A stretch of 64,000 bases of DNA from Flavobacteriales bacterium (lineage in GTDB: Bacteria > Bacteroidota > Bacteroidia > Flavobacteriales_D > JBKBNH01), in assembly GCA_046295395.1 (NCBI GenBank), contig JBKBNH010000002.1:142056-206055 (forward strand). The letters are read 5' to 3'. The position numbers and the translations under genes are program-made. The notes under the pieces were generated by a model. It made no database searches and had not been told where the DNA came from. It worked only from the letters and a program-made list of their open reading frames with translations. Shown in pieces: positions 1-64,000 of this stretch. Within the stretch, counting starts at the first letter, position 1; each line of letters begins with the position of its first letter.

Positions 1-189
1 ATGTGGGCCTGGTCTAGCCAGCAAGTTCCTGTTCAAAATTATTTCGCTTGGTTTTTTATCTCTTTTGGTTTGCTTTACGGCGCTTTTGCCTTTGTAAAAA
101 CTCTGAAAAACAAAACAGCCTTCCCTCTGTTAGTTATGCAAGTTATATTCTTTGTTGTAATTTTATCTTACTATGGGCTTGGTAATTAA
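1..189 (+). CDS. Membrane protein, C-terminal fragment (gene starts left of window); possibly a carotenoid-cluster membrane protein
   Basis: The frame is open from position 1. The 62 aa are almost entirely hydrophobic (FAWFFISFGLLYGAFAF, LLVMQVIFFVVILSYYGL). The stop overlaps the crtZ start by 17 nt. The family cannot be named from this fragment. Confidence 0.4.
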   Translation: MWAWSSQQVPVQNYFAWFFISFGLLYGAFAFVKTLKNKTAFPLLVMQVIFFVVILSYYGLGN

Positions 190-676
190 TCTTCTAGTCG
201 TTCTTGTTACCTTCTGTGTGATGGAGTTCATGGCTTGGTTCATGCACAAATTTATAATGCATGGCTTCATGTGGTATTTTCACGAAGACCACCACCAACC
301 CACCCCAAAGCTTTTCGGTTTTTTCGAGCGCAACGATATCTTCTTTCTGGTTTTCGCCATACCCAGTTGGCTGTGTATCATGTTGGGAATGATGTGGGGG
401 AACTACGTTTCGGTGTCAGTAGGCGCCGGAATAGCTGTTTATGGCTTTGCCTATTTCCTTGTGCACGAGGTTTTTATACACCGCCGCCTGAATTGGTTCA
501 AAAACTCAGACAATGCATACCTGCGCGCAATTAGAAAGGCACACAAAGTACACCACAAAAAATTAAACAAAGAGGGGGCTGAATGCTTTGGAATGTTGCT
601 TGTTCCGCTCCGTTATTACAAAGAAGCTAGAGAGTCTCTTCAGAAGGAAAAATTAGCTAAAAGAGTAAATACCTGA
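173..676 (+). CDS. crtZ: Beta-carotene 3-hydroxylase (fatty-acid hydroxylase superfamily)
   Basis: 167-aa membrane protein with four His boxes (HKFIMH, HEDHH, HEVFIH, HKVHH). The spacing and size are typical of CrtZ. A lycopene-cyclase-domain gene follows directly. Confidence 0.85.
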   Translation: MGLVINLLVVLVTFCVMEFMAWFMHKFIMHGFMWYFHEDHHQPTPKLFGFFERNDIFFLVFAIPSWLCIMLGMMWGNYVSVSVGAGIAVYGFAYFLVHEVFIHRRLNWFKNSDNAYLRAIRKAHKVHHKKLNKEGAECFGMLLVPLRYYKEARESLQKEKLAKRVNT

Positions 677-680
677 AAAA

Positions 681-1370
681 ATGGGTAATCTTTATTTATA
701 CCTCACCCTCTTTACTTTGCTGGGGCCTCTCGTGCTGAGTTTCGATAAAAAAGTTGCCTTTTATAAATCGTGGAAGCACCTTTTCCCCGGAATCTTTATA
801 ATGAGTCTTATTTTTATAAGTTGGGACGTGGCTTTTGAACACTATGACATTTGGGGGTTTAACGATGATTATCTGATTGGAATTCGTTTTTTTGGCCTTC
901 CTATAGAAGAATGGTTGTTTTTTATAGTGGTTCCTTACGCTTGTGTTTTTATTTATGCCTGTTTAAACGCTTACATTTCATGCGATGTTTTAGAAAAATT
1001 TTACCGTCCGTTTTTGTGGTTGCTGGTTGCTGGTTTGTTTATAACGGGCGTGCTTTTCTACAATCGTCTTTACACTAGCATTACCTTTTTGGGAACTGCC
1101 GGCTACCTTTTTTATCATCTAATTAATAGATCCTACTGGTTGAGCCGCTTTTTACTTGCCTACTTGGTTTCGCTCATTCCTTTTCTATTGGTAAACGGGG
1201 TACTTACCGGTTGGCAAATTGAAAATGAAATAGTTTGGTACAACAGCAGCCATATTTTAAATCTTCGTATCGGTACCATCCCGGTAGAGGATGCTATATA
1301 CAACTTGTTTATGCTATTAATTACCGTTCATGTTTACGAAAATTTAATGCGCCGTTCACAAGGGAAATAG
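681..1370 (+). CDS. Lycopene cyclase domain-containing protein (fused CrtYc/CrtYd type)
   Basis: 229-aa polytopic protein with two copies of the P-x-E-(E/D) cyclase-domain motif (GLPIEEWLFF and TIPVEDAIYN). It starts 4 nt after crtZ. Confidence 0.8.
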   Translation: MGNLYLYLTLFTLLGPLVLSFDKKVAFYKSWKHLFPGIFIMSLIFISWDVAFEHYDIWGFNDDYLIGIRFFGLPIEEWLFFIVVPYACVFIYACLNAYISCDVLEKFYRPFLWLLVAGLFITGVLFYNRLYTSITFLGTAGYLFYHLINRSYWLSRFLLAYLVSLIPFLLVNGVLTGWQIENEIVWYNSSHILNLRIGTIPVEDAIYNLFMLLITVHVYENLMRRSQGK

Positions 1371-1477
1371 CCCTGTTTAAGTAAATTTTTTTAACGCTTT
1401 CGCCAAAATTTGTCATATTTATGGGCAACTAATTTAAAACGAACCGTTTTAATTGAGTCCCCCTAAAGTATGTAGAG

Positions 1478-1837
1478 ATGAAAAAACTATCATTTTCAGT
1501 GATTTTTTTAAGCCTTGCCTCGATTGGCACAGCACAAATAAAATCTAGCGAAGAAAAAAAGCTTAACCTTGTTAGCTCTGAAAATCGAACTGCTATTTCT
1601 GTTCAGCAACCCACTAACGAATATCCCATTAGTGTGGATTCAAGCCCTTCAGATGCACAAAAATTGGAATCAATAAAATCTACTATACAAGCCATCGAAG
1701 AAAAAATTGCTTTTGTAAAAGCTGATGAAAAATTAGACTTCAAAGCAAAACAATCTGATTGGTACAACAGAATGAATTCTACTTTGACTACCCTGAGAGA
1801 AGAACAAACTAAACTCGAAAAAACAACTGGCAAATGA
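1478..1837 (+). CDS. Small secreted hypothetical protein (helical, Glu/Lys-rich)
   Basis: Signal peptide MKKLSFSVIFLSLASIGTAQ. The remainder is charged and helix-prone. Its TGA overlaps the ATG of the next gene (ATGA at 1834-1837). Confidence 0.55.
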   Translation: MKKLSFSVIFLSLASIGTAQIKSSEEKKLNLVSSENRTAISVQQPTNEYPISVDSSPSDAQKLESIKSTIQAIEEKIAFVKADEKLDFKAKQSDWYNRMNSTLTTLREEQTKLEKTTGK

Positions 1838-4662
1838 GAAAATTAACCCTGTCTCTGTTTGCTGTTTTACTTGCTTTTCAAATTTATGCTCAAGGTAATA
1901 CCTGCGCAAATGCAGACCCTTTCTGCACAGGAAACAACTATACCTTTCCGGCGGGGGTAAACCAGACGGCGGCATCTACAGCTGAGCCGGGAAACAACTA
2001 CAACTGCCTAGGTACCTCGCCCAATCCCGCTTGGTATTTCATGGAAATTGACCAACCCGGAAACCTTACCATCAACATGACAAACTCCTCTAATGTTGAT
2101 ATAGATTTTATTCTGTACGGCCCCTACCCCAACTACGCCTCCGCCATGAGCTACTGTGGAAATATGGGGACGGCCGGGTCGGGAGCAACCCTCAACGGCG
2201 TGGTTGACTGTAGTTATTCACCTGCGGCCAATGAAACTGCTGTGATTAATAACGCTCAAAACGGACAAGTATACGTGCTATTAATTACCAACTTCTCTAA
2301 TCAAAACACCAACATTTCTTTTACAAATAGTCCCAACAGCACAGCAACAACCAATTGTAACATCGTAAACCCCTGTACAATAACAAACCTCACGGCCAAT
2401 ATCGGCCCCTGCGATGTAAGCACCGGAAACTACGAAATTATCGGAACCGTAAGTTTTGTTGACCCGCCAACCGTTGGACAGCTCATAATAACCAACTGCA
2501 CTGGCTCCCAAACCGTTTTTAATGCCCCATTTGCTAGCCCGCTCAATTACACCATAAGCAACATACCGGCAGCGGGCACCCCGAATTGCACAGTCTCGGC
2601 AACATTTACCGATGACCCCTCTTGTGCGTTGGCAACTAATCCTTTTACCGAGCCGGCCTGTGTTTGTAATATAAATCTGCTTCAAGCAAATATCGGCTTG
2701 TGCGATATAAACACCAATACCTTCAGCATTAACGGAACAGTTGAATTTACTTTTCCTCCCAACAACGGTCAACTAATAATTACCGATTGTAATGGTAATC
2801 AAAGCACGTTTAATGCTCCCTTCAACAGCCCGCAAGCATACACTATAAATAATATTCCTGCAGACGGAACTACAAATTGTTTTATCACAGCTTCATTTAC
2901 AGCAAACCCAAACTGTTCGTTAACTACTAACAACTACGACAATCCGAGCAACTGTGTTTGCCCTGCTTTTGCGGGAACATACATCGTAAACATGAACGGA
3001 CAGGGGCAAAACAACTATATGCTTTGCGCAAATGACCAGATAACCTTCACGACCAACAATAACTTCAGTTATCCTGCTGATGAAGGGATTATAAACGGCT
3101 CTGCTTATTCCCCCGGCATAGCTTGGCTATTGTATTCCTGTCCACCAACAAACGGTTTAGATCCAATCTCTGACCCTTGTTTTCTGGGTGTTTTTGATGC
3201 TAACACTAACGGAAATACAAATGACGTTAATGATGGTAGTTTAATGGCTGCAATTGGCGGGTTTGTGAATAATCAAACCGTTTATTTTGTTCCTTTTACT
3301 CTTTACAACCTGCCTAATTTGACTTACAATCTGGATTGCTGGCATATGGGGGCTCCCGTTCAGGTGACCTATTTAAATCCTATTATTACAAATGTTGTAG
3401 ACGACTGTATAGTTGGTACCGTTTCTGTAACTGTTTCAGGCGGAATGCCTTCTGTTCTGGGGGGTGATTTTACGGGATTCAACCTGCTGCCACCTGCTGC
3501 CAATTTAACCTCAAATACCGTTGCCAATGGTGGAGCTTTTGTGATTAACAACCTACAAGGTGGGGATAACTATTCGCTTAGCATAACAGATGCTAATGGA
3601 TGCCAAACAACTGTAACTGGTGGGCCTTTTGGCGCGCCGCCAAATGCAAATGCAGGGCCGGATGTAACAATCTGCGAGGGACAGTCGATAAACTTGTCTG
3701 CCTCTGGTGGTGTTACCTATAGTTGGTCTCCTGTGATTGGATTAAGTAATCCTAATGTCGCAAACCCGGTTGCATCGCCCACAGAAACCACTACGTATAC
3801 CGTTACTGTTACCAATACATGTGGGTCCAATTCTGATGACATGACTGTTACCGTAAATCCACTTCCTATAATTGATTTTTTGGCTGACCAACGAGACGGC
3901 TGTAGTCCGGTTTCAACCACATTTACAAATAACAATCCCATGGCGGGAGCAAGTTGCCTTTGGAATTTTGGCGATGGCTTTGCTTCCCAAAATTGCGGCC
4001 CCGTAGCCCATATATACACTACTCCCGGATGTTATAATGTTTCGCTTACCGTTACTGCTGGGGGCTGTTCAAGTACCGAAACGATTGCTTCTTACATCTG
4101 TGTGTTTGCCAATCCTGTGGCAAATTTCATTCACGAACCGCAACCGACAGATGTTATGAATCCAGTAGTAAATTTTGTTAACCTATCCTCGGCAAACGCC
4201 ACCACCTTGAGTTGGGAATTTGGTTTTGCAGCAAACCCCGCCTCATCAAATTCTTCTAATCCCACAGTGATTTACCCAAACGCCAATCCGGGAACTTATC
4301 AGGCTTGTCTGGAAGTAATTACCGCTGATGGTTGCCAAGACATCATATGCAAACCCGTTGTAATAAACGACGTAGTATTGGTTTATGTGCCCAACGCATT
4401 TACTCCTGATGGAGATGGGATTAATGATGTTTTCATTCCGGTATTAAGTGGTGTAGATGCAACTCAATATGAATTTTATGTGTTTAATCGTTGGGGCGAT
4501 GTCGTATTTCAAACCGATTCGCCAAATAAAGGCTGGGATGGTTTTCACAAAGGAATTCGAGCTAAAGAAGACGTTTATGTTTGGCGAGTAAAGTTCCGCG
4601 ACAACATTCTGGGAGAGGTCTACGAACGCACAGGGCATGTTTCTCTGTTTGGCTGGGAATAA
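1834..4662 (+). CDS. T9SS type B sorting domain (gliding motility-associated C-terminal domain, CHU_C) surface protein with PKD-like domains
   Basis: 942 aa with a signal peptide and a Cys/Asn/Thr-rich body. PKD-like segments are present (GPDVTICEGQSINLSASGG; DGCSPVSTTFTN...WNFGDG). The C-terminus VYVPNAFTPDGDGINDVFIP...YVWRVKF matches the CHU_C/type B T9SS signature. Confidence 0.85.
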   Translation: MRKLTLSLFAVLLAFQIYAQGNTCANADPFCTGNNYTFPAGVNQTAASTAEPGNNYNCLGTSPNPAWYFMEIDQPGNLTINMTNSSNVDIDFILYGPYPNYASAMSYCGNMGTAGSGATLNGVVDCSYSPAANETAVINNAQNGQVYVLLITNFSNQNTNISFTNSPNSTATTNCNIVNPCTITNLTANIGPCDVSTGNYEIIGTVSFVDPPTVGQLIITNCTGSQTVFNAPFASPLNYTISNIPAAGTPNCTVSATFTDDPSCALATNPFTEPACVCNINLLQANIGLCDINTNTFSINGTVEFTFPPNNGQLIITDCNGNQSTFNAPFNSPQAYTINNIPADGTTNCFITASFTANPNCSLTTNNYDNPSNCVCPAFAGTYIVNMNGQGQNNYMLCANDQITFTTNNNFSYPADEGIINGSAYSPGIAWLLYSCPPTNGLDPISDPCFLGVFDANTNGNTNDVNDGSLMAAIGGFVNNQTVYFVPFTLYNLPNLTYNLDCWHMGAPVQVTYLNPIITNVVDDCIVGTVSVTVSGGMPSVLGGDFTGFNLLPPAANLTSNTVANGGAFVINNLQGGDNYSLSITDANGCQTTVTGGPFGAPPNANAGPDVTICEGQSINLSASGGVTYSWSPVIGLSNPNVANPVASPTETTTYTVTVTNTCGSNSDDMTVTVNPLPIIDFLADQRDGCSPVSTTFTNNNPMAGASCLWNFGDGFASQNCGPVAHIYTTPGCYNVSLTVTAGGCSSTETIASYICVFANPVANFIHEPQPTDVMNPVVNFVNLSSANATTLSWEFGFAANPASSNSSNPTVIYPNANPGTYQACLEVITADGCQDIICKPVVINDVVLVYVPNAFTPDGDGINDVFIPVLSGVDATQYEFYVFNRWGDVVFQTDSPNKGWDGFHKGIRAKEDVYVWRVKFRDNILGEVYERTGHVSLFGWE
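2374..2958 (+). repeat. Tandem duplication of a ~97-aa Cys-framed module inside the 942-aa surface protein
   Basis: Copy 1 (2374-2664) is CTITNLTANIGPCDVSTGNYEIIGTVSF..GQLIITNCTGSQTVFNAPFASPLNYTISNIPAAGTPNC. Copy 2 (2665-2958) is CNINLLQANIGLCDINTNTFSINGTVEF..GQLIITDCNGNQSTFNAPFNSPQAYTINNIPADGTTNC. They are collinear with conserved Cys positions. Confidence 0.8.
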
Positions 4663-4716
4663 TTACTTATTGGTTTATTTGTCTGTAAACTATTTGTTAG
4701 ATTAAAGTCTTAAAGT

Positions 4717-5196
4717 ATGAAAAAAAATATGTTTGCTTTATCTCTATTGTTTTTATTTATATCTACCTCTCAAACCCAAATAAAGGTTTACAAGGGAACA
4801 TCGTCTTTCAGTAATGACTTGATATTCAACTTAAATAATAATAAAGTTTATAAAAAAAATTCCAGTTTTTTTTCGGATATAGTCTGTAACATCAGTGGTA
4901 AAAAAATATACAAAGGCAATAGTTCATTTTCAAAAGACATCGTATACACCCTTTCAGCAGACAAGGTTTATACTGGTAATTCTACGTTCAGCCAAGACGT
5001 GGCGATGACGATTAAAAACGGCAAAATATATAGGGGTAACTCTGCATTTAGTAAAGACATTATTGCAACTATTAAAGGTGGAAATGTTTATTCGGGCAAC
5101 TCTTCGTTCTCAAAAGATATTTTATTTAGAATAGATGGAAAAGTAACAATGATAGAGCTAGTAGCTATTTGGTATTCTGTAAATTATGCGTACTGA
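4717..5196 (+). CDS. Small secreted repeat protein (six 20-aa repeats), family unknown
   Basis: Signal peptide MKKNMFALSLLFLFISTSQTQ is followed by six K-[VI]-Y-x-G-N-S-x-F-S-x-D-[IV]-x(3)-[IL]-x(3) units and a hydrophobic tail VTMIELVAIWYSVNYAY. Confidence 0.6.
   Translation: MKKNMFALSLLFLFISTSQTQIKVYKGTSSFSNDLIFNLNNNKVYKKNSSFFSDIVCNISGKKIYKGNSSFSKDIVYTLSADKVYTGNSTFSQDVAMTIKNGKIYRGNSAFSKDIIATIKGGNVYSGNSSFSKDILFRIDGKVTMIELVAIWYSVNYAY
4783..5142 (+). repeat. Six tandem 60-nt (20-codon) coding repeats
   Basis: The units are KVYKGTSSFSNDLIFNLNNN, KVYKKNSSFFSDIVCNISGK, KIYKGNSSFSKDIVYTLSAD, KVYTGNSTFSQDVAMTIKNG, KIYRGNSAFSKDIIATIKGG and NVYSGNSSFSKDILFRIDGK. They are in exact 60-nt register. 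Confidence 0.85.
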
Positions 5197-5337
5197 GAGG
5201 TTTGTGGTTTTAAACATTTGATTTGACACAATCATTTATTCGTCTATTAAATTATGTCTAGCTCCGAATAAGGTATGTTTTATTTACTTATGCGTACTAA
5301 ACGCCCGTAAATGCTTGTTTAAAATTTTTTCCTGTAT

Positions 5338-7401
5338 TCAAAAATATACTCCCCATTTATATTTTGGTTGTTTATAAATTTTATAAGCGTACGAGGGATT
5401 AGATGCATCCATTGGGGGCAAGAAAATTTTGGCTGTTCCAAATAAATTAGTACGGTAGGTTTGCGCTTTTTTAGCTGATTTAACAGTTGATTCCGGTGTT
5501 GTGGGATAGAAAGTGATGCTGTATTTTTTTCTTTTTTTCAAGCCTTTTACTTTTAAAATCCCTTCGTTTTGTTTCAGTGGCTTTGGCCCTCCGGTTGAGG
5601 TGTATTTATCCTCAAATCTCGGGTTACGAAAATCCGCTTTTATTCCTTTTTCGGCCATGCGAATGTTGTCTTCTGTTACGCAAGGTTCTTTTAGTGCTTC
5701 ATTGGTTTTTATGTGTTTCATGCAATTGTCGGACTCCATGAGGTTTCTCCAGTGATACGAGGCATTAGCCACCCATCCGTACACAGCGTTTTTATCGGCG
5801 TTTTTTAGGTAATACGATTCTACAAGCGTCTTATGGGTTGATTTTTTGTTGCGCCACCGATAAACATTTATTTCGCTTTTAAGCCCGTTTTTTTTATGTT
5901 TAAAATAATCATCAAGGTTGTTATATACTTTATAGTATTCATTTAGATGAATTCCCCTGTCCCACCACCAGTGCATGCCTGTGCCAAAAGTGCCCATAAA
6001 TGAAGTTGCCCAAGTGTTTTGATAAAAATCAATGGGCGTACAGCAATAAAAAGGCACATAATCACTATTGGCTGAGGAATTTGCATTATAGCCCATTTCT
6101 TCGAAAATAAATGGCTTTTTCCATTTCTTCCATACGGTGTGAGCCTCGTTGTAATTCCACTTGTAATTCATGTCTTTGGTTTCGCCGTATTTGTGTATAC
6201 CATTTACATCATTCAGGTTAAATGCAAATTTCTTTGGGTTAGATTTTTCCGCACCAGCCAATGACGCATAAGTATTCATATACAGAATTCTTTCATAGCC
6301 CAAATCTTCTTTATAATAGTCCCGAATTTCCTTAAGCCATGCTGTAAGAGTAGTTAGGGCTTGCTTTTCATTCAGGTTCTCGTCTTTCATGTAATCTTTG
6401 TAAAAATTGTCCAGCTCGCTGTAGCTATACATGGCAAAGTTGGTGGAATAGCCCCATCTGGAAAAAATATACCGCAGGGTGTTTTTCTGTAAGCGCAGCA
6501 TTTCAGGGTCTTTAAAGTATTGATCTCGGGATATGCCGAATTCGTTTTTATATGGGTTATTGTCCCACTGCACAATCTCCCAGTCGCCATAGCCCTTCAT
6601 CAGCTCTACATGATGCCTGAAGAGAATAAAATACAATCCTGCATCTTCGCAAAACTCAAAAATCTTGTCGAGCTGCCACATGGCGGGCATTTGTCGGGAA
6701 TAGTCTTTGGCATCGTACCAATCGGGTAAGTAGCACTGCCCGCCTAGCTCAAGTCTGAAAAAGTTTCCTCCGTTATCAGCCAGTTGTTTCAACCAAGCGA
6801 GGTGTTGTACGGCATCTTTTGGAGAGTAGGTGTCGTAACTGGCGTGAGTAATATTGTGGCCGATGGCAAAAAAAGGCTCTTCTTTTTCAGAAAAGTGCAA
6901 AATTCGCTTTCCTTTTTCAGCGCATAAATACCCGCGGCTTTGTGAGGGCAGACAAGAAAATTTTAGCGTTGTCGATTGGTTGAGCGCTTTCTCTTTGGTT
7001 ATTAAGGAAACGGTAACCGACCACTCTCCTATTTCGTCAGGGGCAAAACGAATTCTCCAGTCAAAAGAAGACGTGTCTGCCTTCCATGCGTCTTGTTCTA
7101 TATCTGCCTGATAGGGGCGATAATAGAATCCATAAATTTTGCGAACATTTCCCGAAGGGGCTTCAAATGCCGCCTCAACATTTATATCGTTTGGCTCAAA
7201 AGGATTCAAGCCGATTTTTTTGTTTCTGAAAAACTGTCCGATAAACATGTTTAATTCCGAAGGGGACATAACTCCCAGTTCGAGTTTTTTATGTTTTCCT
7301 ACTTCGTTTGTTGTGCCACTAGGATTTATCCAAGCTACGTTTAATGGTTCTGCAAATAATAAAACAGGCCAAAAACTAAAAAGAAATATGAGCGTGCGCA
7401 T
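5338..7401 (-). CDS. Secreted putative glycoside hydrolase (DUF5060-like N-terminal Ig domain + GH5-like TIM barrel)
   Basis: 687 aa with a signal peptide. The N-terminal segment FDWRIRFAPDEIGEWSVTV resembles DUF5060. The central region carries barrel-type acidic motifs (GGNFFRLELGG, PFIFEEMGY). The call rests on motif resemblance only. Confidence 0.5.
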   Translation of the reverse strand: MRTLIFLFSFWPVLLFAEPLNVAWINPSGTTNEVGKHKKLELGVMSPSELNMFIGQFFRNKKIGLNPFEPNDINVEAAFEAPSGNVRKIYGFYYRPYQADIEQDAWKADTSSFDWRIRFAPDEIGEWSVTVSLITKEKALNQSTTLKFSCLPSQSRGYLCAEKGKRILHFSEKEEPFFAIGHNITHASYDTYSPKDAVQHLAWLKQLADNGGNFFRLELGGQCYLPDWYDAKDYSRQMPAMWQLDKIFEFCEDAGLYFILFRHHVELMKGYGDWEIVQWDNNPYKNEFGISRDQYFKDPEMLRLQKNTLRYIFSRWGYSTNFAMYSYSELDNFYKDYMKDENLNEKQALTTLTAWLKEIRDYYKEDLGYERILYMNTYASLAGAEKSNPKKFAFNLNDVNGIHKYGETKDMNYKWNYNEAHTVWKKWKKPFIFEEMGYNANSSANSDYVPFYCCTPIDFYQNTWATSFMGTFGTGMHWWWDRGIHLNEYYKVYNNLDDYFKHKKNGLKSEINVYRWRNKKSTHKTLVESYYLKNADKNAVYGWVANASYHWRNLMESDNCMKHIKTNEALKEPCVTEDNIRMAEKGIKADFRNPRFEDKYTSTGGPKPLKQNEGILKVKGLKKRKKYSITFYPTTPESTVKSAKKAQTYRTNLFGTAKIFLPPMDASNPSYAYKIYKQPKYKWGVYF

Positions 7402-7468
7402 AGCGTGCGTTTATTAGTTGGATTAAAAGTACTCATTCTTTGGCAAGAAAATAAAAATGTGGCCCATT

Positions 7469-7496
7469 AAAAAAGGCAGCCCAATGAAGCTGCCTT
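7469..7496 (-). terminator. Rho-independent terminator downstream of the aldehyde dehydrogenase gene
   Basis: Stem AAGGCAGC (7473-7480) pairs with GCTGCCTT (7489-7496) around an 8-nt loop. On the minus strand it is followed by a T-run (plus-strand A-run at 7469-7474). Confidence 0.6.
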
Positions 7497-7522
7497 GATG
7501 TTTTTCTTGCTTTTGCAGTAAA

Positions 7523-9079
7523 TTACAAATCAAATTTTATCCCTTGAGCCAAAGGAAGTTCTGCGGTGTAATTAATCGTGTTGGTTTGTCTGCGCATGTA
7601 TATTTTCCAAGAATCAGAGCCCGACTCACGCCCTCCGCCGGTGTCTTTTTCACCTCCAAAAGCTCCGCCTATTTCAGCACCACTTGTTCCAATGTTTACA
7701 TTGGCAATGCCGCAGTCTGAACCGGCCTGAGAAAGAAACTGTTCGGCTTCTCTCAGGTTGGTGGTCATAATTGCCGAAGAAAGACCCTGGTCAACTCCAT
7801 TTTGAAGAGCTATGGCTTCCTCCAGGGTCTTCTTATATTTAATCAAATACAAAATAGGAGCAAAGGTTTCTTCCTGAACAATGTGGTAGTGGTTTTCTAC
7901 CTCAAAAATAGCCGGTTTAACGTAGCAACCGCTTTCGTAACCCTCGCCGGTCAATACTTCTCCATCTACCACAATCTTTCCGCCTTCGGCCTTACATTTT
8001 GCTATAGCCGCCATAAACATATCCACGGCAGCCCTATCGATTAGCGGGCCAACGTGGTTAGTTTGATCCAAAGGGCTTCCTATCTTTAGTTGACCGTATG
8101 CTTTTTTCAATCGCTCCTTAACCTCTTCGTAAACCGACTCGTGAATAATAAGTCGGCGAGTAGAGGTGCATCGCTGTCCGGCTGTGCCAACAGCCCCAAA
8201 AACAGCCCCGATAATAGTCATGTTGAGGCCGGCATTCGGCGTAATAATAATGGCATTATTCCCTCCAAGCTCTAAAAGGCTGCGCCCTAATCTGCGTCCT
8301 ACCGTTTCGCCCACAGATCTTCCCATTCGGGTAGAACCCGTTGCAGAAACTAAGGGTACACGCTTGTCTTCAGACATCATTTTGCCTAAATCGGCTCCAC
8401 CTATTACCAAGCAAGATACTCCGTCAGGAACATTGTTGTTTTTAAATACTCTATTGATGATATTTTGGCAGGCAATAGCACATAATGGTGTTTTTTCAGA
8501 TGGTTTCCAAATGCACACATCGCCACAAATCCAAGCCAAGGCTGTATTCCAACTCCAAACGGCTACCGGGAAATTAAACGCCGAAATAATTCCAACAATC
8601 CCGAGGGGATGATATTGTTCGTACATCCTGTGCCCCGGGCGCTCGCTGTGCATGGTAAGCCCATGGAGTTGACGAGATAGACCAACAGCAAAATCACATA
8701 TATCAATCATTTCCTGCACTTCGCCAAGCCCTTCCTGAAGCGACTTGCCCATTTCGTAGGACACTAGTTTTCCAAGGTCTTCTTTGCATGCGCGCAATTC
8801 TTCGCCAAACTGACGAACAATTTCGCCTCGTTTAGGTGCGGGCATAAGTCTCCAGGTTTTAAATGCCTCCTGAGCTTTTGTAATGCAGGCTTCGTATTCG
8901 GCCTCGGTTGCCGACGTTACAGAGCCTATTAAACTTCCGTCAACCGGAGAGTAAGATTCTATTTTTTCTCCTCGGGTGCTGAACCAATGGGTTCCGGCTG
9001 CTGCGCCTCTGTTTTCTGTGGAAACCCCCAACCTGCCAAGCACCCCGGCTATGGCTTCGTTTTGTGCTATCGTTGTCAT
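7523..9079 (-). CDS. Aldehyde dehydrogenase, ALDH7 / L-piperidine-6-carboxylate (alpha-aminoadipic semialdehyde) dehydrogenase-like
   Basis: 518 aa with the ALDH core motifs (ELGGNNAIII, catalytic-Cys region GTAGQRCTSTRRL, WKPSEKTP). The overall pattern is that of the ALDH7 subfamily. Subfamily assignment is from memory of that family. Confidence 0.75.
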   Translation of the reverse strand: MTTIAQNEAIAGVLGRLGVSTENRGAAAGTHWFSTRGEKIESYSPVDGSLIGSVTSATEAEYEACITKAQEAFKTWRLMPAPKRGEIVRQFGEELRACKEDLGKLVSYEMGKSLQEGLGEVQEMIDICDFAVGLSRQLHGLTMHSERPGHRMYEQYHPLGIVGIISAFNFPVAVWSWNTALAWICGDVCIWKPSEKTPLCAIACQNIINRVFKNNNVPDGVSCLVIGGADLGKMMSEDKRVPLVSATGSTRMGRSVGETVGRRLGRSLLELGGNNAIIITPNAGLNMTIIGAVFGAVGTAGQRCTSTRRLIIHESVYEEVKERLKKAYGQLKIGSPLDQTNHVGPLIDRAAVDMFMAAIAKCKAEGGKIVVDGEVLTGEGYESGCYVKPAIFEVENHYHIVQEETFAPILYLIKYKKTLEEAIALQNGVDQGLSSAIMTTNLREAEQFLSQAGSDCGIANVNIGTSGAEIGGAFGGEKDTGGGRESGSDSWKIYMRRQTNTINYTAELPLAQGIKFDL

Positions 9080-9097
9080 TACTTATAAATGTTTTTG

Positions 9098-9105
9098 CAA
9101 AGGTA
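9098..9105 (-). promoter_or_regulatory. Bacteroidetes-type -7 promoter box (TAnnTTTG)
   Basis: The minus strand reads TACCTTTG, 18 nt upstream of the ALDH start codon. Confidence 0.45.
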
Positions 9106-9168
9106 ACCCTCCTGATTGAATAGAAGGAAAAAAGACCTCCTTGTTTAAAGAAATTTTTGAAATAATGG

Positions 9169-9576
9169 CTAATTAATTTTAAAGTGGAGTGGAAGGCTGT
9201 GTCTGACGTTTACTGGCTGCCCATTTAAAATTCCCGGGCTCCATGGTGGCATAGAGCTTACCACTCTTATAGCCTCCTCATCAAGCAAAGGGTGTGTGGG
9301 CCGAAGGGAGTTTACATCAGCTATGCTACCATCTTTTCTAACGGTAAATTGTATGTATACCTTACCAAAAATTCCATTTTCTAGAGCTTCTTGGGGATAC
9401 ACGAGGTTTTCGATGATGTATTTATTCATTGCAATCACGCCCCCCGGAAACTCAGGCATTACCTCGATCATTTCATAGGTGTTTGTGTCTGCTTGTGCGA
9501 AGGTCTTAGTAGAATAAACCAGTGCCAGCAAAAATGTCGAGATATACAAAATTGGCTTAATTATGTCGTTTTTCAT
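9169..9576 (-). CDS. TonB C-terminal domain protein (small, signal-anchored)
   Basis: 135 aa with an N-terminal hydrophobic anchor. The motif EVMPEFPGG...YPQEALENGIFGKVYIQFTVRKDGSI is the TonB_C signature. Confidence 0.7.
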   Translation of the reverse strand: MKNDIIKPILYISTFLLALVYSTKTFAQADTNTYEMIEVMPEFPGGVIAMNKYIIENLVYPQEALENGIFGKVYIQFTVRKDGSIADVNSLRPTHPLLDEEAIRVVSSMPPWSPGILNGQPVNVRHSLPLHFKIN

Positions 9577-9746
9577 GGGTTAATTACTCTTGTTTGAAAT
9601 AGGATACAACGTTTTTTCAGCGTTTATATTTTGCTCCAAGATATTCAAATTATGCACCGGTATAAAACCTGTGTTTTTTAGAGCTAACATCTTCTCGGTA
9701 AAACTACGTATTTTTTGCTGTTTACCATTACCCTATATTCGTTCTT

Positions 9747-12700
9747 ATGAAAAACCTGTATTGGCTTGTGTTTATTTTAAATACGCTTTTGGCAACGGCA
9801 CAAAACACTCACTTAGTGATTAATCCCGAAGGACACCGAGCGCAGATTAGGGCATTGGAACTTTCTGCCGATGGAAAGCATTTCTATACCGGTGGCTTTG
9901 ACAAAACAATAAAAATTTGGGAAACCTCTACAGGTCAATATACCGGAGAATTACTTACTCAAATTGGGCTTGGAAGCGAGGGGATGATATATGCTCTGAC
10001 CGCCTCGCCCGATGGCAAGTGGCTTGCGGTCGGCGGCTGGTTAGGCGCAAACGATGAAACAGAGCCCATAGGTGATATTCGCATATTTAATCTTCAAACC
10101 CGCAGAATTGAGCAGGTTATTAAGCATCACGCTAATGCTGTGTTCGCTTTAAAATATAGCCCTGATAGCCGATTTTTGTTTAGCGGCGATGCCGAGGGTG
10201 AATTTGTTCAGTGGGAAGCAGAAACAGGAAAAAAAGTACTGCAATATGCAAACAAAGACAAAATAGAAGTACTAAGTATTGATATTCAACAAGACAACAT
10301 TGTTACTTCAGATACCGAGGGCGGTGTTAAGTTATGGAAACAAGGCAAAGCAAAACCGGTGAAAATAGACCAGTCTCTAAAAGGTATTCAGACTCACTGT
10401 GTAAGGTTCTCCCCTGACGGGAAAACAATAGCCGCCTGTGGCGATAAGTTCGTTGTGTTTTATAACGAGAAGCTACAGGCTCAGTCGTTCTTCGAAAATG
10501 AGAACAATCCCCATTTTTGCGAATTTTCTCCTGATGGAAAATTTATGTTTCTCGGAACGTTGACTCATGGAGAAAACCACGTGATGAATGTTTTGCACAA
10601 GTCTGGCGAAGAGTGGGAAAAACACAGTGATTATACTGGTTTTAAAGATGCCGTTTATGCCGGCAAGTTTATTTCTGGGCAGGAGTTTATTGTTGCCGGG
10701 GGCGAACTAAACGAAATCGTTCGGTTTTCAATTGAAAACCCAAACACTCCGCTACACGTGGTTTATAAAAAATACGGCAAGGGAAAAGCAATATATGCCG
10801 CCTCACTTATTGACAAAGAAATAGTTTATGCCGATAAATGGACGGAAAACTTTGGTATGTCTGCCTATAACAAACAGTTTAGCCTAGCTCTCATGGATTT
10901 TATTTCGCCGGTTGAAAAACTCGCTTGGAAAAGACCTGAAACAGCACAAAAAGAATATAGCTTGGAACGCAAAAGAATGGGACGCGAGGTGGCAGATCTC
11001 AATTCCGGATTAATTATTAAGAAAAACGGCATTGCGGTGGATTCCATAAAAAGAAATTACTGGGACGGCTCAAGACACAACGTATTTACCCTTGCCGAAA
11101 ACAAAACAAAACCCATAATAATTTCAGGGGGTTCTTACGGCACACTATCCGCTTACTCTATAAGAGGTTTTGAGCTAACAAGATTTGTAGGGCACGAAGG
11201 CGATATTTGGGGCTCTACACTGTCCGCTGACGGGAAAAGACTTATTTCTTGCAGTAGCGACGGTATGATTAAGATATGGGACTTAAGTAATGTAGGCATT
11301 CCTAACAAAGAGGCCAAAGTAAAATCCATTTGGGACAACGTTGTGGACAAAGTTTCGCGTAAAAAATTCTTTGAACTTTTTGAAATACTCAAAATAGAAG
11401 AGTTGGGAAAACAACCCTCGGCCGAAGCCTGGAGAATTGTTATCCAAAAATTACACGATTACGGCTACTCGCCACTGGCTAATTACTTCGAAAAAGAACT
11501 TCACCTTCAATTAGTAAACTACGTGTATCCTATTGTCTCTCTTTTCATTACAGCCGATGGCGAGTGGATTATTTGGAACAATGAGGGCTATTTTATGAGT
11601 TCTAAAAAAGGAGCCAAATATGTGGGTTACCACTTAAATCAGGGAAAAGATAAAGAAGCAAAATACTACCCTTTCGAGCAGTTTGATATAAAATATAATC
11701 GTCCGGATATTATTCTTAAAGACCTTGCCATTGCTCCTCAGGAAGTGATTGACGGATACTATCTGGCATATAAACGAAGACTCAAAAAGATGGGCCTCAA
11801 AGAAGAGGATTTAGATGCAGATATTCACCTGCCCGAATTAGTGGTAAACAGCTACGACCTGAGCAATGGCATAGCTCAGGTCTCACTAAAGGCGAACGAC
11901 AAAAAATATCCCCTTGACCGACTATACGTTTATATAAACGACGTCCCTGTTTATGGCACAAAAGGCAAAAAAATCACAGGATTATCAATTGAAGAAAGCC
12001 TGAGCATACCACTTGCAAATGGCAAAAACAAGGTGCAAATCTCTGTGTTAAACAAAAAGGGCCAAGAATCGCTTCGGGAGACTATCTGGTTGACAAATCA
12101 CCAAGAACTGCCCAGCAAACTCTACGTGCTTAGCATTGGTGTTTCGCAATACAAAGACAAAAAATTCAATTTGAATTACGCTGCCAAAGACGCCACAGAT
12201 ATAGCCACAGCCCTTTCTAAAAGCAAACTGTTTGCTTCTGTTGAGATTAAAACCCTTACCGACAAAGAAGTAACCCGAGAAAATATTCTAAAGCTAAAAG
12301 AAAACTGGCTAAGCAAAGCCAATATAGACGATATGGTAATTGTTTTTTTTGCCGGACACGGCGTGCTTGATAAAGAACTTGATTACTACTTTGCTACACA
12401 CGACATGGATTTTATGAACCCCGAAACAAAAGGCATTTCTTATGCCGAGATTGAGTCGCTGATGGATGGTATTAAACCCCTTAAAAAGCTACTGTTTATG
12501 GATAGTTGTCACTCCGGTGAACTAGAAAAAGAAGATGTAGAGTTGGCCGTTGTAACCAAGGTTGATGATGGAGAAATAGCTTTTAGAAATGCCGGCTCAG
12601 TAGGCGTTGTGGCAAAAAGGGGAATCGGCTTAAATCAGGCGAGCGAACTGGCTTCAAATGTATTTCTGGATTTGAGAAAAGGCACCGGAACTACTGTTAT

Positions 12701-12938
12701 ATCCTCTGCCGGGGGTGCCGAATTTGCCCTAGAAAGTGGTCAATGGAAAAACGGATTGTTTACCTTCTGTTTGCTCAACGGTATCTCTTCCGGCGCTGCC
12801 GACTTAAACACCGATGATAAAATATACATCAGCGAACTGCAAAAATACGTCGGCGAACAAGTGCTGCTCCTATCCGGGGGCAACCAAAAACCCACCTACA
12901 GAAGAGAAAATCTGGAGTTTGATTACCGCATCTGGTAA
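9747..12938 (+). CDS. Exported WD40-repeat / caspase-family (peptidase C14) fusion protein
   Basis: 1063 aa with signal peptide MKNLYWLVFILNTLLATAQ. WD40 units are present (GGFDKTIKIWE; VGHEGDIWGSTLSADGKRLISCSSDGMIKIWDL). The C-terminal caspase fold spans about 12120-12560, with His in VFFAGHGV (12357-12359) and Cys in MDSCHSGE (12507-12509). Confidence 0.85.
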   Translation: MKNLYWLVFILNTLLATAQNTHLVINPEGHRAQIRALELSADGKHFYTGGFDKTIKIWETSTGQYTGELLTQIGLGSEGMIYALTASPDGKWLAVGGWLGANDETEPIGDIRIFNLQTRRIEQVIKHHANAVFALKYSPDSRFLFSGDAEGEFVQWEAETGKKVLQYANKDKIEVLSIDIQQDNIVTSDTEGGVKLWKQGKAKPVKIDQSLKGIQTHCVRFSPDGKTIAACGDKFVVFYNEKLQAQSFFENENNPHFCEFSPDGKFMFLGTLTHGENHVMNVLHKSGEEWEKHSDYTGFKDAVYAGKFISGQEFIVAGGELNEIVRFSIENPNTPLHVVYKKYGKGKAIYAASLIDKEIVYADKWTENFGMSAYNKQFSLALMDFISPVEKLAWKRPETAQKEYSLERKRMGREVADLNSGLIIKKNGIAVDSIKRNYWDGSRHNVFTLAENKTKPIIISGGSYGTLSAYSIRGFELTRFVGHEGDIWGSTLSADGKRLISCSSDGMIKIWDLSNVGIPNKEAKVKSIWDNVVDKVSRKKFFELFEILKIEELGKQPSAEAWRIVIQKLHDYGYSPLANYFEKELHLQLVNYVYPIVSLFITADGEWIIWNNEGYFMSSKKGAKYVGYHLNQGKDKEAKYYPFEQFDIKYNRPDIILKDLAIAPQEVIDGYYLAYKRRLKKMGLKEEDLDADIHLPELVVNSYDLSNGIAQVSLKANDKKYPLDRLYVYINDVPVYGTKGKKITGLSIEESLSIPLANGKNKVQISVLNKKGQESLRETIWLTNHQELPSKLYVLSIGVSQYKDKKFNLNYAAKDATDIATALSKSKLFASVEIKTLTDKEVTRENILKLKENWLSKANIDDMVIVFFAGHGVLDKELDYYFATHDMDFMNPETKGISYAEIESLMDGIKPLKKLLFMDSCHSGELEKEDVELAVVTKVDDGEIAFRNAGSVGVVAKRGIGLNQASELASNVFLDLRKGTGTTVISSAGGAEFALESGQWKNGLFTFCLLNGISSGAADLNTDDKIYISELQKYVGEQVLLLSGGNQKPTYRRENLEFDYRIW

Positions 12939-13042
12939 TTTCACCGTTTTGAATAATCAACCGCAACCAGATATAAAATACCCGGTTTAAAAATGCCCCG
13001 AAAGATCAATATTGCGTACTTTCGCAAAAAAGCTTGCACACC

Positions 13043-13954
13043 GTGTCGATAGAAGTTAAAAATGTAACCAAAATTTATGGCGATCAAAAAGCGCTAAACA
13101 ACATTTCTTTTTCCATTTCTTCTAAAGAAGTAGTAGGGTTTTTAGGTCCAAATGGTGCAGGAAAATCTACCATGATGAAAATTATTACCTGCTTTATTCC
13201 TCAAACAGAAGGCTTGGTTAAGGTTTGTGGGTTGGATGTAAGAGAAGAATCTATTGAAGTAAGAAAAAAAGTAGGCTACCTTCCCGAACACAATCCACTT
13301 TACTTGGATATGTACGTAAAAGAATACCTCGATTTTGTAGCAGGACTGCACCAGATAAAATCGCCAGGAAAACGTGTTGCAGAAATGGTAGATACTGTCG
13401 GACTGCAACTAGAACAACACAAAAAAATCGGAGCCCTCTCCAAAGGATACCGCCAACGGGTAGGCTTGGCTCAAGCCATGATGCACAATCCGGAAGTGCT
13501 TATCTTAGATGAGCCCACAAGCGGTCTCGACCCTAACCAGCTAGACGAAATTCGCAACCTGATAAAAAAACTTGGAAAAGAAAAAACCGTAATGCTATCA
13601 ACCCACATTATGCAAGAAGTTGAAGCAATATGCGATAGAATTATCATCATAAACCGGGGAGAACTAGTTGCCGACAATTCAACAGAAAATATAAAACAAA
13701 CAACCTTATCAAAACAGGTTGTAAAAGTAGAATTTGATCAAAAAATAAACGAAGAAAAACTCCGTAGTCTTCCCAAGGTAACCGAAGCAATAAACGCCGA
13801 AGGCAACACCTGGTTAATCGAGTCTAAAAGCCAAGACGACTTAAGGCCTTTAATAGCACGCCTAGCAACAGAAAACAACTGGCTGGTGCTAGAGATGCAA
13901 AAAGAGAAAGAGAGCCTTGAGGGCGCTTTTAAAAGGCTTACAAAAGGCGCTTAA
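13043..13954 (+). CDS. gldA: ABC transporter ATP-binding protein, gliding-motility GldA-like
   Basis: Walker A GPNGAGKST, signature LSKGYRQR, Walker B LILDEPTSGLD. The N-terminus MSIEV...GYLPEHNPLYLDMYVKEYL resembles flavobacterial GldA. The start is placed at GTG 13043; an in-frame TTG at 13034 is an alternative. Confidence 0.7.
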   Translation: MSIEVKNVTKIYGDQKALNNISFSISSKEVVGFLGPNGAGKSTMMKIITCFIPQTEGLVKVCGLDVREESIEVRKKVGYLPEHNPLYLDMYVKEYLDFVAGLHQIKSPGKRVAEMVDTVGLQLEQHKKIGALSKGYRQRVGLAQAMMHNPEVLILDEPTSGLDPNQLDEIRNLIKKLGKEKTVMLSTHIMQEVEAICDRIIIINRGELVADNSTENIKQTTLSKQVVKVEFDQKINEEKLRSLPKVTEAINAEGNTWLIESKSQDDLRPLIARLATENNWLVLEMQKEKESLEGAFKRLTKGA

Positions 13955-14284
13955 CCCCTGTTAATTTATCGTAAAAGCTTGCTCCTGTTATCGGCACAAG
14001 AGATCTTCGTTGCAAAACTTGAAGATTTATGCGTTTTTGTCGGACTCATTTTAGGCTTTTGCTTTGCAATGTGACTCGCGCCTACTCGCCACCGAAAACA
14101 GATGCTACGCAGGATAACAAGGCGTTTAAAAAACTCAAATACACATAACAACCGGGGTTGGCTTTAACCGCATCAAAAATCTTCTTTTCCGATAAGCGTT
14201 ATTCTCGAGCTCGGATTCGGCTTTATATTTTACGCTTATTTGACTTTGGTGTTAGCTCTTTGGTTGTTTAATTCAGATTCTCCC

Positions 14285-14292
14285 TACCTTTG
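14285..14292 (+). promoter_or_regulatory. Bacteroidetes-type -7 promoter box (TAnnTTTG) for mnmG
   Basis: TACCTTTG lies 24 nt upstream of the ATG at 14316. A TTTG at 14259-14262 could serve as the -33 element. Confidence 0.5.
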
Positions 14293-14315
14293 CGCTTCAA
14301 CTTAGTAAAGTTCAG

Positions 14316-16187
14316 ATGCTGAAAGAATACGATATAATTGTAGTGGGCGGAGGCCATGCGGGCAACGAAGCAGCAGCAGCAGCAGCCAACATGGGCTCCA
14401 GTGTGTTAATGATTACTATGAACATGGAGACCATCGGGCAAATGTCGTGCAACCCGGCCATGGGGGGGATAGCTAAAGGTCAGTTAATCAGGGAGATAGA
14501 CGCTTTAGGCGGATACTCAGGAATTGTTTCTGACCGTAGTGCAATTCAGTTTCGAATGCTTAATCGCTCCAAGGGCCCTGCCATGTGGAGCCCAAGAACT
14601 CAAAACGACAGAATGTTATTTTCCCAATACTGGCGGTTAATGTTAGAACAAACACCTAATGTTGATTTTTGGCAGGATATGGTTGTTGGTCTTTTGATAG
14701 AGGGGGGCAAAGCTTGTGGGGTAAAAACATCTCTAGGAACAGAAATATACTCAAAAGCTGTAATCGTAAATAGCGGAACGTTTCTCAACGGAATTATCCA
14801 TATCGGCGAAAAACAAATCGGCGGAGGTCGTGTTGGAGAAAAAGCCGCTTTTGGCATTACTGAACAGCTAGTAGATTTAGGCTTTGAGGCGGGCAGAATG
14901 AAAACCGGCACCCCTCCCAGGGTAGATGGTCGCTCGCTCAACTACGGCAAAATGGAGATACAAGAAGGCGACGAAAAATCCGCCAAATTCTCATTCAGCC
15001 CGGAAACAAATTCTTTAAAAAAACAACGCTGTTGTTGGATTACCTACACCAATGCTACTGTACACGATTTACTCCGCGAAGGATTTGACCGTTCGCCCAT
15101 GTTTAATGGCGCCATACAAAGTCGAGGGCCTCGTTATTGTCCTTCCATTGAAGATAAAATAACCCGGTTTGCGGACAAAGAAAGGCATCAATTATTCGTA
15201 GAGCCCGAAGGGTGGGACACTGTTGAGGTATATGTGAACGGGTTTTCTACGTCGCTGCCGGAAGACGTGCAGCTAAAAGCCATGAAAACAATCCCCGGAT
15301 TTGAAAACGCTAAAATGTTCCGCCCCGGATATGCTATTGAATACGATTATTTCCCCCCCACACAATTAAAACATTCGCTGGAAACCAAAATCATCGAAAA
15401 CTTGTTTTTCAGTGGTCAGATAAACGGCACCACCGGATACGAAGAAGCGGCATGTCAAGGGCTAATGGCGGGAATTAATGCCCATCTTAAAATAAACCAA
15501 AAAGATGCGTTTATCCTCAATCGTGACGAGGCCTATATCGGAGTATTGATTGACGATTTAATTACCAAAGGAACGGAAGAACCCTACCGTATGTTTACCT
15601 CGCGCGCCGAATACAGAATACTACTTAGGCAAGATAATGCCGACACTAGGCTTACACCCCTGGGACACAAAATAGGATTAGCCTCGGACGACAGATTAAA
15701 ACTAGTAGAACAAAAAGCCCACTACGTTAGCCGGTTTATTAAATGGACAAAAGACCACTCCGTAGAACCCGCAGATGTAAACCCAATACTTGAGAAAACA
15801 GGCTCACCTCTCATAACTCAAAAAACTAAACTGTACGGCCTACTTACTCGCCCACACTCAAAACTCGAAGATTTCACGTCAGAAACTAAAAAGTTTCACG
15901 TGGAACATTCGTTAAACAGCTCGCTAAACGAAGCAATAGAATCAGCAGAAATACTCATAAAATATGAAGGCTACATAGCCAAGGAGAAAGAAGTGGCCGA
16001 TAAAATACAGCGGCTAGAATATGTTCCTATTCCGGGAGATATAGACTACTCCAAATTGGCCTCAATCTCTTCCGAATCAAAAGAAAAACTTAACAAAATA
16101 AGACCCCGAACACTTGGACAGGCCTCCCGAATAAGCGGCATAAAACCAAGTGACATATCTATTTTGATGATATATTTGGGCCGATAA
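14316..16187 (+). CDS. mnmG: tRNA uridine-5-carboxymethylaminomethyl(34) synthesis enzyme MnmG (GidA)
   Basis: 623 aa. N-terminal FAD motif [16 protein letters not shown], then [23 protein letters not shown] and [16 protein letters not shown]. It is collinear with GidA over its full length. Confidence 0.95.
15893..15908. other. parS-like ParB binding site (15/16 match), inside the mnmG 3' region
   Basis: AGTTTCACGTGGAACA. Its reverse complement TGTTCCACGTGAAACT differs at one terminal base from the canonical parS TGTTCCACGTGAAACA. Confidence 0.6.
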
Positions 16188-16194
16188 TCATTAC

Positions 16195-17097
16195 ATGTTT
16201 CACGTGGAACAATCTCAAAAAACAAACATATCCAGCTGCCCGATTTGCAAAGGAGAAAAGCAAATCCCTTTTTTAATTTGTAAAGATTACACCGTCAGTA
16301 AAGAAGATTTTAGCATTGTTTCGTGCGGAGATTGTTCTTTTCGTTACACCCAAAATCCCCCTATAGAAAGCGAGGCTTATCGCTTTTATCAATCAGAAGA
16401 TTATGTTTCTCACTCTTCCTCCCGGAAAGGAATAATCAATTTTCTGTATAATAAAGTGCGCGTAAAAACATTGCGGCAGAAAGTAAAAATTGTAAAAAAA
16501 TACTCTCGAGGAAACATCCTTGTAGATGTTGGGGCAGGGACGGGACACTTTCTGAACGAAGCAAAAAATAGCGGCCTATCTGCCGAAGGATTTGAGCCAA
16601 GTAAAGACGCTTGTTTGTTTGCCAAAGAAAACTTTAATATAGAGCTCCGGTCAACCGAAGAGCTATTTAACAAAGAGTCGAATAGTGTCGATGTGATTAC
16701 TCTTTGGCACGTTTTAGAACATGTGTATCCACTAAAAGAGTATGTAAAAACCATTCGTCGCATTTTAAAAAACAACGGCATAGTAATTATTGCCGTACCG
16801 AACTGTGTCTCCTACGATGCCGAACACTACCAAAAGCACTGGGCGGCTTATGACGTTCCCCGACACCTGTATCATTTTCGTCCGGAAAGCATTAATCATT
16901 TATCGCAACTTTTTGATTTAGAGCTAATTGACACCCTGCCGATGAGCTATGATGCCTATTATGTGTCTATGTTGAGTGAAAAACACAAAAGAGGCAATGT
17001 GCTGAAAGCCATTTGGTTAGGATTTTTATCTAATCGAAAAGCAAAACGCTCGGGAATGTATTCGAGTTTGATTTATGTGCTCCAAAAACGTAAATAA
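16195..17097 (+). CDS. Class I SAM-dependent methyltransferase with N-terminal Cys4 zinc ribbon
   Basis: CPICKG...CGDCSF zinc ribbon, SAM motif I ILVDVGAGTGHF, and downstream VITLWHVLEHV. Confidence 0.75.
   Translation: MFHVEQSQKTNISSCPICKGEKQIPFLICKDYTVSKEDFSIVSCGDCSFRYTQNPPIESEAYRFYQSEDYVSHSSSRKGIINFLYNKVRVKTLRQKVKIVKKYSRGNILVDVGAGTGHFLNEAKNSGLSAEGFEPSKDACLFAKENFNIELRSTEELFNKESNSVDVITLWHVLEHVYPLKEYVKTIRRILKNNGIVIIAVPNCVSYDAEHYQKHWAAYDVPRHLYHFRPESINHLSQLFDLELIDTLPMSYDAYYVSMLSEKHKRGNVLKAIWLGFLSNRKAKRSGMYSSLIYVLQKRK
16196..16211. other. parS centromere-like site (exact match to canonical 16-mer)
   Basis: TGTTTCACGTGGAACA is the reverse complement of TGTTCCACGTGAAACA, the classical parS sequence. 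It lies 8 nt after the mnmG stop and overlaps the ATG of the next gene. Confidence 0.75.
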
Positions 17098-17194
17098 AGC
17101 CCTGTAAAAACACTTATCCCCCTCAAAAAGGAAAACTATTGCCTAAAAAAAGAAAGCGAAGCCTAGCCCTGTTTTATGAAGTCGGTTTTTGATC

Positions 17195-17671
17195 TTAAGA
17201 GAGTAGTTTTTGTCTGAGCATAAACTCCAGTTGCTTGTTTGCTTGAAGAAGGCTTTCAGATAATGTTTTGTTTTCTTCCCTAAGCATATAAACCTCGTAT
17301 GATTTTTCAATTATAATTTTCAAATAATTTTCATCCCAAGGTTTAGAAATGTATTTATAAACCTGTCCCTTATTAATTGCATCAATTACAGCCTCCATGT
17401 CGGAATATCCGGTTATTAATATTCTAATGGGCAAAGGATACATTTCTAATACCAGTTCCAAAAACTGAATTCCCGACATTTCAGGCATTTTTTGATCTGT
17501 AAGCAATACTTGAACTTCGTTTTTATCAAGAATACTTAACCCCTCAGGGGCACTTTTAGCCAGTAGAATATTAAAATCTCTTCTGAATGCTGCTTTAAAT
17601 GCATTTAAATTTTCCGGCTCATCGTCTACATATAAAACCGTAATTTTGTGACTCTTCTTAGGCTCTTCCAT
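17195..17671 (-). CDS. Response regulator (receiver domain + short coiled-coil tail)
   Basis: REC motifs VLYVDDE, LLTDQKMPEMSG, YKYISKPWD. It has no DNA-binding domain. It is divergent from the ThiF-like operon, and its REC domain is paralogous to the one at 21665. Confidence 0.8.
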   Translation of the reverse strand: MEEPKKSHKITVLYVDDEPENLNAFKAAFRRDFNILLAKSAPEGLSILDKNEVQVLLTDQKMPEMSGIQFLELVLEMYPLPIRILITGYSDMEAVIDAINKGQVYKYISKPWDENYLKIIIEKSYEVYMLREENKTLSESLLQANKQLEFMLRQKLLS

Positions 17672-17818
17672 CTGTGTTATGCAATAAGTAAATTAATTAA
17701 AGAAATATGATTTTGGTTTGTCAAATTTAATCAATTATCTTATTATTACACCATTGCTGCCTTACTACCAAGATAACAGCCCGTTAATAAATTGTTAGCA
17801 CAATCATAAATAACTCTT

Positions 17819-18889
17819 ATGAAAACCCTGAATCATATTCTATTGAATAGAAAAACTAAAACAGACGAAATAAAGTATCAGCAAATATTGAAAAAAAACA
17901 AGCCTATACTTTTTAATCAAATAAAAATCCAACTGAAAGATTATATAAAGCTAAAACACCCTCAACAAGAACTTACACCAAAAGAATATAACCAAAAAAT
18001 AAAAGAAAAACTAAAAGGCACAACACTTGAAAAATATGGCAATTGGGTTTACTACCCCTGGACAAACAGATTTGTTCACATATTGCCCGAGGATGAGTTT
18101 AAAACTGTAAGAACTATAAGAAACCGATATAAAATAACGGCACAAGAAGAAGAAACTCTATCAACTAAAAAAGTTGGTATTATAGGTCTTTCGGTTGGCC
18201 AGTCGGTTGCGCTTGCACTTGCCATGGAGCGAATAGGCGGAGAAATAAGAATTGCTGATTTTGACACACTAGAACTTTCTAATTTAAACAGAATACGAAC
18301 GGGAATCCACAATCTGGGACTTGCCAAAACTACCGTTGTAGTAAGAGAAATAGCAGAAATAGACCCCTATATAAAAGTAACTTGCTTTAACGAAGGTATA
18401 ACCGAAAACAACCTCAATGAATTTATCGGTACAAACAAAAAAAAACTCGACTTATTGATTGACGAGTGCGACTCTATTGACATAAAGTTTAGGTGTAGAG
18501 AGGCGGCAAAAAAAGAACAAATTCCGGTGCTGATGGACACCAGCGACAGGGGTATGTTGGATATTGAGCGGTTTGATTTAGAGCCGGAAAGAGCCCTTTT
18601 TCACGGACTAATCGACAAAAGCATGAATAACTCCATAAAAAAAGGTTTAAATACAAAACAAAAGTTTGAAATTGTAAGTGCCATACTGGACATGCAAAAC
18701 ATTTCGAACAGAATGTCGGAGTCGTTCACAGAAATTGGAAAAACTATAACAACCTGGCCACAGCTAGCCTCTTCAGTAATTCTTGGGGGTGCAATTACGG
18801 CTATTGTTGGCAGAAAAATACTTTTAGGCGAAAAAATAAAGTCGGGCAGATACTATGTAGATGTAGACAAAATAATTGACCGTGTATAA
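17819..18889 (+). CDS. ThiF/MoeB/HesA-family E1-like adenylyltransferase (Rv1355c/MoeY-type N-terminal half)
   Basis: Nucleotide-binding loop VGIIGLSVGQSVALALA, then ADFDTLELSNLNRI (Arg finger/SNLNR motif) and LLIDECDSIDIKF (DxxD). There is a ~110-aa N-terminal extension with WVYYPW. Confidence 0.7.
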   Translation: MKTLNHILLNRKTKTDEIKYQQILKKNKPILFNQIKIQLKDYIKLKHPQQELTPKEYNQKIKEKLKGTTLEKYGNWVYYPWTNRFVHILPEDEFKTVRTIRNRYKITAQEEETLSTKKVGIIGLSVGQSVALALAMERIGGEIRIADFDTLELSNLNRIRTGIHNLGLAKTTVVVREIAEIDPYIKVTCFNEGITENNLNEFIGTNKKKLDLLIDECDSIDIKFRCREAAKKEQIPVLMDTSDRGMLDIERFDLEPERALFHGLIDKSMNNSIKKGLNTKQKFEIVSAILDMQNISNRMSESFTEIGKTITTWPQLASSVILGGAITAIVGRKILLGEKIKSGRYYVDVDKIIDRV

Positions 18890-19571
18890 AATAAGAGTAT
18901 ATAGAGCCCCCGACGAAGAGGATACGTGCAAAACCTATATAGAGGGGCATGCTAAGGTTTTGCAGGATTATGGTGTTACCATGATAACCTCTTACAAACC
19001 CACTTGGCAGCATAATCCCCAGGTATATTGTATTATTGCCACTGATGAAAAAAATGAAATGGTCGGCGGAATACGATTACACATCGCTGACGAAATAGTG
19101 CCCCTTCCAATGGAAGATGCTATTACCAAATTAGACCGCGGCATTCACGATTTGGTAAAAAAGTATATGAAAAATGGCGTAGGAGAGCTGTGTGGTTTAT
19201 GGAACTCTAAAAGAGTTGCCGGGGTAGGGCTAAGTTTTGTGTTAACAAGGGCCGCTATATCTGTAATTAACCAACTTAAATTTTCTACACTAATGGGAAT
19301 CTGTGCCGAATATTCTCTACAAATGTTTTTAGATGTTGGTTTTAAAATAGACGCTTCACTAGCAAAAAACGGCGAATTTCCCTACCCAACAGAAGAATAC
19401 ATTACCCGGGTAGTGGGTATATTAAACACCGATTCGCTAGCCACCGCCAAAGAATACGACAAAGAGCGAATGCTTGGGTTAAGAAAAGCCCCCATTCAAA
19501 TTAGAGAAGAAACGGGGAAAAAGGGCAACTTTCTCGTTTCGTATGATTTAACTGTTTATAATAAACCATGA
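18876..19571 (+). CDS. Hypothetical protein, possibly GNAT-fold acyltransferase-like
   Basis: 231 aa starting at TTG 18876 or GTG 18882, with no early ATG; it overlaps the ThiF-like stop. The segment GGIRLH...GELCGLWNSKRVAGVGLSFVLTRAA...GF resembles an acyl-CoA-binding beta-bulge/helix region of GNAT-like enzymes. This is weak, by-eye evidence. Confidence 0.4.
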   Translation: MTVYKIRVYRAPDEEDTCKTYIEGHAKVLQDYGVTMITSYKPTWQHNPQVYCIIATDEKNEMVGGIRLHIADEIVPLPMEDAITKLDRGIHDLVKKYMKNGVGELCGLWNSKRVAGVGLSFVLTRAAISVINQLKFSTLMGICAEYSLQMFLDVGFKIDASLAKNGEFPYPTEEYITRVVGILNTDSLATAKEYDKERMLGLRKAPIQIREETGKKGNFLVSYDLTVYNKP

Positions 19572-21661
19572 AAAAAACACTTTTAACACTATTGTTGCTT
19601 GGAGCCTGGACCACACAAGCCCAAGCCATAAAAATAACTCAAGCCCACGCCAAAACAAGTATTGGCGGATGGGTTTATGTGTTGGAAGACTCTGAAAACA
19701 AGCTCTCGCTAAACGATGTGTTGAATTCAAAAGATTTTGAAAAATCAAAAATAGAGGTGCCGAATTTTGGCGTAACCAATTCGGATTTTTGGATAAAATT
19801 TACCCTCACAAACAAAGGAATAGAAGAAAATATTTATCTGGAGGTGGCACAGCCGATTATGGACAAAATACACTTCTATGACCTTGAGGTAAACAACAAG
19901 CCCGTAATTGAGGGTGAAATATATCCTTTTGCTCAAAGAAAATATGGTCTGACAAATTTTGTATTCGATTTAAATCTTAAACCGGGAGCAACAAAAACTT
20001 ACTTTCTTAAAATACACAGCTCAGAGCAAATTCAGGCACCTCTTCACGTGGGAACAATGAAAGCCATTACAGACTCCAACACGCTTTCACTGGTAATTTC
20101 TTCCGCGTTTTTTGGGCTGATGCTGGTTATGGTTTTGTATAACACTTTTATTTATATAAGCACCCGAGACAATAGTTACTTATATTATGTGATTTATATT
20201 ATCATATTAATGCTTACACAGCTCACACCCAAGGGTTTTACCTATCAGTATTTTTGGCCTAGTAGTCCGTGGATGGCAAATCACAGCATGTTTTTACTTC
20301 CCGCATTAGTTGGGATTGCAGGAATTGTGTTTTTTAACAACTTTCTGGAAACCAAAAAGTTTGCTCCAAAGCTTAGAAAAATATTCTCTATATTAATTAT
20401 CACCTATGCTATTGCCATTATACTCGTCTTTTTGGGGGAGTATAAAACCGGTTACGGAATTATTGAACTATCCGCTATGGCAGTAGCCCTATCCATGCTC
20501 TTGGGCGCTATACACATCAGTAAAAAGGGAAGTCGATCGGCAAAATTCTTTTTGATTGCCTGGTCTGTTTTTCTCGTAGGAATAGTTTTGTGGGTGTTAA
20601 AAGATGTGGGGGTGCTGCCCTATAACAACTTTACTCGATACACCATGCAGTTTGGTGCGGCCATCGAAACCATTTTACTTTCCTTCGGTTTGGCCGACAG
20701 AATAAATATTTTGCGAAATGAGAAAGAATCTGCTCTTGAAAAAAACGAAAAGCTTATTAAAGAACAAAACATTTTTTTGGAACAAAAAGTAAAAGCCCGA
20801 ACAAGGCAGTTAGAAAAATCCAACTCGCAATTAAACAACGCCATAGAAACACTAAAAGAGGCGCAAGACAGTCTTGTGCAATCAGAAAAAATGGCCTCGT
20901 TAGGTCAGCTTACCGCCGGCGTGGCGCACGAAATTAACAACCCTATCAATTTTGTCTCATCTAACATCCTTCCTTTAAGAAGAGATTTAAATGATGTTGA
21001 AAACCTAATGAAAATCTACGATAGCATTACAGCCGAAAATGCCGCCGAAAAACTTGAAGAAATAAAACAGCTCAAATCAGAAATTGAATACGATTACCTG
21101 AAAGAAGAACTAAAAACTATTGTAGATGGAATTGAAGAAGGGGCAAAAAGAACCGCTTATATTGTGAAGAGTCTAAAAACCTTTTCTGCCCATGATTGGG
21201 AAGAAACTACCGCTTTTGATATTAACGATGGTATAAAAACAACCCTTACGCTACTGAATAATAGGCTTTCTAATTTTACCCTTTCCTTAGCGCTTTGCGA
21301 AACCGCCACTAGAAACTGCTATCCTGGCCAAATAAATCAGGCGCTTATGAATTTGTTTTCCAATGCCTTAGACTCTCTTGATGCGAAATGGGGCAACAAC
21401 CCTGAGGGGTCCTTATCAATAACGTCTAAAGTCGAAAACTCACAAATTATTATCGAAATAAATGATAATGGTATCGGCGTTCCGGACGAAATAAAAAATA
21501 AGATATTCGACCCGTTTTTTACAACTAAACCCGTTGGTCAAGGAACAGGACTTGGGCTTTCTATCACCTACAAAATTATCGAAACACACGAGGGAAACAT
21601 TTCTTTTGAAAGCTCTCCGGAAAAAGGCACCTCATTCACTGTATGTTTGCCTATTAAATAG
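19568..21661 (+). CDS. 7TMR-DISM sensor histidine kinase
   Basis: Signal peptide, then an extracellular DISMED2-like domain (YVLEDSENKLSLNDVL...FWIKFTLTN), seven TM helices, a coiled coil, HisKA (AGVAHEINNPINF) and HATPase (NDNGIGVP, GQGTGLGLS). ATGA overlap with the upstream gene. Confidence 0.85.
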   Translation: MKKTLLTLLLLGAWTTQAQAIKITQAHAKTSIGGWVYVLEDSENKLSLNDVLNSKDFEKSKIEVPNFGVTNSDFWIKFTLTNKGIEENIYLEVAQPIMDKIHFYDLEVNNKPVIEGEIYPFAQRKYGLTNFVFDLNLKPGATKTYFLKIHSSEQIQAPLHVGTMKAITDSNTLSLVISSAFFGLMLVMVLYNTFIYISTRDNSYLYYVIYIIILMLTQLTPKGFTYQYFWPSSPWMANHSMFLLPALVGIAGIVFFNNFLETKKFAPKLRKIFSILIITYAIAIILVFLGEYKTGYGIIELSAMAVALSMLLGAIHISKKGSRSAKFFLIAWSVFLVGIVLWVLKDVGVLPYNNFTRYTMQFGAAIETILLSFGLADRINILRNEKESALEKNEKLIKEQNIFLEQKVKARTRQLEKSNSQLNNAIETLKEAQDSLVQSEKMASLGQLTAGVAHEINNPINFVSSNILPLRRDLNDVENLMKIYDSITAENAAEKLEEIKQLKSEIEYDYLKEELKTIVDGIEEGAKRTAYIVKSLKTFSAHDWEETTAFDINDGIKTTLTLLNNRLSNFTLSLALCETATRNCYPGQINQALMNLFSNALDSLDAKWGNNPEGSLSITSKVENSQIIIEINDNGIGVPDEIKNKIFDPFFTTKPVGQGTGLGLSITYKIIETHEGNISFESSPEKGTSFTVCLPIK

Positions 21662-21664
21662 CCC

Positions 21665-23041
21665 ATGAAAAAAAAGAAAATAAACATTCTGTATGTTGAT
21701 GACGAGCGCATAAACCTGCTGGCGCTAAAATCTACCTTCAGAAATGAGTTTACTGTTTTTACAGCAACAGACACAAACGAAGCAACAAAAATTCTTACAA
21801 ATGAACCTATTCATGTAGTTTTTGCCGACCAAAGAATGCCCATAAAAACCGGGGTTGAGTTTTTTGAGGAGATAAAAAACATTTTTCCGCTCCCTATCAG
21901 GGTCTTAATAACAGCATACAGCGACATGCAAAGTGTTATAGACGGTATAAACAAGGGGCATGTGTATAAATACCTTAAAAAACCGTGGGATGTAAACGAA
22001 ATTAGGCTCGTTGTTAAAGAGGCTCATGAGGTGTACAGTCTTCGCCGACAAAACATCTCCCTAATTAAAAAATATAAAGAACTATTTAATCAATCTTATG
22101 AACCTATTCTTTTGGTTAATACCGAAGGGAAAATCTCTGAATGCAACCGAGCCGCCGAAGACCTTTTTGGCAAACAGATAACGCCCATTAACGGCAGGCC
22201 GATTAACGAAATTCTAATCGAATCGCCCAACAATTTTATAAACCTGATTGTTGACCCCGGAGAGAATAAAGAAACAATATGCCGACTTAACTTAACTGGG
22301 GCAGAAGAAATTCCTTTTTTAGCTACAATAAGCGAAATAATCCTGACAGAAGCAGAATATTACATTCAAGTTAAACTGCAGGACATTTCCCAAAGGGAGA
22401 ATTTCAAAAAAAAAATGCTCAAGGCTATATACGAAGCACAAGACTCTGAAAGGCAAAGAATTTCGGCAGAACTACACGACAGTCTGGGCCAAGTTATAGC
22501 ATTCACCAAGCTAAAAATCGACACCATTCTACTCTCTCAGGATAACTTAGGCGTAGTTAAGCCCGAATTAAATCAAATTATCGGTGTACTCGAATCATCT
22601 TTAGCTGAGTTGAACTCTATTTGCAACAAAACATTTCCTATTATTCTTTCAGAGGCCGGTTTAATTCCATCGTTAGAGGAACTTTCGCTTATGTATCAAA
22701 GCGATTTATTTTACATGGAAATTAATTCTCCGGACGAGTATAAAATACTTGATAAAAATATTGCGTTTAGCTTATACCGAATTATTCAAGAATTTACCAA
22801 TAACGCCATAATACATGGCCAAGCAACATGCGTTAGGATAAACTTCGAAAAAATCGCTGACACACAAAAAATTATCCTACACAATAACGGAAAACCATTT
22901 AATACGGAAAAAATAAAAAGCTATTCGAGTAGAGGATTAAAAAACATCTTGTCCAGAGCTGCTTCAATCAACGCCGAATTGAGTTTTATCAGCAGCGCAA
23001 AAGAAGGAACAACACTTACAATAGCCGTACCCTTGGCTTAA
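21665..23041 (+). CDS. Hybrid REC-PAS-HisKA_3 histidine kinase (NarX/DegS-type kinase core)
   Basis: N-terminal receiver (ILYVDDE, FADQRMP, YKYLKKPWD), a PAS-like middle, HisKA_3 H-box (ISAELHDSLGQ), and a HATPase C-terminus (NNAIIHG...GLKNILSRA). It starts 3 nt after the preceding kinase. Confidence 0.8.
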   Translation: MKKKKINILYVDDERINLLALKSTFRNEFTVFTATDTNEATKILTNEPIHVVFADQRMPIKTGVEFFEEIKNIFPLPIRVLITAYSDMQSVIDGINKGHVYKYLKKPWDVNEIRLVVKEAHEVYSLRRQNISLIKKYKELFNQSYEPILLVNTEGKISECNRAAEDLFGKQITPINGRPINEILIESPNNFINLIVDPGENKETICRLNLTGAEEIPFLATISEIILTEAEYYIQVKLQDISQRENFKKKMLKAIYEAQDSERQRISAELHDSLGQVIAFTKLKIDTILLSQDNLGVVKPELNQIIGVLESSLAELNSICNKTFPIILSEAGLIPSLEELSLMYQSDLFYMEINSPDEYKILDKNIAFSLYRIIQEFTNNAIIHGQATCVRINFEKIADTQKIILHNNGKPFNTEKIKSYSSRGLKNILSRAASINAELSFISSAKEGTTLTIAVPLA

Positions 23042-23327
23042 TCAATCCTCTTTTCTGTAAATTATAATAGGGTCGACTAATCGATTCGAAAAAACATCGC
23101 CTTCAACAATCATTTTGTTAACCCTGAAGGCATTAATCGGATTTTTATCTCTCAGAAATGTACTGTCAATAAAGCAATACACAACGTTTGGCAAATAGGC
23201 GCAGGCAGGGATTTTCACCACTGAACTTCATACGAAGAACTGGACTTTCAACAATCCATTTCCCTGTCCTACGAAGCACGAAAACCCTGCTTGAGCTTAT
23301 TTGTTGTTGTGTACAGTGCTTCTTTTT

Positions 23328-24095
23328 TCATCGTCCAAGTTTGAGGTACGTCCCGAAGTAGAACCCTGAAAAGTCGAGATTGATTGGATATTGTCCAAGC
23401 ACCTCCCAATCTCTTCCAAGTCTGTCTTTTACTGTTTTTGTTCTAAAATATTGATAACCAAAACGTATTCCTAATGTTGTAAATAAAGGAGATTTTGTAA
23501 AATCGTATTCCGCTTTTAAGCCTACCTGACCTTGAAAATCTCTGCTTGAAAAATATTCGTAAAAAGAACCTATTGGAAAAGTTTCATAACGAATATCAGC
23601 GATAGCTTTAGAAAATCCAACTCCTCCATTTAATTCTATTCCTAAATGAAATCTGTTTAGGGTGTTTTCCTTGTCTTGAAACTTAAGCAAATGACTCACA
23701 TACCAAGTAGTGTTAATACCAACTGAAATGGCTTCTGTGCGTAATTCAAAGCTGCCTCTGTGTTCTTGTATTGGCCAACCAAATTCATCTGTTTCAGTCA
23801 ATAATGGACGAGATTTTGAATTTCCATATTGATAGTTACCATACAAACCAAAGTCAAATAAGCCAATTGGTTTGTAGTTGATGCCTAATCGGAATTGTTG
23901 ACCTGATTTAATATGTTCTTGCAATACATTGACGTGAGGTTTCAATGCAAAAGAATCAATATAAAATTCATTGAGTTTCCCCATACAATAGCTGTTTATT
24001 CCGTAACCAAATTCAAATGAAAGACGGTTTTGGTTGTCTTGTGCGCTTATTGTTCCACACAAAAGCGAGAGAGAGATTATGATTATATTTTTCAT
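23328..24095 (-). CDS. Putative outer-membrane beta-barrel protein
   Basis: 255 aa with a signal peptide and an alternating aromatic/hydrophilic beta-strand pattern throughout (FEFGYGI, FGLYGNYQYG, LGIRFGYQYF, FYFGTYLKLGR). No named family recognised. Confidence 0.4.
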   Translation of the reverse strand: MKNIIIISLSLLCGTISAQDNQNRLSFEFGYGINSYCMGKLNEFYIDSFALKPHVNVLQEHIKSGQQFRLGINYKPIGLFDFGLYGNYQYGNSKSRPLLTETDEFGWPIQEHRGSFELRTEAISVGINTTWYVSHLLKFQDKENTLNRFHLGIELNGGVGFSKAIADIRYETFPIGSFYEYFSSRDFQGQVGLKAEYDFTKSPLFTTLGIRFGYQYFRTKTVKDRLGRDWEVLGQYPINLDFSGFYFGTYLKLGR

Positions 24096-24096
24096 T

Positions 24097-25137
24097 TTAG
24101 TCTAAATCAATTTTTGTTTCTTTTAAAGTGCCTAAGTCAATTAAATAAATACTTGATTTTTCAATTATTTTACCAGTAGGTTGTCCATCTGTGTTTAATT
24201 CTAAACGGCTGTCAATTCGTTCTCCAATTAAAAATTTGCCATCGGCAGAACAAGAAATTGTTTCGTATCGTTTGCTGTTACAAAATGGAATTAAAAGTGT
24301 TAGTTGCCCATTACTGGTATTTAACTTATATAAACCATTGTTGTAAAATGAAATATATGCTTCAAAATTATTATTACTAAAGGAAATACCGGATAAACCA
24401 GCATATTGCGTATTATCAACATTCAAAACTTTTGAAAATGTAAGAGGTGATGAATTTAGGTTTGACATACCAATATAAGGCTTGTTTTCGATTAGTGTTG
24501 CAGACAACAATAAATCATTGTTCGAAACATCATTGTATGTAGAAACTCCTCCGTGTGCATCACCGTCTCTCAAAATCGTATCATTTTCGATTCCATAGAG
24601 TGATTTTTTTAAGAAAAAATAGGGGACGCCTAAAACTGGAGAATGTGCCCAATACAAATTTTCTCCGCTTGAATCCCAAACAGGGTCGTGATTTGCAGTT
24701 GTTGTAGTAAATTGTTTCAAACTGTCGCCATTTTCTTTAACTATAAAAATGTGGTCAACATATCCTGATTGAGAATTAATTCGTGTGAAAGCTATCCAAC
24801 CTCCTGTATTCCATTTGGGTTGCCCCCATATTTTATGATTGTTACTTTGATACAATATAGTTTTCTGCTTTGTGCTAATGTTATATTTAACAAGTTGGAA
24901 ACTATTTTGCGAATAATCTTGAAAGTGAAACACAAATTCATTTTGATTGTTTGGGTTGAAGCAAGGTTGCTTAAACATAAATGTTTCAGAAACAAAATAA
25001 GATTGTAGTAGCATGGGGAATGTGTGACATTCTGAATCTTCTCCCAAATGAATGGGAGGTGTCTTGTCTTTACGACAAGACACCAAACCCAAAATCATTA
25101 GGAGAATGAGTAAATTATATGTTCTCATTCTACTCAA
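24097..25137 (-). CDS. Lipoprotein, TolB/PD40-like beta-propeller
   Basis: Lipobox LGLVSC. Repeated propeller-like segments are present (PKWNTGGWIAFTR, DPVWDSSGENLYWA, CSADGKFLIGE). Its stop lies 1 nt before the next gene's start. Confidence 0.45.
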   Translation of the reverse strand: MSRMRTYNLLILLMILGLVSCRKDKTPPIHLGEDSECHTFPMLLQSYFVSETFMFKQPCFNPNNQNEFVFHFQDYSQNSFQLVKYNISTKQKTILYQSNNHKIWGQPKWNTGGWIAFTRINSQSGYVDHIFIVKENGDSLKQFTTTTANHDPVWDSSGENLYWAHSPVLGVPYFFLKKSLYGIENDTILRDGDAHGGVSTYNDVSNNDLLLSATLIENKPYIGMSNLNSSPLTFSKVLNVDNTQYAGLSGISFSNNNFEAYISFYNNGLYKLNTSNGQLTLLIPFCNSKRYETISCSADGKFLIGERIDSRLELNTDGQPTGKIIEKSSIYLIDLGTLKETKIDLD

Positions 25138-25140
25138 AGT

Positions 25141-25768
25141 TTAATTTTTAATTATTCGCTTAGAAATCACAGTTTCACCCGCCTTAATGTTGCACAAATA
25201 TAAGCCATTTGGCAAATTGCCTAAATTGTGTAATGCTACAACTCTACCAGTTGCATCGAAAATTTCAAATGAAACTTCAGTTGCATCGAGTAAATTGAAA
25301 TCAATGGTGATTTGATTGTTTGTTGGATTTGGGTAGATATTAACCCCCAAATCTAACTCATTTTCATCAATTCCTGTAACAGAATTATCTTTAACGTAAA
25401 GCGAATATGCTGTTTTTAGTTGGCTAGGTGGTGCAGGAATCCATTTGTTAACTGTTTGACCAAGCATATTGGTTTTTATCCACCAAGCAAAAGTGTAAAC
25501 ACTGAATACCGCTGCATTGCCAAGCGATTGTTCCATTTGGGTGAATACAAGATAATAAAATACCCGTATTACTCCCGTTACTATGATTACTAATGTAAAC
25601 CAAATTCCCATTTGGGTCAATGGCAGAAGAAACATAGTCATAATTACTAGAATCTCTATTTGAAATAACCCAGTCTATGTTTATAAATGTTTGACTTTGT
25701 GCTTGCGCTGTTGATTTTATTGCAAGCAACGCAGTCAATACTAAGATATATTTAATTATTTTTTTCAT
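25141..25768 (-). pseudogene. Frameshifted/internally deleted T9SS type A (Por secretion tail) cargo gene
   Basis: The N-terminal piece (frame of ORF 25448-25831, real ATG at 25768) is MKKIIKYILVLTALLAIKSTAQAQ...DPNGNLVYISN...HPNGTIAWQ. The C-terminal piece, in another frame (25141-25641), ends in NIYPNPTNNQITIDF...GLYLCNIKAGETVISKRIIKN, a type A CTD. The frames switch around 25510-25530. Confidence 0.65.
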
Positions 25769-25986
25769 TGTTTTACGTTTTAAAATTACAAAAATTACTT
25801 TTCCATAAAGCAGGGTGTTTACTAAAACCATTTGTAAGTAAAAAAACGCCCGAAGTTGTACTATGGAAAATACTAACTTTCGGGCATTTTAAGCGGAAAC
25901 ACAGGGATGGACAAATTTCTTTATTTTGATTTTAATCGCTCGCAAGGAAAACCCTAATTTTTACTATGTTTTCCCTATATTGAAAT

Positions 25987-26000
25987 TAGGGAATTCCCTA
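25987..26000. promoter_or_regulatory. Perfect 14-bp palindrome TAGGGAATTCCCTA, candidate operator upstream of the NarL-type regulator
   Basis: It lies 97 nt upstream of the ATG at 26097. Further CCCTA/TAGGG half-sites are nearby: CCCTAATTT at 25952-25960 pairs with AAATTAGGG at 25983-25991. Confidence 0.4.
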
Positions 26001-26096
26001 GCCGTTGTGCAATATTCTGCAGCCATGTTCAACATTTAACACAAGTGGTGGTTGGTGTAATTTTTAATACATTTGTATTCATTCAAAGTTGTGTTA

Positions 26097-26744
26097 ATGA
26101 AAATAGGTATTGCAGATGATCATCCTTTGTACAGAAAAGGTTTAATCGATTTCTTAAAATCTAGCCTTAACCCGAGTGTTTTGTTCGAAGTTGACCGTTT
26201 AAATCTAGTTCTAAAGAATGTTTCAGTGCACAAGCCCGATGTTTTACTTCTAGACTTAAGCATGCCCGGAGATCCTTCTGTTTTTAAAATCATCGAACGA
26301 TTAAAAAAAGATTTTACGTTGATGAAAATAGTTGTGCTAACACTAAAAGAAGATGGAGAAACAGTGAGAAAGTGCTTTCAGAGTGGTGTAGACTCTTTTG
26401 TTTGCAAAAGCTCCTCCTCCAAAGAAATAGTAAAGGCAATAACCACTGTGACTAATGGTAAAAAATACATTTGTAGCAAAATTACTAGTGATGTTGTTTC
26501 TACATTCAGTGATTATTTTGAAGAGCGAGCCGGCGAAATGAAATTAACAGAAGTTGAAAAAACCCTAATTACACTGGTTTGTGAGGAAAAAACCAATAAA
26601 GAGATTGCCGACGAACTCCAATTAAGTTCTAAAAGTATAGAGTTTAAAAAGCGGCTTTTGTTTAAAAAAATCGGTTGCAAAACTACCGTGGGACTTGTTA
26701 AATACGCTGTAACAAACAATCTGTTAAAAGCTAACCTTTCCTAA
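26097..26744 (+). CDS. NarL/FixJ (LuxR-type HTH) response regulator
   Basis: REC domain (KIGIADDHPLY, LLLDLSMPG) plus a C-terminal LuxR HTH (LTEVEKTLITLVCEEKTNKEIADELQLSSKSIEFKKRLLFKKIG). The ATG at 26097 is preferred over the upstream TTG at 26073. Confidence 0.85.
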   Translation: MKIGIADDHPLYRKGLIDFLKSSLNPSVLFEVDRLNLVLKNVSVHKPDVLLLDLSMPGDPSVFKIIERLKKDFTLMKIVVLTLKEDGETVRKCFQSGVDSFVCKSSSSKEIVKAITTVTNGKKYICSKITSDVVSTFSDYFEERAGEMKLTEVEKTLITLVCEEKTNKEIADELQLSSKSIEFKKRLLFKKIGCKTTVGLVKYAVTNNLLKANLS

Positions 26745-27687
26745 ACCTCAACAAGTGCCCTAAGGGAATATTTTTACCCGATTTTGAATGCAGATGAAGC
26801 TCTCCGGATTCGCAGTTAGTTGTGTTTATATAATCGCGCAAGCAATTTTCCATAACCAAGGCCGACAATCCGGCAGAGTAGGTGTTGATAACAAAAAAAT
26901 GCTCTTTGCTGTCGAGTAGGGCGGCGGCTGTTTGCAGAAGTTCATTCAACTTATCCTCCAGCTTCCATTTTTCGGCATTTTTCCCCAAACCAAAACTTGG
27001 AGGATCCATGATAATTCCATTGTATTTTTTTCTGCGCTTTACTTCTTTTTGGGCAAAACTAAGCGCATCTTCCACTACCCAACGAATATCTTCGAGTTTA
27101 CTGAGTTGGCGGTTTTCGTTTGCCCAACTGACAACTTGTTTTATAGAATCAACATGATAGACCTCTGCTCCTGCCGCCTTCGCCGCCAAAGAAGATGCCC
27201 CGGTATAAGCAAAAAGATTTAATATTTTAGGTTGGGATGATTTCATTCTTTTCACCGAGTCGTAAATAAAATTCCAGTTAACCTGCTGTTCGGGAAACAA
27301 CCCAATGTGTTTGAAGCGGGTTAGCTCCAATTTAAAATTTAATTGCAATTTGGGATAAGCAATGTGCCATAGGCGGGGTGCTTTTTTAAGCTCTATCCAC
27401 CGCCCATCTTTTGCTCCCGAAGCATCAAAAAAGAAATGCGCCTGCTTTTTCCACACTAAAAGCGGCTGTTCGGGTTGCCATATAGCCTGCTGCTCTGGTC
27501 TTATAAGTATAATTTCTCCAAAACGCTCAAGTTTTAATCTATTTCCCGAATCTATAAGCTCGTAATCGGACCAGGGGTTTGCTAAAAATATTTGCACTTG
27601 CTTGGTTTTCTGTTGTTGTCTATCTTGCCAAAGGTATATAAATATTATGTTGTGGGCTTTAATCGCCCGGATAAGCTGTTTATCCAT
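26731..27687 (-). CDS. Class I SAM-dependent (rRNA-type, RlmI/PF10672-like) methyltransferase
   Basis: SAM motif ILNLFAYTGASSLAAKAAGAEVYHVDS, catalytic IIMDPPSFG, and an N-terminal YELIDSGNRLKLERFG motif. An in-frame GTG at 27597 is a possible alternative start. Confidence 0.7.
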   Translation of the reverse strand: MDKQLIRAIKAHNIIFIYLWQDRQQQKTKQVQIFLANPWSDYELIDSGNRLKLERFGEIILIRPEQQAIWQPEQPLLVWKKQAHFFFDASGAKDGRWIELKKAPRLWHIAYPKLQLNFKLELTRFKHIGLFPEQQVNWNFIYDSVKRMKSSQPKILNLFAYTGASSLAAKAAGAEVYHVDSIKQVVSWANENRQLSKLEDIRWVVEDALSFAQKEVKRRKKYNGIIMDPPSFGLGKNAEKWKLEDKLNELLQTAAALLDSKEHFFVINTYSAGLSALVMENCLRDYINTTNCESGELHLHSKSGKNIPLGHLLRFRKG

Positions 27688-27696
27688 TGTATTACT

Positions 27697-27704
27697 TACT
27701 TTTG
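27697..27704 (+). promoter_or_regulatory. Bacteroidetes-type -7 promoter box (TAnnTTTG) for gltX
   Basis: TACTTTTG lies 36 nt upstream of the ATG at 27740. Confidence 0.45.
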
Positions 27705-27739
27705 CCGCTTTAACACGTACAATATTTTAGAAAAGAAAC

Positions 27740-29257
27740 ATGTCAGAAAGAAGAGTTAGAGTAAGATTTGCGCCAAGTCCTACCGGCCCGCTTCATATGG
27801 GGGGTGTTAGAACTGCGCTTTATAACTATCTGCTTGCCAAAAAACACGGCGGCGATTTTATTCTTCGTATAGAAGATACCGACCAAACCCGTTATGTACC
27901 CGGTGCCGAAGAATACATCATTGAATCGCTAAAATGGTGCGGCCTTATTGCGGATGAAGGAGTAGGTTTTGGCGGAGAATACGGCCCATATCGGCAATCT
28001 GAAAGAAAGCCCATGTACCGTCAGTTTGTAGACCAGATGATAGAAAGCGGGCATGCGTATTATGCGTTTGATACCGCCGAAGAGCTGGATGATATGCGCG
28101 ACAGACTAAAGGCCGCCGGAACGGCAGCACCACAATACAACAACATTACCCGAAACTCGATGAAAAACTCGCTCACGCTCTCTGCTGACGAGGTAAAAGA
28201 ACGGCTTGAAAAAGGCGAAGCTTACGTAGTGCGAATAAAGGTTCCGCGCAACGAAGAAATTCGATTTCACGACGAAATAAGAGGGTGGGTTGTGGTAAAC
28301 AGCAACAACATTGATGATAAAGTACTTTTCAAGTCTGATGGAATGCCAACCTACCATATGGCAAACGTTGTTGACGACTACCTGATGAAAGTAAGCCACG
28401 TGATAAGGGGCGAGGAATGGTTACCTTCCGCGCCACTACATGTCTTGTTGTACCGTTATCTAGGGTGGGAAGAGGTGATGCCAAAATTTGCGCATTTGCC
28501 TCTAATTCTGAAGCCCGATGGCAATGGAAAACTGAGCAAGCGCGATGGCGACAGGTTGGGCTTTCCGGTTTTTCCGCTAGAATGGAAGGACCCTTCGAGT
28601 GGCGAAATTTCTTCGGGCTACCGAGAGAAGGGCTATTTCCCTGAGGCGTTTATCAATATGCTAGCGTTTTTAGGGTGGAATCCGGGTACCCCTAAAGAAC
28701 TTTACTCGGTAGATGAACTTATACAAGATTTTACTCTGGAAAGGGTTGGAAAAAGTGGTGCTAAATTCGATCCTGAAAAAACAAAATGGTTCAATCAACA
28801 ATACTTAAGAGCTAAGAGCAATAGTGAGCTGGCGCAGTTAATAAAACCTTTGGTAAATAACTCATTCGAAGAGGAATACCTTACGAAAGTTGTCGGGCTA
28901 ATGAAAGAGCGCGCCTCCTTCGTCCCCGACTTATTAGAAGACGATTTTTTGTTTACCACTCCCGGAGAATTTGACGAAACGGTAATAAGCAAAAAATGGA
29001 ATACAGAAAGCCCTGCAATTGTAAAAGAACTAGCTTCTAGATTCAAAGGTATTAGCGACTTTAGCCCGGAAAATATTGAGGCTTCTTTCAAACAATTTTT
29101 GGCAGATAAATCGTTGGGAATGGGTGCCGTTTTGCCTTTGTTTAGGGTTTTGGTAACCGGCAAAGGGATGGGGCCCTCTATGTTTGATATTGCTGCTCTG
29201 CTCGGTAAAACAGAAACCTTGAAAAGAATAGAAAAAGGGCTTAAAAAACTCGCCTGA
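27740..29257 (+). CDS. gltX: Glutamate--tRNA ligase
   Basis: 505 aa with a class I HIGH motif (PSPTGPLHMGGVRTALYN), a KMSKS-type loop (KLSKRDG), and the full-length GluRS pattern. Confidence 0.95.
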   Translation: MSERRVRVRFAPSPTGPLHMGGVRTALYNYLLAKKHGGDFILRIEDTDQTRYVPGAEEYIIESLKWCGLIADEGVGFGGEYGPYRQSERKPMYRQFVDQMIESGHAYYAFDTAEELDDMRDRLKAAGTAAPQYNNITRNSMKNSLTLSADEVKERLEKGEAYVVRIKVPRNEEIRFHDEIRGWVVVNSNNIDDKVLFKSDGMPTYHMANVVDDYLMKVSHVIRGEEWLPSAPLHVLLYRYLGWEEVMPKFAHLPLILKPDGNGKLSKRDGDRLGFPVFPLEWKDPSSGEISSGYREKGYFPEAFINMLAFLGWNPGTPKELYSVDELIQDFTLERVGKSGAKFDPEKTKWFNQQYLRAKSNSELAQLIKPLVNNSFEEEYLTKVVGLMKERASFVPDLLEDDFLFTTPGEFDETVISKKWNTESPAIVKELASRFKGISDFSPENIEASFKQFLADKSLGMGAVLPLFRVLVTGKGMGPSMFDIAALLGKTETLKRIEKGLKKLA

Positions 29258-29607
29258 TGAACTGCGTAAAAGTAACCGGTATTCGCTGCTACGGCCACCA
29301 CGGCTGCCTGCCATCAGAAACACTTGTGGGGCAAGAGTACGTTGTTAATGTATGGCTATACACCGATTTTGCTAAGGCCGCAAAAACCGACAATCTGCAA
29401 AAAACAATCGACTATGTTACGGTAAATCAAATTGTTACCGAAGAGGTTAAAAAGCCATCGAAACTAATTGAAGCCGTGGGCTACCGAATTATTTCGAGGC
29501 TTAAAAATGAATTTGACTCGGTTGAAAAAATCACTGTAGAGGTAATTAAACCAAACCCGCCCATAAATGGCGATGTACAATCCGTTTCAATAATTATCGA
29601 AGAATAG
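29257..29607 (+). CDS. folB: Dihydroneopterin aldolase
   Basis: 116 aa. The sequence GIRCYGHHGCLPSETLVGQEYVVNVWL...DYVTV...KLIEAV is typical FolB. Its ATG overlaps the gltX stop (TGATG). Confidence 0.85.
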   Translation: MNCVKVTGIRCYGHHGCLPSETLVGQEYVVNVWLYTDFAKAAKTDNLQKTIDYVTVNQIVTEEVKKPSKLIEAVGYRIISRLKNEFDSVEKITVEVIKPNPPINGDVQSVSIIIEE

Positions 29608-29629
29608 CGCTTTAATTATTGGATTTTAC

Positions 29630-29637
29630 TAATTTTG
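29630..29637 (+). promoter_or_regulatory. Possible -7 promoter box (TAnnTTTG) for tRNA-Cys
   Basis: TAATTTTG lies 68 nt upstream of the tRNA 5' end. Confidence 0.3.
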
Positions 29638-29704
29638 CCACTCGTTAATCAAAAGCCTTGTTCATTTCTGCGGAAATTTAAGATTGGCAATGGTTAAAGA
29701 AAAG

Positions 29705-29775
29705 TGGTCTCGTGGCCGAGTGGCTAGGCAGAGGTCTGCAAAACCTTGTACAGCGGTTCGAATCCGCTCGAGACC
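29705..29775 (+). tRNA. tRNA-Cys (GCA)
   Basis: Hand-folded cloverleaf: acceptor GGTCTCG/CGAGACC, D-arm GCC..GGC, anticodon stem GAGGT/ACCTT with loop CTGCAAA (anticodon GCA), T-arm AGCGG-TTCGAAT-CCGCT. 71 nt; CCA is not encoded. Confidence 0.9.
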
Positions 29776-29784
29776 TCAACAAAA

Positions 29785-29812
29785 AACCCGCTTGAAATTC
29801 AAGCGGGTTTTT
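29785..29812. terminator. Bidirectional rho-independent terminator
   Basis: Stem ACCCGCTTGA (29785-29794) pairs with TCAAGCGGGT (29798-29807). An A-run lies upstream and a T-run downstream, between tRNA-Cys (+) and the convergent minus-strand fragment. Confidence 0.8.
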
Positions 29813-29832
29813 TGTTTTAATTTCTTTTACAT

Positions 29833-30105
29833 TCAATCCCTAAACAGCATCAGAGCTCCGGTATAATCGTGTTTATCGCCCGCTACAGCGACTTTAACCA
29901 GATAATAATACGTTACCGAAGAAGAAGGTTTTCCATTTATTTGTCCGTTCCAAGAGCCGTTCATATTGTCGTACTCATACACAAGAGCTCCCCGGCTATT
30001 GTATATGTACACCCTCAACGATTCGATGCCTTCTGCGTTAATTTTAAATACATCATTTATCCCATCACCGTTGGGTGTAAATACATTAGGGATAGAAATT
30101 ACAAA
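29833..30105 (-). pseudogene. Orphan T9SS type B (CHU_C) C-terminal domain fragment without start codon or signal peptide
   Basis: The frame reads FVISIPNVFTPNGDGINDVFKINAEGIESLRVYIYNSRGALVYEY...YYYLVKVAVAGDKHDYTGALMLFRD. The homologous region begins directly at the ferritin terminator. No ATG or secretion signal lies upstream in frame. Confidence 0.6.
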
Positions 30106-30130
30106 AAAGCCCTCAGATGAAGAGGGCTTT
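30103..30130 (-). terminator. Rho-independent terminator of the ferritin gene
   Basis: The minus strand reads AAGCCCTC-TTCATCT-GAGGGCTT followed by TTTTTT (plus-strand stem 30107-30114 / 30122-29, A-run 30103-30108). Confidence 0.75.
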
Positions 30131-30152
30131 GGGAGTTCGTGTCGTCTTTTGG

Positions 30153-30662
30153 TTATTGAGCAGCCTCATCCTTGGGCATGTAGTTTTCCAATTCGGTATC
30201 GAAAATGTACATCCCCGAATTGTCGTTGCCAATAAGATTAAGTTTATCCATAATCTTACGGGCCAAAGCTTCTTCTTCCAGCTGCTCGGATACGTACCAC
30301 TGCATAAAATTGTGAGTGGTGTAGTCTTTTTCCTGCAAACAGATATGTACTACATTATTTATACTTTCGGTGACAGCTATTTCATGCTCTAGCAGACTTT
30401 TAAAAATTTCTTTTATGTTTTTAAATTCCTTTTTGGGTTGTTTCAACGCCGGAATTACCGCTTTTCCGCCACGCTCGTTTATAAATTTTACCAGCTTAAG
30501 CATGTGCGTGCGTTCTTCATCTGAATGTAAATAAAGAAATGAGGCTGTCCCGGCAAAACCGGCAGTCTCTGCCCACGAAGCCATCGCAAGGTAAAACTGC
30601 GAAGATTGTGCCTCCATGAGTACTTGATTGTTTAGTGCGTCTTCTACTTTCTTGTTTAGCAT
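30153..30662 (-). CDS. ftnA: Non-haem ferritin
   Basis: 169 aa with ferritin-like di-iron ligand pattern (NNQVLMEAQSSQFYLAMASWAE, DEERTHMLKLVKFINERGG, LEHEIAVTESIN). Confidence 0.9.
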   Translation of the reverse strand: MLNKKVEDALNNQVLMEAQSSQFYLAMASWAETAGFAGTASFLYLHSDEERTHMLKLVKFINERGGKAVIPALKQPKKEFKNIKEIFKSLLEHEIAVTESINNVVHICLQEKDYTTHNFMQWYVSEQLEEEALARKIMDKLNLIGNDNSGMYIFDTELENYMPKDEAAQ

Positions 30663-30702
30663 GATTGTTTTTCTTTTATAAACCCTTTTCGAGGGTGATT
30701 GT

Positions 30703-31101
30703 TTATCGTTTTAACAGCAGCGCCCCGGTAAAAACTCGCTCTTCGTCACCATCGTCAGACAAAGCTTTAATGATGTAATAATACACCCCGGTAGAGCAAA
30801 CTTCTCCGGCAGGCCAGGTTCTACCGTCCCAAAAACCATTCACACCCCAGAAATAATAAACAATATTTCCCCAGCGGTCGTAAATATAAGCCTGAATATC
30901 TATTACATTTGTTGTGGATACTTTGAACACATCATTTATCCCATCACCATTAGGCGAAAAAACATTGGGTATTTCGATTACGGGCTCGTTAGCCGGGGCC
31001 TGACCGAAAGAAGTTTTAGCCAACACCATGTTGAATAAAATAAACACAGCGATTAAAATCGCCTTGTTATTCTCTGTTATTTTGATGATGTTCCTCAACA
31101 T
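30703..31101 (-). CDS. Minimal secreted protein consisting only of a signal peptide plus a T9SS type B (CHU_C) sorting domain
   Basis: The start is placed at MLRNIIKITENNKAILIAVFILFNMVLAKTSFGQ (ATG 31101; the longer ORF to 31182 would overlap rnr). The mature part is IPNVFSPNGDGINDVFKV...YYYIIKALSDDGDEERVFTGALLLKR, which is a CTD with no passenger domain. Confidence 0.65.
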   Translation of the reverse strand: MLRNIIKITENNKAILIAVFILFNMVLAKTSFGQAPANEPVIEIPNVFSPNGDGINDVFKVSTTNVIDIQAYIYDRWGNIVYYFWGVNGFWDGRTWPAGEVCSTGVYYYIIKALSDDGDEERVFTGALLLKR

Positions 31102-31117
31102 TAAACTGTAATTTACA

Positions 31118-33262
31118 ATGGCCAAAAGACATAAATCCGTTGACCGCAAGGGTAAAGTTAAATCTTTTTTGCGAAATAACACCGTAGAACTCTACAGCAA
31201 AAACCCAAATAAAGTATTCAACTACAAGCAAATTTGCGCATTATTTGACATAAACGATAGCTCGCTGCGCAAATTAATTAACGACATATTGTTCGAATTG
31301 CGCGATGAGGGGCTGTTAACACAGGTAGAAAGAGGTAAATACAAGTGGAAAGGAAGCTCTGCAAAACTGAAAGGAGTGATACAGTTTACCCAACGGGGCT
31401 CGGCTTATGTAATACCCGACAATCCCGATGAAGAAGACGTATTTATTTCTGCCGAAAACACCGGCATAGCCTTTAATGGCGACCGAGTATTGGTGGAGCT
31501 GTTGCGCTCTAAACGCAGCAAGCCCGAAGGCATGGTAGATAGCGTGCTGGAAAGGGGACGCAGGGTATACGTGGGAACTATTGACCGCAAAAAAGATTTT
31601 GCCTTTTGTGTGTGTGACAAAAAGCACGTGCACGTGGACTTTTACATCGACAAAGAAAAACTGAAAGGCGCCGCGCATGGCGACAAGGTGATTGTGGAGC
31701 TTACAGGTTGGCCCAATCCCAAAGCAAGCCCCTTTGGCGAAGTGATGGAAATACTGGGAAAAACCGGCGAAAACAATGCTGAAATTCACGCCATACTTGC
31801 TGAATACGGATTGCCTTACAAATTTCCTTATGCCGTAGAAAAAGAAGCCGAAAAGATAAGCCGAAAAATAACCGGCCGCGACCGCGAGGAACGGGAAGAC
31901 TTTACCGATCGGGTTTTATTTACCATTGACCCCGAAGATGCCAAAGATTTTGACGATGCTCTTTCGGTGAAAAAACTCGAAAACGGCAACTACGAAATAG
32001 GCGTTCATATTGCCGATGTTTCTCACTTTGTACGCCCCGGCTCTATTATCGACGAAGAGGCGAGGGTGCGGGGCAACTCGGTGTATCTGGTAGACCGCGT
32101 GGTGCCTATGCTGCCCGAGGTGCTGTCGAACAATGTGTGCTCGCTTCGCCCAAACGAAGACCGCTTGGCTTTTTCGGCGGTATTTGAAATGGACACACAA
32201 AGCAAAGTGCATAAGGCGCATTTTGCCAAAACAATCATACACTCTAAACGACGGTTTACTTACGAAGAAGCTCAGGAAATTATAGAAAAAGGCGAGGGCG
32301 AGCTGAGTGAAGAAATTCTACTGCTGGACAACCTTGCCAAACAATTGCGTGCCAAACGACTGGAAAAAGGCGCCATGGAGGTAGACAGCGTAGAGGTAAA
32401 GTTTAAGCTAGACGAAAAAGGCAAACCACTGGGCGTGTATACCAAAATATCGAAAGATGCACACAAGCTGATTGAAGAATTTATGCTGCTGGCAAATCGT
32501 GCAGTTTCCGAATATATCGGCAGACCGGAAAAAGGAAAAAGAGAAATACCTTTCGTTTACCGCGTTCACGACACGCCTGACGAACAAAAACTGGACGACC
32601 TGAAGAAATTCATCTTTCGGTTTGGATATAAGCTGAGGCAGGAGAAAAACAAGCCTATTTCTTATGCCCTCAACAAGGTGCTGGAAGAGGCGCGCGAAAA
32701 CGGCGACTCGGCACTCATCAGCCCTATGATTGTTCGATCTATGGCCAAGGCGATTTATACCACCGAAAACATTGGGCATTACGGGCTTGGTTTTAGCCAC
32801 TATACACACTTTACCTCGCCTATAAGGCGCTACCCCGATCTACTTGTGCACCGTATACTGGAGCACGTACTGATAAAATGGAAGCCGCTCTATGAGGAAA
32901 AAATCCTGGAAGAAATGTGCAAAGCCTGCTCGCAAACCGAGCGCAAAGCTGCTGAAGCCGAGCGCTCCTCTACCAAATACATGCAGGTAGTGTATCTGAG
33001 CGACAAGGTGGGCGAAGTTTTTGACGGAACCATAAGCGGAGTTACCGACTGGGGCATATATGTTGAGCTGAATGAAAACCGATGCGAAGGGCTGGTGCAC
33101 ATTAAGACCCTGCGCGATGACTCGTATTACTTCGATAGCGACAAGTTTATGATTGTGGGCCGCAAACACAAGCAAACCTTCTCGCTAGGCGACCAAGTAA
33201 CCGTAAAAATAAAAGGCGTAGATCAATTGGCACGAACCATAGACCTAGTGTTGATGGAATAA
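31118..33262 (+). CDS. rnr: Ribonuclease R
   Basis: 714 aa with an N-terminal HTH/cold-shock region, an RNB catalytic domain (FTIDPEDAKDFDDALS, HYGLGFSHYTHFTSPIRRYPDLLVHR) and a C-terminal S1 domain (GTISGVTDWGIYVEL). Confidence 0.95.
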   Translation: MAKRHKSVDRKGKVKSFLRNNTVELYSKNPNKVFNYKQICALFDINDSSLRKLINDILFELRDEGLLTQVERGKYKWKGSSAKLKGVIQFTQRGSAYVIPDNPDEEDVFISAENTGIAFNGDRVLVELLRSKRSKPEGMVDSVLERGRRVYVGTIDRKKDFAFCVCDKKHVHVDFYIDKEKLKGAAHGDKVIVELTGWPNPKASPFGEVMEILGKTGENNAEIHAILAEYGLPYKFPYAVEKEAEKISRKITGRDREEREDFTDRVLFTIDPEDAKDFDDALSVKKLENGNYEIGVHIADVSHFVRPGSIIDEEARVRGNSVYLVDRVVPMLPEVLSNNVCSLRPNEDRLAFSAVFEMDTQSKVHKAHFAKTIIHSKRRFTYEEAQEIIEKGEGELSEEILLLDNLAKQLRAKRLEKGAMEVDSVEVKFKLDEKGKPLGVYTKISKDAHKLIEEFMLLANRAVSEYIGRPEKGKREIPFVYRVHDTPDEQKLDDLKKFIFRFGYKLRQEKNKPISYALNKVLEEARENGDSALISPMIVRSMAKAIYTTENIGHYGLGFSHYTHFTSPIRRYPDLLVHRILEHVLIKWKPLYEEKILEEMCKACSQTERKAAEAERSSTKYMQVVYLSDKVGEVFDGTISGVTDWGIYVELNENRCEGLVHIKTLRDDSYYFDSDKFMIVGRKHKQTFSLGDQVTVKIKGVDQLARTIDLVLME

Positions 33263-33538
33263 TTTCTTTGAATACAACGAACCAATCAAAACTTGAAAAA
33301 AACTAAAAAGTCAACCCCCTGCTTTCTTCTAACTTCAAATCTTGCAAGAAAAAAAGCAAAAGAACATAGTAGGTTAAAATCCTACAATCAAATGACTGCT
33401 GCCAATAAGGGTTTATTAGCTCAATAATTTGATTTTAAAAACTACCGTCTTCTTTTTGAGATAAGGTATTGCTCGTCTCAACTACGTTGTTTAACAAAAA
33501 CACAGATAAAAAATAACAATAAACAACTGCACGCAACT

Positions 33539-33613
33539 GGCGGCTTGGCGTAATGCATCAAACCGTTCTGTATATTTGTAAGTGTAGGTGGTTTGGCACT
33601 ACGCCAAGCCGCC
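33539..33613. repeat. GC-rich 75-nt imperfect hairpin (14-bp perfect outer stem) in an AT-rich non-coding tract
   Basis: GGCGGCTTGGCGTA (33539-33552) pairs perfectly with TACGCCAAGCCGCC (33600-33613). An inner extension (CAAACC / GGTTTG) adds further pairing. There is no flanking T-run. Confidence 0.6.
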
Positions 33614-34074
33614 GTGATGTTATAGCCCATTTTAAAAAGACGACTTCAACGACTGTTCAGAAATATTAATATTTATTGATGCAACAAATGTAAATTTATT
33701 TATTTCAGGTTTTAATTCTAAGACCGAAGAAGTGTTTGATGAAAAAGGTATTACTGTTCAACTGACAGAATTTTGGGAAGAAAATCAAGACGCATACGAC
33801 TTTGACGATATAATAAAAAGTGTATTAAAAACAGCTTACAAAGAGAGCGAAAAGACATTATTAAAATCAAAGTATAAAGTGTTCTACCAGACGGAAGACG
33901 AAAGTGAATATAAACGACTATGAAAAGAAAAACGGGCTATAACACGGGTAGCCGTTGCACAACCTCTATAAAACCATAAAAAGTCGAGATTTTTACCCGA
34001 AAAACAAGTGGCTTATAATGGCTTGTTTGAGTTCATATAATAGTGCTTGCAATGAAGCTGCGCTCTTTTCTATT

Positions 34075-34263
34075 TTAGGGAGTTTGGGTTGCTTCTTTAA
34101 CTTTTTTGGACTTGAATTTTAGGTATTTCTTTAGGTTGTAAACCAAAGCACTCATCAACACCTATTTATTGGCTGCCTTTATCCCCTTTGTGTTTACTCT
34201 TTTGAGGTTAATAAAATTGGGCGTGGTGCCAAGCACGGGTTCACTGCTTCGGCAAAGCAACAG
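34075..34263 (-). mobile_element. Transposase C-terminal remnant (IS1182/IS5-like), with in-frame stop
   Basis: The minus-strand frame reads ...RSSEPVLGTTPNFINLKRVNTKGIKAANK*VLMSALVYNLKKYLKFKSKKVKEATQTP*. This resembles the conserved C-terminal tail of Bacteroidetes IS1182-type DDE transposases, as recalled from memory. The upstream body of the gene is absent. Confidence 0.4.
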
Positions 34264-34303
34264 AATTTACAAAGGCCTAAATCAATATATTCGGTTACGT
34301 TTG

Positions 34304-35056
34304 TTAAATCAGGTTTAGTCTATTCACCAAATCGTCTTTATAAGAACCACCAATTGGAATTACTTTTTTGTCGTTTTCCATAATGATGTTTGGCTGGTCT
34401 ATGCTGGCTATTTTATCTAAACGCACAATAAAAGAACGGTGTACACGAATAAAGTCGCGTTCGCTGAGTTTTTTCTCAATATCTTTCATGGTAGAATGGA
34501 TGGTGTAGCGGGTATTGAGGGTATTTATAACCACATAATCCTTGAGCGCCTCTATAAAAAATATGTCTTTAGAGTTGATTTTAACCAGCTTACTGTTGGC
34601 TTTTACAAATATAAACTCGTTACTCTCTTTATTATCTACAATGCTGTAAAGCAAATCTCGCTGCTTGAGCACCTCCTGCTCGCGACTGTGCTTATAAAGT
34701 GCCATTTCTATGGAAGTGTGCAGATCTATTTCTTTAAAAGGCTTAATGATGTAGCCGTAGGGCTCAGTAACTTTGGCTTTCGCTAGGGTGCTCTCGTCGG
34801 CATAGGCCGTAAGGTAAATTACCGGAATTCTATTGTTTTGCCTAATAGCTTCTGCGGCCTCTATACCATTCATTTGGCCTTTAAGCATGATGTCCATCAA
34901 CACAATTTGCGGCTGTAGTTCGTTGGCAAGCTCGACAGCTTTTTCGCCCGTTGCTGCGCTGCCTACAACACTGTATCCGAGCTTCTTCAGGCTCATTTGT
35001 ATGTCTTTAGATACGATGCTTTCGTCTTCTACTACAAGTACGTTTGCTAATGCCAT
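34304..35056 (-). CDS. LytR/AlgR-family response regulator (REC + LytTR DNA-binding domain)
   Basis: REC domain (VLVVEDESIV, VLMDIMLKGQMNG, IIKPF) plus a LytTR domain (FIFVKANSKLVKINSKDIFFIEALKDYVVINT...FIRVHRSFIVRLDKI). Confidence 0.9.
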   Translation of the reverse strand: MALANVLVVEDESIVSKDIQMSLKKLGYSVVGSAATGEKAVELANELQPQIVLMDIMLKGQMNGIEAAEAIRQNNRIPVIYLTAYADESTLAKAKVTEPYGYIIKPFKEIDLHTSIEMALYKHSREQEVLKQRDLLYSIVDNKESNEFIFVKANSKLVKINSKDIFFIEALKDYVVINTLNTRYTIHSTMKDIEKKLSERDFIRVHRSFIVRLDKIASIDQPNIIMENDKKVIPIGGSYKDDLVNRLNLI

Positions 35057-35077
35057 TAAAGTTTGATTTTTTTGTTT

Positions 35078-38000
35078 TTAACTAGCTGGTGCAAAGGTAA
35101 TCAAATATTTGGTGCCTTTTTTAGAATTTACCTTTATCGTGCCGTCCAGTTGCTCTATAAGTGTATAAACAAGCTGTAGCCCGAGCGATGATGAGTTTTC
35201 TACATCAAAGTTTTTGGGTAGCCCTATTCCATTGTCCTCTATTCTTATTTGTATCTGGTTGTGTTCTTGTTTCAGGCTCAAGAATATTTCACCTTTGGCG
35301 TTGTTTGGAAAAGCATATTTGAGCGCGTTGGAAATTATTTCGTTGACAATTAATCCGCAAGGAATGGCCTGATCCAAAGAAACACGAATATTATCTATGT
35401 CTTTCACTAATTTAATGTTTGATGAATTAATGGCGTAAGTGTGAAAAAGATTGGTAATTAAATTATTGAGGTAGTCGGCAAAATTAACTTCCGAAAAATT
35501 TTTGGTTTGATACAGGATTTCGTGAATGAACGACATGCTTTTAATTCGGTTTTGCCCTTCTTTTAGTATACTGATGGTGTCTTTGTCGGTAACAAATGAC
35601 GATTGCAAGTTAAGTATACTAGAAATTACTTGTAGGTTGTTTTTCACCCTGTGGTGAACTTCTTTTAAGAGTATTTCTTTTTCCTTTAGTGATTCTAGAA
35701 GCTTAGTTTCTGCCGTTTTTTGTTCGGTTATATCGCGAATAATTACCAACACTTCTTTGTTGTTTATGTTTACATATCGGGCTTCAAAAAAGCCTTGTTT
35801 ACCATTAACTTTAAGCGAATATTCGAATGGGATTATTTCGTCTGTTTTAACCGCCTTTTTAATGTTTTTCAAAAATTGTTTACCCAGCTCTGGGTTAATA
35901 AGATCTGTTACTCTTCCGCCTATAAACTTCTCAGGTTTTATAGCAAGCTGATCTTCTGATTTGTAAAACACATCTAGATAGTATCCGTCTGCGGTCATTC
36001 TGAATATTAAATCAGGTAGCGCATTTATCATTGCCTTGTTGTACTCTTCACTTTTTTTGAGTTTTATTTCGGCAACTTTTTTTTCTGTTATTTCGTGAAT
36101 TAAGCCTGCTATTTCTATAATTTTTTGTCCTTTTACCCGAATGGGGGTTAAGAACATTTCTAGCCAGATTGGTTTACCGTATAATCCGTTTATACTACCC
36201 TGAAATTCTTGTACCTCACCATTTAAAGCGGTTAGGTAAATTTCTTTCATTGCCTTAAATTTATTGTTATTCATAAACGGTTTCAGGTATTCCAAAATTT
36301 TATCTCCGTTTTTAATATCAATATTTATGTGTTTTTTCATTATGTCTATCAAGGCCGAATTGAACGATGTTAACTCCATGTTTTTATTCATGGTAAACAT
36401 CATCATGTTTGAGGTATTCTCAAAGAATGACTGAATTTTGGAAGATTGTTGTTTTACGAGTTCTTCGCTTTCTATTATTTTGGTTATATCTCTTAATACA
36501 TCTCGCGAACCGACATATTTACCTTCTTCATAAACTGCCGTAGAAGACAGTTCTACAAATCGGTTATTTCCTTTTGCTGTAGTAATTTGAATGGTAAAGC
36601 GCTGTATAAATCCTTCTTTTCTGAGAATTTTACTGTATTTAAGGCAATATTCAAGCGAATTGGGATGAACAAAGTCGTATAAATTTCCGGTGTGTACATT
36701 TTCGTTGAGTTCAAAAAGTTTTCTCGCTGCCTGATTTATGTCAATAAAATTATTTTTTTCATCCAACAGCAAAATAGCATCATACATATTTTCGAAAAGG
36801 CTACGAAACTTCTTTTCGCTTTCGATAAGTCCTTCTTCTGCTTTTTTCAATTCGGAAATATCTCTGGAAATTCCCATATATCCCACTATATTTCCTTTAT
36901 TGTCCTTAATGGTAGTAGCGGACAAGTATGAGGTAAAAAGTGTCTTATCTTTTCTAATATTAGTAATCTCTCCGAGAAATAAACCATGCTTGGTAATTGA
37001 ACTTATTACTTTTTCAAAATCTTCGTAATAATAATATAGGTCTGTGGCAGATAGGTTTATCATTTCTTCCTTGGTATAGCCAAATGCTAAAAGCGAAGAA
37101 GGACTTATTTGAGTTATCTTATTATTGATATCGGTTGCCATAATCATGTCTAGAGAGGAATTAATCATGTTTTTTGTAAACTCTTGATTTTTAATTAATT
37201 CCTGCTGAGTTTTCTTATGATTCTCTATTTCTTTGATAAGCTTTTTATTTGCCTCCTCGGCTAATTCCGCCCGTATAGTTTCGTCTTTTAGTTTTTTAGT
37301 TTGGGTTATATCTATGAGTGTGCCTTCTATAAATGTGTCTTTTCCCTTTTCGTTTTTAACTATATAAACATTGTTTAAGGTAAAAATTTCTTTACCTGCT
37401 TTTGTTTTGTATCGTGCTTCGTAGTTAAATAAAGATCGCTCTTTAAGTAATTTTTTTACGTAGTTATCTCTTTCTTTTTTAGAAAAATAAAAAGATTCTG
37501 ATTTTACACTTTTCATTTCTTCGAAAGACTTGTATCCAAAAATATTTGCAAAAGCAGTATTGCAAATTACCATTTCTCCATTAAGTCTAGTTCTGAAAAC
37601 CCCCGTAATGTTGTTTTCAAAAAGACTTCGGTATCTTTCTTCTGATTCTTTGAGGTAATTTTTATAATGTGCTTCATCGGTAACATTACGCGCAATGCCA
37701 AAATTTCCAATGTGTTTTTTATTTACATCGAATTGAGGAATAATTGTTTCTTCGATATAGATGTAATTAGAACTATTTCCCGGTAAAAAACGATAAGTGT
37801 GTTTTATTGGTTTTGTTGTATGCTTTATGCTTTTAGAAATTTCTAAAATAGAGGATAAATCATTGGGATGATAGTATCTTATAAGTTTATTGGATTTTGA
37901 AAGGGTGATAAATTCGTCAACTGAAAAACCAAATAATTGTTCTATATAAGGAGATACATAACGTATATATTTGTTACCCTTATCATCTATGGTAATATTG

Positions 38001-38425
38001 TAAACTACGTTATCTATGTTGTTAAGTATAGTGGTTAGTTTTTCATTTGTTTCATTTATTTGTTTGAAAGCTTTTAAAGACTCTGAATTATCTATAATTC
38101 TGATTATAAAATAATCTTTTTTGTTTTCGTTAACAACGTTGATATGAAAATCAACCAAGCTTTTATTACCGTTAAAATCCGAAAGCAGTTTTACGCCTTT
38201 CCAATTTTTATAATTAATTAGTTGTTCAGTAATATCTTTAATATCGTTTTCATCTAAATGGATAAGGTTTTTTTCCCACCAGTTTTGGTTAAGTAAATTG
38301 TTTTCAGCACAAGCTAATAGCTTACACACATAAGGATTAATAGCTAAAATTTTATAAGAATTCGCGTCAATAAGAAAAATAGCATCTGAAGAGGAACCGA
38401 AATATAAATTAAATTTAGACAGCAT
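35078..38425 (-). CDS. Cytoplasmic multi-PAS sensor histidine kinase (HisKA_2 / HWE-like core)
   Basis: 1115 aa with no TM segment. There are at least five PAS/PAC-like modules (repeated ...RDITE/RDISELK endings), an H-box KEVHHRVKNNLQVISSILNLQ, and a HATPase C-terminus (EDNGIGLP...LGLQLVYTL). Its ATG overlaps the upstream stop (TAATG). Confidence 0.85.
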   Translation of the reverse strand: MLSKFNLYFGSSSDAIFLIDANSYKILAINPYVCKLLACAENNLLNQNWWEKNLIHLDENDIKDITEQLINYKNWKGVKLLSDFNGNKSLVDFHINVVNENKKDYFIIRIIDNSESLKAFKQINETNEKLTTILNNIDNVVYNITIDDKGNKYIRYVSPYIEQLFGFSVDEFITLSKSNKLIRYYHPNDLSSILEISKSIKHTTKPIKHTYRFLPGNSSNYIYIEETIIPQFDVNKKHIGNFGIARNVTDEAHYKNYLKESEERYRSLFENNITGVFRTRLNGEMVICNTAFANIFGYKSFEEMKSVKSESFYFSKKERDNYVKKLLKERSLFNYEARYKTKAGKEIFTLNNVYIVKNEKGKDTFIEGTLIDITQTKKLKDETIRAELAEEANKKLIKEIENHKKTQQELIKNQEFTKNMINSSLDMIMATDINNKITQISPSSLLAFGYTKEEMINLSATDLYYYYEDFEKVISSITKHGLFLGEITNIRKDKTLFTSYLSATTIKDNKGNIVGYMGISRDISELKKAEEGLIESEKKFRSLFENMYDAILLLDEKNNFIDINQAARKLFELNENVHTGNLYDFVHPNSLEYCLKYSKILRKEGFIQRFTIQITTAKGNNRFVELSSTAVYEEGKYVGSRDVLRDITKIIESEELVKQQSSKIQSFFENTSNMMMFTMNKNMELTSFNSALIDIMKKHINIDIKNGDKILEYLKPFMNNNKFKAMKEIYLTALNGEVQEFQGSINGLYGKPIWLEMFLTPIRVKGQKIIEIAGLIHEITEKKVAEIKLKKSEEYNKAMINALPDLIFRMTADGYYLDVFYKSEDQLAIKPEKFIGGRVTDLINPELGKQFLKNIKKAVKTDEIIPFEYSLKVNGKQGFFEARYVNINNKEVLVIIRDITEQKTAETKLLESLKEKEILLKEVHHRVKNNLQVISSILNLQSSFVTDKDTISILKEGQNRIKSMSFIHEILYQTKNFSEVNFADYLNNLITNLFHTYAINSSNIKLVKDIDNIRVSLDQAIPCGLIVNEIISNALKYAFPNNAKGEIFLSLKQEHNQIQIRIEDNGIGLPKNFDVENSSSLGLQLVYTLIEQLDGTIKVNSKKGTKYLITFAPAS

Positions 38426-39960
38426 TAAGGTATATCGAGTTTCGGGGTAATTTTTAAACCGTCTAATTTATGTTCTATTCCATTTTTATACAACACAGTC
38501 ATTATGGGAGTTCCATATTCATCATATTTTTTCCACTCTCCATCTTTATTTCCGTTTCTGTAAGAGCCCTCCCACATCACCTGTCCTGAATTATAGTAAT
38601 ACTTGTGCTTATTAATCGGTATTCCGTTTATATATTCTCCTTTAAAACTTAGTTTTCCATTATCAAAATAGTGTTCCCACACACCATGAAGCAAACCATC
38701 TCTGTATCCACCTATTTCTTTGTGATCACCAAGCTCATAAAACCAATTTCCCTCTCTTACTCCACCAACATATTCTCCTTTAGTTATTACTGTTCCAAGA
38801 GAATCATATTCTATTACTTCTCCTTCTTCTCTTCCTTTTATAAAAGTTTCTTCTCGCCAAAGTTGTTTGTTAATATACCATTTTTTCCAAAGGCCATGGG
38901 GTAGATTATTAACATATTTTCCTTTCTGTTGAATCATCCCGTTTTTGTAATAAAAAATCCATTCTCCAACTTTATTTCCACTAGAAAAATCACCTTCAGA
39001 TTGTAATTCACCGGTAGAAAAGTAATATTTCCATCTACCTTCTTCTCTATCTAGCGAATCTCTTCTTCCTTGGGCAATCATAACATCATCTTTATAAAGA
39101 TAAGTCACTAGCACTGTTTCTGTTGTATCAAAATGCCTAAATATTCCGTGTTTTTTATCTTGTTTTAAACCTCCCAATATTTTAAGTTTACCGTTAGGAT
39201 GGTATTCTCTATACAGTTCTAAAAATATTGTTTCTTCAGATTCTTCATCAATAACACCTTCAGTAAATTTATCCATACTCTTCAGGCCGCCATCACTATT
39301 ATATTGTTTAATCAATCCATCAATTTCTCCATTTTTAAAAGATCCCTCCCATTTTACCTTTCCATCAGGATAAAACTCTTTCCAAACTCCTGTTTTGCTT
39401 CCTTTCTCATCGTATCGATTAATTTTTTCTTCACTCCTTAAAAATCCGGCTAAATACGTCCTTAGAGTTATTATATTTCCGGTGGTGTCGTATTCTATTT
39501 CTTTGCCGTCTTTGTTGCCATCTTTGTAAATATAAGCAGTTTTAATCCTTCCATTTTGATGAAACTCAAAAGCTTCACCCTGTTTTACGTTGTTTATGTA
39601 ATTTATTTTTTCTACCAAACAACCCAAGGTATCATATGTCCTAGAAACACCGTTTTTTTTATCTTCCTCGTAGTTTATTTCATACAAAAGTTGTTCATGT
39701 TCAGTATAAAAATACCAGATACCGGTTAGTTTGTGATTTATTCTGTTTCCTGCACTTTTTTTGTTTCCGTTGTCGAAATATGTAATCCAAAAACCTTCAG
39801 GTTTTCCATTTTTCATAATTCCTTCACTACTTTTTACTCCATTAGGATAATAAAATACAGTATAACCATCAGAATTTATTTTCTGTGAAAAAGAAAATAA
39901 AGCAAAAAAAACAATTCCAAAACAAAAAACGGTTTTCAACATATATCTATAAAAAATCAT
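38425..39960 (-). CDS. Exported MORN-repeat-variant (YwqK-like) repeat protein
   Basis: 511 aa with a signal peptide, then about 18 repeats of the Y-x-N-G-x-(K/L)-x-x-E-G-x-x-x-N-G-x-x-x-G-x-W type (YPNGVKSSEGIMKNGKPEGFW, YYNSGQVMWEGSYRNGNKDGEW). Confidence 0.8.
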   Translation of the reverse strand: MIFYRYMLKTVFCFGIVFFALFSFSQKINSDGYTVFYYPNGVKSSEGIMKNGKPEGFWITYFDNGNKKSAGNRINHKLTGIWYFYTEHEQLLYEINYEEDKKNGVSRTYDTLGCLVEKINYINNVKQGEAFEFHQNGRIKTAYIYKDGNKDGKEIEYDTTGNIITLRTYLAGFLRSEEKINRYDEKGSKTGVWKEFYPDGKVKWEGSFKNGEIDGLIKQYNSDGGLKSMDKFTEGVIDEESEETIFLELYREYHPNGKLKILGGLKQDKKHGIFRHFDTTETVLVTYLYKDDVMIAQGRRDSLDREEGRWKYYFSTGELQSEGDFSSGNKVGEWIFYYKNGMIQQKGKYVNNLPHGLWKKWYINKQLWREETFIKGREEGEVIEYDSLGTVITKGEYVGGVREGNWFYELGDHKEIGGYRDGLLHGVWEHYFDNGKLSFKGEYINGIPINKHKYYYNSGQVMWEGSYRNGNKDGEWKKYDEYGTPIMTVLYKNGIEHKLDGLKITPKLDIP

Positions 39961-40401
39961 AAAAAAGAAAAGTTATTTAAAAATCTATATTGTTATTATT
40001 AGCTTATTCATACTGTTTAATAATTATACCACTTTTATTTGTTAGGATCACTTATTAGTTTTAAGTAACACGTTATTAACACCTTTTAAATACATAATCA
40101 CTTAATATATAAACACATGACACCTAATGAACATTTTAGGTGATTGGTTATCATTGTTCAAATTTACTGTATTTTTTTTGGTTATTTATTGTTAGAATGA
40201 TGCTCACAAGTATTGCATTAAAACTTTCTAAGTATTTTGGTTGTTAAACCTATAATATACATCTGATAAATAAACTCGACTTAACAAGAAAAAGTTCTAC
40301 ACTTTTTGAACAACGGTACTGACAAATTAGTAACAGGTTATAAACGCTTTTTAAGTTCTTATAATTATACTTATTTTTATACCGCATAAAAAAAATAAAA
40401 A

Positions 40402-40833
40402 ATGAAAATTGCTATCGGTTCAGATCATGCAGGTTTTGAAAGAAAACAAACAGTTATTAAAACACTAGAAAAAAAAGGAATAGGAATTAAGGATTTTGGT
40501 TGTTATTCTAATGATAGTGTAGACTATCCTGATTTTGCTCATGCGGTAGCATCGGGAGTTGAAAAAAAGGAGTTTGATTTGGGTATTTTACTTTGTGGCA
40601 GTGGTAATGGAATTAATATGACAGCCAATAAACATAGTGGAATTAGAGCAGCTTTATGCTGGAAAGCGGAAATAGCGTCTTTAGCAAGACAACACAATAA
40701 TGCTAATATACTTACTTTGCCTGCCCGATTTATTTCTGATGATGAAGCAATAGAAATAACAGCGGCTTTTTTGTCGGCATCTTTTGAGGGGGGTAGACAC
40801 CAAAACAGAGTAAATAAAATTGCTTGTATATAA
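40402..40833 (+). CDS. rpiB: Ribose-5-phosphate isomerase B
   Basis: 143 aa; MKIAIGSDHAGFERK...LCGSGNGINMTANKHSGIRAALCW is the RpiB/LacAB signature. Confidence 0.9.
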   Translation: MKIAIGSDHAGFERKQTVIKTLEKKGIGIKDFGCYSNDSVDYPDFAHAVASGVEKKEFDLGILLCGSGNGINMTANKHSGIRAALCWKAEIASLARQHNNANILTLPARFISDDEAIEITAAFLSASFEGGRHQNRVNKIACI

Positions 40834-42374
40834 ATAAATTAAGATATAAATTAATAAGTAAACCCGGTATTTTTTTTATCGGGTTTGTTTTTACTTTAAT
40901 TAGCTGCCACTCTTCCAAAAAGATAAGGATAGCTTATAGCGAAAACGCTGCAAAATATGCGGATATAATTAATAAAGAGGAATTAAAAAACGTGGTTTAT
41001 GAAATTTCTTCTGACGATTATGAAGGAAGAGAAACAGGAAAGCGCGGACAAAAAAAAGCAGCGGATTTTATAGCAGCATTTTATAAAAACAATCAATTTT
41101 CACACCCTAGTGGATTGTCCGGATTTTTTCATGAATATCCACTAGAGATTCACCAACCAACAAAAGTAAATTTGTGTTTAAATGATGAGGTATACCCTTT
41201 TTTCTCAGAGTTTTACTGTTTTGGAGACTTAAAAGACACAACGTACCAATGGAATGAAATAATTTATGTTGGCTATGGAATAGAAGAGGACGCATATTCT
41301 GACTACAAAGAACTAAATATAAAAGGAAAAGTAGTAGTGATAAAAGAGGGTGTGCCTGATGGGGTGAATTTTAAAAATGATTGGGAAAACTGGAGGGTAA
41401 AGTATAAGCTCGCCCAGGAAAAAGAGGCCGCTGCTGTGTTTGTAGTAAAAGATAAGTTTTATGATAATGCAAATGTACTTTCGGCTTTATATACAAGTAA
41501 TAAGGTAAAATTGCCAGAAAAGTTTAAAAAACCCACATTCTTTTCTATTCCCAATGTGTACATAAGTAAAAAGCTTTTCGAAGAATTTTTTAAAACAAAA
41601 GAAGTAACAACGGGCACAATTAGTAATACAATAATAGAACTTATCGCCTCAACCAAAATAGAAACCCTAACAGCAGAAAACATAATTGCAACTATAGGAG
41701 GAACAGATCTAAAAGAGGAGGTGGTAGTTATTTCATCCCATTATGACCATATAGGTTTTGATGATTTTGGAAATGTGTGCAATGGAGCCGACGACAACGC
41801 TACAGGCACGTCGGCAACCATGCAAATAGCTAAAGCATTTAAAGAGGCAGAAAAAGCAGGAATAAAACCTAGAAGAACTCTCGTTTTTATTCATTTTTCA
41901 GGCGAAGAAAAGGGACTGTTAGGCTCAACCTATTATGCTTCTTCGCCTTTATATAGTATGAATAAAACAACAGCCAATTTGAATATAGATATGGTTGGCC
42001 GAACAGATAACCAGCACACGAACCCAAACTATGTTTACCTTATAGGCTCGGATAAAATAAGTTCTAATTTAGATAAGATATGTAAAGAAGTAAAAACAAC
42101 GTATGAGTATAATCTAAACTTAGACTATACCTACAACAAGCCCAACGAACCCAATAGGTTTTATTATCGCTCAGACCATTACAACTTTGCTAAATTTGGT
42201 GTTCCAGCGGTGTTCTTTTTTACCGGTATACACGAAGATTACCACAAACACACAGACACGGCAGAGAAAATAGATTACGATAAACTGGAAATTATTTCGA
42301 AATATGTTTTTACCGTTGCTTGGAACCTTGCTTATTCAAATGTTTCTTTGAGAAAAGACAACCTGGAAAAATAG
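40824..42374 (+). CDS. M28-family metallo-aminopeptidase with PA domain (lipoprotein)
   Basis: Lipobox FTLISC, a PA-like insert, and M28 metal ligands (SSHYDHIG, GADDNATGTS, FSGEEKGLLGS, DHYNFAKFGVPAVFFFTG..DYHKHTD). It overlaps the rpiB end by 10 nt. Confidence 0.85.
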   Translation: MYINKLRYKLISKPGIFFIGFVFTLISCHSSKKIRIAYSENAAKYADIINKEELKNVVYEISSDDYEGRETGKRGQKKAADFIAAFYKNNQFSHPSGLSGFFHEYPLEIHQPTKVNLCLNDEVYPFFSEFYCFGDLKDTTYQWNEIIYVGYGIEEDAYSDYKELNIKGKVVVIKEGVPDGVNFKNDWENWRVKYKLAQEKEAAAVFVVKDKFYDNANVLSALYTSNKVKLPEKFKKPTFFSIPNVYISKKLFEEFFKTKEVTTGTISNTIIELIASTKIETLTAENIIATIGGTDLKEEVVVISSHYDHIGFDDFGNVCNGADDNATGTSATMQIAKAFKEAEKAGIKPRRTLVFIHFSGEEKGLLGSTYYASSPLYSMNKTTANLNIDMVGRTDNQHTNPNYVYLIGSDKISSNLDKICKEVKTTYEYNLNLDYTYNKPNEPNRFYYRSDHYNFAKFGVPAVFFFTGIHEDYHKHTDTAEKIDYDKLEIISKYVFTVAWNLAYSNVSLRKDNLEK

Positions 42375-42376
42375 AG

Positions 42377-43642
42377 CTATTCTTTTAACAGCAACTCTAT
42401 AAAACGAATGGTTTCTTTAGTATAATCGGTGTAGTGTTTTCCGGTTCCCGGGCCAGTAAAACCCGTGTGAATTTTTCTGACGTTGCCTTTTTTGTCAATA
42501 AACATGGAGGTAGGAAAACTCATTACATGGTTTAACTGAGGAAAAGCCGCCCCCGCCGAAGCCTTGCTCGCCCCCCCACCCACAACAAAATCATATTTCG
42601 CACCAGTAAACGAAATAAGATCGTTTATTCGCTCCTTCTTCTTTTCTAAAGAATCAGGCAATTCAAAACCTACCCCCAATATTCGCAGCCCGGATTTGTG
42701 GTAGGTCTCGTGAAGCTCCGTATAAAAACGAGTTTCGTCTAGGCAGTTAGGACACCACGAACCCAACAACTGAATAATAACCACTTTGTTTTCATATTCT
42801 TTCGAAGGAAAAACAAGACTATCCGCTCCCCCAACCCTTGGTAAAGCAAAATAAATATTGCGGTACTCAGGTTTTAGAAAGGTTAATTTATAAGGATTTT
42901 CGAGCTGGAAAAGATCATTTTTAAAAGCGTTCCACTTTATATGGTAATGATTGCCAGAATAAAAATTACCCCGAAGAGTGTCATTAATCATTTCAGCATC
43001 AAACATAAAAGCATGAGAGCCGTCAAAAGTGGATAAAAATATTTTATTACCACTCACGCCCCCCTCCAAATATCGATAATCTCCTGTTTTTGTTAAGAAA
43101 GTTCCTGAAATTTTATTACCCTCTTGAAAAAATTCCCCGATTGCTTTTTCGCTGCGGCAATTATAAGAACCATCCCCAAAAAAGACCTCATATTTTCCAC
43201 TGAAATTAAAAGTATCGGCATTCTCGACGCCCAATAAAATCCTCCCGGTTCTTTTACCGGAATATTGACCATAAACCGGAATAAAATAATCAACGCCTTT
43301 CTGCTTGTTAAGCCAACGACCATCTAAAGTTGTTTTTGAGCTAATGCGCAACCCTAACCAGGAATCAAATACCGCAATTTTGCAAAAAAGAGAATCGCCT
43401 CGCACCCAATATTGACTTCCTAATCGTTCATCTGCATTTAATAAAAACAGAGAATCAGACGTAAACTCAACATGAAAAGGTAAAATCACACTGTCGTTTA
43501 GAGGCATTTCCATTCGCCAAATACCCACACCAATTCTTGTAAAATCGATATCATTTTTTTCTTTGTTTTTCTTTGATAAACAAGATGTTAAAATAAAAAC
43601 AACAATAATAAAAATACCCGAAAACCGTCCTAATATTTGCAT
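42377..43642 (-). CDS. TlpA-family thiol:disulfide oxidoreductase with N-terminal lipocalin-like extension
   Basis: The C-terminal thioredoxin fold has LLGSWCPNC. The protein is 421 aa with an N-terminal signal/lipoprotein sequence (LTSC). Confidence 0.8.
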   Translation of the reverse strand: MQILGRFSGIFIIVVFILTSCLSKKNKEKNDIDFTRIGVGIWRMEMPLNDSVILPFHVEFTSDSLFLLNADERLGSQYWVRGDSLFCKIAVFDSWLGLRISSKTTLDGRWLNKQKGVDYFIPVYGQYSGKRTGRILLGVENADTFNFSGKYEVFFGDGSYNCRSEKAIGEFFQEGNKISGTFLTKTGDYRYLEGGVSGNKIFLSTFDGSHAFMFDAEMINDTLRGNFYSGNHYHIKWNAFKNDLFQLENPYKLTFLKPEYRNIYFALPRVGGADSLVFPSKEYENKVVIIQLLGSWCPNCLDETRFYTELHETYHKSGLRILGVGFELPDSLEKKKERINDLISFTGAKYDFVVGGGASKASAGAAFPQLNHVMSFPTSMFIDKKGNVRKIHTGFTGPGTGKHYTDYTKETIRFIELLLKE

Positions 43643-43732
43643 CTAACTCGTAAATTCGGGTGAAAATGTAATAAAAACTTGCATTATATTTTGACTATAA
43701 TGCAACTATTTGTCGAAATTTAATGTCTTGAA

Positions 43733-44284
43733 ATGGCGGTGAACGAAAAATATAAGGACGACAAAGCTCTAGTTGAAGGCTGCGCAAAAGGCGAAAGGTT
43801 GGCACAACAAGAGTTGTTTAGTCGTTTTTCGGGAAAAATGCTCTCGGTTTGTAAGCGATATGCAGAAAATCAAGAAGAGGCAGAAGATATGTTGCAAGAA
43901 GGGTTTTTAAAAACATTTGTAAAAATAGAGTTCTTTAAAAACGAAGGGTCGCTAGAGGGGTGGATTAGAAGAATAATGGTTAATACAGCGTTGGATTTAT
44001 TAAGAAAAAACAAAAACTTAAAAAACAACGTTGACCTAGAAACCACCTATAACCTTTCTTCGAACCAGGAAAATGCCCTTCAAAGCTTAGGGGCGGAGGA
44101 GTTGATGAAAATGTTAAATGAAATGCCGGTGGGTTACAGAACTGTTTTTAACCTGTTTGTAATAGAAGGATACAGCCACAAAGAAATAGGAGAAATGCTG
44201 GAAATATCTGAAAACACGTCAAAATCACAATTTTCGCGAGCCCGGGCACACTTAAAGAACCTTTTGGAAAAATATTACGTCTAG
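43733..44284 (+). CDS. ECF-type RNA polymerase sigma-70 factor
   Basis: Region 2 (EDMLQEGFLKTFVKI...WIRRIMVNTALDLLRK) and region 4 HTH (YRTVFNLFVIEGYSHKEIGEMLEISENTSKSQFSRARAHLK). Confidence 0.9.
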   Translation: MAVNEKYKDDKALVEGCAKGERLAQQELFSRFSGKMLSVCKRYAENQEEAEDMLQEGFLKTFVKIEFFKNEGSLEGWIRRIMVNTALDLLRKNKNLKNNVDLETTYNLSSNQENALQSLGAEELMKMLNEMPVGYRTVFNLFVIEGYSHKEIGEMLEISENTSKSQFSRARAHLKNLLEKYYV

Positions 44285-44291
44285 TAGTAAA

Positions 44292-45386
44292 ATGGAAAAA
44301 TATTACGATATAGAAAATCTTTTTAAAGAGGCTCTTCAAAATCATGAAAGCCCTGTTAACCCCGATTTATGGGTCAACTTATCGAATTCTTTAAGCGCGG
44401 GAGCAACAACAACTTCTGCCGCAGGCGCAGTCGTTGCAAAATCGTCGTTGATTAAATCCATCATCATGGGAGTTTCGGCAACAGCCGCAGTGGCAACCTC
44501 CGCTTATTTTATCGCAACCTCTTTTGCAGAAAAATCAGCGAATCAGCCGAAGGAGGAAATAGCACAAACAATTTTACCGGAACAAAACACTCCAAACAAA
44601 GAGGAAAATATAGCTGAAACAGAAAAAATTGAGGAAAACAAAACACAAAAAAATCAGGAAAATAACCCCCTTTTAACGGGCTATCAACCAACTCATAAAT
44701 CGGCCGCAGAATCTTTTAGCACGCCAAAACACAAAAGAGATTTTGGCTACACGCCAAGCAGATTGCCGGATAAAAAACCAGATACCGCCCCTTCTGCAAA
44801 AGAAAGCCCAAAGCAGGAAAACGAAAAGCCACAAACAGAAGCCCAAGCCAACGAAAAGCCGGCCTTACCAAAATCGGTAGACATACACATAAGCAAAAAC
44901 AAACCGGACGCTTTTGAAGAGGTTGTTATAAAAAGTAGCCTGCCACAGGCTGAAAATACGTGGTCCTTGCCTGATGGAACCATAAAAATCGGCCCGGAAC
45001 TAACCGTTTCCTTCGAAAAATATGGAGCAAATAAAATACAGCTTATTTCGACTCTTGAAAACGGTGAAGAACTAAACCAAACACGAATTATTCAGGTAAA
45101 TCCAATATCCTCGATAGGAGAATTGCCCAATATCATTACGCCAAATAACGATGGCATAAATGATGAATATGTTGTAAGAATATACAATATTCAAGAATGG
45201 AGCTTGGTTGTTTTAAACACAAACGGAGCCGAAACGTTTAAGTCTTTCGATATTAACGATACGTGGAAAGGAACAGACCAAGCCGGAAACAGGCTGCCAA
45301 TAGGATCATACCAGATAATAATCAAAGCCATAGGCACTGACGGTAAAATACATAAAGCTTACCAGATAGTTAAGCTCACGTATTAA
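44292..45386 (+). CDS. Sigma-adjacent single-pass membrane protein (anti-sigma-like N-terminus) ending in a T9SS type B (CHU_C) domain
   Basis: About 45 aa of cytoplasmic N-terminus with a PDLW motif, one TM helix (IIMGVSATAAVATSAYFIATSF), a Pro/Glu/Lys-rich linker, an Ig/PKD-like domain, then ELPNIITPNNDGINDEYVV...YQIIIKAIGTDGKIHKAYQIVKLTY. Confidence 0.7.
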   Translation: MEKYYDIENLFKEALQNHESPVNPDLWVNLSNSLSAGATTTSAAGAVVAKSSLIKSIIMGVSATAAVATSAYFIATSFAEKSANQPKEEIAQTILPEQNTPNKEENIAETEKIEENKTQKNQENNPLLTGYQPTHKSAAESFSTPKHKRDFGYTPSRLPDKKPDTAPSAKESPKQENEKPQTEAQANEKPALPKSVDIHISKNKPDAFEEVVIKSSLPQAENTWSLPDGTIKIGPELTVSFEKYGANKIQLISTLENGEELNQTRIIQVNPISSIGELPNIITPNNDGINDEYVVRIYNIQEWSLVVLNTNGAETFKSFDINDTWKGTDQAGNRLPIGSYQIIIKAIGTDGKIHKAYQIVKLTY

Positions 45387-45389
45387 TTT

Positions 45390-46517
45390 TTAAGGCTTTT
45401 GATTAAAACCCAATAGGCGTATCATTTTTTGGTGTACTGTTGTGTTGTCCATAATACCACTAAACTGTTCAGATCCCGGGCCGTAAGCAAATATAGGAAC
45501 CATTACCCCGGTGTGGTAATCAGTTGTAAAAGCGGGCTTAATAATTCCGGTCTCTAAACTACCCTCATTAATAGCATACCCCCCGGTTTCGTGGTCGGCT
45601 ACAACCAACACAAGGGTATTTCCATCCTTTTCTGCAAAATCCAAAGCCTTTCCAATAGCTTTATCAAAATCTATAAGCTCAGTAATGATATACTCTGAAC
45701 GATTGTCGTGACCTCCCCAGTCTATTTGAGAGCCTTCAATCATAATGAAAAACCCCCCCTCATTCTTATGGTTTAAATTTTTAAGCGCAACATCTGTGGC
45801 TTGCGGTAAAAAATCGCCCCTACCATCTATTATAGAAGGTTGGTGCTTGTTGTGCGCCATGAACATTAGTTTTTCTGAAAAAACCCAATCTCCCGGTTGA
45901 CTAAGGCTGTCAATCATCACATATCCTTTTTCTTTCAGCTCTTTAATTAAATTTCTTTGATCTCTACGCTTGTAAAAATGCTCTTTTCCCCCCGCCATCA
46001 ATAAATTAACTCCCGACTCTAAAAACTGTAATGCCAAAGATTCATCAACAAAATTTCTTCTGTTTTGATGACCGTAAAAAGCAGCCGGAGTGGCATGGGT
46101 AAATGAACAAGTGGCGATAATCCCGGTTTTAAAACGATTCTCTACCGCATACTCCAGAATTGTCTTCAGGTCGCTACTGTCAACAGGAGATTGAGAAAGC
46201 ATGCCGTTTCTCGTTTTTTTACCTGTAGCATAAGCTGTTGCCCCCGCAGCAGAGTCGGTTATCATGTCATCGTAAGCATGAGTGGTTACCAACCCCGTAA
46301 CAGGAAAACGACCATAATTTAAAACCCCGCCATTAGCATACCATCCTGCCGTTATGTGTGTTAAACCCGTACCATCGGCAATCATCAAAATAATATTTTT
46401 CGGGGTTTTTACACCCTCCTTTTGAGGGGCAGGTTCTTTAACGGCTGAGCCAGAACAACTCATTAACAATAGACATCCCCAAATAAAACCGCTGTGTGTT
46501 TTCATAAAAACTGACAT
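45390..46517 (-). CDS. Alkaline phosphatase (PhoA family)
   Basis: Signal peptide, MIADGTG metal site, nucleophile motif ITDSAAGATAYATG, and C-terminal DHETGG and HTG ligands. Confidence 0.85.
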   Translation of the reverse strand: MSVFMKTHSGFIWGCLLLMSCSGSAVKEPAPQKEGVKTPKNIILMIADGTGLTHITAGWYANGGVLNYGRFPVTGLVTTHAYDDMITDSAAGATAYATGKKTRNGMLSQSPVDSSDLKTILEYAVENRFKTGIIATCSFTHATPAAFYGHQNRRNFVDESLALQFLESGVNLLMAGGKEHFYKRRDQRNLIKELKEKGYVMIDSLSQPGDWVFSEKLMFMAHNKHQPSIIDGRGDFLPQATDVALKNLNHKNEGGFFIMIEGSQIDWGGHDNRSEYIITELIDFDKAIGKALDFAEKDGNTLVLVVADHETGGYAINEGSLETGIIKPAFTTDYHTGVMVPIFAYGPGSEQFSGIMDNTTVHQKMIRLLGFNQKP

Positions 46518-46580
46518 TTCAGCAAAGTTAGCTTAATCATAAGAGAATAGAAAAAACAAAATTTCACCTGTTAATTTTTC

Positions 46581-46588
46581 TACTTTTG
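46581..46588 (+). promoter_or_regulatory. Bacteroidetes-type -7 promoter box (TAnnTTTG)
   Basis: TACTTTTG lies 27 nt upstream of the ATG at 46615. Confidence 0.45.
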
Positions 46589-46614
46589 CTGACGGAATTA
46601 AAAAACAAAAAACC

Positions 46615-47427
46615 ATGAATGAAGAATTGGTGGATAAGCTGCTTCACTATGCTGAGATTTACGGAATGAACCTGCTTACAGCGTTAGTCACACTACTTGT
46701 CGGGCTTTATGTGATAAAACTCATAAAAAGAGGAATCGATTCTTTATTACAAAAGAGAAACATCGACACTTCTTTAAGGCCATTTTTGGTTGGTATTCTA
46801 GACGTGGCCCTTAAACTTATGCTTATTGTTGCTGTAATAGGTATGGTGGGCGTTCAAACGAGCTCATTTTTAGCCCTTCTGGGCGCGGCGGGTATAGCTG
46901 TGGGTATGGCTTTATCAGGCACTTTACAAAACTTCGCCGGAGGCGTTGTACTTTTAATCCTTAAACCATTTAAGGCAGGAGATTTTATTGAAGCACAGGG
47001 CTTTACCGGAAGAATAAGTGAAATCAGAATTTTTAATACAATCTTAAAAACAACAGATAATAAAACAGTAATTATCCCAAACGGAGCCCTATCAAATGGC
47101 TCTATAATTAATTACACCATGGAAGAAACCAGAAGGGTTGATTTTACAGTAGGAATTAGCTACGACTCAGACATGGATAAAGCAAAAACACTGGTAAATG
47201 AACTGATTAATAAAAACAAACTCATTTTAAGAGAACCCGAGCCATTTGTTGATATTATCAGCCTGAATAACAGTTCTGTAGATATTGTAATGAGAGTTTG
47301 GACAAAAACAGAAGACTATTGGAAAGTGTATTTCTACCTACCGCAAAACATCAAAAAAAGTTTCGATGCAAATGGTATAGAAATACCATTTCCGCACACT
47401 CAAGTAATAATGAAAAACAGAAACTAA
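46615..47427 (+). CDS. Small-conductance mechanosensitive channel (MscS family)
   Basis: Three TM helices, then the MscS beta-domain motif LKPFKAGDFIEAQGFTGRISEIRIFNTILKTTDNKTVIIPNGALSNGSIINYT. Confidence 0.85.
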   Translation: MNEELVDKLLHYAEIYGMNLLTALVTLLVGLYVIKLIKRGIDSLLQKRNIDTSLRPFLVGILDVALKLMLIVAVIGMVGVQTSSFLALLGAAGIAVGMALSGTLQNFAGGVVLLILKPFKAGDFIEAQGFTGRISEIRIFNTILKTTDNKTVIIPNGALSNGSIINYTMEETRRVDFTVGISYDSDMDKAKTLVNELINKNKLILREPEPFVDIISLNNSSVDIVMRVWTKTEDYWKVYFYLPQNIKKSFDANGIEIPFPHTQVIMKNRN

Positions 47428-47434
47428 CAAAAAA

Positions 47435-48421
47435 ATGAAAAAAGTATACTTTGTCTTCTTGGCGGCAATTTCCACTTTTAATATATACGCACAGGTAAAC
47501 CCTTTAACCGAAAAAGAAAAAGAAGAACTAGAAAAAAAACTACAAGCACAAGCGTTGATAAATGACTCGCTTGTTTGGAAAAAAGGCGGGCTGTTGGGGT
47601 TAAACTTTTCTCAAGTACAATTGGTTAATTGGGCTGGAGGAGGAAACAGTACAATGGCTGCGACAGGAATTTTAAACTTATATGCAGGCTATAAGAAAAA
47701 CAACACAACATGGGACAGTTCGCTCGACATGGCATATGGACTTATTAGCCAAAACAACGCCCCCTTTTTTAAGAGTGACGATCGAATAGAGATTAACTCA
47801 AAATATGGCCATAAAGCCTCTGAAAAACTATATTATGCAGGACTTTTTAACCTTAGAACACAGTTCGCCCCGGGATATAATACACCAGCCGACACAGTAT
47901 TCATTTCAAATTTTCTAGTCCCGGCATTTTCAATTCTGGCTCTTGGCTTTGACTATAAACCAACCAAGCACCTAACGTTTTTCTTGTCTCCGGCAACCAT
48001 TAAAACAACGGTAGTAAATGACCAAAGATTAGCAGATGCCGGAGCATTTGGTGTTCAAAAAGCAGAGATTGACTCGTTTGGAGTAAAAATAGTTGACGGA
48101 AAAAAAATCAGACATGAAGCTGGGGCTTTTTTCAAAATGATGTACAAGAAAGAGGATATAGTTAAGAATGTTAATTTAATGACAAGAATAGACTTGTTTT
48201 CTAATTATTTCAACAATCCGCAAAATATTGATGTCAATTGGGAGCTTTTAATTTCTATGAAAGTCAATAAATATTTATCAGCGAGTATTTCAACGCTATT
48301 AATTTACGATGATGATATACAGATTGCCGTTGACACAAACAACGACGGAATTCTTGATGGATCAGGCCCTCGCATACAATTTCGAGAGGTTTTGTCTATA
48401 GGTCTTTCTTATAAATTCTGA
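47435..48421 (+). CDS. DUF3078 domain-containing outer-membrane protein
   Basis: Signal peptide, the characteristic WKKGGLLGLNFSQVQLVNWAGGG motif, and a beta-barrel pattern ending in ...LSIGLSYKF. Confidence 0.7.
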   Translation: MKKVYFVFLAAISTFNIYAQVNPLTEKEKEELEKKLQAQALINDSLVWKKGGLLGLNFSQVQLVNWAGGGNSTMAATGILNLYAGYKKNNTTWDSSLDMAYGLISQNNAPFFKSDDRIEINSKYGHKASEKLYYAGLFNLRTQFAPGYNTPADTVFISNFLVPAFSILALGFDYKPTKHLTFFLSPATIKTTVVNDQRLADAGAFGVQKAEIDSFGVKIVDGKKIRHEAGAFFKMMYKKEDIVKNVNLMTRIDLFSNYFNNPQNIDVNWELLISMKVNKYLSASISTLLIYDDDIQIAVDTNNDGILDGSGPRIQFREVLSIGLSYKF

Positions 48422-48504
48422 TACAGAAATTGATTTAGAGGAAATGCAGCGCATTGTGCCGCATTTTATTTACTTTAGCTGCTTAAATTACTGAGGGTAA
48501 AAAC

Positions 48505-48858
48505 TTGAAAATTCTCAAAGCGATATTAATAATTTTTTCATTGTTTCTGTTTTCTGAAGCAAACGCCCAGTACAGAGATCCGTCAAAAAATAAAGCAAAA
48601 AAAGAAAAAAACCGGCAGGGCTCTCCAGTTTCTTTCAGAAAGAAAAATGCAGAACGAGCACTCCAAGCAGAATCAGACCCCTTTAAAAGCAAAAAACGAA
48701 AATCGAACAAGGATAAAACAAAAGAATCAGACCCTTTTAAATCTGGAGGAAAAAGAAAGAAGAAAAAGGAAAAAAAATATAAGAACTCATCAAAAGTTAG
48801 AAAAACACAAAAAACAAAAGACCCCTTTAAAAAACCTAAAAAAAACCAAAAAGGATAA
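48505..48858 (+). CDS. Secreted, extremely Lys-rich low-complexity protein with DPFK repeats
   Basis: TTG start followed by a clean signal peptide (KILKAILIIFSLFLFSEANAQ). The mature ~95 aa are dominated by Lys, with three DPFK motifs (SDPFKSKK, SDPFKSGGKRKKKK, KDPFKKPKK). Confidence 0.5.
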   Translation: MKILKAILIIFSLFLFSEANAQYRDPSKNKAKKEKNRQGSPVSFRKKNAERALQAESDPFKSKKRKSNKDKTKESDPFKSGGKRKKKKEKKYKNSSKVRKTQKTKDPFKKPKKNQKG

Positions 48859-48958
48859 CTTTGTAAAAAATGTATTTGGCACGATTTTTAGCCGAACGTG
48901 CTTCAAAAGCAAAATAATTCATAAATTGCGTAACTTCAGAAGGAAAACAAAAGTATAA

Positions 48959-49483
48959 GTGACCTGTTTAAACAAAATATTGGTTTTAGTCCTATCCTTT
49001 GTGGTATTTAACACACGAGGGCAGCAGGATTTTAAAACGAATAATAATCTTAAAGCAATTTATGTATACAATTTTACCACACTGGTTGATTGGCCTAAAG
49101 AATTTAAGCAAAACGATTTTGTGATAGGGGTGCTTGGCGATCAGGGTTTAGTGGATGTTTTGACACAAAAATATTCATCAAAAAATGTAGGCGCACAGCC
49201 TATAAAAATCAAAGCATACAAAAACGAGACAGAAGTTGATCAGTGTCATATCTTGTTTATTGCCAACAGCCAGTCGGCAACCGTAACGAGGCTTTCAAAA
49301 AAACTGACCAAATACAGCACACTTATAGTAGCGGAGTCTGCAGGGGCACTAGAATCAGGGGCTTGTATTAATTTTACAGCAAAAGATAATAAATTAGCGT
49401 ACGAATTGAGTAAATCAAACACAGAACGAATCAAATTAATATTGGGCAAAACCATATTAGAATTGGCGGTAAAAGTTAGTTAA
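48959..49483 (+). CDS. YfiR-family (DUF4154) periplasmic protein
   Basis: Signal peptide, then KAIYVYNFTTLVDWP...FVIGVLGD...CHILFIANS...TLIVAES...GACINF...ELSKSNTERIKLILGKTILELA, which matches the DUF4154/YfiR pattern. Confidence 0.75.
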   Translation: MTCLNKILVLVLSFVVFNTRGQQDFKTNNNLKAIYVYNFTTLVDWPKEFKQNDFVIGVLGDQGLVDVLTQKYSSKNVGAQPIKIKAYKNETEVDQCHILFIANSQSATVTRLSKKLTKYSTLIVAESAGALESGACINFTAKDNKLAYELSKSNTERIKLILGKTILELAVKVS

Positions 49484-50382
49484 TGAGCAAAAAGCTTTAC
49501 ATAGCGATCATATTTTGTTTACTGATGGTTTCAGGAGCTTATGCACAGTCTAAAAACTGGGAAAAAGCACTTAAGGCATATCAGGAAGAAAACTTTGATG
49601 ACGCCATAAAGTTCAGTGATAATTCTATTATGGATGATGCTGAAAGTAAAGACGCTTACACTTGGCATGTTCGTGGATTTATTTACAGAGCCGCACACAA
49701 AAAACTTGATGACAGCAGCCCAGCCTCTAAACTAAGAGAAACATCGATAGAATCCTTTCTCAAAAGTATTGAGCTTGATTCGAATAAAGAATTTGAAATT
49801 AAGAACAAAAGCGCAGTAATTAATTTAGCAAAAACCTATTTTAATGACGCCGTAAGAGCATTAAGCGCTGAAACTTTTGAAGACGCTATTGAATATTATG
49901 CCAAATACAAGGACGTTACCCGCCGGGTAGAGCCTGATTTCAGCTTTAAACAAACCGATATAGACTTTAACAACACCCTTGGCGCAGTATACCAAAACAT
50001 ATATGAAAATGATAAGGGCGCAAACCAAAATTTTATGCAAAAAGCCATTGATGTATATAAGACCACTATAGAAATAGACTCGCTTAACTATAATGCGAAC
50101 TACAATATAGGGGTTTTATATTACAATCAGGGTGTAGATTTAATTTTGTCTATTGACCCGGAAGCACCACTTCCTATTGTAATAGAAACTCAAGAAATGT
50201 GTGCAGAGTTATTTATACGGTCTTTACCATATATGAAAAGAGCGTATAATTTAAAACCAACAAATAGAGAAACCATCATTGGTCTTGCGGGCATTTATTT
50301 TAACTTGAATGATAACGAAAAGTCTAAATTTTTTAGCGACCTTTTGAAGGAGGTAGAAGATAACGACTCACCAAACAGATAG
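49483..50382 (+). CDS. Exported TPR-like helical repeat protein
   Basis: Signal peptide MSKKLYIAIIFCLLMVSGAYAQ and TPR-like helix pairs (WEKALKAYQEENFDDAIKF, YNANYNIGVLYYNQG, IIGLAGIYFNLNDNEKS). The start overlaps the upstream stop (TAATG). Confidence 0.45.
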   Translation: MSKKLYIAIIFCLLMVSGAYAQSKNWEKALKAYQEENFDDAIKFSDNSIMDDAESKDAYTWHVRGFIYRAAHKKLDDSSPASKLRETSIESFLKSIELDSNKEFEIKNKSAVINLAKTYFNDAVRALSAETFEDAIEYYAKYKDVTRRVEPDFSFKQTDIDFNNTLGAVYQNIYENDKGANQNFMQKAIDVYKTTIEIDSLNYNANYNIGVLYYNQGVDLILSIDPEAPLPIVIETQEMCAELFIRSLPYMKRAYNLKPTNRETIIGLAGIYFNLNDNEKSKFFSDLLKEVEDNDSPNR

Positions 50383-50394
50383 GAAAAAAACAAA

Positions 50395-52248
50395 ATGAGG
50401 TTTACTATAGGCAGACGTATAGGTCTTGGTTTCGGAATAGTGATATTTCTCATTTTGATTATTTTCTATTTTACCTTCAATACCCTTCGTCAGGGCTCAG
50501 ATACGTTAAACGAAAGTATCGAAAAAAACAAACGATTTAATGATGTAACTCAACCAACTATAGAGTTGCTCATTCGTTTGAAAGAAACCATTTTTGAGAC
50601 TAAAACACTTATTAATAAGTGGGCAACAGAACAAACGCGCGAAGACGATCAAAGCAAAATCAGACTTAAGAAAATCACCACAGAAATAGTTCCCTCAACA
50701 GTTAGACGATTAGAATCGCTTGCCTCGGAATGGTCTTCAGAAGAAGACAAGGGTCGGCTACAGCAGAACATCTTCAAAAACATAGAAGAGCTTTTTTCCA
50801 TGCACGAAACTTACGTTACTTCTATTTTGGTAGACTTCGATAGTTATAACGACCCATCAGCCTTGTTTTTGGCCAGGCCGGCAGTGCAGCCCGATGGAGA
50901 AATTAGCAAAAAAACCCAGCAAATTACAAACGAGCTTGATGATTTCATCAACAGAAAAAACGCCGAAGCGGCAAGTCAAAAAGATGAAATGAATAAATCT
51001 TTTGAGGTAACCGAAACAGGATTTGCTTGGTTGAAACTTTTAGTTGTTTTTTTTGGTTTAGCCTTATTTATAGGCACGGTTGTGATAGCCACCCTAACCT
51101 CTAGGTCTATTGTGGGGCCGGTTAACGAACTTAAGTTAATACTTTTTGATTTAGGGAAAGGAATTTTCCCAAAGACAAAAATGAAAGCAAGAAATGACGA
51201 AATCGGAGAAATGACTCTTGCGCTGGATAACTTAGTTGAAGGCCTGAAAAGAACAACCGACTTTTCTAGAGAGGTTGGTTCCGGCAACTTCGAATACGAC
51301 TATCAACCACTTTCAGAAGAAGATGTTTTGGGACATGCATTGCTAAAAATGCGTGATGAACTAGCTGAAAACGAAAGAGTTCTTGAGCAAAAAGTGGTAG
51401 AAAGAACCGAAGAGGTCGTTCGGCAGAAAGAAGAAATCGAAAACCAACGACAAAAACTGGAAGAGCTATACAAAGACGTAACAGATAGCATTAGGTATGC
51501 AAAACGCCTTCAGGACTCTATTCTTCCACCAGATTCTTTTGTAAAACAATTATTGCCGGAATCTTTCGTTTTATTCAGACCAAAAGACATCGTAAGCGGC
51601 GATTTTTACTGGATGGAAGAAACAAATAACAAAATACTTTTTTCGGCGGTAGATTGCACCGGACATGGTGTTCCTGGAGCATTTATGAGTATAGTTGGAG
51701 CAAATGCTTTAAATCAGGCGGTTGCTGCTTCAAAACTAGATACTCCCGGATTAATTTTAGACGAATTACACCGGCTGTCTTCAGAAGCGCTGAATAAAAC
51801 TTCAGATGAAAAATCTGTGAGGGACGGTATGGACTTAGCCATGTGCGCTCTTTCTAAAGATTACAAAACATTAGAATATGCCGGAGCAAATAATCCGCTT
51901 TACATATTAAGAAAAGATGAAATTATACAGACTAAAGCGGATAAATTTCCAATAGGAGGCTTCGAAGTAGGCCAGCATAACTATGCTACCCACACATTTG
52001 ACCTGCAGGATGGCGACATGATATACATATTTTCTGATGGTTACGCAGATCAGTTTGGAGGCTCAAAAGGTAAAAAATTCATGTATCGCCAGTTCAGGGA
52101 GGTGCTTATGGAAATAAGACATTTACCCATGAACAAACAAAGGCAAGAGCTTGAGCGAATCATGGAAGAATGGAAAGGAGTCTACGAACAGGTGGATGAT
52201 GTGTTGGTAATAGGAGTGAAAATTAACTTAAATCAAACTAAACCATGA
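50395..52248 (+). CDS. Membrane sensor with HAMP domain and PP2C/SpoIIE-family Ser/Thr phosphatase output
   Basis: TM1, a ~190-aa periplasmic helical domain, TM2, HAMP (IVGPVNELKL...DEIGEMTLALDNLVEGL), a coiled coil, then SpoIIE motifs (AKRLQDSILP, SGDFYW, DCTGHGVPGAFMS, DGMDLAM, FSDGYADQFGG, DDVLVIGVKI). Confidence 0.85.
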   Translation: MRFTIGRRIGLGFGIVIFLILIIFYFTFNTLRQGSDTLNESIEKNKRFNDVTQPTIELLIRLKETIFETKTLINKWATEQTREDDQSKIRLKKITTEIVPSTVRRLESLASEWSSEEDKGRLQQNIFKNIEELFSMHETYVTSILVDFDSYNDPSALFLARPAVQPDGEISKKTQQITNELDDFINRKNAEAASQKDEMNKSFEVTETGFAWLKLLVVFFGLALFIGTVVIATLTSRSIVGPVNELKLILFDLGKGIFPKTKMKARNDEIGEMTLALDNLVEGLKRTTDFSREVGSGNFEYDYQPLSEEDVLGHALLKMRDELAENERVLEQKVVERTEEVVRQKEEIENQRQKLEELYKDVTDSIRYAKRLQDSILPPDSFVKQLLPESFVLFRPKDIVSGDFYWMEETNNKILFSAVDCTGHGVPGAFMSIVGANALNQAVAASKLDTPGLILDELHRLSSEALNKTSDEKSVRDGMDLAMCALSKDYKTLEYAGANNPLYILRKDEIIQTKADKFPIGGFEVGQHNYATHTFDLQDGDMIYIFSDGYADQFGGSKGKKFMYRQFREVLMEIRHLPMNKQRQELERIMEEWKGVYEQVDDVLVIGVKINLNQTKP

Positions 52249-52832
52249 ATGAATGGTGGATTGAACTTTCCGGCACAGAAAAAGTATTTTGGATAATAGC
52301 TATTCCGGCTACTATCATTTTTCTTTTTGTTTTGGTTATCAACCTAATTGCCGGCATCGATAGCGGAGACCTCGACTCCTCTGACGGGTCTTTTGATGCA
52401 GACATGGCCGATGGCATAGGGTTTCAGTTCATTACATTTAAAACACTCCTAGCCTTTTTTACCATTTTTGCTTGGACAGGTATCGCGTGCCTTGATGCTC
52501 AATTTTCAACCACAGTATCTGTTTTAATAGCAACCGGAGCAGGAACGGTAATGATGGCGCTTACCGCTTGGTTTTATTATTTTATGGCTAAAATGTCTGA
52601 GAGCGGAACACTTAAAATAAACAAGGCCATTGGCGCAATAGGCGAGGTATATTTAACCATACCAGCCAATGCCCAAACGGTAGGAAAAGTACAAATAAAA
52701 CTCCAAGGCTCACTCCATGAATTAGACGCCATAACAGACGATGAAAAAGATATAACCAGAGGCAAATTAGTAAGAGTAACCGATGTTGTAAACAACACCA
52801 TATTAAAAGTAACCCTTAACACAAACACATAA
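52245..52832 (+). CDS. NfeD-family membrane protein (OB-fold C-terminus)
   Basis: Three or four TM helices and a C-terminal beta-rich domain (GEVYLTIPANAQTVGKVQIKLQGSLHELDAITDDEKDITRGKLVRVTDV). ATGA overlap with the phosphatase gene; a flotillin gene follows directly. Confidence 0.7.
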   Translation: MNEWWIELSGTEKVFWIIAIPATIIFLFVLVINLIAGIDSGDLDSSDGSFDADMADGIGFQFITFKTLLAFFTIFAWTGIACLDAQFSTTVSVLIATGAGTVMMALTAWFYYFMAKMSESGTLKINKAIGAIGEVYLTIPANAQTVGKVQIKLQGSLHELDAITDDEKDITRGKLVRVTDVVNNTILKVTLNTNT

Positions 52833-52837
52833 AAATC

Positions 52838-54220
52838 ATGTTTGAAGACTTAAATTACATTACCATTCTCATCGCCATTGTGGTGGGATTTTTCTTCATT
52901 TTTGTATTAACCTTCATAAGAAGATATAGAAGGTGTCCTTCGGACAAAATTTTGGTTGTTTATGGCAAAGTAGGCGGGGGCTCAGCTAAGTGTATTCACG
53001 GAGGAGCGGCATTTATATGGCCGCTTATACAAGATTATTCCTATTTGGATTTAACACCGATTTCTATCGAGGTGAACCTTGCTAATGCACTCTCCAAACA
53101 AAACATTCGGGTTGATGTACCCTCTCGTTTTACCGTAGGTATTTCCACAGAGCCTGTAATTATGAACAATGCTGCAGAGCGTTTGTTGGGATTAAAACAA
53201 CAGCAAATCTACGACATAGCCAGAGATATCATTTTTGGTCAGTTGAGGTTAGTTGTTGCCACCATGGATATAGAAGAAATTAATAGCAATAGGGATAAAT
53301 TTTTGGCAAACGTGTCTGCCAACGTGGAGGCAGAGCTTAAAAAAATAGGCCTCCGCCTAATTAACGTAAACGTAACCGACATTAAAGATGAATCCGGCTA
53401 TATCGAAGCATTAGGCAAGGAGGCTGCAGCTAAAGCCATCAACGATGCCAGACAGAGCGTAGCAGAGAAAAACAGAGACGGCTCCGTGGGAGAGGCCAAT
53501 GCCGTACAAGAGCAGCGGGTAAAGGTAGCCCAAGCTAACGCTACAGCAGTAGAAGGAGAGAACCTCTCGAAAATATTAATTGCTAATTCTGATGCTTTAA
53601 GACGAGAAAAGGAGGCCGAAGCTGAAAAAATAGCCATTGCCGCTGAAAAAGTACAAACAGCCAAAGCCCTCGAAGAGTCTTATGCAGCAGAAAGAGAAGC
53701 AGAAACAGCCAGGGCACAAAGAGACAAAGCCTCTCAGGTCGCAGACGTTATAGTTCCTTCTCAAATCGAAAAAGAAAGAATAGAAATACAAGCCGAAGCG
53801 CAGGCAGAGCAAATAAGAAGAATTGCAAAAGGAGAGGCCGACGCAATCTTATTTAGAAAACAAGCCGAAGCACAGGGATTACTCGAAATTCTTACTAAAC
53901 AAGCCGAAGGTCTGGACCGAATTGTGAAAGCCGCAGGAAATAATTCCAGAGATGCCGTCCTATTGCTTATAGCAGATAAGTTGCCAGAAATTATTAAAAC
54001 ACAAGCCGAAGCAATTAAAAACATAAAAATTGATAAAGTAACCGTGTGGGAAGGAGGAACAAATGCAGATGGCAAGACATCTACAGCAAACTTTATCTCA
54101 GGTTTATACAAATCTGTTCCGCCGCTTGACGACATGTTTAAAATGGCAGGAATGGAATTGCCATCGTATTTAAAAGGAAAAACAGAAGACCCAGCAAACA
54201 ATAATGACCAAGCCGAATAA
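52838..54220 (+). CDS. Flotillin-family SPFH (band 7) protein
   Basis: N-terminal anchor, an SPFH domain (RCPSDKILVVYGK...IWPLIQDYSYLDLTP...), and a long Ala/Glu-rich flotillin coiled coil (EAEAEKIAIAAEKVQTAKALEESYAAEREAE). Confidence 0.85.
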   Translation: MFEDLNYITILIAIVVGFFFIFVLTFIRRYRRCPSDKILVVYGKVGGGSAKCIHGGAAFIWPLIQDYSYLDLTPISIEVNLANALSKQNIRVDVPSRFTVGISTEPVIMNNAAERLLGLKQQQIYDIARDIIFGQLRLVVATMDIEEINSNRDKFLANVSANVEAELKKIGLRLINVNVTDIKDESGYIEALGKEAAAKAINDARQSVAEKNRDGSVGEANAVQEQRVKVAQANATAVEGENLSKILIANSDALRREKEAEAEKIAIAAEKVQTAKALEESYAAEREAETARAQRDKASQVADVIVPSQIEKERIEIQAEAQAEQIRRIAKGEADAILFRKQAEAQGLLEILTKQAEGLDRIVKAAGNNSRDAVLLLIADKLPEIIKTQAEAIKNIKIDKVTVWEGGTNADGKTSTANFISGLYKSVPPLDDMFKMAGMELPSYLKGKTEDPANNNDQAE

Positions 54221-57200
54221 AATAAATAGTTCAATAAAAAGAGCCTTGATTAATCTAATCAGGGCTTTTGTTTTTATTGGCCTAGCATGCGGACAAGCAC
54301 AGCACAGTATTAAGTTCGACAACATCTCCCTGAATGAAGGGCTCTCTCAGAGCACTATTTCTGCAATAATTCAGGACTCGCAAGGCTACATGTGGTTTGG
54401 CACACAAGACGGATTAAATCGTTACGACGGATACAGATTCAAAATATATAAACACGACCCAGATATTTCAACCTCCATCTCCGGAAATTTTATAAAATGT
54501 ATAATGGAAGACGGAGACTATCTTTGGATAGGAACCGAAACAGGGGGGGTAAATCGTTATGAAAAAAGCAGAGATGTTTTCCGAACATTTGATCATATAG
54601 ACCAATTAAGACACTCTGCTGTTACCGCTCTTGCCAAAGATAAAAGCGGTAAGATATGGATAGGGACAGATGATAATGGATTGATAAGTTTTTCTCCAAA
54701 AGAAGGAAGAGTAGAACATTTTAACGAAAACAACGGGCTAATGTCCAACAACATTAAGGGGCTTAAATTTTTACCCGAAGGATTTTTGTTAATCGGCCAG
54801 CTAGATGGCCAATTACAATATTTGAATGTAAAGGAAAACAAACTTAAAACTGTAAAGGACAACAAAATATACGGCTCAAATTTTTATTCGTTCGAAACTT
54901 CTAAAAATGGGCAAACCCTAGTCGGAACAGATAGAGGAGTAATTACTTTGCAAATAGAAAATAACGAACCGACCATAAAAAAAAGAATCTATCCGGTAGA
55001 ACAAGCCTCTTCTCTTTTACTTCAGAACGATTCAACCCTTTGGGCAGCCACAGAAGGGTTTGGCTTATTTAAAATTGATCTGAACAAATCCAAAACAAAT
55101 AATTACAGATATGACCCGTTGAATAGAAAGAGTATTGCCGAAAACCTCATTTTCAGCGTATTTCAAGACAGGAGCGGCTGTATTTGGATAGGCACAAACA
55201 ACGGGCTAAGTAAGTTCGACCCTATTAAGCAATTTTTCAACCACATAGCACCCGAGCCCGACAATCCTAAAGGACTAAACGACAAAACAATCTGGGCAAT
55301 AGCTAAAGACAAACGAAACCGGCTTTGGGTGGCCACGAGCAAGGGGCTTAGCCGAGTAGATGAAAACTCTTTGGTTGCTGTAAATTATCCATTTGTTGGC
55401 AACAACCCCAACTTGCCCAACAACAACAATGTATACAGTGTTCTACCAGAAGATGATTTTCTGTGGCTTGGAACGGTAGATGGATTTTATAAACTCAATT
55501 TTTCAAACGACAAGCTAGAAAAGGTAAACCTTGGAGAGTTTGAGCAAACCGCAGACAAAAGAATTTACCACATAACAAAAGACAAAAATGGCAACATATG
55601 GCTTGGCGCTAAAGAAGGTCTATGTTTTTATAACGTAAAAGACAGAACAACGGCACATTTTAAGAGCAGCCCATCAAAAAACAAATCCCTTCCGGGAAGA
55701 ACGGTAAGAGCCGTTCATGTGGACAGCAAGGGAAACTTGTGGGTCGGAACCGAAGGCGGAGGTCTGGGGTTTGTTTCAAGCGATCAGATTACAACACAGC
55801 CAAAAGAACTTTCTTTTGATGTGTATAGCGCAAGTTCGGCAGACTATAAAGCCTTAAACAACAATATTATAACAACAATTTTTGAAGACCAAGACGGCAC
55901 GCTTTGGCTTGGCACATACGGCGGCGGATTAAATGCGTTAAACCCAAAAACAGGAAAATTCAGGCGTTACACGGAAAAAGAAGGCCTGTCAAACAATGTT
56001 GTTTATGCCATTCTTTCCGAGAACGAAAATGCACTTTGGATGAGCACCAACTTTGGTTTGTCAAGGCTAGAAAAAGCAACCGGAGCCTTTAAAGTTTTTC
56101 TAGAAAAAGACGGCCTTCAGAGTAACGAGTTTAATATAGGCGCCGCATATAGAGCGAAAGATGGAAAATTATATTTTGGTGGAATAAACGGGTTAAATAG
56201 CTTTTATTCGACACAAATAACAGAAAACAGAATTCCACCGGAAGTATTAATTACCGGAATTTTATTGTTTAATCAACCTATAAAAATAGGCCCGTCATCG
56301 CCACTTCAAACGGACGTTTCATTTGCGCAAGAAATTGCTCTAAAACACAGACAAAATAATCTTACAATAGAATACGCAGCACTACACTTTTCTAATTCGG
56401 CAAACAATAAATACAAGTTTATTTTAGAGGGATACGAGGAACAAATGAATTATGTGAGTGATGTAAAAAGAGCACATTACAGTAATCTTCCTCCCGGAGA
56501 ATACACGTTCAAAGTGTTCGGGTCTAATAGCGACGGTATTTGGAGCCAATCTCCGGCAAAACTGCGGATAGTAATACTTCCTCCCTATTATGCAACTTGG
56601 TGGTTTAGAGGAATTTTAGGCATTGTCTTGCTTTTAGTTGTTTATACCTTTTACCAGCTAAGGATAAGAACCATCCGTCTTCAAAAACAAAAACTATCCG
56701 AACTAGTTGAAAAACGAACAGCAACCATCAGAAAACAAAAAGAAATGATGGAAGAACAAAAACTACAGCTTGAACTGGAAAAAGAAAAAAGCGACAAACT
56801 GCTAATAAATATTCTTCCGGCAGAAACAGCAGAGGAACTAAAAAATCACGGAAAAGCAACAACAAGAACATATCGCTTAGTCACAGTAATGTTTACAGAC
56901 ATTATAGGGTTTACCCAAATTGCCGAAAAAATGAATCCGGTAGATCTCGTAAAAAGACTAGATGAGTATTTCAGGGAGTTTGACAAAATAATAGAGCGAA
57001 ATAAAATTGAAAAAATAAAAACAATTGGTGATTCATATATGGCCGCAGGCGGAGTGCCAATAAGAAATAAAGAAAACCCCGTGTATACAGTTTTGGCGGC
57101 ACTTCAGATTCAAAAGTTAATGCGGGATAAAAAAGAAGAAGCGATAACCAAAGGAGAAGCAGACCCTTGGGATCTCAGGGTGGGCATTCATACAGGAGAT

Positions 57201-58100
57201 GTAATTGCAGGAGTAATCGGAGAAAAGCGAATTGCATACGACATTTGGGGCAACACAGTAAACGTGGCAAGTCGGATGGAAAGCAGCGGAATGCTCGGAA
57301 AGGTAAACATATCGGGGGCAACCTACGAACACATAAAACCCTATTTTGATGTAGTATACAGGGGTAAGATTATGGCCAAAAATAAAGGCCATATCGACAT
57401 GTACTTTGTTGAGCGAATTAAGCCGGGGCTTTCGGAAGACGAGGGGGGCACTGTTCCAAACGCTAAGTTTTGGGAATACCTGAATTTACATGTGTTCAGC
57501 AGTATAAACTACCACAAGGCAGAAAGGCATATTATGAAAATATTGGTAGAAAAATTATCACCAAATCTTCATTATCATGGCATTCATCATACGGCAGATG
57601 TTGTTCAGGCTGTTGAAAGAATTGCCATAATGGAAGGGGTGGTAGACGAACATATATTTGTTTTGAAATCAGCAGCAACATACCATGACGCCGGTTTTGT
57701 AGAACAATACGAACACAACGAACCTGTAGGGGCAAAAATGGCCGAAGAAATCTTGCCTCTTTATGGATACACAAAAGAACAAATCCAACAGGTAAAAGAG
57801 TTAATTTATTCAACCATTATACCCCATAACCCCAAAAATAAACTGGAAGAAATTATCTGCGATGCAGATTTAGACTATCTGGGAAGAGATGATTTTCACG
57901 ATATAGCCGATTCTTTAAGGCGTGAATTGAGAGATCATGGAAAATTAAACAGTGATAGACTTTGGGATGAGATTCAGGTGAAATTTTTAACCGCACATAA
58001 ATACTTTACAGACTCTGCAAAAAGACTCAGAGATCCAAAAAAACAAAAGCATCTGGAAGAAATAAAACAACGCTTAATAGAAAACAAGTACAACGATTAG
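54204..58100 (+). CDS. Periplasmic two-component-regulator propeller + Y_Y_Y sensor fused to a class III adenylate cyclase and a C-terminal HD domain
   Basis: 1298 aa with a signal peptide and many Reg_prop repeats (GYMWFGTQDGLNRYDG etc.). Y_Y_Y domain (NKYKFILEGYEE...YSNLPPGEYTFKVFGSNSDGIWS). One TM helix at about 56590-56660, then a coiled coil. Cyclase core at about 56870-57420 (VTVMFTDIIGFT, KTIGDSYMAAGG, YDIWGNTVNVASRMES). HD domain at about 57560-57900 (HGIHHTADV, TYHDAGF, CDADLDYLGRDDF). Confidence 0.85.
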   Translation: MTKPNKINSSIKRALINLIRAFVFIGLACGQAQHSIKFDNISLNEGLSQSTISAIIQDSQGYMWFGTQDGLNRYDGYRFKIYKHDPDISTSISGNFIKCIMEDGDYLWIGTETGGVNRYEKSRDVFRTFDHIDQLRHSAVTALAKDKSGKIWIGTDDNGLISFSPKEGRVEHFNENNGLMSNNIKGLKFLPEGFLLIGQLDGQLQYLNVKENKLKTVKDNKIYGSNFYSFETSKNGQTLVGTDRGVITLQIENNEPTIKKRIYPVEQASSLLLQNDSTLWAATEGFGLFKIDLNKSKTNNYRYDPLNRKSIAENLIFSVFQDRSGCIWIGTNNGLSKFDPIKQFFNHIAPEPDNPKGLNDKTIWAIAKDKRNRLWVATSKGLSRVDENSLVAVNYPFVGNNPNLPNNNNVYSVLPEDDFLWLGTVDGFYKLNFSNDKLEKVNLGEFEQTADKRIYHITKDKNGNIWLGAKEGLCFYNVKDRTTAHFKSSPSKNKSLPGRTVRAVHVDSKGNLWVGTEGGGLGFVSSDQITTQPKELSFDVYSASSADYKALNNNIITTIFEDQDGTLWLGTYGGGLNALNPKTGKFRRYTEKEGLSNNVVYAILSENENALWMSTNFGLSRLEKATGAFKVFLEKDGLQSNEFNIGAAYRAKDGKLYFGGINGLNSFYSTQITENRIPPEVLITGILLFNQPIKIGPSSPLQTDVSFAQEIALKHRQNNLTIEYAALHFSNSANNKYKFILEGYEEQMNYVSDVKRAHYSNLPPGEYTFKVFGSNSDGIWSQSPAKLRIVILPPYYATWWFRGILGIVLLLVVYTFYQLRIRTIRLQKQKLSELVEKRTATIRKQKEMMEEQKLQLELEKEKSDKLLINILPAETAEELKNHGKATTRTYRLVTVMFTDIIGFTQIAEKMNPVDLVKRLDEYFREFDKIIERNKIEKIKTIGDSYMAAGGVPIRNKENPVYTVLAALQIQKLMRDKKEEAITKGEADPWDLRVGIHTGDVIAGVIGEKRIAYDIWGNTVNVASRMESSGMLGKVNISGATYEHIKPYFDVVYRGKIMAKNKGHIDMYFVERIKPGLSEDEGGTVPNAKFWEYLNLHVFSSINYHKAERHIMKILVEKLSPNLHYHGIHHTADVVQAVERIAIMEGVVDEHIFVLKSAATYHDAGFVEQYEHNEPVGAKMAEEILPLYGYTKEQIQQVKELIYSTIIPHNPKNKLEEIICDADLDYLGRDDFHDIADSLRRELRDHGKLNSDRLWDEIQVKFLTAHKYFTDSAKRLRDPKKQKHLEEIKQRLIENKYND

Positions 58101-58108
58101 TAAACAAA

Positions 58109-58128
58109 AAAGCCTTTATAGGCTTTTT
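58109..58128 (+). terminator. Rho-independent terminator after the cyclase gene
   Basis: Stem AAAGCCT (58109-58115) pairs with AGGCTTT (58120-58126) around loop TTAT, running into a T-run. Confidence 0.7.
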
Positions 58129-58357
58129 ATTTCTTTACGGTTACTAAGGCCATTACGTTGCCCAAGTGGTTGGTGAGTTCGTATTCTTTGAGCCCTAATT
58201 TACGCTTATATTTTAAAAAAGGTTGTTCGTCTAAAGCAATAAATCCATATTGAGTCTTTTTTGCCAAGGTGGCGTTGGCTCGCCTTAGACCCAGCCGACT
58301 GCTGCCGTAGAGGTGCTGCTCGGCTATTACAATGGCAAACAGAGGTTTTTTATCATA
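58127..58357 (-). pseudogene. Isolated fragment of an RHS/YD-repeat protein (RHS repeat-associated core region)
   Basis: 76-codon open frame without a start: YDKKPLFAIVIAEQHLYGSSRLGLRRANATLAKKTQYGFIALDEQPFLKYKRKLGLKEYELTNHLGNVMALVTVKK*. LYGSSRLG and YELTNHLGNV are hallmark RHS-core/YD motifs. No repeat array lies upstream and no toxin tip downstream. Confidence 0.6.
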
Positions 58358-58563
58358 TTACACACGAAGACAAGAGGGCAACGGGAAAATTGGTGATTTC
58401 GGCAAGGCAGACTGTTAGACACATCGCAGCAGTAATTACATTAGTTAAACAGCAATTTAAATTACTGTTTTTGCTCAAGGCTTTTTAACCATCGAATACC
58501 GAAACGTGATATTTTTAATAAATTAGCATTGGCAAATGTTGTGGTTTAGCACAAAAAACGCCA

Positions 58564-59517
58564 ATGAAAAAATGGATAGAAAAACGGCTTCCCGATAACG
58601 ATTTCGAGAGATTCTGGAAAGTTGTTGTTGCTATAGCAATAATTGCGTTGGCGCTAACGCTGATTGGAATCTATGGGTTTAAACAATACGGCTTGGCTGT
58701 TTTTGTTGTTACACCTCTTTTTATCGGTTTGGGGTCTGCCATTTTATTTGGGCTTAAGAAAGGAATAATGTTTAATCAGTCATGGAAAATAGGTTTTTTG
58801 TCTTTAACCCTATTTATACTTTTCCTATTAATTTTTGGTTTAGAAGGTTTAGTGTGCATTGCAATGGCTGCGCCTTTTGGTTTTATTATAACTTGGATTG
58901 GTAGCTCAATAGGCTTTTTCATCGTGAACAAAAAACCTAAAAAAGGACCTTCTGCCCTGTTTCCATTAACGGCATTTATAGAAAAAAATCAAAAACCAGC
59001 ACTTACTTCAGTAGTTACATCAATAGAAATAGGTGCCGACATACACACGGTATGGAAAAACGTGATAGAATTTCCGCAGCTTGATGAGCCAACAGAATTT
59101 ATTTTTAAAACAGGGATTGCCTATCCCATTGATGCGAAAATTGAAGGAGCAGGAGTTGGAGAAATTAGACATTGCAATTTTACCACAGGAAGTTTTGTAG
59201 AGCCGATTACTGTTTGGGATGAACCAAGTCTTCTGAAATTCGACGTGGTTGAGCAGCCCGAACCCATGAAAGAATTAAGTTTTTGGGATATAGATGCCCC
59301 ACATCTACATGATTATTTCGTCTCAAACCAAGGCCAGTTTAAATTGACGAAACTGCCCGGCGAGAATACACTTTTAGAAGGCACAACGTGGTATTACCAC
59401 AATATTAGCCCGGCATTTTATTGGCAATTTTGGAGCGACTATATTATTCACAAAATTCATTTTAGAGCATTGACCCACATTAAGAAAAACGCAGAAAAGG
59501 AAGCGAAAGAAAATTAG
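58564..59517 (+). CDS. Membrane-anchored SRPBCC (START/polyketide-cyclase-like) domain protein
   Basis: Four N-terminal TM helices, then SIEIGADIHTVWKNVIEFPQLDEP...GEIRHCNFTTGSFVEPITVWDEPSLLKFDV, typical of SRPBCC ligand-binding folds. Confidence 0.55.
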   Translation: MKKWIEKRLPDNDFERFWKVVVAIAIIALALTLIGIYGFKQYGLAVFVVTPLFIGLGSAILFGLKKGIMFNQSWKIGFLSLTLFILFLLIFGLEGLVCIAMAAPFGFIITWIGSSIGFFIVNKKPKKGPSALFPLTAFIEKNQKPALTSVVTSIEIGADIHTVWKNVIEFPQLDEPTEFIFKTGIAYPIDAKIEGAGVGEIRHCNFTTGSFVEPITVWDEPSLLKFDVVEQPEPMKELSFWDIDAPHLHDYFVSNQGQFKLTKLPGENTLLEGTTWYYHNISPAFYWQFWSDYIIHKIHFRALTHIKKNAEKEAKEN

Positions 59518-59561
59518 TTTAACCCAAATTATGCAGTTTCTACTGCATAATTTGGGTTAAA
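59518..59561. repeat. Long perfect hairpin (16-19 bp stem) immediately after the SRPBCC gene
   Basis: AACCCAAATTATGCAG (59521-59536) pairs perfectly with CTGCATAATTTGGGTT (59543-59558) around loop TTTCTA. Flanking TTT/AAA extends the stem. There is no canonical T-run. Confidence 0.6.
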
Positions 59562-59918
59562 GGTGGGAATGATTTGCGAGGCATTTAATCCCTTAAACCC
59601 AGAACAAAATCATATTCAATTACACACGCAATTATTTGAAGAGTGGGAAAAAGTTGACTATACCGTTGGTCAAACTATTGCTATATATGGAACGAGATAG
59701 TTTTGAAATAATAAGATTGCGCTTTAGAATGTCTATTAATGGAAAAAATTATAGAGGCATTCAAAATCCTTTTGTATTTACAAAAGGATTTACCCCAAAA
59801 GATTGGGTCAAGCACTCTCAAGAGAGGATATTCGAAATCCGAGATTCGAGTTTTAAATATCTATTGGCTACTCATTCCCCCTGTGGGGGGATAAAGGGGG
59901 CTATTCGCTTCTCCGAAG

Positions 59919-60716
59919 CTACGTCGCTTTTTGTTTGGCAATCATTTTAAAGAAGTAGCGAGGAAAAAAACGTTTGATTTTTACAGCGAAGAGTTCTTTT
60001 CCGCCGGCAAAAATTTCCGGGCGGTTTTTTTCCATTCCCGCCAGTATTTGTCGGGCGCAGCGTTCGGCAGAAATGCCGCCGGCCTGTTTTTCATCCATTT
60101 GCCCGTGAACTTCGCCACTAGCGGTAAGAGCGCTTAGCGAAATGGGCGTGTTAATTATACCCGGATAAATCGTATTTACTTTTAGTCCGTTGGGCAATTC
60201 TTCCAGTCGCAGCGACTCGTAAAACCCTTGCAGGGCGTGTTTACTGGCTGCATAAGCCGAACGTAGAAAAAACCCGAATTTTCCCGATATACTGCTTACC
60301 ACGGCTATTTGTCCCGAGCCATTTGCGCGAAAATGAGGCAGCAGGGCTTTGGTGAGGGCTATGTTTCCAAAATAATTCACCTCCATAATTTGGCGGTCAA
60401 TTTCAACCGGGGTTTCGTGAGCAGCGCTCCGTTGGCTGATGCCTCCGTTGTTTATCAGGACATCCACTTTTCCGCTAAACGAAATGGCCTTTTCTGTTTG
60501 CGCACCAAAAGAGGGGATATCGGTAAGGTCGAATGGCAAAACAAAAGCCTTATCGGGTTGAGTGCAATTGTTTTTTACAGCTTGTAACTTGTCTTTGCTG
60601 CGGGCAGAAAGTATAACGCTTGCTCCCCGCTTGCTTAGTTCAAGCGCCAATGCTTGCCCTATCCCTGAGCCTGCTCCGGTAATCCACACGGTTTTATTTT
60701 TCCAATATGCCGACAT
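59919..60716 (-). CDS. Short-chain dehydrogenase/reductase (SDR family)
   Basis: TGAGSGIGQALA cofactor motif, NNGG, and the catalytic YAASKHAL (YxxxK) motif; 265 aa. Confidence 0.9.
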   Translation of the reverse strand: MSAYWKNKTVWITGAGSGIGQALALELSKRGASVILSARSKDKLQAVKNNCTQPDKAFVLPFDLTDIPSFGAQTEKAISFSGKVDVLINNGGISQRSAAHETPVEIDRQIMEVNYFGNIALTKALLPHFRANGSGQIAVVSSISGKFGFFLRSAYAASKHALQGFYESLRLEELPNGLKVNTIYPGIINTPISLSALTASGEVHGQMDEKQAGGISAERCARQILAGMEKNRPEIFAGGKELFAVKIKRFFPRYFFKMIAKQKAT

Positions 60717-60926
60717 AGTGTTTGTGTTTTGTCTCTGCGGTAAAATTTGCCTTTCTCGATACTTTTTCCGTAGAAAAAAACTCGAACGGACATTTTTTTA
60801 GTAGCATAAGAGGGTTTATTTTTCTTGTATTACATTAAAAAGGGGTCATATTTTCCTCCTCAAATCGAAAATTATTATCGTTTTTTTCGATTTCAATCGC
60901 TAAACGTTATGTTTTTCAAACGAAAG

Positions 60927-62936
60927 TTACAACAGTCCTTCATCCACCATATTGGGCAAGGTGATTTTCAATCCGGGCGTGCGCTCCATTTCCCGTTTGA
61001 TGGTAAAAATGGCTTCGTCGTTTCTTGCCCAAGCACGGCGAGCAATTCCGTTATTCACATCCCAAAACAGCATTTGTTTCAGCCTTCTGTTGCTATCGGC
61101 AGAGCCGTCTAGCAACATTCCGAAGCCGCCGTTAATCACTTCGCCCCAACCTACACCACCACCGTTGTGCAGCGAAATCCAAGTAGCGCCTCGAAATCCG
61201 TCGCCCACAAAATTCTGAACGGCCATATCGGCAGTAAAACGGGAGCCGTCGTATATATTGCTTGTTTCACGGTAGGGCGAGTCGGTACCCGACACATCGT
61301 GGTGGTCGCGCCCCAATACTACCGGGCCTATTTTTCCGGCGGCAATGGCTTTGTTAATGGCCTCGGCAATTTTTACCCTTCCTTCGGCATCGGCATACAA
61401 AATTCGGGCTTGCGAGCCCACTACCATTTTGTTTTTTCCGGCTTCTTTTATCCATTTTATGTTGTCGGCCATTTGTTGTTTAATTTCCTGAGGAGCGGTT
61501 TGCATCATCTCTTCCAGTACTTGAGCGGCGATGGCATCGGTAGCTTGCAAATCCTCCGGTTTACCCGAGCAGCACACCCAGCGGAAGGGGCCAAACCCGT
61601 AGTCGAAGCACATCGGACCCAATATATCTTGCACGTAAGAGGGATATCTAAACTCCTTTCCACTGCCTTTTACATTAGCTCCTGCACGGGATGCTTCCAG
61701 TAAGAAAGCATTGCCATAGTCGAAAAAGTACATTCCTTTTGTCGTAAGCTTATTGATGGCGGCGGCGTGCCTGCGCAGCGATTCTTCCACGACGGCTTTG
61801 AATTTTTCGGGCTTCTCGGCCATCATACGGTTGCTTTCTTCGTACGAATAACCCACCGGATAATAGCCCCCTGCCCACGGGTTGTGCAGCGAGGTTTGGT
61901 CGGAACCCAACTCTACGTGAAAATCGGCTTCTGCTAGTTTTTCCCAAAGGTCAACCACGTTGCCTAGGTAAGCAATGGACACAATTTCGTTGTTTTCACG
62001 GGCTTTTTTCACCCGGTTCATCACGGCATCTATATCTTCAATTACTTCGTCCACCCAGCCCTGTTCGTGGCGTTTATAAGCCGCTTTGGGGTTCACTTCG
62101 GCAGTAATGCTGATTACTTCGGCAATATTTCCGGCCTTGGGTTGCGCCCCACTCATTCCGCCCAACCCTGCGGTAACGAAAAGCGTTCCTTTTGGTGCGG
62201 AGGCACTGCGGGAAATCATTCTCGTGGCATTCATCACGGTGATGGTGGTGCCGTGTACGATGCCTTGCGGGCCTATGTACATATAGCTTCCGGCGGTCAT
62301 TTGTCCGTATTGGGTTACGCCCAAAGCATTGTATTTTTCCCAGTCATCGGGTTTGGAATAGTTAGGAATCATCATCCCGTTGGTTACTACAACTCGCGGG
62401 GCATCCTTGTGTGAAGGGAAAAGTCCCATAGGGTGGCCGCTGTACATAACCAGGGTTTGCTCTTCGGTCATCTCGGCCAGGTATTTCATTGTGAGCAGGT
62501 ACTGCGCCCAGTTTTGAAAAACAGCGCCGTTGCCACCGTAAGTAATCAACTCGTAAGGATGTTGTGCTACGGCGGGGTCGAGGTTGTTTTGTATCATCAG
62601 CATAATGGCTTTAGCCTGCTGACATTGACCCGGATATTCCTCTATGGGGCGAGCAAATATTTCGTAATCGGGGCGGAAACGGTACATATAAATGCGGCCG
62701 TACTTTTCCAACTCCTCGGCAAATTCTGTAGCTAAAGTAGCGTGGTGTTTTTTATCGAAATAGCGCAAGGCGTTGCGCAGGGCGAGTTTTTTCTCCTCGG
62801 CATTGAGTATTTCTTTGCGTTTTGGAGCGCGGTTTATGGTTGGGTCAAAGGGTTTTGGCGGTGGCAATTCAGCAGAGATACCCGCTAATATTTGCTTTTG
62901 AAAGTCTGTTTGTGAAATAGTGTTGGCTGTATTCAT
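60927..62936 (-). CDS. hutU: Urocanate hydratase
   Basis: 669 aa, collinear urocanase pattern (GGMSGAQP, GLGGMSGAQPKAG NAD site, LHNGGGVGWGE). It is the long Bacteroidetes-type form. Confidence 0.9.
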   Translation of the reverse strand: MNTANTISQTDFQKQILAGISAELPPPKPFDPTINRAPKRKEILNAEEKKLALRNALRYFDKKHHATLATEFAEELEKYGRIYMYRFRPDYEIFARPIEEYPGQCQQAKAIMLMIQNNLDPAVAQHPYELITYGGNGAVFQNWAQYLLTMKYLAEMTEEQTLVMYSGHPMGLFPSHKDAPRVVVTNGMMIPNYSKPDDWEKYNALGVTQYGQMTAGSYMYIGPQGIVHGTTITVMNATRMISRSASAPKGTLFVTAGLGGMSGAQPKAGNIAEVISITAEVNPKAAYKRHEQGWVDEVIEDIDAVMNRVKKARENNEIVSIAYLGNVVDLWEKLAEADFHVELGSDQTSLHNPWAGGYYPVGYSYEESNRMMAEKPEKFKAVVEESLRRHAAAINKLTTKGMYFFDYGNAFLLEASRAGANVKGSGKEFRYPSYVQDILGPMCFDYGFGPFRWVCCSGKPEDLQATDAIAAQVLEEMMQTAPQEIKQQMADNIKWIKEAGKNKMVVGSQARILYADAEGRVKIAEAINKAIAAGKIGPVVLGRDHHDVSGTDSPYRETSNIYDGSRFTADMAVQNFVGDGFRGATWISLHNGGGVGWGEVINGGFGMLLDGSADSNRRLKQMLFWDVNNGIARRAWARNDEAIFTIKREMERTPGLKITLPNMVDEGLL

Positions 62937-63054
62937 GGGTTTTTATTTCTGAGGGGTAAAGATAAGAAGTAATTCATGGAAAGCGGGAGCAATTTTACAA
63001 CTAACCTTAGGTAATTCTGCCTGAAACAATTCGTGTTTTTTATCGGTAAATTTC

Positions 63055-63062
63055 TATTTTTG
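63055..63062 (+). promoter_or_regulatory. Bacteroidetes-type -7 promoter box (TAnnTTTG)
   Basis: TATTTTTG lies 20 nt upstream of the ATG at 63082. Confidence 0.45.
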
Positions 63063-63081
63063 ATAGACAAAACACAACCTT

Positions 63082-64000
63082 ATGCAAAGAGTTCTCGGAC
63101 TATTTTTTTTACTTTTTCTAGTAAAACATACACAAAGTCAAACCATTAAGTCTGTTCATCAGGAGCAAGCAGAAGAATATACTTCTTTGGGTTTTGACGA
63201 TATGTATTACGAGTCCAATAATCAGGCGGCTACGATACAAAAATCAGCAAGAAATTGCTCTGCAAACAAAGTTGTATACGGCTGGCACCCTTACTGGAGT
63301 AATGGATTGCAAATAAATTACGATTGGAACCTATTATCGCATTTGTGTTATTTTTCTTACGAAGTAGATGCCAATACGGGAAACGCCATTAACACCTATA
63401 ATTTTGCCACTACGCCGGTTGTGACTACTGCGCTAAACAATGGAGTGAAGGTACACCTGTGTGTTACGCTTTTTTCAAATCATACTACTTTTTTTGGTAA
63501 TCCCACAGCTCGACAAACGCTTATTACAAACCTGATTAATATGATACAGGCAAGGGGTGCGCATGGGGTAAACATTGACTTTGAAAGCATGGCATCGTCT
63601 CAGTCGGCAAATTACACGGCATTTATGATTGACCTATGCAACCAAATGCACGCTGCCATTCCGGGTTCAGAAGTAACTACCGCACTTCACGCAGTAGATT
63701 GGAGCGGTTTTTACGACATGGCTGTTTTAAATAATTATGTAGACTACTTCATGATTATGGGCTACGATTATTATTGGAGTGGAAGCAATCCCGCCGGGCC
63801 TAATGATCCGCTGTTTCATTTTGGCAGCACCTACGATTACAATTTATCTAAGTCTACTACTTACTACCAGCATCAAGGGGCATCTTTATCAAAACTAGTG
63901 ATGGGGCTTCCTTACTATGGCAGAGACTGGCCGGTGAGCTCCTTTTCGCTGCCCGCGCCAACCACGGGCACAGGTGTTTCAAGAACCTACAAGGTAGTGA
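63082..64000 (+). CDS. Glycoside hydrolase family 18 (chitinase-like) protein, N-terminal part (runs off window)
   Basis: My own translation from the ATG at 63082: MQRVLGLFFLLFLVKHTQSQ (signal peptide)...VVYGWHPYWS...ARGAHGVNIDFES (GH18 DxxDxDxE-type catalytic strand, here GVNIDFE)...MGYDYYW...MGLPYYGRDW. The frame is open to the window end. This ORF is not in the supplied ORF track. Confidence 0.75.
   Translation, partial: MQRVLGLFFLLFLVKHTQSQTIKSVHQEQAEEYTSLGFDDMYYESNNQAATIQKSARNCSANKVVYGWHPYWSNGLQINYDWNLLSHLCYFSYEVDANTGNAINTYNFATTPVVTTALNNGVKVHLCVTLFSNHTTFFGNPTARQTLITNLINMIQARGAHGVNIDFESMASSQSANYTAFMIDLCNQMHAAIPGSEVTTALHAVDWSGFYDMAVLNNYVDYFMIMGYDYYWSGSNPAGPNDPLFHFGSTYDYNLSKSTTYYQHQGASLSKLVMGLPYYGRDWPVSSFSLPAPTTGTGVSRTYKVV

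Follow-up and report, generated by a model that had tools for sequence, protein, structure and literature searches.

In the YfiBNR (TpbB) system, the periplasmic repressor YfiR controls the HAMP-GGDEF enzyme YfiN, whose periplasmic domain has a PAS-like fold, and the lipoprotein YfiB sequesters YfiR. SiaABCD is a partner switch of Pseudomonas aeruginosa in which SiaA is a membrane HAMP-PP2C phosphatase. Bacterial flotillins act as scaffolds for membrane-bound sensor kinases, KinC of B. subtilis among them. Bacteroidota are not known to make much use of c-di-GMP, and GGDEF and class III cyclase domains have a common fold. SiaC has been described to bind a coiled-coil stalk that precedes the catalytic domain on its N-terminal side, an interaction that is blocked when T68 is phosphorylated (PMC8457831).

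We compared these systems with a cluster of six plus-strand open reading frames at positions 48959-58100 of a 64-kb stretch of Flavobacteriales DNA (hereafter the window). A preliminary description had reported a single-strand run of six genes with short junctions, and the coordinates and overlaps of the reading frames agree with it: from gene 1 to gene 6, consecutive genes are separated by -1, +12, -4, +5, and -17 nt. The domain content was likewise confirmed, with Pfam matches to DUF4154, TPR_11, SpoIIE, Band_7, Reg_prop, Y_Y_Y, and Guanylate_cyc in the reported order; the HAMP, NfeD, and HD assignments are weak in the window copies and were upheld through orthologues or an AlphaFold model. 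Past gene 6, where a terminator had been claimed, a hairpin search located an intrinsic-terminator-like site that closes the cluster (58107-58128, plus strand).

The first three genes form a triad. Gene 1 (48959-49483, plus strand) encodes a periplasmic YfiR-like protein with a signal peptide, and matches Pfam DUF4154 at 1.3e-30 over 141 of the 143 profile positions. It scores 108.7 bits against the NCBIfam 'TOL_0243 family YfiR-like' model (cut-off 125), and fails the canonical NCBIfam YfiR equivalog with 23 bits (cut-off 85). Gene 2 (49483-50382, plus strand) encodes an exported TPR protein of 299 amino acids (TPR_11, 3.6e-8; TPR_19, 3.8e-7), the signal peptide of which is visible in the translation. 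Gene 3 (50395-52248, plus strand) encodes an inner-membrane, SiaA-like sensor phosphatase, laid out as a first transmembrane helix, a periplasmic helical bundle (approximately residues 30-210), a second transmembrane helix, HAMP, a coiled coil, and a SpoIIE/PP2C domain (Pfam SpoIIE, 7.8e-18). The HAMP match is at E 0.0027 in the window copy and is recorded in most orthologues, and the catalytic Asp/Gly residues of the PP2C domain are invariant across 21 orthologues.

As in YfiBNR, the gene for a DUF4154 protein lies directly upstream of that for a HAMP membrane enzyme with two transmembrane helices, and there is a third exported partner. The preliminary description had drawn this analogy, which holds for the DUF4154 protein but not for the remainder of the system. 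The output of gene 3 is PP2C rather than GGDEF, and the phosphatase is nearest to SiaA. Its periplasmic domain is predicted by the AlphaFold model to be an all-helical bundle, and one orthologue gives a weak match to 4HB_MCP (E 0.0036); we know of no case in which a DUF4154 protein binds a helical-bundle sensor. In place of an outer-membrane OmpA/Pal-like lipoprotein such as YfiB, the triad has a soluble TPR protein that is exported: gene 2 has no OmpA match in Pfam and no lipobox discernible by eye in its signal peptide, and an OmpA-like gene conserved among the compared loci was not found.

The phosphatase itself resembles SiaA, which has the same layout of two transmembrane helices, HAMP, and PP2C, and which is its closest relative by NCBIfam, by PDB sequence, and by fold. 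The NCBIfam SiaA model matches gene 3 at 1.3e-67, covering only residues 284-610, with 229 bits against a cut-off of 700. The SiaA-PP2C structure 6k4e was the sole sequence match in a PDB search (1.5e-35) and the best Foldseek match (30% identity, TM 0.85). The two differ in that the N-terminal sensor of gene 3 is unrelated to that of SiaA, and siaB, siaC, and siaD are missing from the window locus. To our knowledge, SiaABCD also lacks two periplasmic partner genes preceding the phosphatase, as are present in the window. No GGDEF domain, and thus no SiaD output, was found among the Pfam matches of the cluster, and the cyclase that lies beside the phosphatase is predicted to make cAMP rather than c-di-GMP.

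This cyclase is encoded by gene 6 (54204-58100, plus strand) and is a predicted receptor adenylate cyclase. The protein comprises a signal peptide, periplasmic Reg_prop propellers (5e-53, in 6 stretches) and Y_Y_Y (2.7e-15), a transmembrane helix, a coiled-coil stalk, a class IIIa cyclase domain (Guanylate_cyc, 1.9e-51), and a putative HD domain at the C-terminus. Among known cyclases, the catalytic domain has its best matches in mammalian AC8, AC9, and AC5 and mycobacterial Cya. Read from the alignment, the Lys and Asp that specify ATP (in IKTIGD and YDIWG, respectively) are present, as are the two metal-binding Asp residues and the transition-state Asn/Arg, and the segments FTDIIGFT, IGDSYM, IKTIGD, YDIWG, and GNTVNVASRME align with the catalytic AC8 C1/C2 motifs and are invariant in 7 orthologues. 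Gene 6 thereby carries the catalytic residues expected of a class III adenylate cyclase, and is predicted to be an enzyme. Pfam did not detect HD in the window copy; for one orthologue the score is 35.7 bits (cut-off 22), and neither the orthologues of gene 6 nor 20 stand-alone relatives vary at the H..HD..D residues. Members of this HD subfamily are repeatedly fused to cyclases and to cNMP-binding domains, in one case together with a PP2C. It has no characterised member, and its nearest solved relatives, 2pq7 and YedJ, are both uncharacterised; the domain probably acts on cyclic nucleotides. Hybrid two-component sensors of Bacteroides have the same Reg_prop/Y_Y_Y periplasmic architecture, but their outputs are kinase, receiver, and AraC, where gene 6 has a cyclase and HD. 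Class IIIa cyclases of the Rv1625c/Cya type are held by a six-helix membrane anchor, in contrast to the single transmembrane helix of gene 6, although in its catalytic domain gene 6 is nearest to the C2 domains of mammalian tmACs and to mycobacterial Cya, with specificity residues of the ATP type.

Between the phosphatase and the cyclase lie genes for an NfeD-family membrane protein and a flotillin. Gene 4 (52245-52832, plus strand) is of the YuaF/YqiJ type, with N-terminal transmembrane helices and a C-terminal beta-barrel. Its Pfam NfeD match is weak (E 0.053); in its AlphaFold model (pLDDT 80.6) the barrel best matches the NfeD protein YuaF (2k14; E 4e-6, TM 0.69), along with 1510-C (3wwv) and YbbJ (8z5g), and some homologues are labelled by JGI as 'membrane protein implicated in regulation of membrane protease activity'. 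Gene 5 (52838-54220, plus strand) is a FloT-like SPFH/Band_7 flotillin (Band_7, 1.4e-29) with a hydrophobic N-terminus and an Ala/Glu-rich C-terminal half, and its best NCBIfam match is FloT (6.7e-48, 164 bits, under the cut-off of 700). As in the B. subtilis yuaF-floT and E. coli yqiJ-yqiK operons, the NfeD gene is immediately upstream of the flotillin gene, the fold of gene 4 is like that of YuaF, and the pair ends in a terminator-like element. It differs from these operons in lying within a signalling gene cluster, and in that genes 4 and 5 fall under the curated cut-offs for NfeD (Pfam) and FloT (NCBIfam).

The element after the flotillin (54239-54279, plus strand) is a terminator-like hairpin with a 14-bp stem and a U tract, the strong fold being at 54239-54269, which begins 19 nt past the flotillin stop codon, inside the signal-peptide codons of gene 6. 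Its folding energy is -21 kcal/mol (z -6.15), and equally good folds arose in 0 of 200 shuffles. A hairpin with a T tract occupies this position in six of the seven six-gene loci (the window, L081, L082, L084, L086, and L169). Four of these, the window, L081, L084, and L169, have the 9-mer AAGCCTTGA in common. A terminator also closes stand-alone NfeD-flotillin pairs. The hairpin is probably a leaky terminator or attenuator. The cluster had been called a near-gapless six-gene operon; the short junctions stand, but because this hairpin recurs in nearly all six-gene loci, an attenuator may be concealed within it.

Upstream of the triad, a TTG-initiated reading frame of 117 amino acids (48505-48858, plus strand) encodes a small exported lysine-rich protein with a signal peptide, a mature N-terminus beginning QYRDPS, and repeated D-P/S-F motifs. 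Between the ferritin and DUF4154 genes of L081, L082, L084, L086, and L170 lie genes for proteins with the same signal peptide, a mature start of QYRDP(S/F), and D[PSA]F repeats rich in K, and the equivalent slot in L085, L167, L006, and L009 holds Lys-rich DSF-repeat proteins. In the triad, a DUF4154 gene precedes genes 2 and 3 in every locus with enough upstream DNA, and gene 2 is flanked by genes 1 and 3 wherever the triad occurs (27-38% identity, coverage >0.85). Beyond the window, 28 loci across Bacteroidota retain all three genes (18 genome loci and 10 further). Synteny thus shows the triad to be the core of the cluster, and a gene for a small, predicted exported Lys-rich protein usually comes before it. 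Further, the sequence TTTGGCACGATTTTTAGC (48875-48892, plus strand), 83 nt upstream of gene 1, belongs to a conserved motif of the form TGGCAY/TGGTAY-N-(G/A)TTT-T-N-G, located 85-125 nt upstream of the DUF4154 gene and kept in the window, L081, L082, L084, L085, L086, L167, L168, and L169; L008 and L093 retain the TGGCAT half only. The exact form occurs once in the 64-kb window. The motif resembles the -24/-12 elements of a sigma-54 promoter, with the -12 GC imperfect in several loci, and is a lead at the level of the motif. The Lys-rich gene, the TGGCAC-type motif, and the post-flotillin hairpin are all absent from the preliminary description.

The six-gene order is not private to the window genome. 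It was found in six other genomes, including that of the cultured Parvicella tangerina, with PP2C identities to the window of 54-89% and scrambled flanks. No paper in the searched literature describes the combination, which bears out the earlier statement to that effect. Most of the loci compared are MAG contigs. Of the 13 loci in one clade, 12 have the cyclase behind the triad; in a neighbour-joining tree, which carries no support values, the cyclase-linked loci form a single clade with six-gene and four-gene forms interleaved. The pairwise identities of genes 1, 2, 3, 5, and 6 correlate at 0.82-0.95, indicating that these genes are co-inherited.

From this distribution we propose, with about an even chance of being right, that the cluster is a conserved locus for envelope signalling, made up of layers: a triad core, a cyclase layer, and a flotillin layer. 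On an envelope cue, the YfiR-like and TPR proteins would bind or release the periplasmic bundle of the sensor, HAMP would relay the change inward, and the PP2C domain would remove phosphate from a Ser/Thr phosphoprotein. The strict synteny of the triad in the 28 other loci speaks for a possible physical repression of the membrane enzyme by the DUF4154 protein. By analogy with SiaA, and because SiaB and SiaC genes directly follow the cassette in one locus (L040), the likely substrate would be a SiaC-type adaptor encoded elsewhere in the genome. Downstream of the phosphatase, one Flavobacteriales clade has the receptor adenylate cyclase, with its own glycan-sensor-type periplasmic domain and an HD domain with a probable action on cyclic nucleotides. 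Given this placement, phosphatase signalling and cAMP output are co-inherited, would be co-expressed, and probably belong to one pathway. The cyclase would be transcribed through the leaky terminator of the NfeD-flotillin pair, giving high flotillin and low cyclase expression.

Alternatively, the triad, the NfeD-flotillin pair, and the cyclase could be neighbours by descent with no functional coupling. All three do occur apart: the triad stands alone in about 16 loci, cyclase orthologues of 33-44% identity are found without the cassette in five (L088, L089, L092, L094, and L113), and the flotillin pair turns up in a biotin locus; within the cluster, the terminator-like hairpin divides flotillin from cyclase. 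The five cassette-free cyclases make the link clade-specific, and it could reflect inertia. Against this, the adjacency persists in 12 of the 13 clade loci at PP2C identities of 50-60% and gene 1 identities of 30-48%, every downstream flank differs, and the orientation is always the same. Moreover, the space between the hairpin and the cyclase start is too short for a promoter, and three of the loci, namely the window, L081, and L086, have the cyclase start codon before the hairpin, which would force co-transcription. We regard mere juxtaposition as unlikely.

A tblastn search of the 64-kb window gave no homologue of SiaB, SiaC, or RsbW, and DUF6272/SiaB-like and SiaC queries returned nothing below E 1; a Pfam scan of ten other window reading frames found no partner-switch domains, and none of the three genes was found within 10 kb of any six-gene locus. 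The earlier remark that partner-switching genes are not nearby agrees with these searches for SiaB, SiaC, and RsbW in the window, but this absence does not make the family switch-free, because in L040 the orthologous phosphatase is directly followed by DUF6272 (3.4e-40) and SiaC (5.1e-45) genes. SiaB-like/SiaC genes also lie within ~5-8 kb of the cassette in L008 and L020.

A more specific possibility is that the locus is a cAMP version of SiaABCD, in which the phosphatase would dephosphorylate a SiaC-type adaptor or the cyclase itself, the YfiR-like protein would gate the switch, and the adaptor would switch on the class III cyclase by binding its coiled-coil stalk, as SiaC does with the diguanylate cyclase SiaD. 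In keeping with this, the phosphatase is SiaA-like, the slot directly behind it is filled by SiaB and SiaC in L040 and by the cyclase in 12 loci, and a long coiled-coil stalk precedes the cyclase domain of gene 6. SiaC is known to bind such a stalk (PMC8457831), and the SiaC-like protein of L040 keeps a Y-x-N-T-S motif. Nevertheless, SiaB and SiaC are out of reach at every cyclase-linked six-gene locus, those of L008 flank a different PP2C, and no SiaC-cyclase interaction is known, so that we consider this version quite improbable. Equally doubtful, in our estimation, is a full periplasmically gated phosphatase-to-cAMP switch, running from the YfiR-like and TPR proteins through PP2C and a client to the cyclase stalk, with HD as the off-switch and flotillin tuning the assembly. 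If true, the locus would do with cAMP what SiaABCD does with c-di-GMP.

The layered reading bears on the NfeD-flotillin pair, which is present in 7 of the 12 cyclase-linked loci; in the other five clade members, the triad is followed by the cyclase without it. In L171 and L172 (Flavobacteriaceae), the pair lies within the bioF..bioB biotin cluster, and embedding in an unrelated operon would therefore be a habit of the flotillin module. Flotillin identity is 70-90% among six-gene loci (70-80% without the window/L081 pair), and the window flotillin is 73-74% identical to the biotin-locus copies; comparing these two sets, we saw no sequence specialisation. The preliminary description had proposed a dedicated membrane microdomain, made by flotillin and NfeD, in which the PP2C sensor and the receptor cyclase come together physically in one signalling complex, and while the pair keeps a constant position with short junctions in seven genomes down to 54% PP2C identity, both its neighbours are membrane enzymes, and KinC offers a precedent, this proposal fares poorly against a pair that is facultative, carries its own terminator, has its closest relatives in a biotin operon, and shows no lineage-specific divergence, and is in our view a long shot. 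By its distribution and sequence, the pair is an ordinary housekeeping module that is inserted optionally and has a putative terminator of its own; it would represent the cell's general flotillin module lodged between two enzymes, and not a dedicated scaffold. Its presence inside a biotin operon elsewhere calls for caution in reading function into the position of a flotillin.

Ser/Thr phosphatase and cAMP signalling in Bacteroidota are almost unstudied. Judged from its predicted proteins, the cluster is an uncharacterised locus of YfiR-type and SiaA-type signalling. The occurrence of the full cluster in cultured Parvicella tangerina makes the link between cassette and cyclase directly testable. 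The widely conserved triad would extend YfiR-type control beyond diguanylate cyclases, and in one clade the cassette is persistently linked, genetically, to a receptor cyclase with an uncharacterised HD domain.

The six consecutive plus-strand ORFs of the preliminary description were recovered exactly at its coordinates, with junctions of -1, +12, -4, +5 and -17 nt, and the terminator proposed for the end of the cluster corresponds to a real terminator-like site at 58107-58128. Domain content was also largely as described. Gene 1 encodes a DUF4154/YfiR-like protein (Pfam, 1.3e-30), gene 2 an exported TPR protein, gene 3 a SpoIIE-type PP2C phosphatase, gene 5 a flotillin (Band_7), and gene 6 a receptor with six Reg_prop stretches, Y_Y_Y and Guanylate_cyc. 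HAMP in gene 3 (E 0.0027) and NfeD in gene 4 (E 0.053 by sequence) were weak in the window copy, and the HD domain of gene 6 went undetected there by Pfam, yet these assignments hold up through orthologues or a structural model: HAMP was recorded for most gene 3 orthologues, and HD exceeded the Pfam threshold in one gene 6 orthologue, its H..HD..D residues being invariant.

We then compared related loci, taking phosphatase orthologues from GTDB genomes and metagenome assemblies as well as from loci reached through the cyclase; scanning metagenomes with an alignment of the cyclase caught propeller motifs, and true cyclase orthologues were present in only about 10 of 80 loci. Genes 1-3 (the triad) kept their order and strand in all 18 genome loci that had a complete orthologue and sufficient sequence upstream, and likewise in 10 further loci; the triad loci are labelled as Flavobacteriales, Vicingaceae, Weeksellaceae, Sphingobacteriaceae and Cytophagales MAGs. 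The six-gene order is not private to the window genome, since six other loci hold it (L081, L082/83, L084, L086, L168 and L169, with PP2C identities to the window of 89, 60, 59, 55, 54 and 55%), L086 being the isolate genome of Parvicella tangerina (OU015584.1), where the cluster occupies about 3.402-3.412 Mb. Downstream of the six-gene order, the neighboring genes differ in every locus (GT2, YidD, GldH, GerE regulator, Usp and others). In L001, L008, L093, L167 and L170 (51-57%) the triad is followed by the cyclase without NfeD or flotillin, and L085 (56%), nested in the same clade, has the triad only. All cyclase-linked loci formed one clade in a neighbor-joining tree of the phosphatase (calculated without support values), with six- and four-gene forms interleaved, a pattern for which the simplest reading is that the flotillin pair, facultative in this clade, was lost repeatedly. 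Pairwise identities of genes 1, 2, 3, 5 and 6 among the six-gene loci correlated at 0.82-0.95, indicating that these genes are co-inherited. A pure juxtaposition of three independent modules appears unlikely; five metagenome loci do have full-length cyclase orthologues (33-44% identity) but lack the cassette.

Neighboring genes recurred in some loci. Among the more distant loci with the triad only, L003, L010, L013, L015 and L019 have an ECF-type sigma-70 gene on the opposite strand, upstream of the DUF4154 gene and divergent from it. In L001, L002, L004, L005, L008, L012, L167 and L169, a tandem universal-stress-protein (Usp) gene on the opposite strand faces the cluster convergently from its downstream side. 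Either may point to a stress context for the cassette. A PAS kinase/LytTR regulator/RNase R/ferritin block directly precedes the cassette in L001, L081 and L085. Its window counterpart (30153-38425) comprises genes for ferritin (30153-30662, minus strand), RNase R (31118-33262, plus), the LytTR regulator (34304-35056, minus) and the PAS kinase (35078-38425, minus). Because this block is ~18 kb from the cassette and partly inverted, with MscS and DUF3078 genes in its former place, the window genome appears locally rearranged.

The phosphatase of the triad resembles SiaA, the PP2C phosphatase of the SiaABCD partner-switch system. SiaA was the best NCBIfam match of gene 3 (1.3e-67; 229 bits, below the 700-bit equivalog cut-off and covering the HAMP-to-PP2C part only), and the SiaA-PP2C domain (6k4e) was both its only PDB sequence match and its top Foldseek match. 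The catalytic Asp/Gly residues are invariant. In the predicted model, TM1 is followed by an all-helical periplasmic bundle (residues about 30-210, pLDDT 80-93), TM2, HAMP, a coiled coil and PP2C; Pfam returned one weak 4HB_MCP/TarH match for the periplasmic domain, in a single orthologue. Whereas the periplasmic domain of YfiN, in the YfiR-controlled YfiBNR system, is PAS-like, that of gene 3 is thus modeled as helical. Gene 1 carries DUF4154 yet fails the YfiR equivalog model (a phmmer search against the PDB gave no match), and the third partner is a TPR protein rather than an OmpA-like lipoprotein.

In L040, a Cytophagales MAG, a DUF6272 gene (SiaB-like, 3.4e-40) and a SiaC-family gene (5.1e-45) come immediately after the orthologous triad. 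Similar SiaB/SiaC pairs were found ~5-8 kb downstream of the triad in L008 and L020, and adjoining paralogous PP2C sensors in L073 and L117. SiaC is a phospho-adaptor and the dephosphorylation target of SiaA, and it binds the coiled-coil stalk of a nucleotide cyclase, thereby activating it (PMC7647112, PMC8457831). A true SiaABCD-like switch with a cAMP output, in which a SiaC-type adaptor would act on the cyclase stalk, would have this precedent; homologues of SiaB, SiaC and RsbW were found neither in the 64-kb window nor near any six-gene locus, and we consider such a switch quite improbable here. In L085, the one clade member without a cyclase, two genes at 11907-15799 come after the phosphatase: one for a 1153-aa coiled-coil membrane protein (faint DUF4175 match) and one for an RsbW-type Ser kinase of 141 aa (HATPase_c_2, 1.9e-25). 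They may be a further partner-switch output in the same slot.

Since the position right after the phosphatase is occupied by the receptor adenylate cyclase-HD in one Flavobacteriales clade and by SiaB/SiaC in L040, we suggest that this slot carries an output module. The reading that we prefer, at about an even chance of being correct, is that what is conserved here is a SiaA-like phosphatase cassette under periplasmic control (lysine-rich, YfiR-like, TPR and sensor PP2C proteins) with an output module downstream. The periplasmic proteins would bind the sensor bundle, and the phosphatase, for which the identity of the substrate is presumptive, would regulate the cyclase.

The catalytic domain of gene 6 is of class IIIa, closest to mammalian AC8/9/5 and mycobacterial Cya, and it retains both metal-binding Asp residues, the ATP-specifying Lys and Asp, and the Asn/Arg pair. 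Because the catalytic and ATP-specifying residues are present, we predict a homodimeric adenylate cyclase. Its periplasmic Reg_prop/Y_Y_Y module is of the same sensor type as in Bacteroides hybrid two-component systems, where these sensors bind glycans. Many Bacteroidota paralogues fuse a Reg_prop/Y_Y_Y propeller directly to a PP2C close to that of gene 3 (45-55% identity, catalytic half; loci L024-L026, L030, L036, L041, L042, L045, L048, L049, L051, L052, L058, L059, L076, L077, L163 and L165), and sensor and output modules (PP2C, cyclase) are therefore interchangeable in the phylum.

The HD domain is the most conserved part of gene 6 (mean column identity 81%). Its subfamily, with 3487 cluster representatives, includes stand-alone proteins of ~200 aa, C-terminal domains on several cyclase types and N-terminal domains on cNMP-binding domains. 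Its nearest solved structures, 2pq7 and YedJ, are both uncharacterised, and a PDB profile search with the HD C-terminus yielded nothing useful. One subfamily match, P0298 (817 aa), joins an N-terminal HD to cNMP-binding and SpoIIE PP2C phosphatase domains, interrupted by a DUF559 endonuclease-like insert; another, P0390 (1145 aa), has HD N-terminal on a cNMP-binding hybrid histidine kinase. Domain associations suggest that HD would act as a cyclic-nucleotide-related hydrolase, and the P0298 and P0390 fusions hint at cyclic-nucleotide-regulated phosphatases and a cNMP role for the subfamily.

Upstream of gene 1, we observed two features missing from the preliminary description. An ORF at 48505-48858 (plus strand) encodes an exported lysine-rich protein of 117 aa (35% K+R; mature N-terminus QYRDPS; D-P/S-F repeats). 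It is conserved between the ferritin-like and DUF4154 genes in L081, L082, L084, L086 and L170, with a looser form in L085, L167, L006 and L009, and may be a seventh cluster member. Between this ORF and gene 1 lies a sigma-54 -24/-12-like motif, TTTGGCACGATTTTTAGC (48875-48892, plus strand). About nine related loci share the motif TGGCAY-N5-T-N-G (fuller form TTTGGCAY-N-GTTTT-NG(C)), 85-125 nt ahead of the DUF4154 gene; two others retain its -24 half only. Judged from sequence, it is a candidate promoter with putative sigma-54 dependence, and a lead rather than a demonstrated promoter because the -12 GC is imperfect in several loci. A scan of ten other signalling-type ORFs in the window found no sigma-54 activator gene; a sigma-70 promoter scan gave 36 sites versus 30.5 expected, which is uninformative for Bacteroidota, and upstream occurrence of the Bacteroidetes-type TAnnTTTG box was inconsistent. 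A second conserved box, TATCTTGCGAAAC (window form AAATTGCGTAAC), lies nearer the gene 1 start codon, near 48925-48940.

For gene 4, Pfam gave no NfeD match above threshold in the family and did not reproduce PF25842, which is recorded for some homologues, and a PDB profile search found nothing useful. Structure prediction resolved its identity: in the AlphaFold model (pLDDT 80.6), the C-terminal barrel is matched best in the PDB by the NfeD proteins YuaF, 1510-C and YbbJ. The gene 4 product is 100% identical to an NCBI protein (locus tag ACK4K0_02205), which places the window in a Flavobacteriales MAG. The family is widespread in Flavobacteriia. In two genomes, those of Flavobacteriaceae bacterium AU392 and of Leptobacterium flavescens, bioF and bioB flank the same NfeD-like/flotillin pair, and no signalling genes are close by. 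The window flotillin is 73-74% identical to these copies versus 73-77% to the five more distant six-gene loci (70-90% among six-gene loci overall), and so is the ordinary, highly conserved flotillin rather than a specialised paralogue. The earlier proposal that flotillin organises the two enzymes in a dedicated microdomain assembly, which drew on the position of the pair between them, is the least supported part of that description and distinctly unlikely, since elsewhere the pair is embedded in an operon unrelated to signalling, which makes position a weaker argument for a shared complex.

The junctions are short, as expected of the near-gapless operon first described, but six of the seven six-gene loci have a terminator-like hairpin and T tract 3' of flotillin. 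In the window, a previously missed 14-bp hairpin followed by TTTTGTTTTT (54239-54279, plus strand) begins 19 nt past the flotillin stop, within the signal-peptide codons of gene 6 (dG -21 kcal/mol, z -6.15; 0 of 200 shuffles fold as well). Equivalent hairpins lie at 13846-13886 in L081, about 14060-14100 in L084 and 12971-13010 in L169, and four of the six-gene loci share the 9-mer AAGCCTTGA. A canonical terminator closes the stand-alone NfeD-flotillin pairs. In three loci (the window, L081 and L086) the start codon of the cyclase is 5' of the hairpin, so that the same bases form RNA hairpin and coding sequence, and in L082, L084 and L169 the hairpin is intergenic, leaving no space for a promoter ahead of the cyclase start; the cyclase must therefore be transcribed through the hairpin. 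We infer a leaky terminator or attenuator, which would set a high flotillin to low cyclase ratio. RNAalifold on the six hairpins did not establish covariation, with L086 and L082 misaligned and both sides changed at one pair only. A downstream alternative start for gene 6 was rejected: the sole nearby ATG is out of frame, and the hairpin region encodes the signal peptide. L167, which lacks flotillin, keeps a GGCCCTG...CAGGGCTTTG hairpin just 5' of the cyclase start, possibly a remnant of a flotillin pair that was deleted.

Within the searchable library, our literature searches turned up no paper that connects DUF4154 to a phosphatase, or flotillin/NfeD to an operon with a cyclase, and nothing relevant on TOL_0243 or on Y_Y_Y with adenylate cyclase. 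The parts are all of known kinds, and their combination is new within YfiR-type and SiaA-type signalling. The cluster is conserved enough to merit testing, and it is testable in a cultured species.

Follow-up and report, generated by a model that had tools for sequence, protein, structure and literature searches.

A Flavobacteriales receptor protein combining an HTCS-type periplasmic sensor, a predicted class IIIa adenylate cyclase and an HD-fold domain with a putative role in cAMP hydrolysis

A stretch of 64,000 nucleotides of Flavobacteriales DNA (hereafter referred to as the window) encodes a protein that is best explained, from its sequence, as a homodimeric transmembrane receptor adenylate cyclase with cAMP as the predicted product. 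From the N-terminus onwards it comprises a signal anchor, a double propeller of the HTCS type with a Y_Y_Y domain, one transmembrane helix, a coiled coil, a class IIIa cyclase, a 40-residue linker and an HD-fold domain. The HD domain is best read as a putative cAMP phosphodiesterase (probability roughly 0.55-0.6), in view of the near-constant association of this HD subtype with class III cyclases or cNMP-binding domains, the invariance of its metal ligands and its standing as the most conserved region of the protein. The proposal as a whole, that is, a receptor adenylate cyclase with a cAMP-hydrolysing HD domain and a PP2C-linked output, is given somewhat better than even odds.

Sensor, transducer segment and cyclase

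The open reading frame is intact and begins with ATG, and an orthologue of equal length (P0121) is 93% identical to the window protein (Table 1). No second copy of the cyclase or of the HD domain occurs within the window.

Table 1. Features of the receptor gene and its upstream neighbours, with positions in the window
Feature	Residues	Positions	Strand	Evidence
YfiR/HmsC-like (DUF4154) periplasmic protein, opens packed operon		48959..49483	+	Pfam 1.3e-30; same position in locus L082
TPR protein		49483..50382	+	Syntenic in 11 loci
Membrane sensor PP2C phosphatase (TM, ~190-aa loop, TM, weak HAMP, SpoIIE)		50395..52248	+	Syntenic in 12 loci plus L082
195-aa NfeD-like(?) protein and SPFH/Band_7 protein		52245..54220	+	In loci L003 and L082, missing from most syntenic loci
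Whole gene, sensor / predicted adenylate cyclase / HD protein	1298 aa	54204..58100	+	ORF, Pfam, same-length orthologue
N-terminal hydrophobic signal anchor or signal peptide	14-31	54243..54296	+	Kyte-Doolittle window
Periplasmic sensor, HTCS type: Reg_prop beta-propellers and Y_Y_Y	32-797	54297..56594	+	Pfam, blade motifs, PDB 4a2l / 3v9f
Y_Y_Y Ig-like domain	729-792	56388..56579	+	Pfam 2.7e-15
Single transmembrane helix	~798-822	56595..56669	+	Kyte-Doolittle hydrophobicity
Coiled coil and cyclase-transducer-like segment, LLINILPAETAEEL	823-888	56670..56867	+	Alignment to segment before C2 of AC8/AC9
Class IIIa nucleotide cyclase catalytic domain	889-1070	56868..57413	+	Pfam, PDB alignments, residue conservation
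Conserved cyclase-to-HD linker	1071-1110	57414..57533	+	Confined to fused forms
Predicted HD-fold phosphohydrolase domain	1111-1298	57534..58097	+	AF2, Foldseek, family profile, invariant ligands
Terminator-like hairpin		58107..58128	+	7 nt past stop codon

The sensor matched the Pfam models Reg_prop (5.1e-53, in eight stretches) and Y_Y_Y, contains 11 W-x-G-T-x-x-G blade motifs and aligns with the periplasmic domain of BT4663 (PDB 4a2l, E 2.5e-115) and with 3v9f (1e-79). Strongly hydrophobic segments on the Kyte-Doolittle scale were found only at residues 14-32 and 795-823, which places the sensor of about 770 residues outside the membrane and a single transmembrane helix ahead of the coiled coil. 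HTCS sensors of the BT4663 type (4a2l, 3v9f, 3ott) have a homologous Reg_prop double propeller and Y_Y_Y domain, likewise followed by a transmembrane helix; their output, however, is HisKA-HATPase-REC-AraC, whereas the window protein carries a cyclase and an HD domain and its gene does not lie beside a PUL. No Pfam match to HisKA, HATPase, REC or AraC was obtained in the window protein at E-values up to 0.1. Thus, it shares only the sensor with the HTCS proteins and is not one of them.

No Sus-like genes indicative of a SusC/SusD polysaccharide utilisation locus (PUL) were detected among the large ORFs scanned near the gene, which rules out gene context as a basis for proposing a glycan ligand. 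Since no such locus adjoins the gene, it is by analogy only that the periplasmic ligand is probably an oligosaccharide.

The segment following the membrane helix gave a weak match to the C-terminal part of the Pfam HNOBA model, and its residues N869, P872, E878, L879 and G883 are each conserved at 90% or more. The catalytic domain matched Guanylate_cyc (PF00211, 1.9e-51) over its entire length and aligns with the C1 and C2 domains of the mammalian adenylate cyclases and with the mycobacterial Rv1625c/Cya, its closest PDB entries being AC8 (2.5e-55), AC9, AC5 and Rv1625c/Cya (6e-41 for the Rv1625c type). The metal ligands D899 (FTDIIGFT) and D943 (KTIGDSYM) correspond to the Asp residues of FADxxGFT and GDCYY in the C1 domains of AC8 and AC9, while K939 and D1013 (YDIWG) fall within stretches resembling the C2 domain of AC8 (IKTIGDSYMA against IKTIGSTYMA, and YDIWGNTVN against YDIWGKTVN, respectively). 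This Lys/Asp pair indicates specificity for ATP. Together with the transition-state residues N1020 and R1024 (TVNVASRMES), all six catalytic residues are present in one chain, so that a homodimer would form two cAMP-making active sites. D899, K939, D943, D1013 and N1020 are retained in all 77 relatives and R1024 in 68 of them.

Rv1625c/Cya and the mammalian membrane cyclases thus resemble the window protein in the catalytic domain (1e-35 to 1e-55) and in the transducer segment, which can be aligned, and the homodimeric Rv1625c likewise has the six canonical residues in one chain. These class IIIa cyclases differ in their six-helix membrane anchor, the window protein having one helix, a large periplasmic sensor and an additional C-terminal HD domain.

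These results bear out the structural claims of the original prediction, which had described an HTCS-style propeller and Y_Y_Y sensor with a cyclase and an HD domain as the output instead of a kinase, as well as a single transmembrane helix and a coiled coil ahead of the cyclase. The metal-binding Asp residues and the ATP-type Lys/Asp pair that it had listed are in place on alignment to class III enzymes, and all the motifs quoted, ASRMES among them, were found in the translation.

The HD-fold domain and its relatives

Searches with the C-terminal 224 residues retrieved no HD model (Pfam, NCBIfam) and, with phmmer, no chain in the PDB; the identity of the HD domain was therefore established indirectly, through structure prediction and family profiles. 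The AlphaFold2 model of the tail (pLDDT 95.2, 12 helices) establishes, at the level of predicted structure, that an HD fold follows the cyclase linker; Foldseek returned a probability of 1.00 both to HD hydrolases (2pq7, 5dqv, 2qgs, 2pjq) and to class I PDEs, with E-values of 9.6e-4 for 2pq7 and 2.5e-3 for YpgQ, and query TM-scores of 0.66-0.68 for PDE5A and 0.53-0.58 for PDE4. The Pfam HD model was matched by 15 of 22 homologues and, in another set, by 38 of 40 relatives (E<1e-4); homologues with 52-57% identity in the tail scored 22.1-26.4 bits, where the cutoff is 22, while the window tail itself gave no match. A profile of the family detected 2pq7 (2.1e-7), YedJ (3gw7, 1.5e-6), 3dto (3.6e-3) and YpgQ (5dqv, 8.6e-3) in the PDB; weaker matches, ranking below the YpgQ/YedJ group, were to the Cas10 HD domain (2.4e-3), 2hek (9e-3) and exopolyphosphatase (0.06).

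The motifs of the domain read HYHGIHHTAD (H1125, H1129, D1132), YHDAGF (H1161, D1162) and CDADLDYLGRDDF (D1220, D1222, D1224). The predicted metal ligands H1129, H1161-D1162 and D1222, together with H1125, D1220 and D1224, are invariant in all 77 relatives, and D1132 is Asp in 75 and Glu in two. Median identity is highest in the HD domain (65%), as against 58% in the cyclase and 25-40% in the sensor. The linker has 13 of its 40 positions conserved at 90% or more and is predicted by AlphaFold2 to form two helices (pLDDT 87-97); standalone HD proteins begin at about profile position 37.

By sequence, the domain is a divergent YpgQ/YedJ-like subfamily and is neither a class I PDE nor a SpoT-type hydrolase. 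The YpgQ/YedJ/AtCN-PDE1 clade is closest by profile and by fold and shares the third motif DAD-LD-x-LG. However, the window tail belongs to a separate divergent subfamily that single-sequence searches missed, with additional conserved C-terminal residues (W1254, Q1258, F1261 and H1265) and an Asp in place of an Arg: the first motif reads YHxxxHTxDV in the tail as against HDISHTFRV in 2pq7 and HDVCHFRRV in YedJ, the Arg of the latter two being absent.

Class I PDEs (PDE4, PDE5, PDE9) are alike in fold class, PDE5A giving the highest query coverage, but are about 330 residues long as compared to about 190 for the tail and have no significant sequence relationship to it. Their signature HDxxHxGxxN (PROSITE PS00126) is absent from the tail, which reads H1161-D-A-G-F-V-E-Q-Y, and among the matches listed PDEase_I (PF00233) was matched neither by the tail nor by 22 homologues at E-values up to 1. 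Class I membership by sequence was rejected after three profiles of the tail (Neff 2.0, 4.0 and 3.3) had been compared by hhalign with a PDE4D sequence verified against the PDB: the alignments covered no more than one or two His motifs at the start, at probabilities of 2-10%; the pairing of Y50/H51/H55/D58/H87/D88 of the tail with Y159/H160/H164/D167/H200/D201 of PDE4D2 had a probability of only 5%. Q1258 (72 of 77) and F1261 (F187 of the tail, invariant in two alignments) have the same Q-x-x-F spacing as Q369 and F372, the purine-reading Gln and the Phe clamp on the C-terminal helix of PDE4D; the hhalign alignments stop short of this region. Assignment as a (p)ppGpp hydrolase or a dNTP triphosphohydrolase was also rejected, as there was no RelA/SpoT match and the other weak matches rank below the YpgQ/YedJ group.

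The HD tail is represented by 5,383 clusters at 50% identity, and at least 593 species genomes contain it. In each of the 80 genome loci fetched, it follows a cyclase in the same reading frame, combined with a propeller sensor or a minimal two-helix membrane anchor. Among 50 other multidomain relatives scanned, 42 contain Guanylate_cyc (in the orders HD-cyclase, HD-PAS-cyclase and TPR-cyclase-HD) and five contain cNMP_binding (HD-cNMP-SpoIIE and HD-cNMP-histidine kinase). Two of the four standalone HD copies with enough context follow a cyclase gene at a distance of 9-63 nt and adjoin a cNMP_binding protein. Thus, in nearly all cases the HD subtype either shares a chain with a class III cyclase or a cNMP-binding domain or is encoded beside one.

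Of the 'complete HD domain' proposed originally, the fold is upheld by the AlphaFold2 model, Foldseek and the family profile, while a direct Pfam HD match to the window tail was not obtained; the substrate had rightly been left open, and the subfamily search places the domain beside the YpgQ/YedJ clade. The architecture is not rare; it is common in Flavobacteriales, and all three parts are already labelled by IMG automatic annotation. A literature search found no experimental or descriptive paper on a bacterial cyclase-HD fusion or a propeller-cyclase in a set of sources comprising few subscription journals.

Candidate substrates of the HD domain

In the proposed mechanism, ligand binding in the periplasm would rearrange the dimer in the manner of BT4663 and switch the cyclase, and the HD domain would hydrolyse the 3',5'-cAMP of the adjacent cyclase to 5'-AMP. 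Such a source-plus-sink cassette could keep the signal local and transient, or could allow reciprocal switching as in Rel/SpoT. The hypothesis of ligand-gated pulse signalling gains added support from the fusion and neighbourhood links of the HD subtype to cyclases and cNMP-binding domains.

An unlikely alternative is that the domain is a YpgQ-like enzyme, either a pyrophosphohydrolase or a phosphatase, with (d)NTPs or some other non-cyclic nucleotide as its substrate. The proteins closest to it by profile and fold are 2pq7, YedJ, BH2835 and YpgQ, and both YpgQ and YedJ are reported to be Mn-dependent (d)NTP pyrophosphohydrolases (PMC6692503, PMC8177086). Such an activity leaves unexplained the fusion of the HD subtype to cNMP-binding domains with non-cyclase outputs and its recurrent operons with cNMP receptors. 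Moreover, the first His motif of the tail is followed by Asp (HTxDV), as in class I PDEs, and not by the Arg of 2pq7 and YedJ (HTFRV/HFRRV). Trimming of the ATP/GTP pool at the cyclase or removal of non-cognate NTPs are examples of the roles that a (d)NTP-directed enzyme could have.

A catalytically silent or mainly regulatory HD domain, which would bind a nucleotide or a metal and tune the cyclase as an allosteric or dimerisation module, appears improbable. The rigid conserved linker tying the two domains would suit such a module, and degenerate enzymatic domains such as EAL or GGDEF commonly serve as sensors in second-messenger proteins, but the invariance of the predicted metal ligands and of many nearby residues in 77 of 77 relatives speaks against it, and the occurrence of the domain as a standalone protein of 198 residues argues for autonomous activity.

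Cross-wiring of two messenger systems, with the HD domain degrading (p)ppGpp, a cyclic dinucleotide or a 2',3'-cNMP, is still less probable. HD domains of other families perform all these reactions (PMC8177086), and weak profile matches were obtained to the HD-GYP proteins 4mcw and 5z7c (E 0.07-0.18) and to Ppx/GppA domain III; against this, no RelA/SpoT-type match was found at E-values up to 10, GGDEF, DAC and RelA_SpoT partners were absent from the 50 architectures, and the tail sequence lacks both the GYP motif and the longer H...HD...H...H...D pattern by which dinuclear HD sites are recognised (PMC8177086). A cyclase product other than cAMP (cGMP, cCMP or cUMP) is very improbable, for although the Pfam Guanylate_cyc model is blind to the substrate, the Lys/Asp pair, equivalent in position to K938/D1018 of AC2, is invariant in 77 of 77 relatives, and guanylate cyclases have Glu/Cys-type residues at these positions.

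Returning to the cAMP phosphodiesterase reading, a precedent exists within the YpgQ-like clade, whose plant members hydrolyse cGMP/cAMP (PMC6692503, PMC8431786). Against it stand the (d)NTP pyrophosphohydrolase activity of YpgQ, the sole bacterial relative with biochemical characterisation, and the limited sequence similarity to class I PDEs, with neither the PDEase_I model nor the HDxxHxG signature matched. The best functional analogue is CAPE (COMBINED AC with PDE) of Marchantia and other streptophytes, in which adenylate cyclase and cAMP phosphodiesterase activities have both been demonstrated (PMC5159850, PMC8115329, PMC11032487). Both proteins unite a class III adenylate cyclase and an HD-superfamily hydrolase in one polypeptide; CAPE, however, is eukaryotic, has its PDE, a canonical class I enzyme, on the N-terminal side of the cyclase and lacks a propeller/Y_Y_Y sensor, whereas the HD domain of the window protein is C-terminal and YpgQ/YedJ-like with a predicted PDE role, making it an analogue by architecture whose HD domain is not homologous to the CAPE PDE. 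Rel/SpoT (HD hydrolase and synthetase), GGDEF-EAL and GGDEF-HD-GYP proteins follow the same logic, in that synthesis of a messenger and its breakdown (the latter probable in the window protein) are united in a single regulated polypeptide, but they employ other messengers and other domain families, and reciprocal regulation is putative in the window protein.

The maker-plus-breaker design is known for c-di-GMP and (p)ppGpp, and hydrolysis of cAMP by the HD domain would extend it to cAMP in bacteria. To our knowledge, the known bacterial cAMP phosphodiesterases belong to class II and class III (CpdA/Rv0805-type), HD-type cAMP PDEs are regarded as eukaryotic and cAMP signalling in Flavobacteriales is essentially unstudied; such an activity would therefore define a new and, from its distribution, very widespread bacterial PDE family, provide an entry point to the cAMP signalling of environmental Flavobacteriales and imply that a second-messenger output, in place of a phosphorelay, can be controlled by the glycan-sensor module of the HTCS proteins. 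With odds slightly short of even, the subfamily might represent a previously unrecognised class of bacterial 3',5'-cyclic-nucleotide phosphodiesterases, evolutionarily between the YpgQ-like hydrolases and the class I PDEs of eukaryotes, with a fixed connection to class III cyclases; in that case the receptor would correspond, in bacteria, to plant CAPE, its periplasmic ligand toggling the making and destroying of cAMP, with readout by cNMP-binding PP2C phosphatases in a Flavobacteriales cAMP pathway. If the HD domain acts on NTPs, the protein is merely one more sensor-cyclase architecture.

Gene neighbourhood and probable output

The output would probably enter a PP2C (SpoIIE-type) phosphatase pathway, since relatives have phosphatases of this type either in synteny with the cyclase or fused to the HD subtype via a cNMP-binding domain. 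A tblastn search with three cNMP domains detected no cNMP-binding domain in the window. The SpoIIE neighbour was considered as a carrier of such a domain and rejected, only a weak HAMP match being present upstream of its PP2C domain. A sigma-70 promoter scan returned 36 sites against 30 expected by chance and is thus uninformative. The neighbours of the gene encode YfiR-like, TPR, SpoIIE, SPFH, SDR and urocanase proteins, and the stop codon of the SPFH gene overlaps the start of the cyclase-HD gene by 17 nt.

Domain organisation of the receptor cyclase

The gene under study is a single open reading frame, with a hairpin, itself followed by a T-run, 7 nt downstream of its stop codon, and an orthologue 93% identical to its product has exactly the same length. 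The original prediction had described a periplasmic sensor of the hybrid two-component system (HTCS) type wired to a class III adenylate cyclase and an HD domain, and the motifs cited for it were all found where they had been placed. Hydropathy analysis identified only two strongly hydrophobic stretches, and the order is therefore signal anchor, periplasmic sensor of ~770 aa, single transmembrane helix and cytoplasmic part of ~475 aa. The domains recognised by Pfam are listed in the table; no kinase, receiver or DNA-binding domain was found in the protein by Pfam.

The periplasmic part matches the periplasmic structure of BT4663, an HTCS sensor of Bacteroides thetaiotaomicron (PDB 4a2l), with an E-value of 2.5e-115 and two more HTCS sensors at 1e-79 and 7e-49, and the label of an HTCS-style sensor is correct. 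The protein itself is not an HTCS, since the defining phosphorelay and AraC output are absent and no polysaccharide utilisation locus was found near the gene; a glycan as the sensor ligand would be an analogy only.

The closest solved relatives of the cyclase domain are the mammalian AC8, AC9 and AC5 (1e-51 to 1e-55), with mycobacterial Rv1625c/Cya-type enzymes also matching (1e-35 to 1e-41), and the domain therefore falls in class IIIa. Alignment to the solved class III cyclases places the C1-type metal ligands (mFTDiiGFT vs FADvkGFT; iGDSYm vs lGDCYy), the C2-type Lys (IKTIGDSYMA vs IKTIGSTYMA) and the Asp, Asn and Arg (YDIWGNTVNVASRMES vs YDIWGKTVNLASRMDS) in the same chain. In class III cyclases these residues are the pair of metal-binding Asp, the Lys and Asp that specify ATP, and the Asn and Arg of the transition state, together a complete ATP-type catalytic set; both metal residues and the Lys/Asp pair had been proposed originally and are confirmed by the alignment. 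Across 77 related cyclase-HD sequences from genomes, no substitution occurs at D899, K939, D943, D1013 or N1020, and 68 of them retain R1024. Because the C1- and C2-type residues share one chain, the predicted homodimer would, like Rv1625c, have both of its active sites complete. The helix preceding the cyclase (LLINILPAETAEEL) could be aligned to its counterpart in AC8 and AC9 and contains conserved positions, which is consistent with a cyclase-transducer element, a feature of class IIIa/b enzymes.

Coordinates of the features discussed (window positions, unless aa of the cyclase-HD protein or another contig is indicated)
Feature	Location	Strand	Details
Operon ending with the cyclase-HD gene	48959-58100	+	
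Genes upstream of the cyclase-HD gene, YfiR/HmsC-like to SPFH	48959-54220	+	
Cyclase-HD gene	54204-58100	+	1298 codons, uninterrupted
Hydrophobic stretches	aa 14-32; aa 795-823		
Reg_prop repeats (n = 8)			Pfam 5.1e-53
Y_Y_Y domain	aa 729-792		Pfam 2.7e-15
Guanylate_cyc domain	aa 889-1070		Pfam 1.9e-51
Linker	57414-57533 (aa 1071-1110)	+	40 aa
Split operon of a relative (L089)	ENA ERZ1757541 contig_5338, 371-6097		798-aa protein, 390-aa Y_Y_Y-cyclase, 198-aa HD (9-nt gap), 446-aa cNMP_binding-SpoIIE
WD40/Peptidase_C14 protein	9747-12938	+	1063 aa
7TMR-DISM histidine kinase	19568-21661	+	DISMED2 + 7TM
HisKA_2/HWE-type kinase, then MORN_2-repeat protein	35078-39960	-	1115 aa; 511 aa
Low-GC stretch	36-42 kb		30-32% GC

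Fold and affinities of the C-terminal domain

The C-terminal 224 aa (the tail) alone gave no sequence match in Pfam, NCBIfam or PDB, and the claim of an HD domain following the cyclase therefore had to be tested. The tail has over 2,000 relatives in a 90%-clustered database, and at 50% identity the representatives number 5,383. Pfam HD was matched by 15 of 22 close and 38 of 40 more distant relatives, and short-form orthologues passed its gathering threshold. A very confident AlphaFold2 model of 12 helices was built on 22 sequences (pLDDT 95.2, pTM 0.90), and its comparison with the PDB using Foldseek retrieved two groups of matches, all with a probability of 1.00, namely small HD hydrolases (2pq7, 9.6e-4; B. 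subtilis YpgQ, 2.5e-3; 2qgs; 2pjq) and many class I phosphodiesterase (PDE) catalytic domains, among which PDE5A covers the query best (query TM-score 0.66-0.68; PDE4B/D 0.53-0.58). A more diverse profile, built from 45 sequences, matched 2pq7 (2.1e-7) and E. coli YedJ (1.5e-6) significantly, and BH2835 (3.6e-3) and YpgQ (8.6e-3) more weakly. The HD domain is thus borne out by the model, the Foldseek matches, the relatives and the family profile; the tail is a genuine HD-fold domain, sister to the YpgQ/YedJ clade but divergent.

By sequence the tail is not a class I PDE: PDE9A reached only 0.025 against the 45-sequence profile, over the first motifs, and hhalign with the PDB-verified PDE4D, which pairs Y-H-x3-H-x2-D-V of the tail with Y159/H160/H164/D167 of PDE4D2 and HD with H200/D201, gave a probability of only 2-10%. 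A SpoT-type hydrolase was likewise rejected by sequence, no RelA/SpoT hydrolase being among the matches of that profile. The Asp after the first His motif is a PDE-like peculiarity of the tail, whereas 2pq7 and YedJ have Arg. The predicted ligand set comprises H1129, H1161-D1162 and D1222, with H1125, D1220 and D1224 invariant too. The extended H...HD...H...H...D motif, which marks dinuclear HD enzymes (PMC8177086), is absent from the tail.

Linkage to the cyclase and the probable substrate

In each of the 80 genome loci collected with the tail profile, a class III cyclase precedes the tail in frame, an obligate linkage of the two catalytic domains; a propeller sensor is present in about 60 of these, and about 13 have only a 2-TM anchor and coiled coil before cyclase and HD. 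Since the tail always follows the cyclase while the sensor part varies, the conserved unit is a cyclase-linker-HD cassette, with interchangeable sensors. The HD domain is the most conserved region (median identity 65%), followed by the cyclase (58%) and the sensor (25-40%). The linker, which has 13 positions conserved at 90% or more, forms two confident helices in the model and is missing from standalone HD proteins, is for these reasons a candidate for the element that couples cyclase and HD.

Among 50 further multidomain relatives, 42 carry Guanylate_cyc in several orders (HD-cyclase, HD-PAS-PAS-cyclase, TPR-cyclase-HD, REC-containing forms) and five carry cNMP_binding with non-cyclase outputs (HD-cNMP_binding-SpoIIE; HD-cNMP_binding-HisKA-HATPase-REC-Hpt). 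Four standalone HD copies of ~198 aa had at least 8 kb of context, and two such genes start 9 and 63 nt after a cyclase gene, with a cNMP_binding protein encoded next to them. One such operon (L089), with the order Y_Y_Y-cyclase / HD / cNMP_binding-SpoIIE, resembles a split version of the system in the window, in which the phosphatase bears an explicit receptor for cyclic nucleotides. In one 817-aa HD-cNMP_binding-SpoIIE relative (P0321), SpoIIE is apparently interrupted by a DUF559/REase-like insertion (aa 472-575).

The fusion, the architectures, the split genes and the constraint together suggest that the HD domain is a putative phosphodiesterase of cAMP (or cNMP), with a probability of about 0.55-0.6. 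A precedent is found in plants, where cGMP/cAMP hydrolysis is reported for the YpgQ-like clade members AtCN-PDE1 and BdPDE1 (PMC6692503, PMC8431786) and where both activities have been demonstrated for CAPE, a fusion of a class III cyclase and a PDE (PMC5159850). Against this rating stand bacterial YpgQ and YedJ, which are (d)NTP pyrophosphohydrolases (PMC6692503, PMC8177086) and favour the main rival, a non-cyclic nucleotide hydrolase, which we consider unlikely. A regulatory, non-catalytic role for the HD domain, with its invariant ligands, is improbable, and action on another messenger slightly more so. With cAMP/cNMP phosphodiesterase as the preferred activity, the protein is classified as a class III receptor cyclase that has borrowed its sensor from the HTCS and, at the same time, as a probable maker-plus-breaker messenger enzyme; that the family constitutes a new bacterial cAMP-PDE family is a tentative proposal, at somewhat less than even odds.

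The full architecture occurs in over 120 clusters of ~1270-1350-aa proteins (39-93% identity) and the tail in at least 593 species-representative genomes, the best 80 of which are almost all Flavobacteriales (Crocinitomicaceae, Fluviicola, Lishizhenia, Brumimicrobium, Taishania, Vicingaceae). IMG names such proteins 'ligand-binding sensor domain-containing protein / class 3 adenylate cyclase / predicted metal-dependent HD superfamily phosphohydrolase'. The original prediction had considered that the architecture might be common and already characterised; it is common and automatically annotated, but no description of it or experiment on it was found in the literature searched, the scope of which excluded most subscription journals. 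Several MAG records (L007, L009, L012, L016, L025, L027, L049, L051, L066) hold Crocinitomicaceae-like copies under implausible species titles (Ca. Planktophila lacus, Kuenenia stuttgartiensis, Akkermansia, Chryseobacterium gleum, Chitinophaga pinensis), which suggests that these bins are mislabelled or contaminated.

Operon context and a possible signalling route

The cyclase-HD gene is the last in a tightly packed operon, preceded in order by genes for a YfiR/HmsC-like periplasmic protein (DUF4154, 1.3e-30), a TPR protein, a membrane HAMP-like SpoIIE (PP2C) phosphatase, a 195-aa possibly NfeD-like protein and an SPFH/Band_7 protein, with overlaps of 1, 4 and 17 nt and gaps of 5 and 12 nt at the junctions. 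The same gene order is also seen in a genome of 5.9 Mb (L082), around an orthologue with 46% identity. TPR and SpoIIE genes lie directly upstream in 11 of the 80 loci and SpoIIE alone in one more; the NfeD/SPFH pair is usually absent. A possible parallel to this recurrent cyclase-SpoIIE synteny is provided by the fungal adenylate cyclases, whose polypeptide also includes a PP2C domain (PMC12710969). The TPR/SpoIIE synteny together with the HD-cNMP_binding-SpoIIE fusions suggests that the cAMP signal probably has a PP2C phosphatase pathway as its partner; in the window this link would be by synteny only, since no cNMP-binding domain is detectable in its SpoIIE phosphatase. In Pseudomonas, YfiR is a periplasmic inhibitor of a diguanylate cyclase, and by analogy the YfiR-like protein may control one or other of the operon's two membrane sensors.

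Binding of a ligand to the propeller dimer may be transmitted through Y_Y_Y to the transmembrane helix, as in the scissor-blade model reportedly put forward for BT4663 by Lowe et al. in 2012, with the coiled coil relaying it onward to the cyclase dimer. cAMP would be made at the membrane and hydrolysed by the tethered HD domain, giving a local and transient signal; alternatively, synthesis and hydrolysis may be reciprocally switched, and a constitutive or a regulated HD domain would both fit.

The window also encodes a 7TMR-DISM histidine kinase, and two distant relatives of the cyclase-HD protein have the same sensor module fused to their cyclase-HD cassette. Another of its genes encodes a protein rich in WD40 repeats that ends in a caspase-like Peptidase_C14 domain (1.8e-14). 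The genes for a multi-PAS HisKA_2/HWE-type histidine kinase and a MORN_2-repeat protein lie in the low-GC stretch (about 40% GC elsewhere), within which a strong negative GC skew is observed at 38-40 kb.
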